Below, one piece after another: positions 1-64,000 of a stretch of 64,000 nt of DNA (its first letter is position 1; each line of letters opens with the position of its first letter). This DNA is from Sulfurospirillum sp. (GTDB taxonomy: Bacteria; Campylobacterota; Campylobacteria; Campylobacterales; Sulfurospirillaceae), in contig JASFYR010000010.1 in NCBI GenBank assembly GCA_045047115.1, positions 32,001 to 96,000 of the forward strand, written 5' to 3'. Position numbers and translations under genes: made by a program. The notes below the pieces were generated by a model. That model had not been told where the DNA came from and did not search any database. It saw nothing but the letters and a program-made list of their open reading frames with translations.

Positions 1-1
1 T

Positions 2-1237
2 AAATCCTTTTATGTAAAAATTTTAAGAGATTATTTTACCATTTCTTATATAATAAAAGGCTTTGTTACTGCTTTTTGTCTCTCTATTTTTATATATCTT
101 GAATATTTCAATATTCATTCAAAAATATTAAATTCTATTTTGGTAATCTTGGGATTTTATCTGCTTCTTAAAATCAATAAACAAGGGCTTTTTTGGAGTG
201 GTTTTTTTATAGGAATATTTTGGTTTTACTGGATAAGTCTTAGTTTCAGATACTACGATTTGGAATATCTCATACCCTTTGTTATACTTATAATTGCTCT
301 GATTTATGGAGTCATATTTGGCATAATAGGACTTTTTAACAACATTCTCATAAGAGCTTTTTTATTTTTTGGACTCAGTTTTTTTTCACCATTTGGGTTC
401 AACTGGTTAAAGTTAGAGTTAAGTCTGATAGATACTTATTTTAGCACTCAAATCTACTCTTATGCTCTTTTTTTGATAGCCATACTTTTTATGATAAAAT
501 TACCAAAATATTACAGACTCTTCTGCATCCCTTTGCTTATTGCCTGTATGTGGCAACAAAAGATGAACACTCAAAAATTACCTCTACATGTAAAGATCAT
601 AAAAAGTGACATAAACCAAAGAGATAAGTGGAATAAGAGATTTGAGAACAGTTTGGTAAAAGAGAATTTTATTCAAATATCAAGTGCAATTAAACAAGGA
701 TATGACCTCATCATATTTCCAGAGAGTGCCTTTCCTCAATACCTGAATCTACATGAGTGTGAGATTGAAACACTGAAAAAACTATCATTTCATATAGATA
801 TAGTAGCAGGTGGATTGACATATCAAAATCATAAAATATACAACTCGTCATATCACTTTTCAAACGGAGTGATGAATATAGCACACAAAGTAACTCTCGT
901 ACCTTTTGGCGAAGAGATACCTCTGCCGTCATTTTTAAACAGATTTATAAACAAGATATTTTTTAACTCGGCAAATGATTATTCAAGAGCTAAAAAACCA
1001 AAAAATTTTACGATAAAAGGCATAAAATTCAGAAGTGCTGTCTGCTTTGAAGCAACAACAGACAGACTCTTTGAAAATGCCCCGAAACAGATGATAGCCA
1101 TCAGCAACAATGCATGGTTTAAGCCCTCGATAGAGCCGACTCTACAACACCTGCTGCTAAAATTTTACGCTAAAAGATATAACATCACCATCTACCACAG
1201 CGCAAATGGTGGCATAAGCGGAGTTATCCGACCATAG
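2..1237 (+). CDS. lnt: Apolipoprotein N-acyltransferase
   Basis: TM-rich N-half plus nitrilase-fold motifs FPESAF, KVTLVPFGE, AVCFE, ISNNAWF, HSANGG. The ORF track starts at TTG 140, but the frame is open from base 2 (KSFYVKILRDYFTISYIIKGFVTAF...), so the true start is uncertain. Confidence 0.93.
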   Translation, partial: KSFYVKILRDYFTISYIIKGFVTAFCLSIFIYLEYFNIHSKILNSILVILGFYLLLKINKQGLFWSGFFIGIFWFYWISLSFRYYDLEYLIPFVILIIALIYGVIFGIIGLFNNILIRAFLFFGLSFFSPFGFNWLKLELSLIDTYFSTQIYSYALFLIAILFMIKLPKYYRLFCIPLLIACMWQQKMNTQKLPLHVKIIKSDINQRDKWNKRFENSLVKENFIQISSAIKQGYDLIIFPESAFPQYLNLHECEIETLKKLSFHIDIVAGGLTYQNHKIYNSSYHFSNGVMNIAHKVTLVPFGEEIPLPSFLNRFINKIFFNSANDYSRAKKPKNFTIKGIKFRSAVCFEATTDRLFENAPKQMIAISNNAWFKPSIEPTLQHLLLKFYAKRYNITIYHSANGGISGVIRP

Positions 1238-1241
1238 GGAA

Positions 1242-1775
1242 TCAGTTCTTATTTTGTGTTTTTCCAAAGAGCTTATCCAAACACTCTTTTTTAAAGCTTA
1301 TCATCGGTACTTTTGAGGCGTACTCTCTATACTCATCGCCAAATTTTTTTCTCACTTCCCACTCTTCAAAAATAATCACCATAAAGATTATAAAAATCAT
1401 CTCAAGTGGAGCTATAATAGAGATAAAAGTAGGCGAGCCGACTATAAGGGCAACACCCAAAGGCAAAAGGGTCAATCCAAAAAGCATAGGATGTCTCATA
1501 CAACTATATATACCCGTTGTCACAAGATGATTTGTCTCCAGTCTTGGTATATCTCCAACTCGCCCTTTTTTCAACTCTCTTCCGCCGTTTGCCGCGGATC
1601 TGAAAGCATAAAGCAAAACGATACAGCCCAATATGAAAGAGATGATATGAAAGATACAGCTATGCCAAACAGGGTCTTCAATATCGGCAAAGATTCCATA
1701 TATAGCACCCCCTAAGAGTAAAAAAATCCACAGTAAAATGCGAATCACTACCGAAAGTGAAGTTTTTATCTTCAT
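1242..1775 (-). CDS. Isoprenylcysteine carboxylmethyltransferase / phospholipid methyltransferase family membrane protein
   Basis: LVTTGIYSCMRHPM motif and EE...KFGDEYREY...VP C-terminus typical of the ICMT/PEMT family. Confidence 0.85.
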   Translation of the reverse strand: MKIKTSLSVVIRILLWIFLLLGGAIYGIFADIEDPVWHSCIFHIISFILGCIVLLYAFRSAANGGRELKKGRVGDIPRLETNHLVTTGIYSCMRHPMLFGLTLLPLGVALIVGSPTFISIIAPLEMIFIIFMVIIFEEWEVRKKFGDEYREYASKVPMISFKKECLDKLFGKTQNKN

Positions 1776-1796
1776 ATCATCCTCTTTATATTAAGA

Positions 1797-3008
1797 CTAT
1801 TTCAAAGCCTCAAAGAGCTCTAGTGCATCTAGCTTTTCCCATGGATAATCACTCTGTCCAACTTGCCCTCTTCCTGCCACATCAGCATACAAAAAAGTCT
1901 CCTTACTGGGCTTGTCCAAGCCAAATCTTTCCGTTATCCATCTTGGAGTCAAATCAAATGTGTTCAAAACAAAATTTGATAAAACATCATCACTCACACT
2001 TGTATGTGTACCAAAAGTATCTACGCTGATTGAAACCGGCTTTGCCACACCGATAGCGTAAGAGAGTTGTACTGAGCATTTTTTAGCCAAACCGCTTGCT
2101 ACTATATGTTTGGCTATCCATCTTCCTGCATAAAGACCACTTCTGTCAACTTTCGTGTAATCCTTACTGCTTTGTGCTCCTCCACCTATCGGAGAGTATC
2201 CGCCAAAACTGTCAACTATCAATTTTCGTCCTGTCAAACCTGAGTCATGCAAGGAACTGTGATTTACATATCTTCCTGTTGGGTTTAGGTGTAGTATTGT
2301 ATTTTCAGGATCATAAAGTCTTGGAGGAAGCCCAGTATCATCTATCAAACCTTTTAAGAGTTCTCTCACTTCTTCTATAGGCATATCTTCAACCGACGGA
2401 GCTGAAACCACAATCGTATGAATCTTTTGAGGCAGACAATTTTCAAAATTCTCTTTAGTTCCATAGTCTATGGTAACTTGAGTTTTTATATCCACTCCCA
2501 GTTTTTGGTTGTGTTGGAGTGCATAATTATATACTTTATCGCAAATCATCCTCGCATAAGTGATGGCTGAGGGCATAAAATCTGCTGTCTCATTTGTAGC
2601 AAAACCAAACATGATACCCTGATCACCTGCTCCTATCTCGCCTGTTTTTTGATCAACCCCTTGAGATATGTCAGCTGATTGCCTGTTTAACAAAACTTGA
2701 ATCTCTACGTCCTCAGGATGCAAACACTGCTTCTTGCTAAAAGCTGATTTTCCATCATATCCTATCTTTATAAGAGCATCTTTTACTATTTTTTTATAAT
2801 CTTTTGTATCTAATGGGGCTGAAGTTTTAACTTCACCGCCTATTATGATATTTTTACCGGCGACAAAAACTTCACTGGCAACTCTTGAATTCGAATCAGC
2901 AATTATCAAAGCATCAACGATGCTGTCAGCTATGATATCCGCACATTTATCCGGGTGACCCGGGCTTACGACTTCACTTGTAAATAAGTATTGGGGTGTA
3001 TTTTCCAT
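1797..3008 (-). CDS. metK: S-adenosylmethionine synthetase
   Basis: FTSEVVSPGHPDK, GAGDQG, GLTGRKLIVD, GGGAQSSKDYTKVDRS motifs. Confidence 0.98.
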   Translation of the reverse strand: MENTPQYLFTSEVVSPGHPDKCADIIADSIVDALIIADSNSRVASEVFVAGKNIIIGGEVKTSAPLDTKDYKKIVKDALIKIGYDGKSAFSKKQCLHPEDVEIQVLLNRQSADISQGVDQKTGEIGAGDQGIMFGFATNETADFMPSAITYARMICDKVYNYALQHNQKLGVDIKTQVTIDYGTKENFENCLPQKIHTIVVSAPSVEDMPIEEVRELLKGLIDDTGLPPRLYDPENTILHLNPTGRYVNHSSLHDSGLTGRKLIVDSFGGYSPIGGGAQSSKDYTKVDRSGLYAGRWIAKHIVASGLAKKCSVQLSYAIGVAKPVSISVDTFGTHTSVSDDVLSNFVLNTFDLTPRWITERFGLDKPSKETFLYADVAGRGQVGQSDYPWEKLDALELFEALK

Positions 3009-3079
3009 TTTTGTTTTCCATTTCTTTGTTTTCCATAAGAGTTAGACTCTTAATTGTTTTCCATCCTTTTGTTTTCCAT
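3001..3079 (-). repeat. Four copies of ATGGAAAACAA upstream of the metK start, which itself reads ATGGAAAAT; central TAAGAGT-tag-ACTCTTA hairpin
   Basis: Minus-strand ATGs at 3079, 3064, 3036, 3021 and 3008; inverted repeat at 3036-3052. Confidence 0.9.
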
Positions 3080-3226
3080 ATTTTAAGAAGATTCATTGTG
3101 AATCAAATATAAGATTAAAAAGTTTGAATTGAGGCTTTTGCCCACCGTTTGCCAAATACAAGATAAAATTATACAACTTTTATATAAATAGATGATAAAT
3201 TTACTATTTTTTGCTAAAATTAGTAT

Positions 3227-3667
3227 ATGAAAGAAAAGTTATACTCCTATTTTTTAGTATCGATGCAGTATTTGCTTGCGTTTATACTTCTCTTTTTAAA
3301 CAGTTCATTTACTTCAAAGATAGTCCCTTTGAGTATATTTGTAGTTGGATTTATCATAGGGATTTATGCAATATACAACAATAAACTTCACAATTTCAAC
3401 ATCATCCCGGAGATAAAAGACGGTGCAGAGTTAGTGACTCATGGTGTCTATGGGTATATAAGACATCCCATGTACTTTTCGGTGGCTCTCATGATGTTTG
3501 GTATCGTCATTTTTGACTTAAACATTATAAATATCACCATATATCTTCTATTGCTTTTGTCACTCTTTCTAAAGGCTAACAAAGAGGAAAAACTTTGGAG
3601 TAAAAAAACACCAAATTACAAGAAGTACAAACAAAAAACAAAGATGATAATTCCACATATATTATAA
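3227..3667 (+). CDS. Isoprenylcysteine carboxylmethyltransferase family membrane protein
   Basis: LVTHGVYGYIRHPMY and EEK...YKKYKQKT...IP motifs; several hydrophobic segments. Confidence 0.85.
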   Translation: MKEKLYSYFLVSMQYLLAFILLFLNSSFTSKIVPLSIFVVGFIIGIYAIYNNKLHNFNIIPEIKDGAELVTHGVYGYIRHPMYFSVALMMFGIVIFDLNIINITIYLLLLLSLFLKANKEEKLWSKKTPNYKKYKQKTKMIIPHIL

Positions 3668-3840
3668 AGGATTTTTATGCAAAATTTTCCACCTAAGTAT
3701 AATATCTAAAATTAAAAAGCACTTTTGCAAAAAACAAAAAAATTGATAAAATCCATTACACAACAAATTCGGTAAAACTTATAAGTGCTTAACCATTCTT
3801 TTAAATCTATTTTGGAAGGTTTGTTTTAGATGTTTTGCTC

Positions 3841-4326
3841 TTAAGTACCTAACCACTGTTTTTGATTTATTTGGTTAGAATTTTGGTGTTTAATAAGGAA
3901 AGAGTTTAACTGATTTGCAAATTTTTGGGCATCTTTTTTATCAAAAGCTGACGGACCTTTTGTCATCTCGCCACTCTCTCTGATAGCTTGCATCAAATCT
4001 CTCATAGCCAAGTATTGTTTGATATTATCTACGCTGTAAAGCTCACCTCTGTGATCTATGGCATGGGCCTTTCTTGTTATCACTCTGTCAGCTAGCGGTA
4101 TGTCGGCAGTGATAACCAAATCTCCCTCATCAAGCATATCGATTATATGATCGTCCGCCTCGTCTGCTCCTGCTTTGACAATTATATAGGTGATATATTT
4201 TGATTTTCCTATGTTTATCTTTTTATTTGAAACAACATAAGTCTCCAGGTCCAATCTCTCTATCGCCTTTAAAACTATGGGTTTTAAAAGATTTGGAAAG
4301 GCATCTCCATCTATAAAAAGTCTCAT
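3841..4326 (-). CDS. YaiI/YqxD (UPF0178) family protein
   Basis: IDGDAFP, ADEADDHI, VITADIPLA motifs. Start placed at ATG 4326, which forms an ATGA overlap with the upstream stop; the ORF track gives 4347. Confidence 0.9.
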   Translation of the reverse strand: MRLFIDGDAFPNLLKPIVLKAIERLDLETYVVSNKKINIGKSKYITYIIVKAGADEADDHIIDMLDEGDLVITADIPLADRVITRKAHAIDHRGELYSVDNIKQYLAMRDLMQAIRESGEMTKGPSAFDKKDAQKFANQLNSFLIKHQNSNQINQKQWLGT

Positions 4327-4547
4327 TTCTCTATGCTTATGCACCAACCGCCATCACCCACAGGCTCTTTTGAGAGTACTTTATGTCCCTCTTTTTCAAC
4401 TGAACCCGGAAGATTTTCTATAGCTGAGCCATCATCTATGAGAAGCTCTAAAATCTCACCTTTTTTCATGCTTGCCAAAACCAGCTTTGTCTTGGCAAAA
4501 TTCACGGGACATTTAATACCTCTAAAATCTTTTTTTATACTACTCAT
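4323..4547 (-). CDS. TusA/SirA family sulfur carrier protein
   Basis: DFRGIKCPVN motif (DxxGxxCP), 74 aa. Confidence 0.9.
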   Translation of the reverse strand: MSSIKKDFRGIKCPVNFAKTKLVLASMKKGEILELLIDDGSAIENLPGSVEKEGHKVLSKEPVGDGGWCISIEK

Positions 4548-5356
4548 ATCTTCACCTCACAACTGTTTTGCTCATAATCACTTAATTTTTTAATGCCATT
4601 TTTTCCGCACACTCTACACTCCGGATTTTTTTGGAATTTTACCTTATCAAAATCCATACCCATCATATCTGCTATAAGAAGTTTGTTTATCAAAAGCTCT
4701 CCATTGCCTGTCAGATACTTTACTGCTTCAGTCGCTTGTATACTACCAAGCACTCCGGCAACCGTACCCAAAACTCCGGCTTGCGAACAAGTTGGTACAC
4801 TGTCTTTTGGTGGTGGAGCATCAAACACACAGGCATAACAGGCCGACTCATGCGGAACAATAGTCATAGTCTGAGCGATAAACCTCAAAATACCACCATG
4901 AGAAAAAGCAATATCGGCCAATACACAAGCGTCATTTATCAAAAATTTTGTAGCAAAATTATCGGCTCCATCTATAACAAAATCATACTTTTTTACGATA
5001 TCCAAAATATTTGAAGCATTTAGAAACTTATCATAAGTAATGACATTTATACCCGGGTTGAGAGCTTTCATCTTCTGCTTAGCAGATTTGGTTTTTGCTA
5101 TGCCTATATCATCAGTGGTGTGAATTATCTGTCTTTGGAGATTGCTCAAATCCACTACATCACCGTCAGCTATCCCTATTGTTCCAACTCCTGCAGCCGC
5201 CAAGTACAAAGCTGCCGGACTTCCCAATCCTCCTGCTCCTACAATCAAAACTTTGGAATTTAAAAGTTTCAACTGACCCTCTATACCGATATCCTTAAGT
5301 ATGATATGCCTGGCATACCTTTCTATCTCTTCATCATTGAAATCTGTTTTTATCAT
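4544..5356 (-). CDS. HesA/MoeB/ThiF family adenylyltransferase
   Basis: ERYARH, GAGGLG, SNLQRQ, CYAC and CRVC Zn ligands, catalytic PTCSQAG; no rhodanese tail. Confidence 0.93.
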   Translation of the reverse strand: MIKTDFNDEEIERYARHIILKDIGIEGQLKLLNSKVLIVGAGGLGSPAALYLAAAGVGTIGIADGDVVDLSNLQRQIIHTTDDIGIAKTKSAKQKMKALNPGINVITYDKFLNASNILDIVKKYDFVIDGADNFATKFLINDACVLADIAFSHGGILRFIAQTMTIVPHESACYACVFDAPPPKDSVPTCSQAGVLGTVAGVLGSIQATEAVKYLTGNGELLINKLLIADMMGMDFDKVKFQKNPECRVCGKNGIKKLSDYEQNSCEVKI

Positions 5357-5476
5357 GATATTTGACCTATTTTATATATTTACTTGGCGAAGTAATAAGG
5401 TTATTTTAACCTAGCTTTTTAAACCTGTCAAATTTTTTCTGTGATATAATATCGATTTTTAAAAAGGGATAACCAT

Positions 5477-6034
5477 ATGAAATTTTTATACTCTAGCCAT
5501 TCACATTTCAATCTTGCAAATTTGATTACTTTTTCAAACATAGCAGCGGGTTTGATAGCAACTTATCTCATATCACAAAATATCTTTTTATGGGCTGCGG
5601 TTTTTGCATGGCTTGGCGGTGCGTTTGACATCATGGATGGCAAAATAGCAAGAAAGCACGATCTCTCTACTGAATTTGGCATACAACTAGACAGCTTTGC
5701 GGACTTTTTAAGTTTTGTTTTGGTGCCTGTATTTTTTATATTTCAAGCTATTTATCTAGCAAATTTAAGTGGTTTTTGGCTTTTTATCGCCGGAATCGCA
5801 AGCATCTACTATGTGATTTCGGGGCTTAGACGATTGATCCAATTCAACATAAACGCTGAAACAGGAAAAGCAGAGAAATTCTTTACCGGAGTTCCAACAC
5901 CACTTGGCGCTATACTTTTATGGGTATTTTACCTGGGAAACCTTGCTGGATTATTCTCTACTTCATCCATTATTATACTGATGATACTAACAGCTTGGAG
6001 CCTAAACTCGAGGATAAAAGTTCCTCACCCATAG
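5477..6034 (+). CDS. CDP-alcohol phosphatidyltransferase (PssA-like)
   Basis: DxxDGxxAR...GxxLDxxxD signature (DIMDGKIAR...GIQLDSFAD) and FTGVPTP. Confidence 0.88.
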   Translation: MKFLYSSHSHFNLANLITFSNIAAGLIATYLISQNIFLWAAVFAWLGGAFDIMDGKIARKHDLSTEFGIQLDSFADFLSFVLVPVFFIFQAIYLANLSGFWLFIAGIASIYYVISGLRRLIQFNINAETGKAEKFFTGVPTPLGAILLWVFYLGNLAGLFSTSSIIILMILTAWSLNSRIKVPHP

Positions 6035-6035
6035 T

Positions 6036-6656
6036 TTATACCAATATCAAGCCAATTCCCATTAGTATAAACAATCCTCCTGAAATTTTATAAAAGATTT
6101 TTAGCTTATTTTCATCAAAAAACCATGGTTTTGCACTTTTGGATATGTAGCCGTAAAACATCAGCGAACAAAATGATATGCTCATAAATGTTGCAGTCAT
6201 TATGAAAAATTGCAGTGTTATGCTTCTGCTCTCTTCCATAAACAAAGGAAATACAGCACTGAAGAAAAGTATCGGTTTTGGGTTTGTAACGGCTACTAAA
6301 AAACCTCTTTTGAAAACTTTCTTGGCACTGTATCTTTTGTGTTTTGACTCTTTTGCAAGGTGCAGACTTGTGTGGTTGTTTCTCATCTGTTTGATTCCTA
6401 GATAGGCTAGATACAAAGCTCCTGTAATCTTTAAAGCTGTATAAAAAACTACTGAGCTTTTCAGTAAAACTCCCACTCCAAACATCGCAATACTTGAGAG
6501 CATAAAGAGTCCTAGTATATTTCCGATTGCAGAGATAAAAACTGCTCTAAGATTGAGGCTTATAGCAGTATTTATCGCCAAAAGTATAGCAGCTCCCGGA
6601 GATGTGATGGTAAAAAATGCTATAAGCATATAGTTTAAATAGTTGTGTAAATCCAT
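6036..6656 (-). CDS. LysE/RhtB family amino acid exporter
   Basis: SPGA, GALYLAYLG, GFLVAVTNPK motifs. Confidence 0.9.
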   Translation of the reverse strand: MDLHNYLNYMLIAFFTITSPGAAILLAINTAISLNLRAVFISAIGNILGLFMLSSIAMFGVGVLLKSSVVFYTALKITGALYLAYLGIKQMRNNHTSLHLAKESKHKRYSAKKVFKRGFLVAVTNPKPILFFSAVFPLFMEESRSITLQFFIMTATFMSISFCSLMFYGYISKSAKPWFFDENKLKIFYKISGGLFILMGIGLILV

Positions 6657-6702
6657 GGCAAAATTATATATCTGTTTTGTTTTTTCGTATAGTAGATTAT
6701 TG

Positions 6703-7443
6703 CTATTTGGTGATTATCTTCGAGGGTGTATGCCCATAAAAATTTTTATATGACTTTATTAGATGAGATTGATCATAAAAACCACACTCTTGGGCGATTT
6801 GAGATAGAGGTATATCTGAACAAAGCATTCTTCTTGCATTGTTTATCTTGATATTTTGTATAAATTTATACGGGGTTAAACCAAAGTGTTGCTTGAAAAT
6901 CCTCAAAAAATGGTACTTAGACAATCCAACAAAAGAAGCTATCTCATCTAAGGCAAGGTTCTTGTTATTTGCATTTTGATATATATACTCTATGGCTTTT
7001 TGCAGTTCAAACTTCTCTGCATGTAGAGCATCTGCATTTTGATTTGAGCCGGAGTAATTTAGCAACATATACTTTACTATATGTTTAACTTCTTCATCTA
7101 TAAAACTTTTTTTTGCATAAAGATTTTGTAAATCCAAAGAGAGTTTGCTATCTTGTATGATAGTTTTAAAATACAATCTATTATCTTTAAAGTCTTTAGA
7201 GATCAAACGGACAAGATATGCACTCAATACGAGATTTATATGTTCCCAACTGCTACTGTATATCTCATGCATTTCATAAGGATTTATGACTCTCACCATG
7301 CCTTTTGAAGCATTGTATCTGAGTCTATTATTTTGAAAATTGCAACTCCCTTTTGTGATAAGAGATATGGAGTAGGTACTATGAAAGTGCTTGTTATAAG
7401 CCCTGTTTTTAAAACTGTTTTTTATCAAAGATATGTTTTGCAT
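6703..7443 (-). CDS. AraC family transcriptional regulator
   Basis: N-terminal cupin (HFH, HEI) and C-terminal double HTH (LSKYHFLRIFK...CGFYDQSH). Confidence 0.93.
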   Translation of the reverse strand: MQNISLIKNSFKNRAYNKHFHSTYSISLITKGSCNFQNNRLRYNASKGMVRVINPYEMHEIYSSSWEHINLVLSAYLVRLISKDFKDNRLYFKTIIQDSKLSLDLQNLYAKKSFIDEEVKHIVKYMLLNYSGSNQNADALHAEKFELQKAIEYIYQNANNKNLALDEIASFVGLSKYHFLRIFKQHFGLTPYKFIQNIKINNARRMLCSDIPLSQIAQECGFYDQSHLIKSYKNFYGHTPSKIITK

Positions 7444-7678
7444 AAAATTATATTGAGTGTTTTACACTGTCCTTTCTGAAAAATACTTTTATCAAAATAA
7501 AGCTAAAGATAAAAGCGTAAATCAACCTTATGGATACCAGTATAGCGTAATTTGCTCCAAAGATCACAAACAGCAAAGTATATCAATATCAGCAAATATA
7601 CACAGAGAAACAACCAGCTTTAAACACTTAAGAAGTTATCTATAAAATCACTATTTATATGTAGAGTTTACCCATTAG

Positions 7679-9685
7679 CTATATATCTTTTATTGGTCCA
7701 TTATGCAACATAAACAATTTTTCAAATTCTTCTTCGGGAAGAGGTTTTGAACATAAAAAACCCTGATACATTTCACAGCCCATATTCCTGAGATACTCAA
7801 GTTGTTCTTTCGTCTCTACTCCTTCAGCAACGACACTGAGTCCTAGCTCATTTGCGATATTTATGATCATATTGATAAAGAGTTTTTCTTGTTTACTGTG
7901 TTCGATATCATCTATAAAACTTTTATCTATCTTAATAGTATCAAATGGGATAGTTTTCAGATAAGACAAAGATGAATATCCTGTACCAAAATCATCAAGA
8001 GAAAGTGTAATGCCCAGCTCTTTTATTTTGTTAATAATTTTAATATTTTCATTAAAATCCGACATAAGTACAGACTCTGTAAGCTCTATATCCAGGCTCG
8101 ACGGATCGATGTTTTTTATCGATTTTTTTATTATCTCCAAAAGTCGCTTGTCTCTAAACTGTACAGCTGAGATATTTATGGATATTTTAAGATTTTTTAG
8201 TGCTGTATTTTCCCATTTTTTGAGTTCACTTACGGCTTCATTGATAATCCACTCTCCTAGTGGGATTATAAAATTGCTCTCCTCCGCCAAAGGTATAAAT
8301 TTATCCGGAGACAAAATTCCCTCTTGTGGATCTACGAGTCTTATCAAAGCTTCGCATGAGACAATTTTTGAAGTTTTTATATCCACTTTAGGCTGGTAAA
8401 AGAGTTTAAAGTATCCATTTTCCAAGGCATTGCTCATCAATTTTTGTATATGCACTTTTTCCTGTATGCGCTTGTTGAGACTGTCCGTAAAAAAATGATA
8501 ACTGTTTTTTCCCATCTCTTTTGCTTTATACATCGCTATATCAGCATTTTTTAGCAAAGTCGTGGTATCTTCTCCGTCTTTTGGATATATAGTAATACCC
8601 ATACTAGCAGTAATATTATATACAGTATTATCAAGATTGATTGGCTCCAGTAAGGAAGTTTTAATTCTTTGGACAACTTCTACAACAGCCATATCATCCT
8701 CAAAATCAGGTAGTACAACAACAAACTCATCACCACCAATTCTGGATACTATATCGTTTTCTCTCATAGCGTTCAATAGGATCTTGGAGATATGTTTTAG
8801 AACTTTATCTCCAATATCGTGTCCTTTAGTATCGTTGATATTTTTGAAATTATCCAAATCTAAAAAAATTATGGCAAATCTGCCTTTTGAGCGCCTGTTT
8901 TTTGAGATAAACCAATTAAGTTTCTCCATCAGACTAAGTCTGTTGTAAAGTCCACTGAGTGAGTCTTTGGTAGATAGTTTATACAACTCCTCCTGCTCTC
9001 TTTTCAGCCTGTCAAATGTAAAAGCAAGAGAATGCCTGATACTTTCAAGTTCCCGAATCAATAAATTATGTGGTATTTTTGTATTATAGTATGCAAACTG
9101 TCTTAATTTCTCAAGAGGATTTATCAATACTTTTTTCAATAAAATCCACATGAGGATATTAAAAATCATAAAAAATAGTAAAAAGTGGAGACCATATCGT
9201 TCAATCTTCTCAACAAGAAGTGTTTTTAGGTATCTTTTATCAATATGCACATAGCTATGATAATAATATGGATCCAGTCCATTATACAACCTAACACCAA
9301 ATGAATAACATTTTTGCCCAAATACATCTGCACTATTTATCTTCGCTATGGATATACACTCTTTTTTTCCATAAGGAAGGTTGGTAGTTCTATCTGTTGA
9401 ATATATCAACTTGCCTCTGCTGTTTATAATATAGATATCTTTTACCAAATTACTTCCGGATGTGATATTATCCAAAAAAGATACCAGTTGATTTATATTG
9501 TTTTCTTTAAGGTTTTTTTTCATAAAATGTTTCAATTTTAATATATCTGATTGAACATTGTTTTTTACAAGATCTGACATAGTATCTTTTGAACTCACAT
9601 AAAAGTTGTAAAATATTCCTGTTTCAATAATTATGAATACAAATATAGACATCAACATGAAGAATTTTATAGATATTGTCTTCAT
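7679..9685 (-). CDS. Membrane-anchored GGDEF-EAL diguanylate cyclase/phosphodiesterase
   Basis: Two TM helices flanking a periplasmic region, intact GGDEF, EAL and DDFGTGYSS. Start placed at ATG 9685 (ATGA overlap); the ORF track gives 9760. Confidence 0.93.
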   Translation of the reverse strand: MKTISIKFFMLMSIFVFIIIETGIFYNFYVSSKDTMSDLVKNNVQSDILKLKHFMKKNLKENNINQLVSFLDNITSGSNLVKDIYIINSRGKLIYSTDRTTNLPYGKKECISIAKINSADVFGQKCYSFGVRLYNGLDPYYYHSYVHIDKRYLKTLLVEKIERYGLHFLLFFMIFNILMWILLKKVLINPLEKLRQFAYYNTKIPHNLLIRELESIRHSLAFTFDRLKREQEELYKLSTKDSLSGLYNRLSLMEKLNWFISKNRRSKGRFAIIFLDLDNFKNINDTKGHDIGDKVLKHISKILLNAMRENDIVSRIGGDEFVVVLPDFEDDMAVVEVVQRIKTSLLEPINLDNTVYNITASMGITIYPKDGEDTTTLLKNADIAMYKAKEMGKNSYHFFTDSLNKRIQEKVHIQKLMSNALENGYFKLFYQPKVDIKTSKIVSCEALIRLVDPQEGILSPDKFIPLAEESNFIIPLGEWIINEAVSELKKWENTALKNLKISINISAVQFRDKRLLEIIKKSIKNIDPSSLDIELTESVLMSDFNENIKIINKIKELGITLSLDDFGTGYSSLSYLKTIPFDTIKIDKSFIDDIEHSKQEKLFINMIINIANELGLSVVAEGVETKEQLEYLRNMGCEMYQGFLCSKPLPEEEFEKLFMLHNGPIKDI

Positions 9686-10557
9686 TTGATCAAATACTCT
9701 TCTTTGTATCCAATTTTTTTGATATGAATCAATAACTCTTTTGAGGGTTTGTTTATCCATTTTATATTTTTTAAAGCTTTTATATACTCTTTGTAGCTTA
9801 TATCATTCAAAAAAGGGCTGATAATATTATATGATTTCAGTTTATCTTTTTGTATCTCACCTATAGATTTATCGATAATCTTTTTTAATTTTTCGAGTCT
9901 TTTTCTCTCTTTTTTATATAAACTCTGTGTTCCGCACAAAGCATCTATAACGATGATGCTATCCATATCCCTCGTTGAGATCACTTCTTTGAAGCTTTTT
10001 TTCTTCAAGAAAACGTCATAAGGACTGTAAGTAACTATAACAATAGCTCTGTTTTTACTATTTTTAATATCTTGCATTTTAGCTTGATCTTGATTTATGA
10101 ATTCCATCTTGTTTTCATCTATAGAGTTATTTTTTATAAAATCCTTCAAAATTTCCGAATTTATAGAGTCTATCTCTAAGTATGCATAAATTTTATTGGC
10201 TTTCTTTAGTGTATTGATATCCACATTTGAGAGTATCATATCACCACCATATGATCTGTCTATCAAAATAAGGGGCACGATGTCGTTTTGAGTGTTTTTA
10301 ATAGAGTAGTATTCGTGTTGTGTTGTTGTAACCATATCTGCTTTGCCTATACTGTAAACATCTGCAGATTCTGCCAGCGAAACATTTATAACTAATTTAA
10401 TATCCAAATCTTTCAAATAACCTTTTTTACTCGCATAAAATAAAGGCGCATACCCAATCCAGGAATTTGTAGAAATTTTTAGTTCTTTTTTTTGCGTATT
10501 ATCAAAGCAACCGCCAAAAAGAAGCACAACAGAGATAATAAGAAAAATTTGTTTCAT
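9682..10557 (-). CDS. Periplasmic substrate-binding lipoprotein (SsuA/NMT1/THI5-like)
   Basis: Lipobox LFGGC, WIGYAPL..A..KGY and DRSYGGD motifs. Start placed at ATG 10557 after GAGG; the ORF track gives 10653. Confidence 0.82.
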   Translation of the reverse strand: MKQIFLIISVVLLFGGCFDNTQKKELKISTNSWIGYAPLFYASKKGYLKDLDIKLVINVSLAESADVYSIGKADMVTTTQHEYYSIKNTQNDIVPLILIDRSYGGDMILSNVDINTLKKANKIYAYLEIDSINSEILKDFIKNNSIDENKMEFINQDQAKMQDIKNSKNRAIVIVTYSPYDVFLKKKSFKEVISTRDMDSIIVIDALCGTQSLYKKERKRLEKLKKIIDKSIGEIQKDKLKSYNIISPFLNDISYKEYIKALKNIKWINKPSKELLIHIKKIGYKEEYLIK

Positions 10558-10646
10558 TTCTAACCTCATACCGTAGATATCATATGCTATCGATATAATC
10601 TTTAATATCTGTTTAAATAATATTATATTTATAATTCCGCATACGC

Positions 10647-10660
10647 GTAACATATGTTAC
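10647..10660 (+). promoter_or_regulatory. Putative CRP/FNR-family site GTAAC-N4-GTTAC
   Basis: Perfect palindrome centred about 41.5 nt upstream of the TSS predicted from the -10 TACAAT (10683-10688), ahead of a DUF2892-Crp/Fnr pair. Confidence 0.6.
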
Positions 10661-10717
10661 ATACATTAAATGATAATGATAGTACAATGGTGGTATCTAA
10701 AACAATAGGAGTTCAAA

Positions 10718-10909
10718 ATGAAATGCAATGTAGGTGGTATGGATAGGATAGCCAGGATAGTTGTTGGTTTGGCACTAGTTGGATTTGCAGTCTATTCGGA
10801 TCAACTTTGGGCTTATATAGGTGTTATTCCATTGATAACCGGTGCGGTTGGCTTTTGTCCCTTGTATCCTATATTTAAATTTAGTTCAGCTCACGATAAA
10901 GAGAGCTAG
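10718..10909 (+). CDS. DUF2892 (YgaP-like) small membrane protein
   Basis: NVGGMDRIAR...GFCPLY signature. Confidence 0.92.
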   Translation: MKCNVGGMDRIARIVVGLALVGFAVYSDQLWAYIGVIPLITGAVGFCPLYPIFKFSSAHDKES

Positions 10910-11535
10910 TGCAAGAGCTAAAAGTCGAAAATATCTACGGTTTTTTAAAAAACTTTTCCACAGAAGAGAAAGAAAAGTTTTTTACCCATGCAAAAAAGGT
11001 ATCTTTTCCAAAAGGTCAGATACTTTTTTTTCAAGGTGATTTATGCGAAGGTATTTTATATATAGAGACGGGAAGTCTTAAAGTTTATCTGCAAAATGAT
11101 GAAGGTGATGAGATTACTCTATACAATGTAGAAGCCGGTGAGCAGTACATAGTAAACACATCAAGCACAATTTCTCAAACACCGGCACTAGGAAGTGCAG
11201 TAACTCTTAGTAAACTAAGTGGATATATATTGGATGCCGACAGCGTAAAAAAATTAATGAGAAGCTCATCCTCGTATCAGAAGTACATGTTTAGTCTTTT
11301 TTCTTTAAAGTTAATTTCTTTAGCCACACTTGTGGAAGATTTAAAATTTAAACCTTTAAAAGAGAGGGTATTGTCTTTTTTAAAAAATAAAAAAACAGTC
11401 GACATAAAAATAACCCACGAGAAGATAGCCCAAAATATGGGTACTTCAAGAGTAGTTATAAGCAGAGTTCTAAAAAAACTTGAAAATGACAAAAAATTGA
11501 GTCTTAAGCGAGGAGTTATAACTGTTTTAGATTAG
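10909..11535 (+). CDS. Crp/Fnr family transcriptional regulator
   Basis: cNMP-binding-like N-domain and THEKIAQNMGTSRVVISR HTH. Confidence 0.92.
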   Translation: MQELKVENIYGFLKNFSTEEKEKFFTHAKKVSFPKGQILFFQGDLCEGILYIETGSLKVYLQNDEGDEITLYNVEAGEQYIVNTSSTISQTPALGSAVTLSKLSGYILDADSVKKLMRSSSSYQKYMFSLFSLKLISLATLVEDLKFKPLKERVLSFLKNKKTVDIKITHEKIAQNMGTSRVVISRVLKKLENDKKLSLKRGVITVLD

Positions 11536-11544
11536 ATTTTATTC

Positions 11545-12447
11545 TTATCCCAATATGCCATTCCACGCAACTATGCTTACAAAAGATACTATGACTCCAA
11601 GAGCCAGCGTATTTATAGCCAAAATTTTGTTTAATCCGCCTTTTATCGCATAGACTGTTGCCATAGTCATTGGAGGCATCGCAACTTCCAGGAATGTTAC
11701 TTTTGCCCAGATTTGCGACATATCAAAAAACATATGCATGATACCAAACAGTATAAATGGAACCAAAAACATCTTGATAAACAGGGCTATGACATTTTCC
11801 CTAAACTGTTTCATCAAAGCTTTTAATTCCAACTTCATACCTACTATAATAGTCACAAGCGGTATCAAAGTAGCTTGGAGTTTGTCCAATATACCCTCTA
11901 AATAAGGCGGAAAATATGAGCCATGAAAATATATAGCTAGAACTATAGCAATTAGCGGAGGTGATAAAAATATCTGTTTTACAACATCTTTTTTAAAATC
12001 CTCTTTCTTACCTCCTCCCCATGAGATTATAGCCACACCAAATGTCAAAAGAGCTACAAATGAGCCTATTTGATCATATACAAGAGCATAAACTATCTCT
12101 TTCATAGAGTATAGCGACTCTATGTATGAAAAACCTACAAAAGAGGTATTGCCAAAAATAGAGACTATCATAAAAGTAGCTAAATCTTTTCTTGAGAGTT
12201 TGAGGATTTTACCTATCATTAACGAGATTAAGAATGCACTAAACATCGCTATATAACTGACTAAAATGACTTTAAAAATCACATCATTGAATTCCAAGAC
12301 TCTTATCTTTGAGAGGGCAAGTGCAGGAAGCGAAAAGTAGATGACAAACTCTGTCAACTCTCGCGATATATCTTCTTTAAGAATCTTAAAAAGATAACCC
12401 GCAAATGCAAATAAAAACACAGGCGCAATCTGATCTATCACAACCAA
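11545..12447 (-). CDS. AEC family (auxin efflux carrier) transporter
   Basis: About 10 TM segments; SLPAL, GNTSFVG, EVAMPP motifs. Confidence 0.88.
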   Translation of the reverse strand: MVVIDQIAPVFLFAFAGYLFKILKEDISRELTEFVIYFSLPALALSKIRVLEFNDVIFKVILVSYIAMFSAFLISLMIGKILKLSRKDLATFMIVSIFGNTSFVGFSYIESLYSMKEIVYALVYDQIGSFVALLTFGVAIISWGGGKKEDFKKDVVKQIFLSPPLIAIVLAIYFHGSYFPPYLEGILDKLQATLIPLVTIIVGMKLELKALMKQFRENVIALFIKMFLVPFILFGIMHMFFDMSQIWAKVTFLEVAMPPMTMATVYAIKGGLNKILAINTLALGVIVSFVSIVAWNGILG

Positions 12448-13124
12448 CTCCCAAAGTAACTTTTAGTCTCCAGCGAGTTTTTAACCATGTCCAAGAACTC
12501 ATCTCTTCTTATCTCAATCGCACCCATAGATTTTAGGTGCTCTGTTGGAATCTGACAATCTATAAAATCACCACCCAACTCATCAATCTTCGAACAAAGT
12601 GTGACCAATGCACACTTTGAGGCATCTGCTTTGGAGCTATACATAGACTCACCACAGAACATGCCTCCCAGATATAAACCATACAGTCCACCAACAAGCT
12701 CACCCTTATAGTAACTCTCCACGCTATGGGCAAAATGCTCTATATGCAAAGAGTAAAAAACATCTATCAACTCATCACTAATCCAGCTATCTTCACTATT
12801 TTGCACTCTCACATCTCTGCAAGAATGGATCACTTTTTCAAAATTTGTATCAAATCTTATCTCAAACTTTTTAAGACTCTTCCTTAGACTCTTGGAAATT
12901 TTTATATCTTTGGTTTTGAGCACAAGTCTTGGATCAGGTGACCACCAAAGTATAGGATCATTTGCATTGTACCACGGGAAAATTCCCTGCATATAAGCAT
13001 TTAGAATCCGCTCTTTTTTCAGATCTCCTCCCCACGCCAAAAGACCTGTTGGATCAGCTTTTTTGGGATCAGGAAAAGCATAGGAATAAGTGCTTAGCCT
13101 TGGTATGTATATAGTTTTTTCCAA
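12438..13124 (-). CDS. aat: Leucyl/phenylalanyl-tRNA--protein transferase
   Basis: GIFPW, WWSPDPR, GGLYG, FCGESM motifs; adjacent to clpA. Confidence 0.96.
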   Translation of the reverse strand: MEKTIYIPRLSTYSYAFPDPKKADPTGLLAWGGDLKKERILNAYMQGIFPWYNANDPILWWSPDPRLVLKTKDIKISKSLRKSLKKFEIRFDTNFEKVIHSCRDVRVQNSEDSWISDELIDVFYSLHIEHFAHSVESYYKGELVGGLYGLYLGGMFCGESMYSSKADASKCALVTLCSKIDELGGDFIDCQIPTEHLKSMGAIEIRRDEFLDMVKNSLETKSYFGSWL

Positions 13125-15311
13125 CTACAATCTTTCATATACAAAATTCAACTCGCCTTTTTTGAGTCCTATATTAACTCTGCCACCATGTCTTAGTTTA
13201 CCAAAAAGTATCTCATCACTCAGCGGAGTCTTTATCTCATCCTGTATGACTCTTTTCATCACTCTTGCACCCATATCACTGCTAAAACCCTTGTTCGCAA
13301 GGTATCTTTTAGCCTCTTTGGAGAGAATTATATCTATCTTTTTATCTCTTAACTGCTCTTGGAGTTCGTTTATGAGTTTTTGCACGATTCCTATCATAAT
13401 GTCCTCATTCAAAGGCTTAAAATGTATGATATTATCAAGTCTATTTCTAAACTCCGGTGCAAAGAAATCCTTGATAGCACTGTCTGCTTTAAATGAGTTA
13501 TCTTTTTGAAAACCCACATGCACGCCCTCTTTTGAGCCTAGATTTGAGGTCATTATAACGATGACATTTCTAAAGTCGGTTTTGACTCCATTGTTATCGG
13601 TCAAAACCGCTCCGTCAAATATTTGTAAAAGTACATTTAAAAGCTCAATGTGAGCCTTCTCTATCTCATCCAAAAGCAAAACTGTATACGGATGCTTTTT
13701 GATACTCTCGGTCAACTGCCCGCCATCTTCAAAACCTACATATCCCGGAGGCGCTCCAATGAGTCGACTTATGGTGTGCTTCTCCATATATTCACTCATA
13801 TCATATCTCTCAAAATTCACTCCAAGTTCATTTGAGAGTTGTTTTGCTACTTCTGTTTTTCCAACTCCCGTTGGACCTGCAAATAAAAATGCTCCGATAG
13901 GCGCTTCTGCATTTCCTAATCCGGCGCGAGAGCGTTTTATAGCTCGGATTAGTGCATGTATCGCCTCATCTTGACCAAAAACTTTCGATTTTAGATTTTT
14001 TTCCAAAGAGGCTATAACTTTACTCTCATCTGCGTTAACATTTCTATTTGGAATATGAGCAATTTTCCCTAAAATATTCTCTATATCCACAACACCCACA
14101 CTCTTTCTTTTGCGTTTAAGCAGGTGAAACGAAGCTCCCACCTCGTCTATAAGATCAATCGCAGAGTCGGGTAAAAATCTGTCATTTATATACTTTTTTG
14201 CTAATTCAACAGAAGTTTTTAGTACAGAGTTTGGATACTTCACTCCGTGATGCTCCTCATAACTGCCTTTAAGTCCCAAAAGAATCTTATAGCTCTCTTC
14301 AAGGCTCGGCTCATCTATATCTATCTTGGCAAATCGTCTGCTAAGAGCCCTGTCCTTATCAAAAAAATTCCTAAACTCTCCATAAGTTGTAGCTCCTATG
14401 CACTTTAATTTTCCTGAAGCAAGTGAGGGTTTTAAAAGGTTTGAGAGATCCATAGAGCCCCCGCTTGTCGCACCTGCTCCTACTATGGTGTGAATCTCAT
14501 CTATAAAGAGTATAGCATTTTGCTCACTTTGCAACTCTTTTAGTATCTCTTTTAGTCTCTTCTCAAAATCACCCCTGTATTTTGTACCGCTAAGCAATGA
14601 GCCCATATCCAAGGCATATAAAGAGGCTCCTTTTAGTATGCCCGGAATCTCACCTGCTGCTATCATTTGAGCTATGCCCTCTACAACTGCTGTTTTTCCA
14701 ACACCTGGCTCACCCACTAAAAGAGGATTATTTTTCTTTCTTCTGCACAATACCTGTATTACCCTCTCACACTCATCACTTCGTCCTATGAGTGGGTCAA
14801 GCTTGCCATCTTTTGCCAACCCTATAAGGTTTAGGCAATACTTTACCAATGCACTGTCATCTTTTTTGACATCTTTTTCTTCAGGCATAGTTGCTTGAGT
14901 TACAGCCTCTAGGATTTCGAGTCTTGAAACACCTTGCTTTTGCAATAACCATGCACTATATGAGTGCTCCTCTTGAAATATAGAAACCAACAAATCAAAT
15001 ACATTTGCCTCTGTTTTTCCTGCTGATTTGGAGTGAAGCATCATATTTTCGACTACTCGACCCAGTGACACACTCTCTATCGGCTCATAATTTTCCCTGC
15101 TTAAAACTATAGGAGAGTGTGTTATGAAGTATTTTCCAAGCTCATCTGATATCTCATCAACATCTACACCACAACTACTTAAAACCTCTCTTATAGAATC
15201 GTTTTTAAGCATCGCAAAAAAGAGATGCTCTGTTGTTATGTATTCATATTGGTGTGTTTTTACAAAATTTATAGCATCACTAAAAAGGATATTTAACTCT
15301 TGGCTCACCAT
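13125..15311 (-). CDS. clpA: ATP-dependent Clp protease ATP-binding subunit ClpA
   Basis: Two AAA+ modules (GEPGVGKT, GPTGVGKT), no ClpB middle domain, VGF loop; downstream of clpS. Confidence 0.95.
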   Translation of the reverse strand: MVSQELNILFSDAINFVKTHQYEYITTEHLFFAMLKNDSIREVLSSCGVDVDEISDELGKYFITHSPIVLSRENYEPIESVSLGRVVENMMLHSKSAGKTEANVFDLLVSIFQEEHSYSAWLLQKQGVSRLEILEAVTQATMPEEKDVKKDDSALVKYCLNLIGLAKDGKLDPLIGRSDECERVIQVLCRRKKNNPLLVGEPGVGKTAVVEGIAQMIAAGEIPGILKGASLYALDMGSLLSGTKYRGDFEKRLKEILKELQSEQNAILFIDEIHTIVGAGATSGGSMDLSNLLKPSLASGKLKCIGATTYGEFRNFFDKDRALSRRFAKIDIDEPSLEESYKILLGLKGSYEEHHGVKYPNSVLKTSVELAKKYINDRFLPDSAIDLIDEVGASFHLLKRKRKSVGVVDIENILGKIAHIPNRNVNADESKVIASLEKNLKSKVFGQDEAIHALIRAIKRSRAGLGNAEAPIGAFLFAGPTGVGKTEVAKQLSNELGVNFERYDMSEYMEKHTISRLIGAPPGYVGFEDGGQLTESIKKHPYTVLLLDEIEKAHIELLNVLLQIFDGAVLTDNNGVKTDFRNVIVIMTSNLGSKEGVHVGFQKDNSFKADSAIKDFFAPEFRNRLDNIIHFKPLNEDIMIGIVQKLINELQEQLRDKKIDIILSKEAKRYLANKGFSSDMGARVMKRVIQDEIKTPLSDEILFGKLRHGGRVNIGLKKGELNFVYERL

Positions 15312-15313
15312 AA

Positions 15314-15622
15314 CTACTCCTCTTCCACAGTAGCGCGGAGCGGAAACTGATGCTCTTTTGCCAAGGTATGCACTTGAGCAACTTTTGTCTCGGCTATTTC
15401 ATAGGTATAAACACCACAAAGACCTGAGCCCTCTTCATGAACTCTATACATAATCTCTGTCGCCTTTTGGGCACTTTGATGAAAAACTTCCATAAGCACC
15501 ATAATCACAAAATCCATGCTCGTATAGTCATCATTCAGAAGCATAACTTTGTAGAGTTTAGGCTCTTCTAGCTCCAACTCTTCGTCAAATTCACTCTCTA
15601 TCTGCTCATCAAATCTAGCCAT
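15314..15622 (-). CDS. clpS: Clp protease adaptor ClpS
   Basis: [16 protein letters not shown] and FPL motifs. Confidence 0.97.
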
Positions 15623-16076
15623 TTCTAAAATCCTTCATAGCTCTTTGGGTCTCTCTTTGGGCATCTTTTCTTTTTAGTGCTTCTCTTTTATCGTGTAGGG
15701 TTTTCCCTTTTGCAAGGGCAATTTGTAGTTTCACTATGTTTTTGTGATTAAAATAGAGACTCAGTGCCACTATGGTGAGTCCATCTCTTGCTACTTTTCT
15801 CTCAAGTTTTTCTATCTCTCTTCTGTGTAACAACAGCTTTCTGTCTCTCTTTTCATCAGGTGCGTAGTGAAGATTTGCAGTATTTAGATGTGAAATATGC
15901 ATACCAAAGAGAAACGCCTCACCCTTTATAACCTTCACAAAAGAGTCTTTAAGATTAACTCTACTGGCTCGTATTGCTTTGACTTCACTGCCTTTTAACT
16001 CAATCCCAGCCTCAAACTTCTCCAGTATCTCATAATCATGAAATGCCTTTTTATTTCTCGCTACTGTCTCACCCAT
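15615..16076 (-). CDS. smpB: SsrA-binding protein
   Basis: [31 protein letters not shown] motifs. Confidence 0.98.
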
Positions 16077-16848
16077 ACTGTTTTTTTACCTTCAATCTAA
16101 AAAAACTGCTTCCGCTTCCGCTAAAGAACCAGCCTTGTTTTCTGTATTTTTGTATCTCTTTATCTACTTTCAGAGCAGCTTTCAACAGGTCATTTAGTTC
16201 TATATCGCTATATGTTTCCAGCAACTCATAAGAATTCATCTTTGACATTTTATCAGCTAAAACTAAATCAACACTATAATCATCCCTAAATACTCTGTAA
16301 ATTTTACCTGTATCGCACTTTATAGGTGGCGTAGAGATCTCTACATGCAGAGACTCTTCGTCAATCTTCTCTATCACTTCTCCTATGCCTCTGACATTCG
16401 CACTTTTATAACCATAAACAAAAAAAGGCACATCCGCTCCCGCGCTCAAGCCCATTTTTGCCAGTTCTTTTGGGTTTAAACCTAAGTTTAACTCGTTATT
16501 TACCACTCTTAAAAAAGTAGCAGCATCGCTACTGCCTCCGCCCAGACCTGCAAATGAGGGTATATGTTTGCATACATGTAGAGCCTTTTTGTTAAACAAC
16601 TCCTCTACTTCTTTTTTGAAGCCTGCTTTTTTAAGAGCTTTATAGGCTTTAAAAATTGTATTGTGACTTAAATCACAGCCAAAATCACCGATCAGCTCAA
16701 ACTCTTGATTGGTTTTCTTGGGCACTAAACTCAGCTCATCAAAAAGATTTTCCACCAGGATAAATCTCGAACAAATCTCGTGATAATCACCCCTGATTCC
16801 GACAATCTTCAAAAAGATATTTACTTTTGCACAGGCTCTATATATCAT
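16069..16848 (-). CDS. ispE: 4-diphosphocytidyl-2-C-methyl-D-erythritol kinase
   Basis: [38 protein letters not shown]-kinase motifs. Confidence 0.95.
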
Positions 16849-17075
16849 TTTTTTAGTTTCAGGCTTAACTCGCTAAGCTGTGTTAAATCCACCTCTCTTG
16901 CGGCTTTTATATTTGTATCTTTAACAACATCTTTCAACTCTTTTCTTAAAATCATCATCTCTTTTGGAGCATCGATTCCTAGTTTCACCATACCTTTTGA
17001 AACCTCTATCACTGTTATAGTGATTTCATCATCTAGAAGTATAGACTCTCCTAATTTTCTTGATAGTATTAACAC
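16845..17075 (-). CDS. csrA: Carbon storage regulator CsrA
   Basis: MLILSRKLGESI...VKLGIDAPK...ILRKEL. Confidence 0.97.
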   Translation of the reverse strand: MLILSRKLGESILLDDEITITVIEVSKGMVKLGIDAPKEMMILRKELKDVVKDTNIKAAREVDLTQLSELSLKLKK

Positions 17076-17890
17076 AGTTTTACCTTATTTAGTATATACT
17101 TGACCTCATCATCATCTATCTCTATCAAAGATAGGTTCTCTTTGTCCACAAGCTTATAGATACCATTTTCTTGGTTTTTGAAGCTCTTTTTTTCTAGTTT
17201 TCTTCCCAACTCTATATCACTCAAATCACCTAGATACTCGTTTGTATTCATAGTTAAAAAATTGAGTGGGTTTAGCGACCTTTCATCATCATATATAAAA
17301 GCGCCCTCGCTCAACCTCTCCAAAGAACTAAGAGTTCCCTGGAAACCAAGTTTTTGAGCAAACATAGCTCCGATACTTCTTATATATCCACCCTCACTTA
17401 TACTAATCTCAAAAGTCAAAAACGGATGAACATAGTGTAAAATTTTAAAATCGTAAATAGTGCTTTTTATCTTTTTAAGTTCAAACTCAACTCCGCCTCT
17501 TGCCAAATCATAAGCTCTTTTGCCTTCAACTCTCTTAGCACTGTATTTTGGCGGAAGATACTCAATCTCACCCACAAAACTCTTTGTGACTATATTTATA
17601 GAATCCATAGAAAAAGGTGCTATCTTTTTTACGCTCTCTATCTTCTCTGTGTCAAGTGTAGGACTGTATGCTCCTATCCATAAAGTTGCCCTGTATCTCT
17701 TAGGACTCTTGTCTAAAAATCTAAAGAGTTTTGTAAATTGCCCAAATGCCACTATCAAAACTCCACTTGCAAAAGGATCAAGCGTACCAGAAAATCCAGC
17801 CTTTTTAACACTGTACCTTCTCTTTATCCCTCTTAAAAAGTAGTTAGAAGAGATGCCTTTTGGTTTGTTTGCAACAAAAAGTCTATTCAT
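17069..17890 (-). CDS. truB: tRNA pseudouridine(55) synthase
   Basis: GFSGTLDPFASG, PPKYSA, GYIRS motifs. Confidence 0.96.
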   Translation of the reverse strand: MNRLFVANKPKGISSNYFLRGIKRRYSVKKAGFSGTLDPFASGVLIVAFGQFTKLFRFLDKSPKRYRATLWIGAYSPTLDTEKIESVKKIAPFSMDSINIVTKSFVGEIEYLPPKYSAKRVEGKRAYDLARGGVEFELKKIKSTIYDFKILHYVHPFLTFEISISEGGYIRSIGAMFAQKLGFQGTLSSLERLSEGAFIYDDERSLNPLNFLTMNTNEYLGDLSDIELGRKLEKKSFKNQENGIYKLVDKENLSLIEIDDDEVKYILNKVKLC

Positions 17891-19929
17891 ATCTTCTCAA
17901 CAAATGATGCCAGTATATCTCTCTTTGTGCCACTAAAATTAATCTTTAGTTTAAACTCTCTTTTAACTTTGCTTATCTCAAAAATTCTTCCTATTCCAAA
18001 AATTTTGTGCTTAACCAAATCACCCTTTTTAAAAGCCGTAGTCTTTTCGAGTATCAGACTTCCCTTGCAAACTCCAGCCTCTTTGAGAAATCTACTCTTT
18101 TTAAGCTCCGCTCTTCTTCCTTTATAAAAACGACTACCTGCATAACTGAGTGTCAACTCTCTTTTCGCTCTGGTAATCGCTACATATCCGAGTCTTCTCT
18201 CCTCCTCTATATCGCTTCCATCACCTATTAACGGAAAAAATCCCTCTTCCAAACCCATCACAAAAAGATACTCAAACTCGAGCCCTTTGCTGGCATGTAT
18301 ACTCATGATTGATATATGTTCATTGTCTATCTGATCTTGATCACTTTGAAGAGCTAAATCATTTAAAAAACCGTCCACACTAACACCTGGATTTTGCTTG
18401 ATAAAATCTCGATAAAGTCCATAAAATTCATCTATATTTGAGACGCGATCTAGTGCATCCGGCATAGATGAGTAGTAGTCTCTTATCTTAAATGCCTCTT
18501 CTAGTTCATATATAAAATCATAAGAGTTATCGACACTCAATTCTTTGAGTCTTTGCAAATCATCTATGAATTTCTCCAAAGCTATAAAACTCTTTTTGCT
18601 TGTTATGCCTCTTACCTCATCTATATGAGTAGTGATATACTCATACATAGACATTTTGTTTTCATAGGCTGCTTTTTGAATCTTATTTATTGTAACATTT
18701 CCTAAACCTCTTTTAGGTTTATTTATCACTCTTTTCATCGAAAAATCATCGTGTACATTGGCTATGATTCTGAGATAACTGATGAGATCTTTTATCTCAG
18801 CCCTTTCATAAAACTTGACTCCTCCAACCATATTGTAAGAAATGCCCTCTTTGTTCAAACCCTCCTCCAAGGATCGACTAAGTGCATTTATCCTGTATAA
18901 AACCGCTATATTTTTTGCATCAACTCCACTTTGTATGAGTTTTTTTATCTTTCTTGCTATCGTCTGAGACTCATAGTTTTCATCGCTTGAGCTTATAAAT
19001 TCTATCTCTTTACCATCACCAAAAACACTTACTAGGTTTTTTCCTATCCTCTCTCTGTTGTGGTCTATAAGATCATTTGCTGATTTTAGGATTTGGTTTG
19101 TGGATCTGTAATTTTTCTCTAATTTTATAATTTTAACATCATCAAAAGAGTTATGAAATTCTAATATATTTTTGATATTTGCACCACGCCACCCATATAT
19201 ACTCTGGTCATCATCGCCGACTACGCACAGGTTGTTATGAGCAGAGCAAAGTTTTCTTAAAAGTCTATATTGGAGTTCGTTTGTGTCTTGGTACTCATCA
19301 ACCATAATATATCTGTATCTTTGGCTTGTTTTAGAGCATAGCTCATCGTCCTGTTCCAAAATTTTATATGTAAGAACCAGCAGATCATCAAAATCTACAA
19401 GATTGTTGTTAAGTATATAATTCTCATACTGTTCATATAATTTTGCTATGGCTTTATACTCTTTTTTCTCAGCCTTTCTGAAAACCTCCTCAGGTGAGAT
19501 AAGTGAGTTTTTATATCTTGATATCTCGTTTGCCACCAAAGATACAGGCATATCGCCTCCAAAACTCTTTATAATTCTTTTCTTGTCATCTGTGTCAATT
19601 ACGACAAAACCGTTGTTGCGATTTAGTTTGTCTATATGAAACTTCAAAAACAGCAGTCCAAACTTGTGAAATGTACAAAGCAGAGGCGGATAACTCACAT
19701 TTTCTATCAAATCAAGGGCCCGATCTCTCATCTCACTAGCTGCTTTATTGGTAAAGGTTAGAGTCAAGATATTCACCGGATCTATACCCAAAGATATAAG
19801 ATAAGCTACCCTGGAAGTTATGGTTTTTGTCTTGCCGCTTCCTGCACCTGCAAGTATAAGTAAAGGACCGTCTATATGACAGGCTGCCTCTCTTTGGTTT
19901 TCATTTAATTCACTTAATATTTTATCCAT
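17887..19929 (-). CDS. uvrD: UvrD/Rep/PcrA family DNA helicase
   Basis: AGAGSGKT, VDEYQD, VGDDDQSIYGWRGA, NYRS, HASKGLEF, EERRLGYVAITRA motifs. Confidence 0.93.
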   Translation of the reverse strand: MDKILSELNENQREAACHIDGPLLILAGAGSGKTKTITSRVAYLISLGIDPVNILTLTFTNKAASEMRDRALDLIENVSYPPLLCTFHKFGLLFLKFHIDKLNRNNGFVVIDTDDKKRIIKSFGGDMPVSLVANEISRYKNSLISPEEVFRKAEKKEYKAIAKLYEQYENYILNNNLVDFDDLLVLTYKILEQDDELCSKTSQRYRYIMVDEYQDTNELQYRLLRKLCSAHNNLCVVGDDDQSIYGWRGANIKNILEFHNSFDDVKIIKLEKNYRSTNQILKSANDLIDHNRERIGKNLVSVFGDGKEIEFISSSDENYESQTIARKIKKLIQSGVDAKNIAVLYRINALSRSLEEGLNKEGISYNMVGGVKFYERAEIKDLISYLRIIANVHDDFSMKRVINKPKRGLGNVTINKIQKAAYENKMSMYEYITTHIDEVRGITSKKSFIALEKFIDDLQRLKELSVDNSYDFIYELEEAFKIRDYYSSMPDALDRVSNIDEFYGLYRDFIKQNPGVSVDGFLNDLALQSDQDQIDNEHISIMSIHASKGLEFEYLFVMGLEEGFFPLIGDGSDIEEERRLGYVAITRAKRELTLSYAGSRFYKGRRAELKKSRFLKEAGVCKGSLILEKTTAFKKGDLVKHKIFGIGRIFEISKVKREFKLKINFSGTKRDILASFVEKI

Positions 19930-20067
19930 TCTGCACTTTCACACTATAATTTGTTTTTATTATATCAAAAAATGCTTTAATCGTGCAAATATTTAAGAAA
20001 TAGCTATTGTATAAATTATTATTTTTAGTTATAATTATAAAATTACTTGAAAAAACTAGGAGATTTT

Positions 20068-20967
20068 ATGCTAAAAGATTTTACAAAAATAGAGACATTT
20101 TTAACTGTTGTAAGAGAAAAAAGCTTCTCAAGGGCTTCAAAAAAACTGGGCATCAGCCAACCGGCAGTCACACAACAAATAAAACTTTTAGAGGATTATA
20201 TAGAAGATAAGATAGTTGACAGAAAGAAAAATGGTATAAGACTCACCAAAACCGGAGAAGAGCTACACAAAATCGCACTCAAGCTTGATAAGTGTATAAA
20301 CAACTCCGAAAAAGAAATGCTAAAACTTATAAACAAAGATATAATCTTTATACTTGGTGCCTCTTTTATGGTTGGGAACTATATATTACCCGGATTTTTA
20401 AACAAAATCAAAGAAGAGATCAAGAACGATGTGATGCTTCAAATCGATGACTCCCAAAAGATAACTGAAGAACTGTTGGACAGAAAAGTAGATTTTGCAA
20501 TTTTGGAACATCCTGTTTTTAGAGATGATATCATCTTTAGAGAGTGGCTTGAAGACGAGTTGTTTCTTGTCAGTAAATCGCCTCTTCCAAAGTATGTCAA
20601 ACCTGAAGATCTCTATGATTTCCACTGGATCTGCAGAGAAGAGAGCTCGCACACCAGAAAAATTATCCAAGAAGCTTTTGATGCGATGGGAATTGATTGT
20701 AAATCGTTTGATTTAAGAAGTATTGTAACAAGTTCAACTGCTGTCAAGCAGATGATTTTAAAAACACCAAGCGAAGATGTCCCCACAGTATCAATTATCT
20801 CAAGACACATAATAAAAGACGAACTTGAAAATGGTCAACTCTACTGCGCAAGAATAAAAGGTTTTAAACTTTCTCGCACACTTTATATAGCCTACCTAAA
20901 AGAGAAAAAGCATGATGCGATGATAGATGCAATCATCTCTTTTTTGATGAATAAAAGAAGGCTATAA
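20068..20967 (+). CDS. LysR family transcriptional regulator
   Basis: SFSRASKKLGISQPAVTQQIK HTH. ATG 20068 follows AGGAG; the ORF track gives 20047. Confidence 0.95.
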   Translation: MLKDFTKIETFLTVVREKSFSRASKKLGISQPAVTQQIKLLEDYIEDKIVDRKKNGIRLTKTGEELHKIALKLDKCINNSEKEMLKLINKDIIFILGASFMVGNYILPGFLNKIKEEIKNDVMLQIDDSQKITEELLDRKVDFAILEHPVFRDDIIFREWLEDELFLVSKSPLPKYVKPEDLYDFHWICREESSHTRKIIQEAFDAMGIDCKSFDLRSIVTSSTAVKQMILKTPSEDVPTVSIISRHIIKDELENGQLYCARIKGFKLSRTLYIAYLKEKKHDAMIDAIISFLMNKRRL

Positions 20968-21167
20968 GTACCTAGCCATAAAGAACCCCAACTATCAGTT
21001 ACATAAAAAAGCGACTGATATGAGGCAAAAACTCGAAGTTGCACTTGTTGTGCTTCAAGAGTTTTTAACAAAGCAGTAGTTGCTTTTTTATGTAACCCTT
21101 CGGGCGTTAAGGAAATAGCCCTGTTGCTTCGTAAGATTTTCTTGAATTAGCTATGGCTAGGTACTTA
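20965..21167. mobile_element. MITE-like non-autonomous palindromic element (203 bp)
   Basis: Perfect 16-bp terminal inverted repeats TAAGTACCTAGCCATA (20965-20980) / TATGGCTAGGTACTTA (21152-21167) with TA at both ends; inner 19-bp inverted repeat 20998-21016 / 21078-21096; no ORF. Confidence 0.7.
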
Positions 21168-21633
21168 GTTTCTCCGGATCATCTTTTAATAATTTTTTAT
21201 TCTCAGGATTTAAAAGTAGAGCTTCCATAGACTTTTTCACACCCTTTTTCCTGACTTTTTTTGACTTATTGTTCACAGGAATACTCAGATTTATAAAAAT
21301 TGGAGTATCTTCAACTATAATTTGCAAAATACCAAGTAGTGGCACACTGACCAAAGAGCCATAATTATCAGCCCCAAATCCGGCTTCAAAACTCAAGGTT
21401 TCACCATCTATTAAAGCGCTCTCATATGTATATCCAGCCAAAACGAACATAGTTATTGGCTTAAAAGTATCTCTTATATCATTTGGCAATGAGGGCTCAA
21501 AATCAACTTCTGCTATATTCGTCAAAATGGCAAAATTTATATTTTTATCCAGTAAATACTCAAGTATATCTTGAATATGTCCGCTCATAATATCACAAAA
21601 TTTTTCATCACTCAAAGCTTGATGCAACATCAA
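21157..21633 (-). CDS. Hypothetical protein
   Basis: 158-aa ORF coupled to the pabC-like gene; no family recognised. Confidence 0.75.
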   Translation of the reverse strand: MMLHQALSDEKFCDIMSGHIQDILEYLLDKNINFAILTNIAEVDFEPSLPNDIRDTFKPITMFVLAGYTYESALIDGETLSFEAGFGADNYGSLVSVPLLGILQIIVEDTPIFINLSIPVNNKSKKVRKKGVKKSMEALLLNPENKKLLKDDPEKLST

Positions 21634-22213
21634 AAACTCCTTTATTTACCTCTTTAAAGCCTATCAAAGCGTTCATTATAGCAAAATTTGATGATTTTTT
21701 TAAATCATTGATATCCAAATCCGCTTTTTTCAAAAAACCTTTATCCAAAAGTCTCTCTCTTGCAGTTCCTCTTAAAAGCGGTTTTTCAGGAGTGTACCAA
21801 GCATTATTTAATTTGACAGCTATATTTGCAATACTTGTATCTTTCAGCATCCCCTTGTCACATAAAATAATATCATCATATTTGCAAAAACTTTTTTTCA
21901 ATAGATTTATCTCATCTCTTTTCTCATATTTAAAATCATACACCATGCTGCTTTGAACCAACACAAAATGTCTAAAATCTTTGATTTGTATATTTTGATA
22001 CTCTACTTTTAAAATTGTTTTATTATAAATAACTCTTATCTTTAATCTTCTATTTTTAGGCGGAATTATATATCTATCCAAACTGATATTTGAACTGTCG
22101 CCAAATAAAACTCTTCTTGTTTCATCAAACCTTTTTTGATGATAATCCAAATTTTGAATTTTATCATTTTCATAAAGCATTGTTTCAAGACATGGGGATA
22201 TAAATTTTTTCAC
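21608..22213 (-). CDS. Aminotransferase class IV / 4-amino-4-deoxychorismate lyase-like
   Basis: LETM...NLDYHQKR, DTSIANI, WYTP..PLLRGTAR, NALIG; follows pabB. Start uncertain (GTG 22213, ATG 22180 or ORF-track 22243). Confidence 0.85.
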   Translation of the reverse strand: MKKFISPCLETMLYENDKIQNLDYHQKRFDETRRVLFGDSSNISLDRYIIPPKNRRLKIRVIYNKTILKVEYQNIQIKDFRHFVLVQSSMVYDFKYEKRDEINLLKKSFCKYDDIILCDKGMLKDTSIANIAVKLNNAWYTPEKPLLRGTARERLLDKGFLKKADLDINDLKKSSNFAIMNALIGFKEVNKGVFDVASSFE

Positions 22214-23144
22214 ACATCTCCTTGTACTCTTTTTTAGCATCACTTAAAAGCGTCACTCCTCCTCCGCTTTTATAAACAAAACCATCTTTGCACTTTTCTA
22301 TGTATCGTATCAAAACAGCACTGTCTAGATTTTCTCCGTCAAAGTAGCCAAAAACTCCTGTATAGAACCCTCTCTCATAGTCCTCTGTATCCTTTATGAT
22401 TTGTGTTGTCATCTTTTTTGGCGTACCCGTTATCGAACCTGCCGGCAAAAGTGTAGCCAGGATATCGCCTATCCTGCTTTGCCAGCCAAACTCCATCTTC
22501 CCTGTTATCTTAGAGCTAACCTGTAAAAGTTCTCTCTTCCCAGCTTTTATCTTCTCTACATATCTATACTTTTTGACTCTAACCTTGCTGGCAACCATAG
22601 ATATATCATTTCTAAGCAAATCAACAACCATCAAGTGTTCCGCTCTCTCTTTTTCATCTTTCAAAAGTCTCTCTTCTGCATTTTCTTTCTTGGCATCTAT
22701 CGTTCCTTTCATCGGGTGGGTCTCTATCTTGTTACCTTGTATTTTGATAAATCTCTCTGGAGAAAAGCATACAAATTTATCTTCAAGATAAAGCTTAAAT
22801 CTGGATTGTGAAGCATAGAAAATATCTTTTAAGTTTAAGTCATTATTTAATTTTGTTTGGAATGTTAAGTTTAAAAGATATGTGTTTCCCTCTTTGATCT
22901 CTTTGATGATCTTATCAAAGCTGTTTTTATACTTCGCAAAAGGTATATATACAGGTTTAAGAGAAAAATCTTTTTTTCTCAAAACAGGGTTTTTATAATT
23001 TGAAAAATCATCCATCTCAAACAAGAGTTTTTCTACCGGTAGAGTCTCTATGATATGCTCTTTACACTCAAAATCTACAACAAAAACAAATTTCTTTTTC
23101 AGACTGCCTAGATGATTGATTTTTTTTCTAAATTCATTTGCCAA
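22185..23144 (-). CDS. pabB: Aminodeoxychorismate synthase component I
   Basis: [39 protein letters not shown] chorismate-binding motifs. Confidence 0.9.
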
Positions 23145-24009
23145 TTAGTTTCTCCAAGACTGCCATCCTGAGAGCTACACCATTTTTAACCTGCTCCAAT
23201 ACTTTGCATCTTGGATCTTCCATCATCACATCATCTATATCAACATTTCTATGTACCGGTCCTGGATGCAGTAAAAGAATATCTCTATTACCCATCAAAT
23301 CAAGTGTTATACAAAAATCCTCAGCATAATCTTTTAGTGAAGCATATATCTGATTTGTATGCCTTTCAGTTTGAGTTCTAAGACTCATAATGATATCCAC
23401 ATCATCAATCACATCTCTTATACTGTGCGATACCCTTAGATCTGTTTTTGGCAGAAAATGTGGTGGTGCGACCAAAATAACCTCCAGTCCTGCCCTGTTC
23501 AGAAGTTCTATATTACTGTTTGCTACTCTGGAATTTTTGATATCTCCTATGATAGCTATCTTTTTTCCTTCTACTCTACCATTAAAGTGCTGCTTTATTG
23601 TAAAAAGATCGAGCAGTGCCTGCGTAGGATGCGCATGCGATCCATCTCCTCCATTGATCAAAGGGCACTTTACATGTTTTGAGAGTATGTGAGGAACTCC
23701 CGCTCTTTTGTGTCTAACTACGATGGCATCAGGGCCCATAGCATCAAGATTTGCCGCAGTATCGAGTAGAGTTTCTCCCTTACTGGAAGAGCTGTGAGAA
23801 ACATCAAGACTGACAACATTGGCTCCGAGTCTCTTTGCAGCTATCTCAAAACTGCTTCTTGTCCTGGTAGAGTTTTCAAAAAAGATAGTAATAATCATAC
23901 GATCTTTCAGTATCTCTCTTTGCCTGTTATCTAAAAAAACTTTTGCACGATTAAACAATTTATCTATCTCTGATAAAGAAAAATCTCTAGTGTTAATTAA
24001 ATGTTTCAC
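23134..24009 (-). CDS. pyrB: Aspartate carbamoyltransferase catalytic subunit
   Basis: [24 protein letters not shown] motifs. Confidence 0.97.
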
Positions 24010-24086
24010 ATTCTATTCCTATTTAAGATAAGTAACCATATGTTAACAAATTTTAGGTACAATAACCATAAAAAAGGAGAAAAATC

Positions 24087-24596
24087 ATGAAAAAAATATT
24101 AATATTTATCTGTTCTGTTACATTAAGCGCTTCTTTATATGCCGATACCATATCATACAATGATACTGTAAGAGTTATCAAGAGTACACCCGAATATAGA
24201 ACAGTCACTACCAGAACTCCATATCAAGAGTGTTGGGACGAACAAGTACCGGTCAGTTCAAACAGCAATACCGGAAACGACAACATAGGTGCTCTTATAG
24301 GTGGAGTTGCCGGGGGAATCTTAGGACATCAAGTCGGAGGCGGAAGCGGAAAAACAGCCGCAACTGTTGGTGGAGCGATAATCGGAACACTTGTCGGTAA
24401 AAATTTATCAGGAAACCAAAATCAAGGCACAACCTCTTATCAGACACAAAGAAAATGTGTCACCAAATATGAAGAGAGATCAAGTGAAAAATTTGTAGGC
24501 TATAAAAATATAGCGAACTACAGAGGCAAAACCATAGTCAAATACAGCGATAGACCACTTCATAGGATAAGATTACATGTCAGCGTAAGCTACTGA
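24087..24596 (+). CDS. Glycine zipper 2TM domain secreted protein (YcfJ-like)
   Basis: Signal peptide, ECWDE, GALIGGVAGGILGHQVGGGSGK..ATVGGAIIG. Confidence 0.88.
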   Translation: MKKILIFICSVTLSASLYADTISYNDTVRVIKSTPEYRTVTTRTPYQECWDEQVPVSSNSNTGNDNIGALIGGVAGGILGHQVGGGSGKTAATVGGAIIGTLVGKNLSGNQNQGTTSYQTQRKCVTKYEERSSEKFVGYKNIANYRGKTIVKYSDRPLHRIRLHVSVSY

Positions 24597-25214
24597 GTAT
24601 CTCATCAAGATTATCTTGCAAAGTTAAAATCCTGCCAAATTTATCTCTATAGTATGGCAGGGTTGTTTCAGAAAAACTCTTCTCATCCCTTACATTTATA
24701 CACCACTCATGCTCTATATCTAAACTCTCCAAGAGTCTCAAATTTAACAGTGTATCGTTGATACAGCCAAGTTTTGAGTGAGTCACCAAAAGAATTTTTG
24801 CATTGAAAAGTTTTGCAAAATCATACATATAAAAATCCTCTTCAACAGGCACCATCAGTCCTCCTGCCCCCTCAATCAAAACTATATCACTCGCCTGTGA
24901 GATTTTTTCATAAGCCTTGGTTATGAGTTCAAAATCTATATTCTCACCACACCTGGAGACATAAGGAGCCGCCGGAAGCCCAAATTGCACAGGAACTATA
25001 TCTCTATATGTAAAGCTTTTGAGTTCAGGATTAAACTTCTGTGCACTATGGAGTAAAAGTTTACCATCAGCAGGATATTTACCCACTCCTGTCTCTATGG
25101 GTTTTAAAACTCCAACTCTACTGCCCTGAAGTCCTAGCGCTTCTATTATTTTTAAAGTTGCATAAGTTTTACCTATATCAGTATTTGTCGCTGTTATAAA
25201 AATCGGTCTTTGTT

Positions 25215-25218
<4 letters not shown>
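24580..25218 (-). CDS. bioD: Dethiobiotin synthase
   Basis: ITATNTDIGKT, KPIETG, IEGAGG, LGCIN motifs. Confidence 0.95.
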
Positions 25219-27906
<2,688 letters not shown>

Positions 27907-27939
27907 TTAACTGTCCCCTTTTTACGGAAGTGAATTCCG

Positions 27940-27987
27940 CAAAAATTCCTCGCGACTGAAGCTACTGCTGACGCAGAGAAACTTACC
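27940..27987 (-). ncRNA. Candidate xanthine-I (NMT1 motif) riboswitch aptamer
   Basis: The 5'UTR reads GGUAAGUUUCUCU-GCGUCAGCAG-UAGCUUC-AGUCGCGAGG-AAUUUUUG. The core resembles my recollection of the NMT1 consensus, it lies upstream of a purine deaminase, and a hairpin abutting the RBS follows. Not checked with a covariance model. Confidence 0.55.
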
Positions 27988-28009
27988 AACTTAACCATCC
28001 TCGTGCTGT

Positions 28010-28018
28010 ATTATATCA
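28010..28018 (-). promoter_or_regulatory. Extended -10 promoter TGATATAAT for the deaminase operon
   Basis: Perfect TGnTATAAT about 100 nt upstream of the ATG at 27906. Confidence 0.6.
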
Positions 28019-28081
28019 TCTTCACAATCATTTCACTTTTAAGTTTTACAATTTCAACAATATAAACACAAGGAATTTAAA

Positions 28082-28615
28082 ATGAAAAAGATAACTTTAG
28101 GATTTGCAACATTTATTTTAGTAACACTTACAGCCCAAGCCGCCTCTTTTACAACAACCCAGTATGTAAAAGTACAAAAATCAAAAGCAAAGTATGAAAA
28201 TGTCATACGCAGAACACCCTATGAAGAGTGTTGGGACGAGAGAGTTCCTATTAAAAAAAACCACCACAGAAGAGATAGAAATTATGATGGTTTTGGCACT
28301 CTTATCGGTGGGGTAGCAGGAGGGATCATAGGAAATCAAGTAGGCAAAGGAAGAGGAAAAACAGTAGCAACTATAGGGGGAGCTTTGATTGGCTCACTCG
28401 TTGGAAACAATCTTTCTCACAGAAATTATGATAACAACTCATACTCATATACAACATATGAAACCAGAAGAAGATGCACCACACACTACAATGAAAGAAG
28501 AGAGAGAAAGTTTGTAGGATACAAAAACATCGGCTTCTTTAAAGGGAGAAAGATAGTAAAATGCTCATCTGAAAAACTGGATTATATACCAGTAACCATC
28601 ACTGTTGAATATTGA
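28082..28615 (+). CDS. Glycine zipper 2TM domain secreted protein (paralog of 24087-24596)
   Basis: Signal peptide, PYEECWDE, GTLIGGVAGGIIGNQVGKGRGK, KFVGYKNI shared with the paralog. Confidence 0.88.
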   Translation: MKKITLGFATFILVTLTAQAASFTTTQYVKVQKSKAKYENVIRRTPYEECWDERVPIKKNHHRRDRNYDGFGTLIGGVAGGIIGNQVGKGRGKTVATIGGALIGSLVGNNLSHRNYDNNSYSYTTYETRRRCTTHYNERRERKFVGYKNIGFFKGRKIVKCSSEKLDYIPVTITVEY

Positions 28616-28616
28616 C

Positions 28617-28644
28617 TTCTTGCCCCGCATCTGCGGGGCAAGAA
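28617..28644 (+). terminator. Strong GC-rich hairpin after the glycine zipper gene
   Basis: TTCTTGCCCCGCA-tc-TGCGGGGCAAGAA directly after the stop; no clear U-tract. Confidence 0.6.
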
Positions 28645-28756
28645 TCAAAATATGCATTTTATTAACAAATTTTAGATAAAATTCCTTTTTTATACAACCA
28701 CCAAAGAAGGACATAAAATTAAACGATTAATAAAATTTTTCTTAGACAATCCAAAG

Positions 28757-31700
28757 ATGAACTACACTCTGTTTATCTTGATAACTTTTCTTGGAATCTA
28801 CTCTTACATACAGACACCAAAAGAGATATTTCCCACATTTGATTTGGACAAAATCAGCATAAAAGGCTCTTATGCCGGTACCTCTATAGATATTATGGAT
28901 AAGATTGCTGTGCGAGAAATAGAAGATAGAGTCAAAGGCATAGAGGGTATAGACGATATGACTTCAGCTATCACTCCGGGATCATTCGTGATAGTTTTGG
29001 ATCTGGTTCAAGGCGTGAACAAATACAACATAGCAGACAAAGTTAAAGATGCTGTAGCAGATGCAAAACAGAATTTTCCAAACGATATGAATGATCCCAA
29101 AGTGACTGTATTAAATACTGTCAAATCTCTACTTACTCTCTCTATGTCATCAAACAAAAAGAGTCTCTCTCAACTAAAAGATATAGCAGACGATGTTAAA
29201 ACAAAAATTTTAGGCGTAAAAGATGTTTCTGATGTAACTATATATGGCAACTCTGATATGTACTACAACATACTCATAAATGAAAAAAAACTTGATGCAC
29301 TAAATATAAATAAGAGTGCTTTTTTATCAGCACTTGCAAATATATCGTATATCTTTCCTGTAGGCAAGATAGAAGGAGAAGGAAAACACTACTATATCTC
29401 AACATACAATGGGGCAAAAACCGCAAAAGAGATGAGTGATACTCCAATCTTGGCAAACGGGAAAAGGGTATATCTAGGAGATGTTGCTACTGTAGAAAAA
29501 AAGTATGAGAACTCAAGAACGCTCTCAACCATCAACACAAAACCTTCTTTAAATCTTGCAATCACTCAGGTTGAAGGGGGTAATGCTCTCGTAGCCACAA
29601 AAAACATAGAAAAGCTGATAAAATCTCTGCAAAAAGAGTATAAAAATATAACTTTTACCATCAACGATGATAGCTCTGATAGAATCAAAGACAGACTAAA
29701 TGTGGTGATTTCAAATATCTTTTTTGGTATCATACTTGTAACTCTGCTTTTAGCATTGCTGATAAATCCCAAAATGGCTCTTATCGTAGGTCTTGGAATT
29801 CCTACTTCATTTATCATGGCAGCCATATATTTTCATGCATTTGGATATACAATAAATATGATTTCTCTCATCGGAGTGCTTTTAGCCCTTGGAGTTTTAG
29901 TAGATGATGCCATAGTAGTGGCTGAAAGCATTCAACAGTATTTGGAAAAAGGATTTTCACCAAAAGAGGCGGCCCTTCGGGGAAGTAGTGATGTTGCAAA
30001 ACCAGTCATAATGGCTTCAATCACGACTCTATTTTCATTTATACCGATTTTGATGATAAGCGGCACTATGGGAGAGTTTATAAAGCTTATACCAATAGCT
30101 GTTTCTGCTCTGCTTGTGGCGTCCTTGATAGAGTCATTTGTATTTTTACCTCTTCATGCTGCACATATACTGGACAATAAAACAAAAGTTTTATCTTGGG
30201 AGAGACCAAACCGAATCTACAACTATATCATACACAAACTAATGAACTTTAGAAAAACTTTCTTGTTTGCTTTTTTAGTTTTAGTTCCGCTTTTCACAGT
30301 TATGGGTATCAAATCTTCAAGATTTCAAATGTTTCCAAAATTTGACGCCACAACTATGAGCATATCTCTAAAAGCAGATATAAATACACCTGCCGAAGAT
30401 ACTTACAAAAAAGTAAATACCATAGCTGACAAGCTGTACAAAAGCAGAGATAAATTTTTCATCAAAAATATCTCGACCATAGCGGGATATAGAAGAAATG
30501 CAGCGGGAAGCAGTGAAAACTACCCTTATGTTGCAAGTATCAATATAGAGCTTTACAAGTTAAAACCCAAAGATTTTGTAAACAGGTACATAACTCCAAA
30601 TCTAAGCCTATATTATGATAAAAGAGGCAGAATCAGAGATAAAACATCGCAAGAGATAGCAAAAGAGGTAAAAAACTTCTTAAAACAAAAAGGATTCAAG
30701 AAAAGACTACACCTTCAAGAGTTATTTATAAGTGAAAGAAGAGCCGGACCTGTCAAAACAGATGTAAAGATAGGCATCATCTCTAACAATACAGAAAAAA
30801 CAAAAAAGGCGATAAGCAAGATAGAGACTGCCTTGTCTAAGCTTAAAGGCATTAAAACTCTCACAGATAATGCACATGAAGGTATAGACGAAATAAAAAT
30901 AAAGCTAAACAGATATGGGGAGGATTTGGGACTTAGCGAAAGGTCACTCGGTGCAACACTCTCAAACTATTTCTTAGAGAAGAAAATTAGCACTGCACTT
31001 GATAGTAAAAACTTGCTGGACATCAAAGTACAAAGCGTAGCAAAAGATGAGATACAACGGCTCAAAAATATGAAAATTGATCTGGGTGACGGAAAAAAGA
31101 TAGCTCTAAATGAAGTTGCAGATTTCATTATCAACAGATCCTTTGAGAGAGTCAGTAAAGATTTTGGACAGAGAACATTTTATATATACGCAAATGTAAA
31201 TCCAAAACAACTCACGGGAAATGAAGCCATAGAGAAGATACAACCCATTTTAAATGAAGTAGAAAAAAATGGAGTAAAGATAAAACTTTTAGGTGAAAAA
31301 AAGAAAAATGCAGACTTGAAAAATGATATGATGAGTGCGACTTTTGTGGCAATGTTACTTATAATTTTAAGCCTTTTGTACCTTTTTAACTCTTTTAGAG
31401 ATACTTTTATCATAGCTTCTGTTATGCCATTCTCTTTTTTAGGCGTATTGATAGGTCACCATATCATGGGTTTAAACCTTAGTATGCCATCAATTATAGG
31501 AGCATTAGGACTTGCAGGAGTTGTTATAAACGATGGAATACTGATGGTTACATATCTGCAAAAGACAAAAACACTTGATCAGTTTTTTACAGAATCAAGC
31601 AAAAGATTAAGACCTATATTTTTAACTACAATAACTACACTTATAGGATTGTCAACTCTTATATTTTTCCCGACAGGACAGGCTGTTATATTTCAGCCTA

Positions 31701-31819
31701 TGGCTGTAGCACTGGGTTTTGGACTTGGCTGGGGAACTATACTAAATCTTATATATGTACCGACTCTCTATGCAGTGCTTCACAGAAAAAGATATAAAAA
31801 GGGGCTGGAAAATTATTAG
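28757..31819 (+). CDS. RND efflux permease (AcrB/AcrD/AcrF family)
   Basis: About 1020 aa, GVLVDDAIVVAE, GVVINDGIL, RLRPIFLTT motifs; N-terminus probably extends to 28718. Confidence 0.93.
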   Translation: MNYTLFILITFLGIYSYIQTPKEIFPTFDLDKISIKGSYAGTSIDIMDKIAVREIEDRVKGIEGIDDMTSAITPGSFVIVLDLVQGVNKYNIADKVKDAVADAKQNFPNDMNDPKVTVLNTVKSLLTLSMSSNKKSLSQLKDIADDVKTKILGVKDVSDVTIYGNSDMYYNILINEKKLDALNINKSAFLSALANISYIFPVGKIEGEGKHYYISTYNGAKTAKEMSDTPILANGKRVYLGDVATVEKKYENSRTLSTINTKPSLNLAITQVEGGNALVATKNIEKLIKSLQKEYKNITFTINDDSSDRIKDRLNVVISNIFFGIILVTLLLALLINPKMALIVGLGIPTSFIMAAIYFHAFGYTINMISLIGVLLALGVLVDDAIVVAESIQQYLEKGFSPKEAALRGSSDVAKPVIMASITTLFSFIPILMISGTMGEFIKLIPIAVSALLVASLIESFVFLPLHAAHILDNKTKVLSWERPNRIYNYIIHKLMNFRKTFLFAFLVLVPLFTVMGIKSSRFQMFPKFDATTMSISLKADINTPAEDTYKKVNTIADKLYKSRDKFFIKNISTIAGYRRNAAGSSENYPYVASINIELYKLKPKDFVNRYITPNLSLYYDKRGRIRDKTSQEIAKEVKNFLKQKGFKKRLHLQELFISERRAGPVKTDVKIGIISNNTEKTKKAISKIETALSKLKGIKTLTDNAHEGIDEIKIKLNRYGEDLGLSERSLGATLSNYFLEKKISTALDSKNLLDIKVQSVAKDEIQRLKNMKIDLGDGKKIALNEVADFIINRSFERVSKDFGQRTFYIYANVNPKQLTGNEAIEKIQPILNEVEKNGVKIKLLGEKKKNADLKNDMMSATFVAMLLIILSLLYLFNSFRDTFIIASVMPFSFLGVLIGHHIMGLNLSMPSIIGALGLAGVVINDGILMVTYLQKTKTLDQFFTESSKRLRPIFLTTITTLIGLSTLIFFPTGQAVIFQPMAVALGFGLGWGTILNLIYVPTLYAVLHRKRYKKGLENY

Positions 31820-31960
31820 CATAGCTCCTTATAGCAAATTAAACCATAACTAAATACTTTAATTTGGTATTATCTGGTGTAATGCACAATGAATAAAAAT
31901 ATTACGGACATCGTCTTGTGTCCCTCTTTGATAGCATTTGAAGAGATATAATAAAATAAA

Positions 31961-33004
31961 TTAGTTTTTTGTAATAAAGATATAAAACGGGCTTTCATCT
32001 AAAAGCATATTTATCCATATGCCAAAATTATCACCCAAAGCTTTTTTTGTCGCATATAGAGTTGTGTATCTCTTTGGAAGCTCAAAAAGTATCTTGATAT
32101 TTTTCTTTGAAAATTTAGTTTTAACACTACCTGTTATGATATTACAAAACTCCCCTATTCCATCACTTATCTCATCTAAATTTAATTTATCTATACTCTC
32201 GCCAAGCATTGCTTCTATTGACTTTGCGGCTAGCTCTCTTGGAAATATTAAAACAAAACTACCAGATACATCACCTTTAAAGCTCATAATTGCGCTAACT
32301 ATATCAGAGGCTAGAGTCACATTAAATTTTTGAACATTATGAGAAGTTTTTACAGCTTTTTTTGAAGTAAGTGTCTCCAAGTTAAAGACAGCTGTATCTA
32401 CAAACAATGGAAGATTGACAATCACAGTTTTCGAAAGCTTTAAATATGGAATTTCTTCAGGTCTCTTCTTTTTAATAATATTTAATTTAGTTTGAGAAAC
32501 AGCAAAATCCATACCGCCCTTATCCACGAGCTCTAAAAAGTTTTGTTGATCTTTTGAGAACAGAATCGTATGTCCAAACTTTGATAAAAGCAATGAGATA
32601 TTTTCCATATTATTCTCATCAGCATCATTACAAACAACTATCTTCAACTTTTTTTTAAATGATTCCGGTCTCAATAAAAGCTTGGCTATTTTCTCATTTT
32701 TAAATAATTTTATTGGTGTTTGTGCAGTTAACTTACATAAGATTTTATATAATTTTACTGAATAATTCCCAAGAACAATTGGAATTGATAGTTTACTGCC
32801 TGCCTTGTTAACCTCATATATAAAATCGTTCACAGAAGAGATATCAAAAGATATATCCTTCAAAGAGATAAAGAAACCTCTCAAATCTCTCTCCTCTATA
32901 ACATCTTCAAGCTCCAGAATATTTTGCAACAAAAGTCTTGTACTCTTTGGTTCAAACAAACCTTCATATTCTAAAAATACAATCTTATCTCTTATACTTC
33001 TCAT
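31961..33004 (-). CDS. CheX domain-containing protein
   Basis: C-terminal GDVSG...DGIGEFCNIITG CheX/CheC phosphatase motif (ExxN) after a roughly 190-aa N-terminal region. Confidence 0.75.
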   Translation of the reverse strand: MRSIRDKIVFLEYEGLFEPKSTRLLLQNILELEDVIEERDLRGFFISLKDISFDISSVNDFIYEVNKAGSKLSIPIVLGNYSVKLYKILCKLTAQTPIKLFKNEKIAKLLLRPESFKKKLKIVVCNDADENNMENISLLLSKFGHTILFSKDQQNFLELVDKGGMDFAVSQTKLNIIKKKRPEEIPYLKLSKTVIVNLPLFVDTAVFNLETLTSKKAVKTSHNVQKFNVTLASDIVSAIMSFKGDVSGSFVLIFPRELAAKSIEAMLGESIDKLNLDEISDGIGEFCNIITGSVKTKFSKKNIKILFELPKRYTTLYATKKALGDNFGIWINMLLDESPFYIFITKN

Positions 33005-33104
33005 ATAAAATTTATCACCCTATTGTTTTCATTTTCAATCAAGAAGTATATTATATTGAAATAAATATTAATATATATAGAGTTTGAGCTTTAAAAGTAA
33101 ATAT

Positions 33105-33130
33105 GGTGCATTATTTCCAAACAATGCACC
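33105..33130 (-). terminator. Hairpin downstream of the batD-like gene
   Basis: GGTGCATT-N10-AATGCACC, 14 nt past the stop. Confidence 0.45.
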
Positions 33131-33144
33131 TGTTATTACTCTAG

Positions 33145-34656
33145 TTAATCTAAATCTAAAAAGTGTTGTATTATCTCTTTTTTATCTATCCTGCTTTTTT
33201 TAGCCCCATAGATATTCTCCTCCAGCCTTTCAAGAGTTGTTTTTATAAAATCATCATCTTTACCATAAGGTAGCAAAATTTCAAAAAGCTCCTTGTCGCC
33301 CTTTGTTTTTTTGATTTTTTTGATTATCGGAGTCTCAACTTTCGATATTTTTACCTTTGTAAATTTTACATATCCCATACTTGCCAAAATGCCTAACAAA
33401 ATTCCTACAAAAAGGTATAAATAGCCATTTGTATTTTGGGTTATCAATGTATTTACAGGTGTTGCCCCAGTCTGTTTATTGTCACTTTTAAAACTTTGTG
33501 AAGTCGAAATTTTTGGTGTTATTTCAGCCCTGTTTCCACCCTTGATTTTTATATATACAGGTTTTGTCTCTTTTGTAACCAACTTTTTCAAATCTTTATC
33601 AAAGTAGCTAAATTTTATGGGCGGTATTGTGAAATCTTTATCAGCTATAAGAGCCACCTTTTGAGTAAACACACCTCCATAAACTCCACCGTTCAATCCT
33701 GCTCTTATCTTTGGTTCATCACTGTAAGCAACTACATTATCGATATCTAAAGAGAACTTTTTTATATCATCTATGTTACCGACGCCATCTATCTTAATAG
33801 TCAGGTTTACAGGTTTATTGGCTTTGACTTCTGTTTTATCTACACTTGCATTTATGTTATACTTTCCATATACTTCCAGGTTATTTGGCAAAGGCTTTAC
33901 ATGCACGAAAAGTTTATTTGAAATGATTTTTCTCCACTCCAAAGTTTGATCAAAGGCATCAAAAAATGGATCATTGAAAAAATTTCCGCCTCTGTTTCTA
34001 CGACTAAACATGCCAATATTTACCTCAATGGGCTTTATCTCAAAATCACCCTGTTTTTGTGGAAAGATTAGATAGTGATATGTTTGTACTACTGTATCAC
34101 CCTGCTCAGTTTTACTTGGCTTCTTAGTGCTTTTTATCCAAAAATCGCTAATCTTAAGAGGTGTTATCATGATCTTATCAGCCTGAGCATCCAACCTATA
34201 TTTAAAAATTACATCTACTTTTATAGGTTCACCCACAAATACATCGTTTTTGTCCATCTTCATACTCACTGCAAACTTACTTCCACTTTTTGCCTGAGAT
34301 GGTTTGACTATGGTAACTTTTATCTCATCTGTCTTATACTCTTTTCCATCAACCTTAACCTTGTATGAGGGTATAATCAAGCTTCTAGTCGGTGCAAAGG
34401 AGTATGTTTTTGAAATTGTACTCTTATAATTTCCATTTATAACATTTACACTTTGGGATGTCGATACACCCATCACTCCATATCCTGCTATCGTATTTAG
34501 ATTTGGAAACTTGGGATTCTTACCTTCAGCACTAATCGTATAGTTTACAACATCACCGCTATATATCGCATCCTTATCAACACTTGCGCTAACTCCTGCA
34601 AAGAGTGAACTTGCGAGTAGCAAAAGAGCTATCACTCTACCAAGGATTTTCTTCAT
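33145..34656 (-). CDS. BatD family protein
   Basis: Signal peptide, STSQSVNVING, repeated beta-rich domains, VKPLP; last gene of the MoxR-DUF58-VWA-VWA-TPR cluster. Confidence 0.88.
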   Translation of the reverse strand: MKKILGRVIALLLLASSLFAGVSASVDKDAIYSGDVVNYTISAEGKNPKFPNLNTIAGYGVMGVSTSQSVNVINGNYKSTISKTYSFAPTRSLIIPSYKVKVDGKEYKTDEIKVTIVKPSQAKSGSKFAVSMKMDKNDVFVGEPIKVDVIFKYRLDAQADKIMITPLKISDFWIKSTKKPSKTEQGDTVVQTYHYLIFPQKQGDFEIKPIEVNIGMFSRRNRGGNFFNDPFFDAFDQTLEWRKIISNKLFVHVKPLPNNLEVYGKYNINASVDKTEVKANKPVNLTIKIDGVGNIDDIKKFSLDIDNVVAYSDEPKIRAGLNGGVYGGVFTQKVALIADKDFTIPPIKFSYFDKDLKKLVTKETKPVYIKIKGGNRAEITPKISTSQSFKSDNKQTGATPVNTLITQNTNGYLYLFVGILLGILASMGYVKFTKVKISKVETPIIKKIKKTKGDKELFEILLPYGKDDDFIKTTLERLEENIYGAKKSRIDKKEIIQHFLDLD

Positions 34657-35407
34657 TTCTCTTTTCTCCTTTTGTGCTAAGTGGCAACATGAGGGTATTT
34701 ATACCTCTTTGATTCAACATTTTTTTATATTTTCTCTCTTCCATGTCACTTATAGGTTGTACTTTTTTCTTTTTCTGAGCAAGATTTTCCTTCTCTTTTT
34801 TTCCTCGCTCTTTTTTCTTATTCTGCTGGCTCTTTTTTTCTTTTTGTTTCTTGTTTTTATTTTGAGACTGTTTTTGCCTGTTGCCTTGTGATTTTTGATC
34901 TTTTTTATTCTGTTTTTTATTTTTCTGGTTTTTCTTATTTTTCTGGTTTTTCTGGTTTTTTTTCTTGTTTTTCTTGTTTTTCTTGTTTTTCTTGTTTTTC
35001 TTGTTTTGTTTCTTTTGTTTCTTTTTCTTTTTCAATAAGTCAAGATTATACTGCGTATCTTTGTCTTTTTTAATTTTTAGAGCCTCTTCATAGCTCTTTA
35101 TCGCATCATTAACCTTGCCTAAATGTGCATAGGTATTTCCCATATTGTGTAACTTTTTAAATTTAAGCTTGGGATCACTAACTTTCTCATACTCACTCAA
35201 AGCTTTTTTATACTCTTTTGCTTTATAGTAACTGTTTGCCAGATCATAGCTGGCACCGATTTTGCTTTTAACTTTTTGATACTCACTGATAGCCTCTTTA
35301 TAGTTACCTTTACTATAACTCTCTTGAGCCTTACTTATATCTCTAAAATCAAGAAGTCCTGCATAAAGAAAGATAGAGCAAAAAATCAATAATAGAACTT
35401 TTTTCAA
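34637..35407 (-). CDS. Tetratricopeptide repeat protein (BatC-like)
   Basis: YDLANSYY and HNMGNTY TPRs, K/N/Q low-complexity linker, C-terminal PW. Confidence 0.85.
   Translation of the reverse strand: MKKVLLLIFCSIFLYAGLLDFRDISKAQESYSKGNYKEAISEYQKVKSKIGASYDLANSYYKAKEYKKALSEYEKVSDPKLKFKKLHNMGNTYAHLGKVNDAIKSYEEALKIKKDKDTQYNLDLLKKKKKQKKQNKKNKKNKKNKKNKKKNQKNQKNKKNQKNKKQNKKDQKSQGNRQKQSQNKNKKQKEKKSQQNKKKERGKKEKENLAQKKKKVQPISDMEERKYKKMLNQRGINTLMLPLSTKGEKRNEENPW
34959..35007 (-). repeat. 9-bp tandem repeat (about 5 perfect units, encoding NKK) inside the TPR gene
   Basis: CTTGTTTTT units begin at 34964, 34973, 34982, 34991 and 35000 on the + strand, with degenerate units extending to about 34900. 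Confidence 0.85.
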
Positions 35408-36369
35408 TCTCTTTTCCCCCTTAAAGAAAAATTTGCCATAAAAAACAGAAGTATCGCCAAGCTCAACGGATAATAAAAAAGTTCTCTCTTCTCTTTTATG
35501 CTGTTTATTTCACTTCCTTTTGCCTTAAATCTTGCTTTTACAGCATCACTCAGCATCTTTATATCTCTATTTGACAGAGTTGAGCGCATATATGCTCCAC
35601 CTGTTCCCAATGCTAGTTTTTTAATATTTTCATTTATCTTTACTACCACAATATTTCCATTTTTATCTTTTAAAGCTCCATTTTTTGTCTCTATAACGCC
35701 ACCTTTGTCTGTTCCTATTGCATAAACAAAAATTACGATTTTATGCTTTTTTGCATACTCTATCTCTTTGGTAAAACTACTCTGATCTCCACCATCGGTA
35801 AAGATCAAAAATGCCTTCTTCTGATCTGTCTGGTAGAGATCATTTGCAGCCTCTAGGGCACTCATAAAGTCAGTCCCTCTTAGACTCATGCTAGCAGTAC
35901 TCAGGTTTTTAACTAAAAAATCCAAAGAGTGGTAATCTTCACTAAGAGGGGCTACTAAAAAGGATCGTGAGCTAAAGCCCACAACTCCGACTCTAGCACT
36001 TTTCATATCCTTTAAGAACTCATAAAATTTCTTTTTTGCCAAAGCAAATCTACTAGGATAAACATCATTTACAAACATAGAGTTGGATATATCAAGCCCT
36101 ACTACAACATTAATGAAGCTTGATTTTACTTTGATCTCACCTTTATCTATATATGGACGGGCAAGTGCTATAATCATAAAAAAAGCAGAGGCTATCAAAA
36201 GGACATTTCTCACTCTTTTGCTAAAACCTCTGTTTTTAACCCTGATTTTTTCCAGTATATCTTTGGCGAAAAGTGCCTCATAGGATTTTTTGTTGTATTT
36301 TAAAAAGTAAAACAGAGGCAAAAGTAAAACTATAAGCCAAAGAAGTTCACTATGTACGAAATCTATCAT
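35404..36369 (-). CDS. VWA domain protein (BatB-like)
   Basis: ALARP, MIDAS DISNS, PSRF, FTDGGD motifs. Confidence 0.9.
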   Translation of the reverse strand: MIDFVHSELLWLIVLLLPLFYFLKYNKKSYEALFAKDILEKIRVKNRGFSKRVRNVLLIASAFFMIIALARPYIDKGEIKVKSSFINVVVGLDISNSMFVNDVYPSRFALAKKKFYEFLKDMKSARVGVVGFSSRSFLVAPLSEDYHSLDFLVKNLSTASMSLRGTDFMSALEAANDLYQTDQKKAFLIFTDGGDQSSFTKEIEYAKKHKIVIFVYAIGTDKGGVIETKNGALKDKNGNIVVVKINENIKKLALGTGGAYMRSTLSNRDIKMLSDAVKARFKAKGSEINSIKEKRELFYYPLSLAILLFFMANFSLRGKRD

Positions 36370-37262
36370 GCCAACTCCCTGTTTTTTCTAAAAAATAAAA
36401 GCATACTCAAAAATAGTGCCAAACCCAGAGGATAGGCAAAAAGATACCTTTTCTTCACATATTTGTTTGCTTTTATCTTACTCTTCTCCAATTTGTCAAT
36501 GGTATCGTAAATCTCTTTTAATTTTTGTTTGCTGTTTGCCTGAAAAAATTCTCCACCACTTTCTTGGGCTATTTTTCTAAGAACATTTGGATCAAAATCA
36601 CCCGGACCTCCGATTCCGACCGTATAGACTTTTATGCCATACTTTTTGACTGTTTTTATAGCAACATCAAGCGGTATATTGTTCACATTATTCATACCGT
36701 CAGTCAATAAAATAGCTATCTTTTTCTTTGCATGTGAATTCTTAAAGAGGTTTGAGCTTAAGAAAAGTGCTTCATACAGAGCTGTTCTTCTACTTCCTGC
36801 AACTCCAACCTGTAGTCTGCTTAGTAGCCTTTTTATGCTTTTTTTATCATAAGTCAAAGGAACTGCAACATAGGCAAAATCAGCAAATATGCTAAGCCCC
36901 ACTTTATCATGTACTCTTTTGGTTAAAAAATCCCCGACAATCTCTTTTACTATGTCAAATTTGTTATTTTGTGCCATAGAACCACTTGCGTCAACTATCA
37001 AAGATATCTCATAACCTTTGTCATTTTGTATAGTCACCTCATCTCTTATAATCGGACTGGTTAGCGCTGTACTTAAAAACAAAACTATCAAAACTTTAAG
37101 GCTGTTTTCCAAAAGCATACTCTTTTTTGTAGCCTTTTTTAAAAATTTCATAGTCGGAAAAAATAGAGCATCCATCTTTGGCTTGCAAAAATACAGACAT
37201 ATCACAAACGGGACAATAATCAAAAAAGCCAAAGGGTACTCAAAAACTATTTGGTTTAGCAC
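36366..37262 (-). CDS. VWA domain protein (BatA-like)
   Basis: FEYP N-terminus, MIDAS DASGS, VPLTYD, LLTDG, VYTVGIG motifs. Confidence 0.9.
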   Translation of the reverse strand: MLNQIVFEYPLAFLIIVPFVICLYFCKPKMDALFFPTMKFLKKATKKSMLLENSLKVLIVLFLSTALTSPIIRDEVTIQNDKGYEISLIVDASGSMAQNNKFDIVKEIVGDFLTKRVHDKVGLSIFADFAYVAVPLTYDKKSIKRLLSRLQVGVAGSRRTALYEALFLSSNLFKNSHAKKKIAILLTDGMNNVNNIPLDVAIKTVKKYGIKVYTVGIGGPGDFDPNVLRKIAQESGGEFFQANSKQKLKEIYDTIDKLEKSKIKANKYVKKRYLFAYPLGLALFLSMLLFFRKNRELA

Positions 37263-37636
37263 TATTTCAATCCTCCTATGATTTTTTTGATACTGTTTTT
37301 CAACTCTTCATCCATCCGTGGAATATATTTTTTGTATTTATATATCCTTAGTTTTTCCAGCAAACTCTCTATCTCTTTTTCATTTTGTGGCACTATAAAA
37401 AATGGTATATTTAGAGTAAATATATAGGCTAAATCTTTTGGATTACTGTAATCTATGGTTTTCAGAGCCTTTAGCGCCATCTCTTTTCTGCTTGGTTTTT
37501 TTCGTTTTCTTGGTCTTGTTAGTAGATAAAATATCGCCACAAAGAGTAAAATAGCCAAAAATATATACCCCAAAAGATAATACATAGAGTAGTCTTGAAC
37601 TTCTACAATACCTTTTATATCTCTTAGTTTTTCCAA
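37262..37636 (-). CDS. Small single-TM protein of MoxR/Bat clusters
   Basis: LRDIK N-terminus plus one TM helix, between DUF58 and batA. Confidence 0.75.
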   Translation of the reverse strand: MEKLRDIKGIVEVQDYSMYYLLGYIFLAILLFVAIFYLLTRPRKRKKPSRKEMALKALKTIDYSNPKDLAYIFTLNIPFFIVPQNEKEIESLLEKLRIYKYKKYIPRMDEELKNSIKKIIGGLK

Positions 37637-37639
37637 TCT

Positions 37640-38473
37640 CTATCCTTTTGTTATCTGTGATATTTTCATATATATATCATCATCCGTATATATTTTGCCA
37701 TACTTGATTTTATGTGACAAAAAGTGTTTATACAGCTTATCATCACTCTGTTTTAAAAGCCTCTTATACTCTTTGAGACTACTGCTGTCCAAACTTATAT
37801 CGTCTTCACTGAGAGTTACAGGATCAACCAAGGAGATATCGCCCGTAAACTGCGGATTTTCCTCAAATCTGTCTCGAACTATCAAAGCATATATCTCGTT
37901 TTTATGAAAGATTGTTGAGAGGTCCACATCTCCGTAAAAATCTCCAATCAAAAATATAAGCGATCTTTTTTTGATACTCGAGTTGATAAAGTGACAAAAA
38001 GCCCCATAATCAACACTTTTACCTATAGCATCAAAACTAAGTGCATATCCTAGAGTATCTTCTAAGACTCCTAATTTTTTAGTAGGTTTAAAAAGTTTTT
38101 CAAGTTTTTCATCAAAAAAAAGAGTCGTAAGATTATCACTGTTTTTAAGAGCAGAATAACTCAAAAATCCCATCGCTTCAGCCATAGCATCTTGTTTTGT
38201 CCTCTTTACTCCAAAATTTATAGAGCCGTTTAACAGATAAGCCACTATGACATTTAACTCTCTCTCTTCGTTAAAGAGATTTACTTTGACACCCAATCCT
38301 TTGGCGGTTGCTTTCCAGTTTATAGACCTTACATCGTCGCCTATGACATAATCTTTTATCTCAGAGAAATCAAGACCTGTGCCTTTAAATGTACTGAGAG
38401 TATTGCCAAGATTGCCGGTAAATACCCTTTTCTTGACTTTGAGAAGTATCTCTTTGAGTCTGTTTCTTATCAC
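37640..38473 (-). CDS. DUF58 domain protein
   Basis: FKGTGLDFSEIKDY..GDDVRSINWKATAK...FNEERE. Confidence 0.93.
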   Translation of the reverse strand: MIRNRLKEILLKVKKRVFTGNLGNTLSTFKGTGLDFSEIKDYVIGDDVRSINWKATAKGLGVKVNLFNEERELNVIVAYLLNGSINFGVKRTKQDAMAEAMGFLSYSALKNSDNLTTLFFDEKLEKLFKPTKKLGVLEDTLGYALSFDAIGKSVDYGAFCHFINSSIKKRSLIFLIGDFYGDVDLSTIFHKNEIYALIVRDRFEENPQFTGDISLVDPVTLSEDDISLDSSSLKEYKRLLKQSDDKLYKHFLSHKIKYGKIYTDDDIYMKISQITKG

Positions 38474-38482
38474 TGCGTACTC

Positions 38483-39436
38483 CTATGGAGCTTTGATGAC
38501 ATTCATAATCTTTTGCACTACTTTGTCACTGTTAAGTCCACTTGATTCCGCTTGATAGCTGAGTATCACCCTGTGTCTGAGTATGGAGTTTACAACTTTT
38601 GCAACATCTAAAGGAGTAACAAAATCTTTTCCTCTTAAAAGTGCCATGGCTCTGCTTGCCTTATACATATCTATCGAAGCTCTGGGACTTGCACCAAATT
38701 CTATCATACCCTCAAGCTCTTCCAAACCGTATTTGGATGGGAATCTTGTGGCAAAAACTATGTTTATCATGTATCTTTGTAGTTCATCATCTACATGCAC
38801 ATTCTGAAGTTCTTCTCTAAGAGAGAGAACATCCTCTATATTTGCGACTTGCTTCACCTCTTCAAAGCCGTTTTTTGCCACTCTTTGGACTATCTCAAAC
38901 TCTTCTTGCGCAGTATTATATCCAACCATCACTTTAAGCATAAATCTATCTAATTGAGCCTCTGGAAGTCTATAAGTTCCCTCTTGTTCTACCGGATTTT
39001 CGGTAGCCATGACCAAAAATGGATCATCTAGTTTGAAAGTGGTATCTGCTATTGTTACCTGTTTTTCCTGCATCACCTCCAAAAGTGCTGATTGAACCTT
39101 TGCCGGAGCTCTGTTTATCTCATCAGCCAGAAGAAGATTTGTAAATATCGGACCTTTTCTAACAGCAAAAGAGGCATCTTTTTGATTATATACTTCAGTT
39201 CCCACAACATCACTAGGAAGAAGATCAGGGGTAAATTGTATTCTCTTAAAGTCCAAGCCCAAAGATTTTGAAAGAGCATTTATAGCTGTAGTTTTAGCGA
39301 GTCCGGGAACTCCTTCAACAAGTATATGCCCTCCGCTAATCAAACCGATAAGTAAAGAGTCAACCAAATCCTCTTGACCAACGATAATCTTGCCAATCTC
39401 TTTTTTTATCTCTTCTATTTTACTATTCATCATCAA
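38483..39436 (-). CDS. MoxR family AAA+ ATPase
   Basis: [52 protein letters not shown] motifs. Confidence 0.96.
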
Positions 39437-39533
39437 CCTTTATAAATCAACCCTGCTAAAGAGTTGTTTTGGATATTATTTGATGAAATATTAATATTAA
39501 TTTTTAAATATATTCTTAATATTATCTAAATAG

Positions 39534-42500
39534 TCACGCTCTTCTATGATACAGAGCATAGATATTTGGTAGATAAAAGAGGTTTAATATCGTACCCCAA
39601 AGCAAACCAAAACCCAAGGACACCGCTAAAGGTTGAAATGTCACTGCCTCTCCTGTGGCAAAAAATATAAGTGATGAGAGCCCTATTATAGTAGTCACAG
39701 AGGTTAAAATTATAGGCCTAAACCTCTTGGCTGCCAAAATAGATATATCTGCTTGTCTTTTAGCTGTTTTTATGATTGAGAGCATCAATATGCCGTCATT
39801 TACGATAACACCTGCAAGTCCCAATGCTCCGACTATAGATGGCATAGAGAGATTTAATCCCATAATTTGATGTCCAAAAAGCACACCTAAAAATGACAAA
39901 GGTATAACACTCATAACTATCAAAGTCTCTCCTATAGAGTTAAAAAGATACAAAATAGATAAAAATATCAATATAATTGCCACCACTATAGCATTTAACA
40001 TATCATTTTGCAAAATTTTCTTTTGCTTGTACTCACCTCTTAACTTATATCTCAATCCACTCTTTTTTAACTCTTTCAAAACAGGCATTATCTTCATCAT
40101 CGCTTCACCGGTAGTGCTTATATCCTGGTCGATATTTGCATAAACATAAAAATTAACTTCTCCGTCATCTTTTGTAAGTTTTTCCAAAGATTGGGTGATA
40201 CTAAAATCACATATATCTTTTATCATCACAGTTTGACCATTTTTCAGCGCTATTTTCAATGTATCAAAATCTTTTACTCTATCCTTGTACTTGGAAGATA
40301 CTTTTATATCCAACATCCCCTCTTTATCTAAAATAACACCTTTTTTCTTTTCAAGATATAGGTCGGCTATATAATTTCCTAGATATTTTTGAGTAACGCC
40401 AAGCTGTTTTCCATAGGAGTTTAGATTTAGTTTAATCTCATTAGAACCAAACTTCATATTATCACCCACAAATTTTACCGCTTTTATTTTTCTAAGACTG
40501 TTTTTTAGTTTTTTTATACCCTTTATGACTTTTTTATAGTCTGTTCCTATGACACCTATCATTATATCTGCTCGCGAGTGCCCCATTCTTCTTTCTAAAG
40601 TATTTATCTCTCTTAAGTGAAATTTTCTCTTGTATTCTTTTTTTCTTAGAAATTTTCTGAGTTTTCTTGATATTTGTCTTGAATTTTCGGTTCTGATTCT
40701 CCCTTTTTTAGCATAATAAAAACTAAGATATGGAGTTATATACTTCTCTAAAAAATTTGACGGAGCTCTTTTTTGAAGATATAGAGTTACATATCCAACA
40801 TAAGGATACATCTCAGCTCCTCCTGTTGCACTTCTTCTGTATCCCGCTGTTGAACTCACATAATCTATGAAAAACTCTTTTTTATGCTTCAAAAGATCAT
40901 TTTCTATTGTTTGTACTATCTTAATAGAGTCTTGAAGGGTTGTATCTTTCGAAGCCTTATATGTGATACTTACGGATGTTGAGTCAAACGGTTCAAACAT
41001 CTTGAACCTCAAATGCTTTAGGCTGTTATACATCAAAAATGGTGTCAAAATCAAAAATATTGTCAAAAAAAGAATCTTATGCCTGATAATAATCTTGAGC
41101 ATCTTTGAGTAGAAGGCACTTATCCTTTTCCAGGAGAGTGTATGGGCATTTTTGTTGAGTATATGTGCTGAGTGTATAGGTAAAAACAGAAAAGACTCTA
41201 TCAGTGAAGCTACAACCAAAACGCTCACTGCGATTGGTATCAGCTCCATAATCTGTCCCAATCTCCCTGTTAGCATTAAAAGAGGTATAAAAGCAAATAT
41301 GGTAGTCAAAGAGGCTATAGTTACAGGTTTTGCCATCTCTTTAGTGCCTAAAAATGCCGCCTCTTTCGGTGAAAAACCCTTCTCTATATACTGCTGTATA
41401 TTTTCACTAATCACGATAGCATCATCAACTATGATACCTATAGCTATTAACACCCCTATGAGGGAATTTATATTTACACTATACCCAGTAAGGTAAAAAT
41501 ATATAGCTCCCATAACGAAAGATGTTGGAATTCCAAGTGCTATAACCATAGCCATTCTGAAATTTATAAGCAAAAATGTCATAAGAGTGATGAGAATAAT
41601 ACCCATCAAAATATTTGATATAACTATATCGAGACGATCTTTTATAACTGTTGAATGGTCATTTCTTATATCATACTCAATTTGCGGCTTTTGAAATCTC
41701 TTTATCATCTTTTTAACTTGCTTGGAAATCTCCAGTGCATTGCCTTTTGGATTTTGAGAGATAGATAGGGTTATGGCATTTTTGCCATTCATACTTGCCA
41801 GTGTCGAAGAGTCTCTGTATCTCTTTTTTATAGTTGCTACATCTTTTAGGGAAATAACTCTGTCGTCTATATTTAGAAATGTCTTTTTGAACTCTTTTAA
41901 TACATCTTTTTTATTTTCCAAAGATATATAGTATTCCTGTTTACTGCTATCTATCTTGCCTAGTGGAAATATATACGATATATTTGGTATGACATCTATA
42001 ATCTGCTTTTGAGTCAATCCGTAAGCTTCAGCTTTTTTACCGTCAATCAATACTTCATAATATATATCCGAATCTCCGAATATCGTCACATCGGATATAT
42101 CTTTTATGCCTAAAAGTTTCAATCTTAACTCTTTGGCATTTTCTATAAGCCTGTCTCTACCAAGAGTTTTGCTAAAGACCGAAACTTGCATAAGACCTCT
42201 TGCATGTGCTACCGTACTTGTTGTTAGTTCATCCATATCACTTGGCAAATCTGATTTTATAGCTGTTATGGCATCATCGATATCTTTTTGTACTTTTTGC
42301 TTGTCTGCACCCTTTCTCAACTCCAAAGTTATAGAAAATCTTCCCGGAGTTATACGAGATGATATAGTATCGATGCCATCGATATTTTGCACCTCTGCCT
42401 CTATCTCCTCTACTGCCATCTTATTTAGAGTATCAAGTGATGTACCACTGTATCCGCCTCTTATAGTTATAGAGTCCGGTTCGATAACAGGGGAAACCTC

Positions 42501-42608
42501 TTTTGGTAAAAAGATATAACTATATACACCCAGACCAAATACAAGAAAAAATAGTATATAATTTAACTTATAATTTTCAATAAAAAATTTCAACACTCTT
42601 TCAAACAA
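39534..42608 (-). CDS. RND efflux permease (AcrB/AcrD/AcrF family), paralog of 28757-31819
   Basis: GIIVDDAIVISEN, GVIVNDGIL, RFRPIILT motifs; begins 9 nt after the activase stop. Confidence 0.93.
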   Translation of the reverse strand: MFERVLKFFIENYKLNYILFFLVFGLGVYSYIFLPKEVSPVIEPDSITIRGGYSGTSLDTLNKMAVEEIEAEVQNIDGIDTISSRITPGRFSITLELRKGADKQKVQKDIDDAITAIKSDLPSDMDELTTSTVAHARGLMQVSVFSKTLGRDRLIENAKELRLKLLGIKDISDVTIFGDSDIYYEVLIDGKKAEAYGLTQKQIIDVIPNISYIFPLGKIDSSKQEYYISLENKKDVLKEFKKTFLNIDDRVISLKDVATIKKRYRDSSTLASMNGKNAITLSISQNPKGNALEISKQVKKMIKRFQKPQIEYDIRNDHSTVIKDRLDIVISNILMGIILITLMTFLLINFRMAMVIALGIPTSFVMGAIYFYLTGYSVNINSLIGVLIAIGIIVDDAIVISENIQQYIEKGFSPKEAAFLGTKEMAKPVTIASLTTIFAFIPLLMLTGRLGQIMELIPIAVSVLVVASLIESFLFLPIHSAHILNKNAHTLSWKRISAFYSKMLKIIIRHKILFLTIFLILTPFLMYNSLKHLRFKMFEPFDSTSVSITYKASKDTTLQDSIKIVQTIENDLLKHKKEFFIDYVSSTAGYRRSATGGAEMYPYVGYVTLYLQKRAPSNFLEKYITPYLSFYYAKKGRIRTENSRQISRKLRKFLRKKEYKRKFHLREINTLERRMGHSRADIMIGVIGTDYKKVIKGIKKLKNSLRKIKAVKFVGDNMKFGSNEIKLNLNSYGKQLGVTQKYLGNYIADLYLEKKKGVILDKEGMLDIKVSSKYKDRVKDFDTLKIALKNGQTVMIKDICDFSITQSLEKLTKDDGEVNFYVYANIDQDISTTGEAMMKIMPVLKELKKSGLRYKLRGEYKQKKILQNDMLNAIVVAIILIFLSILYLFNSIGETLIVMSVIPLSFLGVLFGHQIMGLNLSMPSIVGALGLAGVIVNDGILMLSIIKTAKRQADISILAAKRFRPIILTSVTTIIGLSSLIFFATGEAVTFQPLAVSLGFGLLWGTILNLFYLPNIYALYHRRA

Positions 42609-42617
42609 TTTTACAAC

Positions 42618-43427
42618 CTATTTTTCAAGATACTCATAAGACTCATTTGCTAAAATAGCCGCACCGAAAGCTGTAGTAATTTGAGGAAATTTTGGTATAA
42701 ATATCTCTTTTGTCAACTCGTTTTCTATAGCATTTACCAAACCTATGTTTAGCGCCGGTCCACCATCGAAATAGATAGCCTCTTTTATGCCCACTCTTTT
42801 TACGAGTTTTATAACTCTTCTGGCTATAGAGTAGTGAACTCCTGCAACTATATCTTCTATACTGTAGTTATTTCCCAACAAACCGATGATTTCAGACTCC
42901 GCAAATACCGCACATGTACTGTTTATAGATAGCGGAGTGCCCTCTGATTTAAAGTGATAATCTCCTAGCTCTTCGACACCAATCTCCAATTTAAGCGCAA
43001 CTACATCCAAAAACTTTCCCGTCCCTGCAGCACATCTGTCATTCATAGCAAAATTTACCACATTTCCTTCGCTATCAAGTGAGATAGCTTTACTATCTTG
43101 TCCGCCTATGTTTATGATGGTTTTTATATCTTTTTCACCCTCAGCCATAGCAGCAGCTTTAGCTCCGATAGCATTTGCCGTGATTTCACTAATCTTCTCA
43201 TTCGCCTCCTTAAATAGTTTTCTTCCGTATCCTGTAGAGACAGTATAAGCTAAATTCTCCTCATTGACGCCCAATTCACCTAAAAGTTCGCCTAGTGCCT
43301 CTTTGGCGTATTTATAAAACATACTCCCGCTTGCATTTATCTTTTTCCCCACTAATTCCCTGTTTTCATCTATGATTGCTATCTTTATAGCGGTTGAGCC
43401 TATATCTATACCTGCAAAATATCTCAC
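42618..43427 (-). CDS. ATP-dependent [4Fe-4S] activase (HgdC/BadG/YjiL/DCCP-R family)
   Basis: GIDIGST, STGYGR, IGGQDSK, MNDRCAAGTGKF, STCAVFAESE motifs. Confidence 0.95.
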   Translation of the reverse strand: MRYFAGIDIGSTAIKIAIIDENRELVGKKINASGSMFYKYAKEALGELLGELGVNEENLAYTVSTGYGRKLFKEANEKISEITANAIGAKAAAMAEGEKDIKTIINIGGQDSKAISLDSEGNVVNFAMNDRCAAGTGKFLDVVALKLEIGVEELGDYHFKSEGTPLSINSTCAVFAESEIIGLLGNNYSIEDIVAGVHYSIARRVIKLVKRVGIKEAIYFDGGPALNIGLVNAIENELTKEIFIPKFPQITTAFGAAILANESYEYLEK

Positions 43428-44692
43428 TATCTTCTTCTCCTTCTGTTTTTAAGTGACTCTATAAACGCTTCTATTCTCGTTGTTAGCTGTCCCAAATGAC
43501 TCGGACTGTAATCACTCTCGAGATATAAGATAGGAATTCCCTCTTTTTCCATAGCTTCTATAACTGATCTCTGCTCCATCTCATAAACCTGGCAACCTGC
43601 AAAAGCCTGATATACAACACCTTCCGCTTTGTACTCCTTAACCAACTCTATAACTCTTCTAACTCTATCATGATTTTTTGTGAAAATTGGACAAGTACAC
43701 CCTTTTAGGTATCTGTCCGCAACTGCATCAACCATATCATACAAAAACCACTCATCAACACTAACCATATCATTAAAAAGTCTATTTGCCGAACAGGTTT
43801 CATCTGCTACTATTATGCCGTCTGACTGCTCTATAAGTAAAGGAATTTTAAGATTTGGAAAGATTGGAGGAGAGCCCGTATATACAACTCTAGGACTATT
43901 TTTATGGGTCTTATCTTCTGTTTTTATTCTCTGCTTGCACTCTTCATACAGTCTTTGTATTGCCTCTATCCAGTCATCTATCCTGTCAAAAAAGAAGGCA
44001 TTTGTAACTAAAAACATATCTTTTCCCAAAATAGGAGGATTTGGCTCTCTTCTTAATTCATTTAGTTGATGATAAAGGTATTGGGCATAACCTATCTTTT
44101 GGATGACTTTTTTCAGTTTTGTTTTTTTTAATTTCTTGCCCAAATTCTTTGAGAGATTTTTTGTAAATTTTCTTACACTTCTTCGCCAATACTCCCTGCT
44201 CTCTTCACTCTCTTTTGTGCGTGGAAATTCCATATCATATACGAGATAACCCATATCTTCTATAACCGCACCTAATTTTGATTTTTGATCACAGGTAGTA
44301 GGAGATATGACAAAATCGGGCTTATCACTAAAGTTTTTTGAGCTAAATTGACCGATTGTAGCCTTGATTAGAGGACAAGCTTTAGACGGAGCTAAATCAC
44401 TTCCAATCTCATCATCTGTATAAAATCCATTGCAGAGCCTTATGGGAACTGCATCCAGTGCGTAAATAATCTCATAAGGAACCTGTATGCACATCGTTCC
44501 TACTTTGACACTTTTTTTATGAAGAGCCTCTCTTTTACAATAAACTCTCTCATACAAATCATAAAAATAGTCCATATTTTTAGGAGGCTCTATGAAATCG
44601 TGCCTGATTTTATCAAGCATGGATACTGCTTCCATAGCCTTATGACGATTTTGTTTATCTTTAGGAGTTTCTATATCTCTTTTGTGCCTCAT
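43427..44692 (-). CDS. 2-hydroxyacyl-CoA dehydratase-fold protein, probable double-cubane cluster reductase (DCCP/YjiM-like)
   Basis: Single 421-aa subunit with Cys motifs in both halves (GTMC, IRLC, ACPLIK, TTCD, DETC, GCTCP, AGCQ) and the C-terminal LESDYS...GQLTTRIEAFIE. Confidence 0.85.
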   Translation of the reverse strand: MRHKRDIETPKDKQNRHKAMEAVSMLDKIRHDFIEPPKNMDYFYDLYERVYCKREALHKKSVKVGTMCIQVPYEIIYALDAVPIRLCNGFYTDDEIGSDLAPSKACPLIKATIGQFSSKNFSDKPDFVISPTTCDQKSKLGAVIEDMGYLVYDMEFPRTKESEESREYWRRSVRKFTKNLSKNLGKKLKKTKLKKVIQKIGYAQYLYHQLNELRREPNPPILGKDMFLVTNAFFFDRIDDWIEAIQRLYEECKQRIKTEDKTHKNSPRVVYTGSPPIFPNLKIPLLIEQSDGIIVADETCSANRLFNDMVSVDEWFLYDMVDAVADRYLKGCTCPIFTKNHDRVRRVIELVKEYKAEGVVYQAFAGCQVYEMEQRSVIEAMEKEGIPILYLESDYSPSHLGQLTTRIEAFIESLKNRRRRR

Positions 44693-45672
44693 TTCTTCTC
44701 TTCTCCAATCTTGTCTACTCTCATCCTCTTTGCAAATCCATCTTTTGTAGAAGTGAAAACTTTAAGTTTAAATATATCTACATGCAGAGCATCCTCTTCG
44801 GGACAGGCCGCTACACACTTCATGCAAAAGATACAGTCATCTCTGAGTATATTTTTACTATTTACATCATCTGCTATATCTTTTATCTGCATATCGCATA
44901 CATTGTAGCAATCTCCACACTTTGTGCATTTGTCTCCATCTTTTTTGAGCCTCAGCAGTGCCCAATCACTAAAGATATAGTGCATTGCACTCATAGGACA
45001 GTAGAAACAAAAAAATCTTTTTTTGATAAAAGAACCCACAAAAAACAGAACTGCAAATGTCACACCAAAAGCTGTCAAAAACAGTGTCGTACCTGTTGAA
45101 AAGTCTATTGTCCACTGCGAAAAATCACCCATAAACAGTGGCGTTATGAGTCTGCCCGGACACATCTTGCAAAATGCACCTCTCCACTGTGTATCTAGCA
45201 GTTCAAGTCCTAGCATCAATGGAAATATGATAACTATAAAAAGGAAAACATATTTGATTTTCTTTAAAAATTGATACTGAGAGCGTGTATATGTGTTATA
45301 GGGTATCTTCAAAAACTTTCTCAAACTTGTTATCCAATCTTGCATAGTTCCCAAAGGACAGGCATATCCGCACCAAGCTTTATTAAAAATTATAAACCAG
45401 GCTAAAAAAGTTAAAAAACCGCTCAAAACACCTATGCTAGCATAGCTAAAAAGCCTACTCCAAGGACGGGCAAGCTGATGTTGCAAACCCAAGAAATAAC
45501 AGTTTCCTCCTGTTTCCCTTGCATACCCACAAGAAAATATAGGCAGGCTTCTTCCCAAATCTATAGCTAAATATCCGCCATACACAAAAACTACAAAGAA
45601 AAACAGTTGCAACCAAAATCTAAATTTTCTCAAATCTCCATGATTTATAAAATCTTTTATCTTACTCATCAA
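44689..45672 (-). CDS. Polytopic membrane 4Fe-4S binding protein (NapH/RdxA-like)
   Basis: WCGYACPLG, FCFYCP, CTKCGDCYNVC, CIFCMKCVAACP motifs; several TM segments. Confidence 0.9.
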   Translation of the reverse strand: MMSKIKDFINHGDLRKFRFWLQLFFFVVFVYGGYLAIDLGRSLPIFSCGYARETGGNCYFLGLQHQLARPWSRLFSYASIGVLSGFLTFLAWFIIFNKAWCGYACPLGTMQDWITSLRKFLKIPYNTYTRSQYQFLKKIKYVFLFIVIIFPLMLGLELLDTQWRGAFCKMCPGRLITPLFMGDFSQWTIDFSTGTTLFLTAFGVTFAVLFFVGSFIKKRFFCFYCPMSAMHYIFSDWALLRLKKDGDKCTKCGDCYNVCDMQIKDIADDVNSKNILRDDCIFCMKCVAACPEEDALHVDIFKLKVFTSTKDGFAKRMRVDKIGEEKK

Positions 45673-47974
45673 AAGTCACCTCACGAAATGGCTTTTGGAC
45701 TTTATATCTATACATAAAGACTCCCGCACTGATAAAAATAAGTAGCAACATAGCTACAATTAAAGCATAAGCAAAAGATTGATAAGCTTCTTTTGAGGGT
45801 ATATATATATCATTGTAACTCACTTTGTAAGAAATATTTTTATCTTTATATGTAGCTACTACTAAAAACTTCTCTTTAAATCTCTTGTTGAACTTATCCC
45901 ACTTTGGATTATAATCTTTTATAAGTTGAAATTTTACTATGCCGTCTCCACCCGATCTGGCACTCTTTTGCCAGCCAAATTGTGTCTTAAAACTTACTTT
46001 TGCGCCTTCAAGAGGTTTACCATCTTTTAAAACTTTAAATCTTACCTCATCCCCGCTGTGTAGCCTATAGTAAAAAGAGTCTTCGTTATCTCTTAGTCTT
46101 AATATATCAAACCCGACCTCTTTTGTAGTTTTTGAAGATATCTTATCTTTTGAAAATATCTCATCCCCTCCATGGTCAAATCTCTTATACTCGTATTTTG
46201 CAACATTGATAAATCGCTTGTTATTTTTAACATAGTACAGCGTATAGTATCCGCTTTTCGGGACTTTAAAAGTGATATTCGCACAACCCCTATCATCTCC
46301 TATCTTTGCATCTGATAAAACTCCGTCAACATTTAAGAGATAAAAAATTCCATCTGCATTTTTTACGCATTTTGGTCTTGCTAACCTCCGAGATACGAGC
46401 CAAAATGTTCGTGTTTGCACACCCTCTTTCGCTCTATTCATATACATCATGCCCATACCGCCTTTTCTTTTAGCAGTAGGATTTCTATCTGTAAAAAAGA
46501 GAGTATCTTTTGGTTTTACGACAATTGCCGCAACTTTGGACTTGCCCCCGGCATGGTGCATTTTACCCCTCTTGGCTCTACTGCCGTGCATACCGCCACT
46601 TGCTCTTGCGTATGTACTCGTGATATGCGCCCTATACTGATTTACACCAAAATAGAAGATGATAAGCATGGCTGCAAACGGAAATGCCACTATCTTTCTT
46701 AACTTATCCGCTTTTATCAATTTAAATCTTTTATATAAAATCACCAGTGCCCAGATGATAGCCACCCACTTGAAGATGTTGAATATCATCAGCCAGTCAT
46801 CACCCCTCTTTGCCAAAGGCGCTACTTTCATACTAAAACCAAAAGCCCAGGCAAAACCCTCTACTATCCTCTTGTATCCTCTTGTAAAAAATCCGCTTAA
46901 TGCATAACCTAAGGACGCAAATATAAAAAGAGGTGCATAAGAGTAGCCAAGATTGTAAAATACATCTTTAAAAGGTTTTTTGAGTATTTTTGAAGCTATA
47001 TACATTCCGACGGTTGCCGCCAAAATTGTAAACACCATAGCATAAAGATAAGCAAAAAGTCCTACCGTATCAACATCTCTCCCAAACAGAGGCTTAAATA
47101 TCTCTGCGCTCTTATACCAAATCATATCTTTAGCCGCTTTACTGCGATCTATACCGTGATGAAATGCCATAGCTATCGGTATGGATGCGAGTATCAGTAT
47201 ATATGCCCAAATCTCTACTTTTAGAGCTTTAAATTTACCAAACAAAGAGGATGACGGCTTTTTAAACTTGAAATTTACAGACTCGCATGCACTTGTACAC
47301 TCCATACATAAAGTACAATCTTCCATAGAGTTTTTTTTATCAAATGTAAAAGGCTTTAAGTTATACGGGCAAGCAGTAGCACAATCAAATGTCTTACATT
47401 CCCTACATGCACTTTTGTAAGTACCAAGCCTTGCAAAAGAAAGCTTTGAAAATGCTCTTGTTACCGTACCTATGGGACATATATATTTACAATAGCTCAT
47501 ATCTTTATACAAAAAGTAAAGCAAAAATGCCAATACACTCATAACTGTAAAAAGCATTGCCGTTCCAAGCGGAGTTCTATAGACTCCAGGATATATGTAG
47601 TAAACTCCCCACCAGCCAACTACAAGTAGAAGCAGACCGATAAAACGGTTTTGCATCCACTCTGGCATACTTTTTTTAAGACCAAATTTTGTGATATATT
47701 TACCCAAAAATCCATGAGGACAGATACCGCAAAATATCCTTCCAAATGTCGGCAGAGTTGCAACCATAAAAAAAGACCAAAACATACCCCAAAACAGAGC
47801 AAAGGTGAAGAGATTGTTTTTTGAAGTATCACTAAAACCTAAAAAAATAGCATAAAAAAACAACCCAAACACAACAACTCTTAAAGCCAATAGAAACTTT
47901 TGATTCTTAAATAAAAAACCGAGGATCTTTTTATTTAATATATCACTTTTATCTCTCTTTATAAAATCTACCAC
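45662..47974 (-). CDS. Polytopic membrane 4Fe-4S binding protein with a large C-terminal extracytoplasmic domain
   Basis: FCGICPHG, YCKYICPIG, CRECKTFDCATACP, CTLCMECTSAC; His/Met-rich linker; FKVLKDGKPLEGAKV...DGIVKF segment (DUF4198-like); C-terminal TM. Confidence 0.85.
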   Translation of the reverse strand: MVDFIKRDKSDILNKKILGFLFKNQKFLLALRVVVFGLFFYAIFLGFSDTSKNNLFTFALFWGMFWSFFMVATLPTFGRIFCGICPHGFLGKYITKFGLKKSMPEWMQNRFIGLLLLVVGWWGVYYIYPGVYRTPLGTAMLFTVMSVLAFLLYFLYKDMSYCKYICPIGTVTRAFSKLSFARLGTYKSACRECKTFDCATACPYNLKPFTFDKKNSMEDCTLCMECTSACESVNFKFKKPSSSLFGKFKALKVEIWAYILILASIPIAMAFHHGIDRSKAAKDMIWYKSAEIFKPLFGRDVDTVGLFAYLYAMVFTILAATVGMYIASKILKKPFKDVFYNLGYSYAPLFIFASLGYALSGFFTRGYKRIVEGFAWAFGFSMKVAPLAKRGDDWLMIFNIFKWVAIIWALVILYKRFKLIKADKLRKIVAFPFAAMLIIFYFGVNQYRAHITSTYARASGGMHGSRAKRGKMHHAGGKSKVAAIVVKPKDTLFFTDRNPTAKRKGGMGMMYMNRAKEGVQTRTFWLVSRRLARPKCVKNADGIFYLLNVDGVLSDAKIGDDRGCANITFKVPKSGYYTLYYVKNNKRFINVAKYEYKRFDHGGDEIFSKDKISSKTTKEVGFDILRLRDNEDSFYYRLHSGDEVRFKVLKDGKPLEGAKVSFKTQFGWQKSARSGGDGIVKFQLIKDYNPKWDKFNKRFKEKFLVVATYKDKNISYKVSYNDIYIPSKEAYQSFAYALIVAMLLLIFISAGVFMYRYKVQKPFREVTFDE

Positions 47975-47984
47975 TACCCTCTCC

Positions 47985-48644
47985 TTAAAACATCAGGTTT
48001 TTATTTAGTATGCTTAAGCCTAAAACCACTAAAAACAGAGCTGTAAATCTCTCAACCCATAACTTGTATTTTGCAAATTGCACCAAAACACCCCTTATAA
48101 ATTTTGAAAAAATAAAACCATAAAAAAGTATAGAAAAAAGTACAGCCCCTATACCAAAAAATATGCCGACTCCAACAGCATCATATATAGCGTTGCTATT
48201 CATAGCAACTGCCAAAAGTGTGAGTATGGGAGCACAAGGATTTAGAGACATCATTGCTCCTATAGTAAAGAAGCCTATCTTGTTTGTTTTTTTCTTTTTA
48301 GCATTAAATGGTGTTACGCAAGAGTCCTTGTTCGCAAAACTCTTATAAAAAAGATACGCACCCATAATCATAGTAACAGTGCCCAAAAGAGTATTTGATA
48401 CAAGCGTATCATCTAAGATTTTTTTCACCCAAGAAGAGCTTAGATATGCAATCACCGCCAAAATTGTATAGCTAAAAACTCTTCCAAAACTAAAAGGCAA
48501 TATAACTCCCAAAGCTTCTTTGGTGCTATTTGAATTTGATATAAGCAGAGGTGTTAAAAACGGCATGCATGAAAACATACATGCCGTAGTGCCATAAGAT
48601 AACCCTATGATAAAAACAGAGAAAAATATTGAGTATTCAATCAT
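47985..48644 (-). CDS. DsbD_2 (cytochrome c biogenesis / UreH-like) membrane protein
   Basis: About 6 TM segments; ACMFSCMP, GRVFSY and LNPCAP correspond to the CxxxC / GR..SY / PC pattern. Confidence 0.78.
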   Translation of the reverse strand: MIEYSIFFSVFIIGLSYGTTACMFSCMPFLTPLLISNSNSTKEALGVILPFSFGRVFSYTILAVIAYLSSSWVKKILDDTLVSNTLLGTVTMIMGAYLFYKSFANKDSCVTPFNAKKKKTNKIGFFTIGAMMSLNPCAPILTLLAVAMNSNAIYDAVGVGIFFGIGAVLFSILFYGFIFSKFIRGVLVQFAKYKLWVERFTALFLVVLGLSILNKNLMF

Positions 48645-48652
48645 GTATTCTC

Positions 48653-50827
48653 TTAAAATTTGTACTTAAATCCAACATAAAAAACACGACCCGGGTCAAC
48701 TGTGATACTTGCATCTTCCGCATCAAGTGTTCCATCTCCACTTTTGTCACTAAAGAGATAAACTGTTCTGTAATATTGTTTGTCAAGTAAGTTATCTACT
48801 CTAGCAAAAAGCTCCAAATCGCCACCTTTGATTTTTGTGTTATATTTGACCAGTAAATTTGCAACACCATATGACGGCATTTTTACAAAATTTGTCTCAT
48901 CTGCATAGTAGCTTGACTGCCAATAGTAAGATGGAACAACCATCCATTTTGGAGCAACTTTAAAATAAGTCATGAGATTTATCTTGTGATGCGGAGTTCT
49001 AGGCAGCTGATTTCCGTTTATGTCATATGTTTTATCTCCAGCAGAACGATAAAGAGGAGCCAAATCAACCGTAAAAGGCTTATGGGAGGTATAAAAAGCA
49101 TCTAAATATGTATAGGCCAATTCAAAAGCAATTTTTTTACTTTTGTCACTCTTTAGTGAAAACTCAACTCCTCTGCTTCTTGCATCACCGATATTATCAA
49201 AATACACATTTGTTCCACCCGAATAGTAAGTTCCTCCAATTTTTCCGATTATATCTTTTGTATCCAGTTGATAAATTGACAAATCATAAGATAGTTTCGT
49301 ATTTGAGACTATCTTATTTCCTCGCACACCAATCTCAATATTAAATGTTGTTTCAGTGTTTATGCCTGTATTATTTTGAGTATATCTGTCTGGATCAAAA
49401 TCATGTGCATACAGCTCATAAACCCTAGGATTTCTAAATCCTGTAGAGACATTTGAGTATAGTGTATTTTTTGCATTTAGTTGATATGTTCCGCCTGCTC
49501 TGTATGAAAAGTTTGTAAAATCCGTATTTCTAGAAGTAGTGCTATCACTCCATATAGTACCATTATAGTCATGTGCGAAAACATTATAATCAAAAGTTGT
49601 GTAGTCTGCCCTTACATTAAATACTGCCATAAATTTTTCATTTACCTTGTATTTGACCTCTCCATAAAGAGCTGAGTTTTTTTCAGATGTACTTGACTTG
49701 GAAGACTCTCCCGTATAGTACCACTTTCCTCTACTTGAATAGGTTTCAGTCTTAATCCAACTATCGTCCAAATCTCTTTGACCCAAATCCAATCCTATCA
49801 TATATGCAAGATTATTTTTTTTGCCTCTGTATTCTGATTTCACCCCATACTGTTTTATATTTTCATTATTATCACTGGTATAGCCATCATCAAGCCCATT
49901 GCCGTTTAAATCTTGAGGGGATGATAAAAAATTATACAGGTCTTGATAGTGATATGTATTTACTCTTAAATTTCCTCCATTTTCAAAATCCCTGTTGTAT
50001 GTCACAAAATATTTATCTATATCAGAATAATAATCACCATTCCAAGGCAAATCACCATCATTAGCACCTGTTGGGTTCGTTTGTGCTGCCGTAACTCCAG
50101 TGACACTTCCCCTACTGCTCTCTTCGTATTTTCTTTCTATGTTGGCACCAACTGTTACATCACTCATATCATCTATGTAGTATTGAAATTTTCCGTTTAC
50201 AGACTTATCTTCAAGTTGACTCATATCCCAGTAACCATCAGTATATCTATAATTTGCATTTATACTAACTGAATATTTATCAGTACCTCTCATCAATGAT
50301 GCCACCAAATCTTTGTAATTTTCACTACCATATTCAAATTTGATACTATTCTCATTTCTATTTTTTGGTTTTTTTGTAGTTATCATAATAGCCCCTGCCA
50401 ATGCATTTCTTCCATATAGGTAACTAGCACCGCCCTTTATAACTTTGATGGACTCTATATCATCGAGATTTAATTTCACCTTTCCTCCGTTTTGAAGAAC
50501 AGGAACACCATCTATCACGACAGCAACACCGGTATCTTCCCACATAAACTCTTGCTGACCAACACCTCTTATGTGTATCTCAACAGTCTCTCCACTTCTT
50601 ACATCAGCGGTAATGCCGGGAATTGTATTTAGAACTTCTCCTATATTTTTTGGATCTACTATTTCTATCTTCTTTTCATCTATTGTATTAACCGTAGAAA
50701 TCTCTGTTTTTTTATCTGTTGTTAAATCAGAAATAGTTGATGATTCAACATTGACAGTCCCTAAATCAGCTGCATTTGCACTCATTAATAAAACACAAAA
50801 TACAGACAAATATACCTTTTTACTCAT
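48653..50827 (-). CDS. TonB-dependent receptor
   Basis: Signal peptide, TonB-box-like TVNVES, plug IRG...VVIDGVP, IESIKVIKG, NLLDKQY, C-terminal F. Confidence 0.95.
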   Translation of the reverse strand: MSKKVYLSVFCVLLMSANAADLGTVNVESSTISDLTTDKKTEISTVNTIDEKKIEIVDPKNIGEVLNTIPGITADVRSGETVEIHIRGVGQQEFMWEDTGVAVVIDGVPVLQNGGKVKLNLDDIESIKVIKGGASYLYGRNALAGAIMITTKKPKNRNENSIKFEYGSENYKDLVASLMRGTDKYSVSINANYRYTDGYWDMSQLEDKSVNGKFQYYIDDMSDVTVGANIERKYEESSRGSVTGVTAAQTNPTGANDGDLPWNGDYYSDIDKYFVTYNRDFENGGNLRVNTYHYQDLYNFLSSPQDLNGNGLDDGYTSDNNENIKQYGVKSEYRGKKNNLAYMIGLDLGQRDLDDSWIKTETYSSRGKWYYTGESSKSSTSEKNSALYGEVKYKVNEKFMAVFNVRADYTTFDYNVFAHDYNGTIWSDSTTSRNTDFTNFSYRAGGTYQLNAKNTLYSNVSTGFRNPRVYELYAHDFDPDRYTQNNTGINTETTFNIEIGVRGNKIVSNTKLSYDLSIYQLDTKDIIGKIGGTYYSGGTNVYFDNIGDARSRGVEFSLKSDKSKKIAFELAYTYLDAFYTSHKPFTVDLAPLYRSAGDKTYDINGNQLPRTPHHKINLMTYFKVAPKWMVVPSYYWQSSYYADETNFVKMPSYGVANLLVKYNTKIKGGDLELFARVDNLLDKQYYRTVYLFSDKSGDGTLDAEDASITVDPGRVFYVGFKYKF

Positions 50828-50892
50828 TGTGCCACACTCCTTTTAATAATAATTACTCCAGGACACCACTCCTGGTTTTTTGCGATAAAAGA

Positions 50893-50984
50893 AGTTTAGC
50901 AATGATCTGTTAATCATCTGTTAAATGTTTAATTTTTTCGTCAAAAAATTCATTAACACATTTTTAACACTCTATTGATAAACT
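50893..50984. promoter_or_regulatory. Divergent promoter pair, each with a TTAACA-N5-TTAACA direct repeat 9 nt upstream of a TAAACT -10
   Basis: Minus strand: repeats 50924-50908, -10 at 50898-50893. Plus strand: repeats 50953-50969, -10 at 50979-50984. Confidence 0.6.
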
Positions 50985-50990
50985 TCGATA

Positions 50991-51656
50991 ATGAGAAAAA
51001 AGAAAAAAGTTTTATTGCTTGAAGATAACCTTCTGTTTGCCCAGACACTACAAGAGTATTTAGAAGATAAAAATTTTATAGTTGACATCTCAATAGACGG
51101 GGAGGAAGCACTTCAAAAAAGTTACTATACAAATTATGACCTATATCTTTTGGATGTAAAGGTTCCAAAGATAAACGGTATGGATTTTTTAAAAATGCTC
51201 AGAGAGAGCGGAGATGAGAGACCTGCCATGTTCATAACTTCATATCAGGACTTAGAGACTCTTAAAAAAGGCTATATGTTGGGTTGCGATGACTATATGA
51301 AAAAACCTATCGACTTAGAGGAATTATCATATCGCATAGAAGTCCTTCTTAAAAGCAGAAACAAACTGAACACAAAAATGAGATTGAACGATAAGTACTA
51401 TTATGATTTTAAACAAAGAACTATATTTTGTGATGATATCGCTATCAAAGTCTCTATGAAAGCCATACTGTTACTGGAGATTTTTTTGGAAAACAGATCT
51501 AAAGTTGTCACAAAAGAGCAGATAGTGCAAAAGCTTTGGAGTAGTTCGGATGAATACAGTGATGGTTCTATCAGAGTATATGTCAACAAACTAAAAAGCA
51601 TAATAGGTAAAAAAAGTATTGAGAATATAAAAGGTATAGGCTATAAGTTAACTTAG
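50991..51656 (+). CDS. OmpR-family response regulator
   Basis: LLED, LLDVKVP..NG, DDYMKKP receiver motifs; winged helix IRVYVNKLK...GIGYK. No adjacent kinase. Confidence 0.94.
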   Translation: MRKKKKVLLLEDNLLFAQTLQEYLEDKNFIVDISIDGEEALQKSYYTNYDLYLLDVKVPKINGMDFLKMLRESGDERPAMFITSYQDLETLKKGYMLGCDDYMKKPIDLEELSYRIEVLLKSRNKLNTKMRLNDKYYYDFKQRTIFCDDIAIKVSMKAILLLEIFLENRSKVVTKEQIVQKLWSSSDEYSDGSIRVYVNKLKSIIGKKSIENIKGIGYKLT

Positions 51657-51685
51657 AGCATAACTTAACTAAAAAGGAGAATAAG

Positions 51686-53710
51686 GTGAATAAGTATTTG
51701 GTGATTGCTATTTCGCTAGCGGCGGCAGCACATATATGTGCTGCTCAAAGTGTAGATTTAGACAAGATTACTGTACAAAGCACGGTGATAAAGACAGAGG
51801 TAACAAATGTATCAGGAGAGGATTTAAAGTCGGCTGACTTGGCAGAGGCTTTGACAAAGACAGTTCCTAGTATAACGATTCAAAGAAGAAGCGGTATAGC
51901 AAATGATATAATCTTAAGAGGACAAAGAAAAGACGATATCAATGTTATCATTGATGGAGGAAAGATATATGGAGCCTGTCCAAACAGAATGGATCCGCCT
52001 ACTTCACATATAATCACAAATAATATAAAAGATGTTGAAGTCATAGAGGGACCTTATGATGTTGAGGATTTTGGAACACTTGGTGGTGCTGTTAAAGTTA
52101 CCACAAATCAACCCACAAAAGATCCGCACGGCAATGTAAATCTCAATATGGGAAGTTGGGGGTATAAAAAAGCTTCAGCATTTATAAGTGGGGGGAATGA
52201 TAATGTGAAAGTACTTGTCGGAGCCTCAACAGAACAAAGTGACCAATATAAAGATGGCTATGGACATACTTTGGCCGAACAGTTAAAAATTGCAACGGAT
52301 GGGACACCAAATGCTCCAAAACAATACAAACCATCAGAATTTAATAGGGAAGCCTATAAAAAAACATCTTTTATGGGAAAAGTTTATATCAATATAACTG
52401 ATAATCAAGAGTTAAGACTCGGATATACAGGTAATAGAAGCGACAATATCCTCTATCCTTCAACTCCTATGGATGCCATATCGGATGACTCTAATCTTTA
52501 TAATATCCAGTATATCGCTAAAAATCTCGGAAAATACTCAGATAGACTCAATTTTAAATACTACTACTCAACCGTAGATCATCCAATGACAACTCAATAT
52601 AGACTTATGAGTGGTGGGGCAGCAGGTACAGTAGCCAATGTAATGAGTTCAACCATATATGGAGCAAAGCTGAACAATGACTTTCATATAGATGATACAA
52701 AAATCACCTATGGTATAGAAGCGAGCAAAAGAAACTGGAATGGAACATACTATAAAGACTACACAACAAATCCAATAGTACTAAATGCAAGTATCCCTGA
52801 TGTAGATACTACAAATTTTGGTCTTTTTGCAAAAGTAAAAAAGAGTTACGGAAAGTTTGATGTCAATGGTGGTTTAAGATATGACCACACTAAGATAGCG
52901 GCTGGGAACAGTGATCCTGACAGTAATTTCAATGACTTAAGCGGATATCTCTTTACATACTACAATCTAAACAATAACTTCAAATACTTTATTGGTCTTG
53001 GAAAATCAATAAGAGTACCTGATGGCAAAGAGACTCACGATAGAGGTAAAGACTTAACCGGTGCTACTGATGGGCCTCTTATAGGAAATCCCTATCTAAA
53101 AGAGACAAAAAACTACGAGACAGATCTCGGTATTGAAGGCACATTTGACAACAGCACCTTTAAAGCAAAAGTTTTCTACTCAATTTTAAAAGATTTTATT
53201 GTTTACAATGCTACTGCTACTCAGTATCAAAATACAGATGCAAAGATATACGGTATAGAGTTTAGCGGATCATACTTTGCTACTGATGATCTCTATTTTG
53301 ATTATGGCATAGCTTATCAAAGAGGCAAAAAAGATAGTCCACTAGCAGGACAGACAGATACAAACTTGCCATCCATTCCACCTGTGAAAGCAAATATAGC
53401 CGTCAATTACGATGTTGATTCAACTCTAAGTTTAAAAGCTGAGGTTGTAGCATCTGGCAAATGGAGCAGATATGATTCCGACAATGGCGAACAAGAGATC
53501 AACAGCTGGAGTGTCCTGAATTTAAAAGTAAGCAAAGATTTTTACAAAGGATTTAATATCACTTTGGGAGTCGACAATCTATTTGATAAAGCTTATGCCG
53601 TATCAAATACCTATAAAGACCTAAATCTAGTAGCCGGATCAACAGGGGATGTTATGCTTCTAAATGAACCTGGTCGCTACTTATACGCAAACTTATCATA
53701 TAAATTTTAA
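51686..53710 (+). CDS. TonB-dependent receptor, OprC/NosA-like copper receptor
   Basis: Plug GACPNRMDPP (CxxxM) and barrel VDHPM (HxM), the copper-binding motifs known from Pseudomonas OprC; C-terminal F. Confidence 0.85.
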   Translation: MNKYLVIAISLAAAAHICAAQSVDLDKITVQSTVIKTEVTNVSGEDLKSADLAEALTKTVPSITIQRRSGIANDIILRGQRKDDINVIIDGGKIYGACPNRMDPPTSHIITNNIKDVEVIEGPYDVEDFGTLGGAVKVTTNQPTKDPHGNVNLNMGSWGYKKASAFISGGNDNVKVLVGASTEQSDQYKDGYGHTLAEQLKIATDGTPNAPKQYKPSEFNREAYKKTSFMGKVYINITDNQELRLGYTGNRSDNILYPSTPMDAISDDSNLYNIQYIAKNLGKYSDRLNFKYYYSTVDHPMTTQYRLMSGGAAGTVANVMSSTIYGAKLNNDFHIDDTKITYGIEASKRNWNGTYYKDYTTNPIVLNASIPDVDTTNFGLFAKVKKSYGKFDVNGGLRYDHTKIAAGNSDPDSNFNDLSGYLFTYYNLNNNFKYFIGLGKSIRVPDGKETHDRGKDLTGATDGPLIGNPYLKETKNYETDLGIEGTFDNSTFKAKVFYSILKDFIVYNATATQYQNTDAKIYGIEFSGSYFATDDLYFDYGIAYQRGKKDSPLAGQTDTNLPSIPPVKANIAVNYDVDSTLSLKAEVVASGKWSRYDSDNGEQEINSWSVLNLKVSKDFYKGFNITLGVDNLFDKAYAVSNTYKDLNLVAGSTGDVMLLNEPGRYLYANLSYKF

Positions 53711-53714
53711 TCGC

Positions 53715-53745
53715 AAAGGCTGACATACTTTATTGCCAGCCTTTT
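53715..53745 (+). terminator. Intrinsic terminator-like hairpin between the receptor and exbB
   Basis: AAAGGCTGACA...TGCCAGCCTTTT. Confidence 0.55.
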
Positions 53746-53762
53746 AATTAAGGACAGATAAA

Positions 53763-54185
53763 ATGGATTTACTCTTCTTAAAAGAGATGGTTGACTATGG
53801 AATAATAGGGTTTTTGGTTTTACTTAGCATCATATCTTTGACATTTTTTATAGAGAGATTAATTTTTTATAAAAAAATAGATACTACAAAATACAAAAAT
53901 CACAAAGTGCTCGAAAACAGACTTACAAAACACTTGACTATCATAGGTTCAATTGCCTCAAATGCACCATATATTGGTCTTTTAGGCACAGTAATGGCCA
54001 TCATGATAACATTTGCCACAATCGGAAACAGCGGACTTGATGCCGCAAAAATCATGAGCTCCATTGCATTGGCTCTGAAGACTACTGCTGTCGGTCTGGT
54101 CGTAGCTATATGTTCTATGTTTTTTTACAATATTCTAGCAAGGTTTACAGAAACTATATTGGCAAATTACGATGAAGAAATTTGA
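53763..54185 (+). CDS. exbB: TonB system energizer ExbB
   Basis: ASNAPYIGLLGTV and ALALKTTAVGLVVAI motifs. Confidence 0.94.
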   Translation: MDLLFLKEMVDYGIIGFLVLLSIISLTFFIERLIFYKKIDTTKYKNHKVLENRLTKHLTIIGSIASNAPYIGLLGTVMAIMITFATIGNSGLDAAKIMSSIALALKTTAVGLVVAICSMFFYNILARFTETILANYDEEI

Positions 54186-54540
54186 CTCTATCAATGTTGT
54201 TCCTTTTATAGACATAATGTTGGTGCTGCTGGCAATTGTTCTGACAACATCAACATTTGTAGCAAAAGGCATAATACCCCTCGAACTGCCACAAGGAAAT
54301 GCTAAAAAATTGGCTAAAAACAAAAGTATTACTATCAGCATAAAAAAAGATGGCAAAATATACCTTGATCAGCAAGAACTGACAAAAAAGGGACTCGAAA
54401 ATCGTCTTGAACTTATGAGCAAAAAATCAATTATACTCATCAGGTGTGATAAAAACTCAAAATTTCAATCTTTTGTTACCGTACTAGAAGAGTTAAAAAA
54501 TCTAAATTATGAAAATATCTCTATAGTTACAAAAAAATAA
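54172..54540 (+). CDS. exbD: TonB system protein ExbD
   Basis: INVVPFIDIMLVLL motif. Confidence 0.95.
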   Translation: MKKFDSINVVPFIDIMLVLLAIVLTTSTFVAKGIIPLELPQGNAKKLAKNKSITISIKKDGKIYLDQQELTKKGLENRLELMSKKSIILIRCDKNSKFQSFVTVLEELKNLNYENISIVTKK

Positions 54541-54542
54541 AA

Positions 54543-55232
54543 ATGCGTTGCTTTTTCTCTCTTTTTACTTCTATAATCATACATTCGTTCATATTTATAG
54601 GTTTGATTTTCTCATATCAAACTATAAAAATGCCACAAAAAAAAGAGAGGATAATATCCATAAAAACTATCAAATTTCAAAAACCTAAACCTAAGTCTAA
54701 ACCAAAACCAAAGCCTAAACCAAAGCCTAAACCAAAGCCTAAACCAAAGCCTAAACCAAAGCCTAAACCAAAAAGAATAATAAAAAAAATTATCCATAAA
54801 CCCAAGCAAATAAAAAAAGAATTAACTTCGGTAGAGCCAAAAAAAGTTTTTCCTAAAACTATAAAAAAAGATATTTCTAAAAAGACAGTAGAAAAAGTTG
54901 AGGATAATTTAACCAAATCAACTCCAACATATCAACCAAAAATTGATTTGAAAGCTAAATATTTAAAGTATAATTACAAAAAGATACTATCCTCCATCAA
55001 AGACTCAAAATTCTATCCGAGAAGAGCAAAAAAACTCCATATACAAGGAGCTGTAAAGATAAAATTTTTACTAAAAAAAGATGGCTCTGTAGTAATCGAA
55101 GAGTTAATTTCCAAAAAAAGGTTTCTCAAAAAGGCAACTAAAAAAATTATCGAGAAAGCAAGTATCTATTTTCCTAGACCACCGGAGGATTTAAGCATAA
55201 AAATAACTCTGGTATTTAAATTACAAGATTAG
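54543..55232 (+). CDS. tonB: Energy transducer TonB
   Basis: SIIIH TM motif, (KP)n linker, YPRRAK...QG.V C-domain. Confidence 0.92.
   Translation: MRCFFSLFTSIIIHSFIFIGLIFSYQTIKMPQKKERIISIKTIKFQKPKPKSKPKPKPKPKPKPKPKPKPKPKPKPKRIIKKIIHKPKQIKKELTSVEPKKVFPKTIKKDISKKTVEKVEDNLTKSTPTYQPKIDLKAKYLKYNYKKILSSIKDSKFYPRRAKKLHIQGAVKIKFLLKKDGSVVIEELISKKRFLKKATKKIIEKASIYFPRPPEDLSIKITLVFKLQD
54705..54764 (+). repeat. 12-bp tandem repeat AAACCAAAGCCT x5 (KPKP) in tonB
   Basis: Five perfect units read directly. Confidence 0.9.
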
Positions 55233-55281
55233 AAAACTTATCTGAGTTAGCTACCATTTTTATCAGATAAGCATCGACATT

Positions 55282-55866
55282 CTATTTTTTCTTTGGTATC
55301 ACTATCTTAAGTATTCCATCTTTATACTCTGTCTTTAGATTTCCGGTATCTGCATCGCTTGGCAAACTCAAACTCCTGATAAATGTACCCTCGTACATCT
55401 CTTTTTTTATAAAATTTGGATTCTTCTGATCTTTCAAGTTTTTAGTTCTTGCCTCAATAGTAAGCACTCCATTCTTGGTATTGATTTTGATATTGTTTTT
55501 TTCACTTCCGGGGATACTCGCACTCAACTCATATCTGTCTTTATAGCTTTTCATGTTTAAAGCAGGCGATATACTCATATCTTTATTAAAAAACTTCTTA
55601 AACTCAGGCATTGCAGCAAACTGGGAATTCATAGAGTTAAATATCTTTTGCATATTTTGCTCCATCTTTTGCATCTGCTCAAACGGATTTCCTGCAAAGA
55701 TTTTATCCAAATCATCATCTTTTACGAGTGGTTGATTTAGCTGCTTAACAGGTAAAATTTTTTGACTAACGCTTGGATTATTTGTCTTGTTAACATAGAT
55801 ATAATATCCCTGCAAGCCAATCACTACCATCAATAAAAAAACTATCAAATATTGTATATTTTTCAT
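55282..55866 (-). CDS. Hsp20/alpha-crystallin family protein with an N-terminal membrane anchor
   Basis: IPG...GVLTI...GTFIRSLSLP...YKDGILKIVIPK. Start placed at ATG 55866 after AGGAGG; the ORF track gives 55890. Confidence 0.9.
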   Translation of the reverse strand: MKNIQYLIVFLLMVVIGLQGYYIYVNKTNNPSVSQKILPVKQLNQPLVKDDDLDKIFAGNPFEQMQKMEQNMQKIFNSMNSQFAAMPEFKKFFNKDMSISPALNMKSYKDRYELSASIPGSEKNNIKINTKNGVLTIEARTKNLKDQKNPNFIKKEMYEGTFIRSLSLPSDADTGNLKTEYKDGILKIVIPKKK

Positions 55867-55911
55867 AATCCACCTCCTGTGAGGCTCCACATGTAGAGCC
55901 TCTTGTATCTT

Positions 55912-56337
55912 TTATTTTACAGCTATGCTTTTTGCCTTCTTGGCTTCAACTTTTTCAAGGGTTATATACAATCTTCCATCTTCAAACTTTGCATCAACTT
56001 TATCTCTGTCTATATCATCAGGTAGCGCAAAAACTCTCGAAATCTCACCAAAATAGCTACCCATCATGTAGTAATCTTCCTCTTTTACCTCCTTTTTCAT
56101 CTCTCTTACAGCACTAACTCTCAAAAAGTTATCTTCTACTTTTATATCTATATCATTTTTATCAACGCCGGGCAAATCCACCTCTATAGTAAAAGTATCA
56201 CTATTTTTTTTCGCTAAATTTGCGAAAGGAAGATGGCTTGCTACATTTGTAAAAATCTCTTTTGTCTTTTCCAGGCCACTCTCGATACTCTTTTCCAAAT
56301 TTTCACCAACTTTTTTTGTGCTTTTTACTATATCCAT
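55912..56337 (-). CDS. Hsp20/alpha-crystallin family protein
   Basis: EVDLPGV...FGEISRVFALP...AKFEDGRL. Confidence 0.93.
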   Translation of the reverse strand: MDIVKSTKKVGENLEKSIESGLEKTKEIFTNVASHLPFANLAKKNSDTFTIEVDLPGVDKNDIDIKVEDNFLRVSAVREMKKEVKEEDYYMMGSYFGEISRVFALPDDIDRDKVDAKFEDGRLYITLEKVEAKKAKSIAVK

Positions 56338-56347
56338 AATATCCCCC

Positions 56348-56794
56348 TTACTTGATCTCTATCTTTTTAGGTTTTGTGTCTATGTTTTTTTGCTTAGGTA
56401 TTTTCACCTCCAAAACACCATTTTTGCTGTTTGCAACTATCTTGTCTGCATCTACATCTTTTGGCAAAGTGAAACTTCTTACAAATTTTCCATATCTGCT
56501 CTCTATCTTGTAGTAGTCACTCTCTTTCGTCTCATTTTTGACTTTTCTCTCTCCAGATATACTCAAAACATTGTCTTTCACATCTATAGATATATCACTT
56601 TTTTTTACCCCGGGAAGATCAACTTCGACATAGTAGGCATCATCTGCTTCCCTACTGTTTACGATGGGAGCAAAAGAGGATATACCTGCCTCATAACCCT
56701 GCTCTTCTAAGCCTTCCACAACATTGTTTAGATACTCAAAACCTCTTCTAAGTTCTCTTAATTCTCTAAACGGTTCAAATCTTGTAAGTAACAT
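56348..56794 (-). CDS. Hsp20/alpha-crystallin family protein
   Basis: EVDLPGV...SGER...YGKFVRSFTLP...NGVLEVKIPK. Confidence 0.95.
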   Translation of the reverse strand: MLLTRFEPFRELRELRRGFEYLNNVVEGLEEQGYEAGISSFAPIVNSREADDAYYVEVDLPGVKKSDISIDVKDNVLSISGERKVKNETKESDYYKIESRYGKFVRSFTLPKDVDADKIVANSKNGVLEVKIPKQKNIDTKPKKIEIK

Positions 56795-56816
56795 TGCGAA
56801 CTCCTTATATAATTTT

Positions 56817-56837
56817 ACTTAGTCTAATAGACTAAAC
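56817..56837 (-). promoter_or_regulatory. HAIR-like (HspR) operator
   Basis: TTAGT-N7-ACTAA inverted repeat between the predicted -10 (56852-56847) and the RBS of the first hsp20. Confidence 0.6.
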
Positions 56838-56869
56838 TTTGATGAAATTTTACCAATAAAGGGGAAGTT

Positions 56870-56895
56870 TTTTATGCTACTTTAGTAGCATAAAA
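56870..56895. promoter_or_regulatory. Palindrome TTTTATGCTAC-TTTA-GTAGCATAAAA; possible CRP/FNR-type site and/or terminator of the upstream Crp gene
   Basis: Perfect 11-bp arms centred about 42 nt upstream of the predicted hsp20 TSS. Confidence 0.5.
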
Positions 56896-56901
56896 CAAAA
56901 A

Positions 56902-57573
56902 TTATGAAGAAATTTTTAGTTTTTTGAGTAGTTTTTTCATATCTTTTATGATTATATTTTTTCTTTTAGTCTCTATCGCACCTGAGTCTTTAAGCTCATT
57001 GATATGCCTATCCACCACATGTCTAACTGTGCCTATCAAACTGGCTATTTCGCTTCTTGAGAGATTTTGCAATAGTGTTTTTACCCCTTTTCTCGGAGGC
57101 GTTAAATTTTTAAGTATTAAGTGTATCAACCTGTCTGATGTATCATAAAGTGAAAGTTCTGTACTCAGCTCTTCCATTTTTCTCATTTGGTTTGCGATAT
57201 AAGGAAAAAATATACGATTAAATGCGGGATTTGTGTCTATCCACTCTCTTACTTTTTCTATGGGCAGCCTAAGAGCTTCTCCATCTTCTATAATCTCAGT
57301 TACTACTTCATGAATTTTGCCATCGAGCAGAGTGATGGTATCAAACATATCACCCAGAGAAAGCATAAAGATAGTCTGTTCTTTTGAGTTTTCAAGACTT
57401 ATCTGATAGACCTTAATGCGTCCACTTAAAAAAATATAAAAGTACTTTGTCGCATCATAACTACTGAAAATGTATTGATTTTTTTTAAATGAGATTAGTT
57501 TTGCATATCTGTTTATCTCATTTTTTAGTGTATCGTTAAGATTCTCAAACAGTTCTATCTTGTATTTTCTCAT
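56902..57573 (-). CDS. Crp/Fnr family transcriptional regulator
   Basis: SGRIKVY...EQTIF...GDMFD N-domain and LSRSEIASLIGTVRHVVDR HTH. Confidence 0.92.
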   Translation of the reverse strand: MRKYKIELFENLNDTLKNEINRYAKLISFKKNQYIFSSYDATKYFYIFLSGRIKVYQISLENSKEQTIFMLSLGDMFDTITLLDGKIHEVVTEIIEDGEALRLPIEKVREWIDTNPAFNRIFFPYIANQMRKMEELSTELSLYDTSDRLIHLILKNLTPPRKGVKTLLQNLSRSEIASLIGTVRHVVDRHINELKDSGAIETKRKNIIIKDMKKLLKKLKISS

Positions 57574-57608
57574 AATAGTATTATAGCAAAACTATGGATT
57601 GCAAGGAC

Positions 57609-57629
57609 GGTCGAGGAGATCCCTCGACC
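57609..57629 (-). terminator. Hairpin after the first nosL-family gene
   Basis: GGTCGAGG-agatc-CCTCGACC. Confidence 0.55.
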
Positions 57630-57647
57630 AATTTTTGAAGAATGTGT

Positions 57648-58337
57648 TTATCTACCCGACAGGTATAGTGCAACAGCTTGGAAAGGCTTGCCTTTTATCT
57701 TTCCACACAAATTGTGCTCTTTTATATATGTTTTAGCAACAGCAGGATTACTAAATCTCTTTTCTGTCATCTTGCACTTTTTATTGTATATCTTTCTGCC
57801 CATTTTTGCCATTTTTGCCTGCTTTTTCTTTATACCCATCATCTCTTTTTTAAGATTTTTCTTTACCATTTTTTCAAGTTTTGCATACTTCATAATCTTT
57901 CCGCCAAATTTTTTGGCAAAAGCCTGAGCTGCACTTTTTGTTCCAAAAGCATACTTACTCACCATAGACATCGTTCCTGGTTTTTTTGAACCTACGACAT
58001 AAAATGCTTTTGTTGCATTTATAAACTTCAAAGTTGTATTATCAACTACTTCGGGATCAACCGGATCACCACCGTTTTTAACCGCCTCTTCTACCATACA
58101 GTGTATAGAGCAGTATTGATGAACTTTTCCATTAACTTTTGCTGCGTGATTTGTTTTGTAAAACATAGGAAGTGTCATACCACAAACCTTACAGAACATT
58201 TTGCCTTTTCCTTTTTGTACAATCTGTGCTTTTTGCATTGGAACTGCTCTAAAGTTTTTCATTTTCATATTTTTTTGCATACCGCCTGCTGATAAAAACA
58301 TAGAAAATGCCACTAAAACAAATAAGAATTTTTTCAT
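57648..58337 (-). CDS. NosL family protein
   Basis: Signal peptide, CKVCGM, YCSIHC, AFYVVGS..PGTM, AF....A..FAKKFGG. Confidence 0.88.
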   Translation of the reverse strand: MKKFLFVLVAFSMFLSAGGMQKNMKMKNFRAVPMQKAQIVQKGKGKMFCKVCGMTLPMFYKTNHAAKVNGKVHQYCSIHCMVEEAVKNGGDPVDPEVVDNTTLKFINATKAFYVVGSKKPGTMSMVSKYAFGTKSAAQAFAKKFGGKIMKYAKLEKMVKKNLKKEMMGIKKKQAKMAKMGRKIYNKKCKMTEKRFSNPAVAKTYIKEHNLCGKIKGKPFQAVALYLSGR

Positions 58338-58433
58338 TTTTACTCTCCTTGAAATTTTTCGTAATTGTATTTAATATTTGTTAAATTTGTATTAATTAAC
58401 ACAAATTTAACAAATATTTGATAATATTTCGCC

Positions 58434-59561
58434 ATGAAAAAAATATTATTATTTACATTTATCATATTTCTGTCTCATCTGTTTGCTGACTTCTCAAAAG
58501 AAACTACTATAAAACCAGAACTATTTCAAGCTGGAAGTGAAAAAAAGTGGTGTCCAATCACCGGCTTAAAGATAGCTGATTTTTACAAAACTTCATACAT
58601 AGCAAAACTAAAATCAAACGGAAGATACAGACAATACAGCTCCATAAATGCGCTAGCCATTGACATGAAAGAGAGTGGCTTGGATGCAGACTCCATAAAA
58701 GCACTGGATACCCAAAAAGAAGAGTATATAAATGCCAAAAAAGCATATTTTTTGATAAACTCAACAATCACTCCTACATTTGGCAAAAGCGCCACTCTTG
58801 CTTTTAAAAACCAAAAAGATGCGTTAAAATATAAAAAAAAATATGGAGGAGATATTGTTGATTTTCAAAAAGCTCTACATGCAGCAACCTCTGGCATAAA
58901 AGAAAACATCTCTTATATGAGAAAAATATATGAGAAAAAACTATATATCATGGGAAAGAAAATATATGAGAAAAGATGCAAAAAGATTGATTTGAGTGAC
59001 TTTATAGAGATAAATGAATTAAAAGCAGAAGTCCTAAAAGACAAGTTCTGCGGAAACTTGGATGAAAGACATTTGCAAGCGCTCGCTCTTTACCTGTGGG
59101 ATGTTAAAAGAGAAGGTGGAATCAGTAACAAAACACAAAAAGTCACAGTCAATGAAGATGAAAAGTGCCCTGTTTGCGGTATGTTTGTCTACAAATACCC
59201 AAGATGGGCAGCTCAGATATTTTATAAGCACGGAAATCATCAACACCACCTCTCGTTTGATGGCGTAAAAGACATGATGAAGTTCTACTTCAACAATAAA
59301 AAATGGGGTAAATATGATTATGCTAAAAGAAAAAATATCACCAAAATACTTGTAACAGACTATTATAAGCAGTATGCCATAGACGCAAGAGGTGCTTTTT
59401 TTGTAATTGGAAGTAATATTTATGGTCCTATGGGGAATGAACTTGTGCCTTTTTCAACACTTCAAGAAGCTAAAAACTTTAAAAATGATCATAAAGGCAC
59501 AAAAATATTGAAATTCAGTGAAATAAAGGAGAGCTTACCTTACAAACTAGATACCAAGTAA
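58434..59561 (+). CDS. NosL family protein (tandem domains)
   Basis: Degenerate first domain (CPITGL, YSSINA) and intact second domain (CPVCGM, FDGVKD, GPMGNELVPF, DHKG). Confidence 0.88.
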   Translation: MKKILLFTFIIFLSHLFADFSKETTIKPELFQAGSEKKWCPITGLKIADFYKTSYIAKLKSNGRYRQYSSINALAIDMKESGLDADSIKALDTQKEEYINAKKAYFLINSTITPTFGKSATLAFKNQKDALKYKKKYGGDIVDFQKALHAATSGIKENISYMRKIYEKKLYIMGKKIYEKRCKKIDLSDFIEINELKAEVLKDKFCGNLDERHLQALALYLWDVKREGGISNKTQKVTVNEDEKCPVCGMFVYKYPRWAAQIFYKHGNHQHHLSFDGVKDMMKFYFNNKKWGKYDYAKRKNITKILVTDYYKQYAIDARGAFFVIGSNIYGPMGNELVPFSTLQEAKNFKNDHKGTKILKFSEIKESLPYKLDTK

Positions 59562-59603
59562 AAAGATTTGCTATAATGCTGATAATTTTTATAAAGGGAC
59601 GCT

Positions 59604-61517
59604 ATGAATATAAAAAAATACAAACTTTCCACAATGTTCTCCATCATGTTTGCTCTGGCTTTTATAATTATCTCTACAGTTTTTTACTATTTTAGCTACA
59701 CAAAACAAGCGACTTCCCTAAAAACAAATCTCAAATCTCAAGCCAGATCTATATTGGATTTTGCAGATGTTTTGCTTGACTCAAGAAATGAAAAGTTTTT
59801 CAGCGGAGAATCTTCCGAAGTCCCACAAATCATTCAAAATTCTGTATTTGATAAATTTACAAAAATCTCTGGCGGGAAAGTATTTTTCAAAGAAGCCTCA
59901 AAAAGTCCCACAAATGCAAAAAATCTTGCAACAAAATACGAAGCCTTGACGATAGACCAGTTTGCTGAAAATAGAAAATTAAAAGAGATAGCAAAGACAG
60001 TTAAAATTGAAGGCAAAGAGTACTATATGCTTTCAAGACCCATCATAGCCGAAAAAAGATGCAAGATGTGCCATCCAGCCTGGAAAAGCGGGGATGTCAT
60101 TGCGATAGAAGATGTAAAAATTGATATGAAAGATTTTTACAGTGCATTAAAAAACAGTTTGTTTATCACTATGCTAACAGGGCTTATAAACATAGTGATT
60201 ATTTTACTACTCATACAATTTATATTTAAAAGATATGTCTCAAACCGCATAAACAAACTACTTCAAGTTATCTTCAGGGTCGAAAAAGGTAACTTTGTCA
60301 TAGATGATCTACTGGAAAATGAATCTCTAAAACAAGGAAGTACCAACAATGAAATAGACAGACTCTTTAGACACTTGAAAAGAATGGTAAATGCCTTAAA
60401 ACCTGTCATCTCAAATGTCATAGAAGCAAGCAAACACATGGCCTTTCAATCAAGCTACAGCTATACAAAAATAGACGAAACAAACCAACAGGTACAACAT
60501 CAAAATGGGCTTCTTGTAAATTCAAAAGACTTGCTAAACAGTGCTTTAAATGAGAACAGTCAAATGAAGCAATCTCTTGATTCTTTACTGGATAGTTCAA
60601 GATTATCTCAAAAAATTGTTCAGCAAAGCAAAGAAGACATAGAAAATAATCTCAAAAAAGGTGAAGAAGCAGTTGAGTCAATGGACAATACATCACAAAC
60701 TATCAGTGATTTAAAGATATTTTCCAATGAAGTTTCAAAAATGACCAGTGTAATCACAGATATCGCAGACGAAACAAATCTCATTGCTTTAAATGCTGCG
60801 ATAGAAGCAGCTCGCGCAGGAGAACACGGAAGAAGCTTCTCTGTTGTAGCAGATAAAATCAGAGAACTTGCTGAAGTTTCGCTGAAGAATGCAAGTGATA
60901 TATCTATAGTTTTGAAAAAGATTGATCAAAAAATTGACAATGTATCAAAAAGTGCAGGAAACTCAAAAAATAGTGTTCTAAATCTTGTTGAAAACTCTCA
61001 ACAGATTAACAATAGTTTTGAAAAGATAAATGAAAGCTTCCGACTAATCTCCGATTCCTTACTAGAGTTTGACAGTGATTTTACAAAAGAATCAAAAATG
61101 CTTCGAGACACAGACAGCAACCTTAACGAAGTCAAAAAATCAAGTGCGGTATTGACAGATAATGCAGAAGAGACGAAAAAGATTATGGATTCTATATCGC
61201 ATAAAAGCGCACAGCTAAAAACACTTGCTGATGGATTTGAAGTTGTGCTTAACAACAGAACAGAAAAAAGAACCGTCCAAACGCCACCTTTAAAAGCAAA
61301 AGATGAAAAAGGCAGAGATGTTTTTGTCTTTGATTTATCTACAAATGGTGTATCTTTTTATTTTTTAAATACTCAAGATAGTCTAAACAAGGGTGAAAGA
61401 ATAACCCTGTATCTTCAAGATAAACACAAAAATAGTCAAATAATAAAATGCGAAATAATATACTTAAACAATAAAAACAGTGCAAATGTATATTTTTATG
61501 GCGCTAGAAAAATCTAA
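59604..61517 (+). CDS. Methyl-accepting chemotaxis protein with a periplasmic CxxCH (DUF3365-like) sensor and a C-terminal PilZ-like domain
   Basis: Two TM segments, [35 protein letters not shown], terminal RTEKR...DLSTNG. Confidence 0.9.
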
Positions 61518-63148
61518 TGGGGCAGTTTTATCGTAAACTCTGCTCCATTTTCTATATTTTGCACATCTATGCTGCCTTTAAATTTACTCTCTATAACCAA
61601 TCTTGACATATAAAGCCCTATGCCGGTTGATGGTGTTTTCTTTTTGCTTTTGAATGGTTTGAAGATATCATCTGCCGGTTCTATTTGAATACCGCCGGCA
61701 TTATCTGAAATCTTCAGAACAATATGAGTTTTTGTATCTTTCAAGAAAATAAGGACAGTTGGATTTTGGACTTGCCTGTTTCTGATAACATCTATCATAT
61801 TTTGCAAAATTGATAAGACAACATGAGCCAAAGAGTTTGAATTTCCAAAAATTGTAATCTTTGAATCTATCTCTTTTAGCAAATTTATTTGATTTAATTT
61901 CAACAAAGACTCTACAATTTTTAAAGCTTGATTTATAGAAATTATTGGATTAAAAGTACTATTTTGAGTTACCTTGTAAAAGTTTTGAAAATTTGTGATA
62001 GTATCAGACATAAACTGTATGATATCTTCATTTTTACTCACATCTTTTGCCAGTTCATTGTCTTTTAGTTTTTTTCTTATATACATGCAGTTAAAATTTA
62101 GCTCTGCCAAAGGTTGCCTCCATTGATGGGCGATGATAGCTATCATCTCACCAAGAGCTGCAAATTTTGCCTGTTGTTGAAGGAGTTGGTCTTTTAGCTT
62201 CTCTTTTGTAATATCCTGTACATTTGCCACTATCGCTATGGATTCATTTTCTCCGCTTGTCCCAAAAGAGATTCTGATTGGAAAAATATGTCCATTTTTA
62301 TTTACCGCCTCCATCTCTCCAACCTCACCGATTTTATCAAGATTTAACCTTTTGAGAAACTCTTTTACTCCATCATCATGTAAGATTTTATACTGCCTTG
62401 GGATTATCTTGTCAAATGCAGACTGATTGAGCATTTCTTCTTTGGTGTAGCCAAAAATTCTCTGTGCCATTTTATTGTAGGTTCGTATTCTCAAATCTCT
62501 ATCTAAAGTAATTATAGCATTTGTACTTGATTCTATGACAGCATTTGAGTAGTCTTTTTGTGCAGTCAAATCTTTTGTGTCTTGCTTTATCCTTCTATTT
62601 GCCGGCATAAAGATAAAAATAGCCTCAAAAAAAAGCGTAAAAAGCGTAAATATAAATATAAAAAACTCAACCTGCTTTAGTTTATCAGTATTGTTTCTTG
62701 CTTCCAAAAGATATAAATTTACAGCTTTATCTAAGTCTTTTAGCATTGCATTTGAGTGTTGCAAAAGATATGTCAGGCTCCTTCCATCACGAGAATTATC
62801 AAATCTTTTTGCATGAAACAGATAAGTCTGAACTTTTTTATCAAGCAAGACAGGTCTATGAAAATACAATTGCTTAAGCTCTTCTGACATATTAGCACTT
62901 ACAAGCTGTTTATGCGACTCTTCCATCTCTTTTATGATGGGCTCTAACTCTTTTATCTTATAATATATAGAATAAAACGCTATCTTTTGGGCAAATATCT
63001 TTTGACGGCTACTTAAGTTTATCATCTTGCCATTATCTGCTTGAGAAGCTATCAAATGGTCAAGATTAAAATATGCCAGTGTAGAAAGAAGCGCTATAAG
63101 AGAGAGAGCAAAAACATATCTCTTAGTGAAACTAATCGTCTTAATCAT
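61514..63148 (-). CDS. PAS domain sensor histidine kinase with a NarX/PilJ-like periplasmic domain
   Basis: INLSSRQK P-box-like segment, PAS ([11 protein letters not shown]), IAHQWRQP H-box, DNAGG and STGIGLY boxes. Confidence 0.92.
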
Positions 63149-63204
63149 AAAAAATTCCTTAATAATTTTTATGTTATAATATTACCATACTAAAACAAAA
63201 GGTT

Positions 63205-63897
63205 ATGTTTATGGATGAAAAATATGAAATTCTTTTAAACAAAAGCTCTATCCTCTTGGCGGAAGATGAAGATAATGTAAGAGAGAGTTTCAAAAAAGTT
63301 CTTCTTCTATATGTAGATACCGTATATACGGCAAAAGACGGGGAAGTTGCTTACAATCTGTATAATAAACATCACCCAGATATAATTATAACAGATATAA
63401 AAATGCCAAAAATAAACGGCATAGAACTTATAAAAAAAATAAGGCCAAAAAACCCTGATATTCCGATTATTGTAACAAGTGCATACACGGATCAAGAGTT
63501 ACTGCTGGAGTCTATAAAACTCTCCTTAGTAGAATATGTCGTAAAACCGATCAAAGAAAAAGATCTAAACAGACTCTTAAAAGAGTGTGCACAAAAGCTT
63601 TATGAGAGTTCTGAAACTGTAGCAAGCATAGAGAAAGACAGTTCATATGATTTTGAAAATAAGATTTTCATACATAAAAACAAATCCATTCCTCTAACGC
63701 AAAAAGAGGTAGAATTTTTTGAATTGTTATTAGCCCACAAAGGTAATCTTGTTACCAAGCAAGACATAGAAGACAAGATATACATATACGAAGAGGCTCC
63801 TCCCTCAGCTCTTAAAAATCTAGTCTTCAAACTCCGAAAAAAGCTTGGCACAGACATAATAAAAACTGTCGGAAAACTCGGCTACACAATAGAATAA
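63205..63897 (+). CDS. OmpR-family response regulator
   Basis: LAEDE, ITDIKMP..NG, YVVKP and a winged-helix C-terminus; divergent from the kinase. Confidence 0.94.
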   Translation: MFMDEKYEILLNKSSILLAEDEDNVRESFKKVLLLYVDTVYTAKDGEVAYNLYNKHHPDIIITDIKMPKINGIELIKKIRPKNPDIPIIVTSAYTDQELLLESIKLSLVEYVVKPIKEKDLNRLLKECAQKLYESSETVASIEKDSSYDFENKIFIHKNKSIPLTQKEVEFFELLLAHKGNLVTKQDIEDKIYIYEEAPPSALKNLVFKLRKKLGTDIIKTVGKLGYTIE

Positions 63898-64000
63898 AAA
63901 AGAGGGGCTTCTTAGTTTCTTTTTGGTCTCTTTAACACTTTTTTAACGATAGCGACTCAAAAGAAACTCTACTTATAGTAAAATTCACCATAGACTATTA

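What the first reader, a model, noticed from the sequence alone, without database searches (positions are those of the whole stretch)
39534..50827. Candidate undescribed system: TonB import coupled to membrane Fe-S electron transfer and an ATP-driven double-cubane-type reductase
Seen: seven minus-strand genes with overlaps or gaps of 8-10 nt, in the order TonB receptor, DsbD_2 membrane thiol protein, two polytopic 4Fe-4S proteins, a dehydratase-fold Fe-S protein, an ATP-dependent activase and an RND permease. Known: classical 2-hydroxyacyl-CoA dehydratases use alpha+beta subunits alongside CoA-transferase/acyl-CoA genes, none of which are here. Single-subunit homologs with an activase (Carboxydothermus DCCP/DCCP-R, E. 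coli YjiM/YjiL) perform or are predicted to perform very low-potential reductions, and I know of no established physiological substrate. Inference: the operon imports a specific extracellular molecule (metal chelate, cofactor or inert small substrate), passes membrane-derived electrons to the activase, reduces the substrate and exports a product. I know of no characterised pathway with this composition.
Basis: partly seen in the sequence, partly recalled or inferred. Interest (0 to 1): 0.88.

Follow-up and report, generated by a model that had tools for sequence, protein, structure and literature searches.

The report
Copper-linked uptake operon with double-cubane reductase
A conserved operon of sulfur-cycle bacteria joins an outer-membrane importer, membrane iron-sulfur proteins and an ATP-driven "double-cubane" reductase of unknown natural job, and it shares a DNA control site with copper enzymes and copper chaperones, which points to copper harvesting.

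Summary
The seven minus-strand genes are real, tightly packed and conserved. In 43 related loci with full flanks, the NapH-like gene is present in 43, DsbD_2 in 42, the activase in 41 and the TonB receptor in 35.

The "dehydratase" is a single-subunit DCCP-type protein. All seven cluster cysteines are invariant, and the genome holds no alpha/beta partner.

Evidence pointing to copper:
- The divergent neighbour receptor keeps all four OprC copper ligands.
- In 13 of the 43 full-flank loci the large Fe-S protein carries an inserted NosL domain. In this window NosL is a separate gene about 10 kb away.
- Its periplasmic end has the DUF4198 metal-capture fold behind His/Met-rich linkers.
- A direct-repeat operator, TGTTAA-N5-TGTTAA, heads the operon in 38 of 43 loci. 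It also precedes NosL genes, nosZ, ccoN, OprC-type receptors and TonB/ExbB.

The direction of electron flow is not shown, and neither is the imported species. No cobalamin riboswitch was found in this clade. nosZ is present in only 9 of 17 carrier genomes.

This scan met the same module before on other DNA. I found no paper describing it.

The parts
48653..50827 (-). TonB-dependent receptor (TBDR1, 724 aa), first gene of the operon. It is not OprC-type.
   Evidence: Plug + barrel. The nearest solved structures are YncD, PqqU and CntO/FoxA-type small-molecule receptors. None of 45 TBDR1-family ORFs carries GACxxxM.
47985..48644 (-). DsbD_2 / CcdA-like 6-TM protein (219 aa). Candidate Cu(I) permease or thiol electron carrier.
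   Evidence: PF13386, 76.3 bits. C26 and C137 are invariant; C22 (CxxxC, 'CMFSCMPF') and C109 are nearly invariant in 22 sequences. No solved relative.
45662..47974 (-). Large polytopic Fe-S protein (770 aa). It comprises a NapH/CcoG-like N-terminal part with two CxxCP-type motifs and two 4Fe-4S motifs, five more TM helices, a His/Met-rich linker, a periplasmic DUF4198-fold domain and a C-terminal TM anchor.
   Evidence: Foldseek matches the C-terminal domain to Zcp (9mhm, E 4.1e-07, TMt 0.61) and to Ni-bound DUF4198 9gcb. The linker 457-521 is 14% His+Met against 3.5% elsewhere. Orthologues of about 900 aa carry a NosL insert.
44689..45672 (-). NapH-like membrane Fe-S protein (327 aa) with 4 TM helices, 16 invariant Cys and two cytoplasmic 4Fe-4S motifs. 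Four of the Cys lie in the predicted periplasmic loops.
   Evidence: C48, C58, C168 and C171 have no counterpart in the NosH of the same genome.
43427..44692 (-). DCCP-like single-subunit HGD-D protein (421 aa).
   Evidence: NF040772 double_cubane 335.7 bits (cut-off 350) against BzdN 84.6 and HadC 77.1. PDB DCCP 7yyl/6eno, E 7e-60. C68, C87, C106, C134, C300, C332/C334 and C367 are invariant in 32 orthologues.
42618..43427 (-). HgdC/DCCP-R-type ATPase ('activase', 269 aa).
   Evidence: TIGR00241 225.3 bits (cut-off 125.4). HadI 4eht E 5.5e-62 and DCCP-R 7yyl_E E 3.3e-39. The protein has only two Cys, C132 and C172, in the conserved blocks aligned to HadI.
39534..42608 (-). RND permease (1024 aa). 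No membrane-fusion or outer-membrane partner lies beside it here.
   Evidence: ACR_tran 453 bits. The nearest solved proteins are multidrug-type pumps, not CusA. Full OEP+MFP+RND sets occur in L046, L077 and G071.
50908..50969 (.). Two inverted copies of the operator TGTTAA-N5-TGTTAA (50908-50924 +, 50953-50969 -) between TBDR1 and the response-regulator gene.
   Evidence: The same pair occurs in the closest relative L002. The motif lies within 300 nt upstream of the TBDR1-family gene in 38 of 43 loci.
50991..51656 (+). OmpR-type response regulator with no kinase beside it. Candidate binder of the operator (inference).
   Evidence: Homologues are adjacent in 10 of 43 full-flank loci.
51686..53710 (+). 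OprC/NosA-type TonB-dependent copper receptor (TBDR2, 674 aa).
   Evidence: OprC 6fok, E 1.3e-30. C98, M102, H299 and M301 align with OprC C143, M147, H323 and M325. TIGR01778 scores 202.3 bits, below the 472 cut-off.
53763..55232 (+). ExbB, ExbD and TonB.
57648..58337 (-). Stand-alone NosL-domain protein (229 aa). It is the separate counterpart of the NosL insert seen in relatives.
   Evidence: PF05573 55.2 bits. It is 38-54% identical to the inserts in 20 loci, and stand-alone copies lie in the flanks of L009, L015, L033, L034 and L070.
58379..58412 (.). Operator pair (58379-58395 +, 58396-58412 -) between the two divergent NosL genes.
58434..59561 (+). Protein with two NosL domains (375 aa).
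   Evidence: PF05573 155.4 bits in two stretches.
63932..63948 (-). Operator copy upstream of nosZ. The nosZ gene starts about 160 nt beyond the window end, and a second copy lies just outside the window.

Best explanation
This is a copper-acquisition operon of sulfur-cycle Campylobacterota with an ATP-driven, very-low-potential reductase built into it.

Shown:
- The seven genes form a conserved unit.
- The HGD-D protein is a single-subunit DCCP-type protein with its own HgdC-type ATPase.
- Both polytopic proteins place their 4Fe-4S motifs on the predicted cytoplasmic side.
- One of them ends in a periplasmic DUF4198-fold metal-capture domain behind His/Met-rich linkers; in many relatives it also carries a NosL Cu(I)-chaperone domain.
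- The operon is headed by a conserved direct-repeat operator, which also precedes OprC-type copper receptors, NosL genes, nosZ, ccoN, TonB and ExbB.

Inferred:
1. TBDR1 brings a copper species into the periplasm. This is probably a complex rather than the bare ion, which the OprC-type neighbour would handle.
2. The periplasmic domain holds the copper species.
3. The activase takes electrons from ferredoxin and, using ATP, charges the DCCP-like cluster.
4. The cluster passes low-potential electrons to the cytoplasmic clusters of the NapH-like proteins.
5. The invariant cysteine sets on both membrane faces carry the electrons to the periplasmic side, where the bound copper is reduced or released.
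6. Cu(I) then goes to NosL-type chaperones or through the DsbD_2 protein into the cell.
7. The RND pump expels the spent organic ligand.
For: Conservation: with the counts given under the observation check.

DCCP identity:
- NF040772 scores 335.7 bits against at most 85 bits for BzdN/HadC.
- PDB DCCP matches at E 7e-60.
- All seven Cys are invariant in 32 orthologues.
- The genome has only two PF06050 genes, each with its own activase.

Copper:
- TBDR2 keeps all four OprC ligands, as do its 4 orthologues in loci.
- Pfam finds the NosL insert in the two long forms scanned, L009 and L013. The insert aligns in 11 of the 27 aligned large Fe-S proteins, and 13 of the 43 full-flank loci have the long form.
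- The window's separate NosL gene is 38-54% identical to those inserts.
- The linkers are His/Met-rich.
- The C-terminal domain has the Zcp/DUF4198 fold.

Operator:
- The window has 5 hits against 1.54 expected, and all 5 lie in three promoter regions.
- The 80 loci have 108 hits in 1.24 Mb, against 27 in the 2.14-Mb own genome. Of the 108, 82 lie within 300 nt upstream of operon genes, and 38 of 43 operon heads carry the motif.
- In four other genomes all 21 exact hits are intergenic, against 2 hits of the reversed control pattern. They stand before 2 OprC-type and 3 operon-head receptors, 2 NosL genes, nosZ, ccoN (647.5 bits), DsbD_2, TonB and 2 ExbB genes.

Fe-S wiring: all 16 Cys of the NapH-like protein are invariant in 31 sequences, and 4 of them lie in predicted periplasmic loops that NosH lacks.

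Docking of NapH-like with DCCP-like: weak support only.
- The ipSAE median is 0.44 and the best control 0.00.
- The mark was reached by 116 of 157 solved and 2 of 215 mismatched pairs.
- At 0.60 or under, only 18 of those 157 solved pairs reached it, and so did both mismatched pairs that passed.
- The runs agree in at least 89% of contacts, and the partner pLDDT is at least 83.

RND: it is of the organic-substrate type.

From papers:
- CcoG is a NapH-like Fe-S cupric reductase with an unknown electron donor (PMC7558416, passages).
- A TonB copper importer plus a membrane reductase supports heme-copper oxidases in Bordetella (PMC13038864, abstract).
- NapH-like proteins have been proposed to carry electrons across the membrane (10.1101/2021.01.07.425746, passages).
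Against: - Cu(II)/Cu(I) reduction needs no ATP-driven low potential, so the chemical need for a DCCP is unexplained.
- The direction of electron flow is not shown, and no cofactor spanning the membrane is demonstrated; the topology comes from a hydrophobicity scan only.
- TBDR1 itself has no copper motif, and its ligand is unknown.
- OprC-type receptors are near the operon in only 3 of 43 full-flank loci.
- nosZ is present in only 9 of 17 carrier genomes, against 148 of 400 overall.
- The operator precedes nosZ in only 6 of 16 genomes checked, 3 of which lack the operon.
- The signal sensed by the operator's regulator is unknown, so calling it a copper regulon rests on membership alone.
- DUF4198 proteins bind Zn, Ni, Co and Cu in vitro (PMC12663993).
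- The DCCP score is 14 bits under NCBI's cut-off.
- The complex score is weak.
- Earlier scan notes tie related modules in other phyla to B12 riboswitches.
Confidence: 0.5

Rival explanations
1. The same machinery serves another metal or a metallo-cofactor (Co or corrinoid, Ni, Zn, Fe). The low-potential step would then be a reaction such as Co(II) to Co(I), or reductive release from a very stable chelate or tetrapyrrole.
For: The DUF4198 fold matches Zn-, Co-, Cu- and Ni-bound structures alike (PMC12663993 passages). TBDR1 scores weakly to siderophore, heme, PqqU and B12 receptor models. Earlier scan notes, which I did not check on their own DNA, report B12 riboswitches before related modules in other phyla. 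A low potential would make chemical sense for Co or for Fe(III)-catecholates (my own knowledge).
Against: No riboswitch of any kind was found in the window or in 14 related loci at Rfam gathering thresholds. NosL inserts, OprC ligands, Met-rich linkers and the shared operator with nosZ, ccoN and NosL all point to copper.
Confidence: 0.17
2. The DCCP-like enzyme is the terminal reductase of an imported small molecule in the cytoplasm, for example an organometallic or chalcogenide compound. The NapH-like proteins would only feed it electrons from quinol or the periplasm, and the RND would expel the product. This is the first reader's scheme, and it resembles the model proposed for the SAO locus.
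For: DCCPs reduce small inert molecules in vitro (PMC9351452 passages). A preprint links DCCPs by phylogenetic profile and adjacency to a metal-uptake/efflux locus and to SelD (10.1101/2022.07.06.499078 passages). The second DCCP of this genome sits beside SelD and a TusA-DsrE protein. NapH is a quinol-linked electron carrier (10.1101/2021.01.07.425746 passages).
Against: The operon has no inner-membrane importer for a bulky substrate, only the 6-TM DsbD_2 protein. A NapH-like + DUF4198 + DsbD_2 + receptor module occurs without its own DCCP genes in L024, and two NapH-like units per DCCP pair is the rule, seen in 31 of 43 loci. This suggests the membrane proteins do the terminal job. Quinol is far too positive to reduce an activase (my own knowledge).
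Confidence: 0.2
3. The operon is an envelope copper-tolerance or redox-repair system rather than an uptake system. The RND pump and DsbD_2 would remove copper or repair thiols.
For: An RND pump and a DsbD-family protein are present. CcoG loss raises copper sensitivity (PMC7558416 passages).
Against: The operon begins with a TonB-dependent receptor and often includes ExbB/ExbD (26 of 43 loci). The RND is missing from 26 of 43 loci and is not of the CusA type. The operator is shared with uptake receptors and copper chaperones.
Confidence: 0.06
4. The HGD-D gene is an ordinary 2-hydroxyacyl-CoA dehydratase or benzoyl-CoA reductase subunit, and the gene order is fortuitous.
For: It matches Pfam HGD-D, and its activase is closest to HadI.
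Against: The genome has no second subunit and no CoA-transferase nearby. HadC and BzdN models score about 80 bits against cut-offs of 450-700. The neighbourhood is conserved in 43 of 43 full-flank loci.
Confidence: 0.01

Closest known systems
DCCP / DCCP-R of Carboxydothermus hydrogenoformans (PDB 6ENO, 7YYL)
   Same: Both have a single-subunit HGD-D fold, all cluster cysteines aligned, and a cognate HgdC-type ATPase with two cluster Cys.
   Different: This protein forms a sister branch: 335.7 bits against a cut-off of 350, with slightly shorter Cys spacing. It is embedded in a TonB / membrane Fe-S operon. The natural function of DCCP itself is unknown (PMC9351452).
CrtA-CrpH of Bordetella pertussis (TonB copper importer plus PepSY_TM membrane reductase)
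   Same: Both have a TonB-dependent receptor and a membrane reductase in one operon linked to copper supply for heme-copper oxidases (PMC13038864 abstract). Here the operator also precedes ccoN.
   Different: The reductase here is Fe-S based (NapH/CcoG-like), not heme PepSY_TM. It also comes with a DUF4198/NosL domain, DsbD_2, an RND pump and an ATP-driven DCCP pair.
CcoG (FixG), the Fe-S cupric reductase for cbb3 oxidase assembly
   Same: Both are polytopic proteins with Fer4_5 motifs, two 4Fe-4S clusters and a C-terminal periplasmic beta-sandwich domain. The electron donor of CcoG is unknown (PMC7558416 passages).
   Different: No CcoG model matched; the best NCBIfam hit is NapH at 35 bits. 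This protein has five extra TM helices, and its periplasmic domain has the DUF4198 fold.
OprC / NosA TonB-dependent copper receptor
   Same: TBDR2 keeps the CxxxM-HxM ligands.
   Different: TBDR2 scores 202 bits against a cut-off of 472. It lies outside the seven-gene operon, whose own receptor (TBDR1) lacks the motif.
Zcp and other DUF4198 periplasmic metal-capture proteins
   Same: The C-terminal domain shares their fold.
   Different: Here the domain is fused to a membrane Fe-S protein. The three-His site of Zcp was not traced here; only one His (H601) is invariant in this domain.
SAO locus with adjacent double-cubane proteins (Haft and Gwadz preprint)
   Same: Both put a metal-uptake system, an efflux pump, Cys-rich carriers and a DCCP with its activase in one neighbourhood.
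   Different: The SAO locus uses an ABC importer and selenoproteins, occurs in strict anaerobes, and has no TonB, NapH-like or DUF4198 parts.
Periplasmic reductive iron release from pyoverdine in Pseudomonas (FpvA, FpvG, FpvCF, PvdRT-OpmQ).
   Same: The logic matches: receptor, inner-membrane reductase, periplasmic capture protein, ion importer, and an efflux pump that recycles the ligand.
   Different: The protein families and the metal differ, and it has no ATP-driven reductase.

Membership tests
Double-cubane cluster protein (NCBIfam NF040772) | Score at or above the curated cut-off (350 bits) | tested here: not met
   The score is 335.7 bits. The genome's second copy scores 454.3 bits.
Double-cubane cluster protein (NCBIfam NF040772) | Seven-Cys motif CX19CX18-19CX29CX166-170CX32-34CX32C (Haft preprint) | tested here: met
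   C68, C87, C106, C134, C300, C334 and C367 have spacings of 18, 18, 27, 165, 33 and 32. All align with DCCP and are invariant in 32 orthologues. Three spacings are 1-2 residues short.
Double-cubane cluster protein (NCBIfam NF040772) | Single catalytic subunit with a cognate HgdC-type ATPase | tested here: met
   The genome has two PF06050 genes, each beside a PF01869 gene. The activase is adjacent with a 1-nt overlap.
Double-cubane cluster protein (NCBIfam NF040772) | [8Fe-9S] cluster and ATP-dependent reduction of acetylene, azide or hydrazine | not testable with these tools
   This needs anaerobic purification.
2-hydroxyacyl-CoA dehydratase / benzoyl-CoA reductase | Two homologous catalytic subunits (alpha and beta) and acyl-CoA context genes | tested here: not met
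   The genome has no partner subunit. HadC scores 77.1 bits (cut-off 700) and BzdN 84.6 bits (cut-off 453.8). No CoA-transferase lies nearby.
OprC/NosA copper receptor (for TBDR2, 51686-53710) | CxxxM in the plug and HxM in the barrel | tested here: met
   C98, M102, H299 and M301 align with C143, M147, H323 and M325.
OprC/NosA copper receptor (for TBDR2, 51686-53710) | TIGR01778 equivalog cut-off (472.45 bits) | tested here: not met
   The score is 202.3 bits.
NapH quinol dehydrogenase | Equivalog score, and a partner NapG or a nap/nos gene set beside it | tested here: not met
   The scores are 75.1 bits (cut-off 234) for the 327-aa protein and 34-35 bits for the 770-aa protein. No NapG lies in the operon. 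The shared features are 4 TM helices, CX3CP motifs and two 4Fe-4S motifs.
CcoG cupric reductase | Match to a CcoG/FixG model | tested here: not met
   No CcoG or FixG family appears among the Pfam or NCBIfam hits. The likeness is in architecture only.
DUF4198 (PF10670) metal-capture proteins | Pfam gathering score | tested here: not met
   The score is 31.4 bits against a cut-off of 34.
DUF4198 (PF10670) metal-capture proteins | Fold | tested here: met
   Foldseek matches Zcp 9mhm at E 4.1e-07 (TMt 0.61) and 9gcb at E 8e-05. The model pLDDT is 80-93 in this domain.
DsbD_2 (PF13386) | Pfam gathering score and the paired TM cysteines | tested here: met
   The score is 76.3 bits (cut-off 24.9). 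C26 and C137 are invariant.
Heavy-metal RND (CusA/CzcA) | Best match to HME models or structures | tested here: not met
   Multidrug models score higher (419 bits against 226). The 60 best solved relatives listed are multidrug-type pumps, with no CusA or CzcA among them.

The most novel reading that the evidence does not exclude
The DCCP-like reductase is an ATP-driven electron injector for the membrane. It charges NapH-like Fe-S proteins with electrons of very low potential. These proteins carry the electrons across the inner membrane through invariant cysteine sites, and the electrons break up an otherwise inert copper species held by the periplasmic DUF4198/NosL domain. That species could be a copper sulfide cluster or a very stable copper chelate, as expected in sulfidic water. 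This would be the first natural function for double-cubane proteins, and a new way to harvest a metal: ATP-powered reductive release outside the cytoplasm.
Probability: 0.2. Interest if true: 0.92.

Novelty: new variant of a known kind. Interest (0 to 1): 0.78.

Why it matters
Double-cubane proteins have had no known natural function since they were described (PMC9351452). CcoG-type cupric reductases have no known electron donor (PMC7558416). How denitrifiers and microaerophiles obtain copper where sulfide locks it up also bears on N2O emission.

This operon puts a DCCP pair into a defined, conserved and apparently copper-regulated setting. It occurs in cultured carriers whose complete genomes are titled Sulfurimonas sp. 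CS5 and Sulfurovum sp. CS9. The conserved operator gives a handle for regulon and signal studies, so all three questions become testable by knock-outs and metal-limited growth.

Tried and rejected
- Cobalamin or other riboswitches: none at Rfam gathering thresholds in the window or in 14 loci.
- Public sequencing runs: none was listed for window 42000-51000, and no RNA holder was listed, so read laying was not used and co-transcription stays untested.
- Sigma-70 promoter and terminator scan: counts were at the level of shuffles (64 against 69.8; 12 against 9.0), so it was uninformative.
- ESM Atlas for TM segment 245-460 of the 770-aa protein: the best scores were 0.76-0.81, below the level that means anything.
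- The idea that H273 and H357 bind a heme: not testable, because I had no access to the model coordinates.
- nosZ as an obligate partner: rejected. It is present in 9 of 17 carrier genomes, and no nosZ lies within the 10-kb flanks of the 80 loci.
- The operator as a Crp/Fnr (Nss) site: rejected. The published consensus is TTGA-N6-TCAA (PMC11539149 passages), whereas this is a direct repeat with an 11-nt period.
- A conserved metallophore biosynthesis cluster: one genome (G071) has an operator-headed PqqD / ATP-grasp / PLP-decarboxylase set beside the operon. It has no counterpart in the window's genome or in the 80 loci, apart from one 28%-identical decarboxylase hit elsewhere in the genome.
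- CusA-type copper export by the RND: not supported.
- Literature: no paper holds 'double-cubane' with 'TonB'. None holds '2-hydroxyacyl-CoA dehydratase' with 'TonB-dependent' and 'copper'. None of the 9 papers listed for 'dehydratase activase' / 'TonB-dependent receptor' / 'Sulfurimonas' (11 hold at least two of the terms) holds the first term. Supplements of the Haft preprint and of the flavinylation preprint were not seen and may list such clusters.

Full report
**Observation**

The seven minus-strand ORFs are at the stated coordinates. Their junctions are an 8-nt gap, a 10-nt gap, an 11-nt overlap, a 4-nt overlap, a 1-nt overlap and a 9-nt gap. Pfam and NCBIfam confirm each assignment:
- a TonB-dependent receptor;
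- DsbD_2;
- a 770-aa Fer4_5 protein with a weak DUF4198 match;
- a 327-aa NapH-like protein;
- an HGD-D protein;
- a BcrAD_BadFG activase;
- an RND permease.

Downstream, after a 97-nt gap, lies a MoxR/DUF58/VWA set. Upstream and divergent are an OmpR-type response regulator, a second TonB-dependent receptor, ExbB, ExbD and TonB.

**Recurrence**

A scan of one genome per species found 231 relatives of the HGD-D gene, and 80 loci were fetched. Most record titles name Sulfurimonas, Sulfurovum, Sulfuricurvum, Arcobacteraceae or Sulfurospirillum. A few name Gammaproteobacteria (Sedimenticola, Methylococcaceae).

In the 43 loci with at least 8 kb upstream and 5 kb downstream, the gene families are present as follows:

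| Gene family | Loci of 43 |
|---|---|
| NapH-like | 43 |
| DsbD_2 | 42 |
| Activase | 41 |
| TBDR1-family receptor | 35 |
| Large Fe-S/DUF4198 family | 34 |
| ExbB/ExbD | 26 |
| RND | 17 |
| Response regulator | 10 |

The 34 loci with the large Fe-S/DUF4198 family split into 14 of the window's size, 13 with a roughly 130-aa insert, and 7 where it is a separate periplasmic protein.

In a sample of 400 other genomes of the phylum, an orthologue (63-78% identity) occurs in 17. It occurs in neither of the two genomes of the window's own genus, so the operon is an accessory, patchily spread unit.

**The reductase pair**

- The 421-aa protein scores 335.7 bits to NCBI's double-cubane model (cut-off 350). 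It scores only 84.6 and 77.1 bits to BzdN and HadC.
- Its best solved relatives are DCCP 7YYL/6ENO at E 7e-60.
- The seven cluster cysteines named in the Haft and Gwadz preprint (passages read) are all present: C68, C87, C106, C134, C300, C334 and C367. They are invariant in 32 orthologues, with spacings 1-2 residues shorter in three places.
- The genome holds only two HGD-D genes, each next to its own activase.
- The activase has only two cysteines, C132 and C172. Both lie in the conserved blocks aligned to HadI. The closest relatives are HadI (E 5.5e-62) and DCCP-R (E 3.3e-39).
- DCCP's physiological function is stated to be unknown, and its cluster is not reducible by dithionite or Ti(III) citrate (PMC9351452, passages).

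**The membrane proteins**

The NapH-like protein has four hydrophobic segments, and all 16 of its cysteines are invariant in 31 sequences.

By the positive-inside rule, which is my own reading of the sequence:
- the CX3CP motif (C101/C105), the CxxCP motif (C222/C225) and the two ferredoxin motifs are cytoplasmic;
- C48, C58 and C168xxC171 lie in the two periplasmic loops.

The NosH of the same genome lacks these four cysteines.

The 770-aa protein has the following parts, in order:
- a NapH-like N-terminal part;
- five further helices, modelled at pLDDT 80-95;
- a 65-residue linker with 14% His+Met, against 3.5% elsewhere;
- a beta-sandwich domain;
- a C-terminal anchor.

Foldseek matches the beta-sandwich to Zcp with Cu, Zn or Co bound (E 4.1e-07, TMt 0.61) and to a Ni-bound DUF4198 protein. 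Zcp is the first characterised DUF4198 protein, a periplasmic metal-capture protein (PMC12663993, passages).

In DsbD_2, C26 and C137 are invariant and the CxxxC cysteine C22 is nearly so.

**Why copper**

1. The divergent receptor TBDR2 aligns with OprC (E 1.3e-30). It keeps C, M, H and M at the positions of OprC C143, M147, H323 and M325, the published copper ligands. Its four orthologues in the loci keep them too. None of 45 TBDR1-family ORFs does.
2. Pfam finds a NosL domain, the Cu(I) chaperone family of N2O reductase (PMC7558416, passages), in the two long forms scanned, L009 and L013. The insert aligns in 11 of the 27 aligned large Fe-S proteins.
   - The window's form lacks it, but a separate 229-aa NosL gene at 57648-58337 is 38-54% identical to those inserts in 20 loci.
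   - Stand-alone copies lie in the flanks of five further loci.
3. Just beyond the window lies a clade II nos cluster. It comprises nosZ with a cytochrome c domain, NosD, Fe-S and cytochrome c electron-transfer genes, an ABC ATPase, an ABC-2 permease and NosL-domain genes.
4. A direct repeat, TGTTAA-N5-TGTTAA, occurs five times in the window against 1.54 expected; 1 of 100 shuffles reached five. All five copies are in three promoter regions: TBDR1/regulator, the two divergent NosL genes, and upstream of nosZ.
   - Genome-wide there are 27 hits, 14 of them intergenic. Six of those 14 lie in these three regions.
   - The 80 loci hold 108 hits in 1.24 Mb. Of these, 82 lie within 300 nt upstream of an operon gene.
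   - 38 of 43 TBDR1-family genes with upstream sequence carry the motif.
   - In four other genomes all 21 exact hits are intergenic, against 2 hits of the reversed control pattern.
   - Those hits stand before three operon heads, two OprC-type receptors (CPNRM, HPM), two NosL genes, nosZ, ccoN (647.5 bits, cut-off 583), a DsbD_2 gene, TonB and two ExbB genes. They also stand before a few unrelated genes.

The members of this regulon are the two main copper enzymes of these bacteria, copper chaperones and uptake machinery. That the signal is copper is my inference from this membership.

**Limits of the copper reading**

- nosZ is present in only 9 of the 17 carrier genomes, against 148 of 400 overall. 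The system is therefore not dedicated to N2O reductase.
- The operator precedes nosZ in 6 of 16 genomes checked, three of which lack the operon.
- OprC-type receptors are near the operon in only 3 of 43 loci.
- The ligand of TBDR1 is unknown. Its nearest solved relatives take small organic molecules or metal chelates.
- DUF4198 proteins bind several metals.
- Earlier notes of this scan tie related modules in other phyla to B12 riboswitches. I found no riboswitch in the window or in 14 loci of this clade.

**Mechanism**

The Fe-S motifs of both membrane proteins face the cytoplasm, where the DCCP-like protein and activase must sit. Three observations favour electrons flowing from DCCP to the membrane proteins rather than the reverse:
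- A module of receptor, DUF4198, NapH-like, DsbD_2 and TonB exists without its own DCCP genes, divergent from a DCCP-bearing one, in L024.
- Two NapH-like units per DCCP pair is the usual count, seen in 31 of 43 loci.
- CcoG, a relative, is a terminal cupric reductase whose donor is unknown (PMC7558416).

A complex prediction of NapH-like with DCCP-like gave only weak support. The median score was 0.44 and the best control 0.00. At 0.60 or under, the mark was reached by only 18 of 157 solved pairs and by both of the mismatched pairs that passed.

The RND resembles pumps for organic substrates, not CusA. This fits expulsion of a spent ligand, as in the recalled pyoverdine cycle. However, the RND is absent from 26 of 43 loci.

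What needs a potential below that of ferredoxin is unexplained, because Cu(II)/Cu(I) does not. Release of copper from sulfide clusters or from very stable chelates is a guess from chemistry, not a result.

**Known relatives and novelty**

- A TonB copper importer paired with a membrane reductase is known in Bordetella (PMC13038864, abstract).
- NapH-like and PepSY-like electron carriers with DUF4198 partners have been surveyed (10.1101/2021.01.07.425746, passages).
- DCCPs next to a metal uptake/efflux locus have been noted in anaerobes (10.1101/2022.07.06.499078, passages).
- I found no paper joining a DCCP pair to TonB uptake.
- This scan has reported the same module on other DNA, including a copper reading in Campylobacterota. 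My evidence was gathered independently on this window. It adds the operator and its regulon, the NosL gene fission and the periplasmic cysteine set.

I class the operon as a new variant of a known kind.

Noticed in passing
own genome G000, contig C21:15330-19060 (locus L083:6330-10060): A second double-cubane gene that passes NCBI's cut-off (454.3 bits, cut-off 350) sits with its own activase beside a TusA-DsrE fusion protein, SelD (342.5 bits) and a DUF2461 protein. This matches the DCCP-SelD association in the Haft preprint and hints at a role in selenium or sulfur activation.
   Followed up: partly
window 50908-50969, 58379-58412, 63932-63948; loci L001-L080: The direct-repeat operator TGTTAA-N5-TGTTAA is conserved across several families of the phylum. 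Besides this operon it precedes nosZ, ccoN, NosL genes and OprC-type receptors. Its regulator and signal are unknown.
   Followed up: yes
window 55282-56794: Three tandem HSP20-family genes lie on the minus strand between the TonB gene and a Crp/Fnr-type regulator (56902-57573).
   Followed up: no
window 35404-39436: A MoxR / DUF58 / DUF4381 / VWA / VWA (Bat-like) gene set follows the RND gene after a 97-nt gap on the same strand. It is shared only with the closest relative, L002.
   Followed up: partly
window 59604-63897 and just beyond the window end: A chemoreceptor, a PAS histidine kinase and a second OmpR-type regulator lie between the NosL genes and a complete clade II nos cluster (nosZ at G000:C10:96106-98709).
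   Followed up: partly
genus g7 of the phylum sample: In about 30 genomes of one genus, the match to the second (SelD-type) DCCP paralogue contains one in-frame TAG or TAA at a similar place. It could be a conserved break, two genes or a read-through. This was not examined.
   Followed up: no
locus L131 (G071:C1:1088001-1108000): In one carrier genome the operator also heads a PqqD / ATP-grasp / PLP-decarboxylase / urea-transporter-M23 gene set. A complete OEP+MFP+RND pump lies between that set and the operon. This could be a metallophore pathway, but it has no counterpart in the window's genome or the 80 loci.
   Followed up: partly
locus L024:533-5887 (minus strand): A sister module of TonB receptor, DUF4198, NapH-like, DsbD_2 and TonB, without its own DCCP or activase, lies divergent from a DCCP-bearing module. 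Operator copies lie between them.
   Followed up: partly
window 50858-50875: A GC-rich hairpin (CCAGGA...TCCTGG) followed by a T run lies in the leader between the operator and the TBDR1 start codon. Its function is unknown.
   Followed up: no
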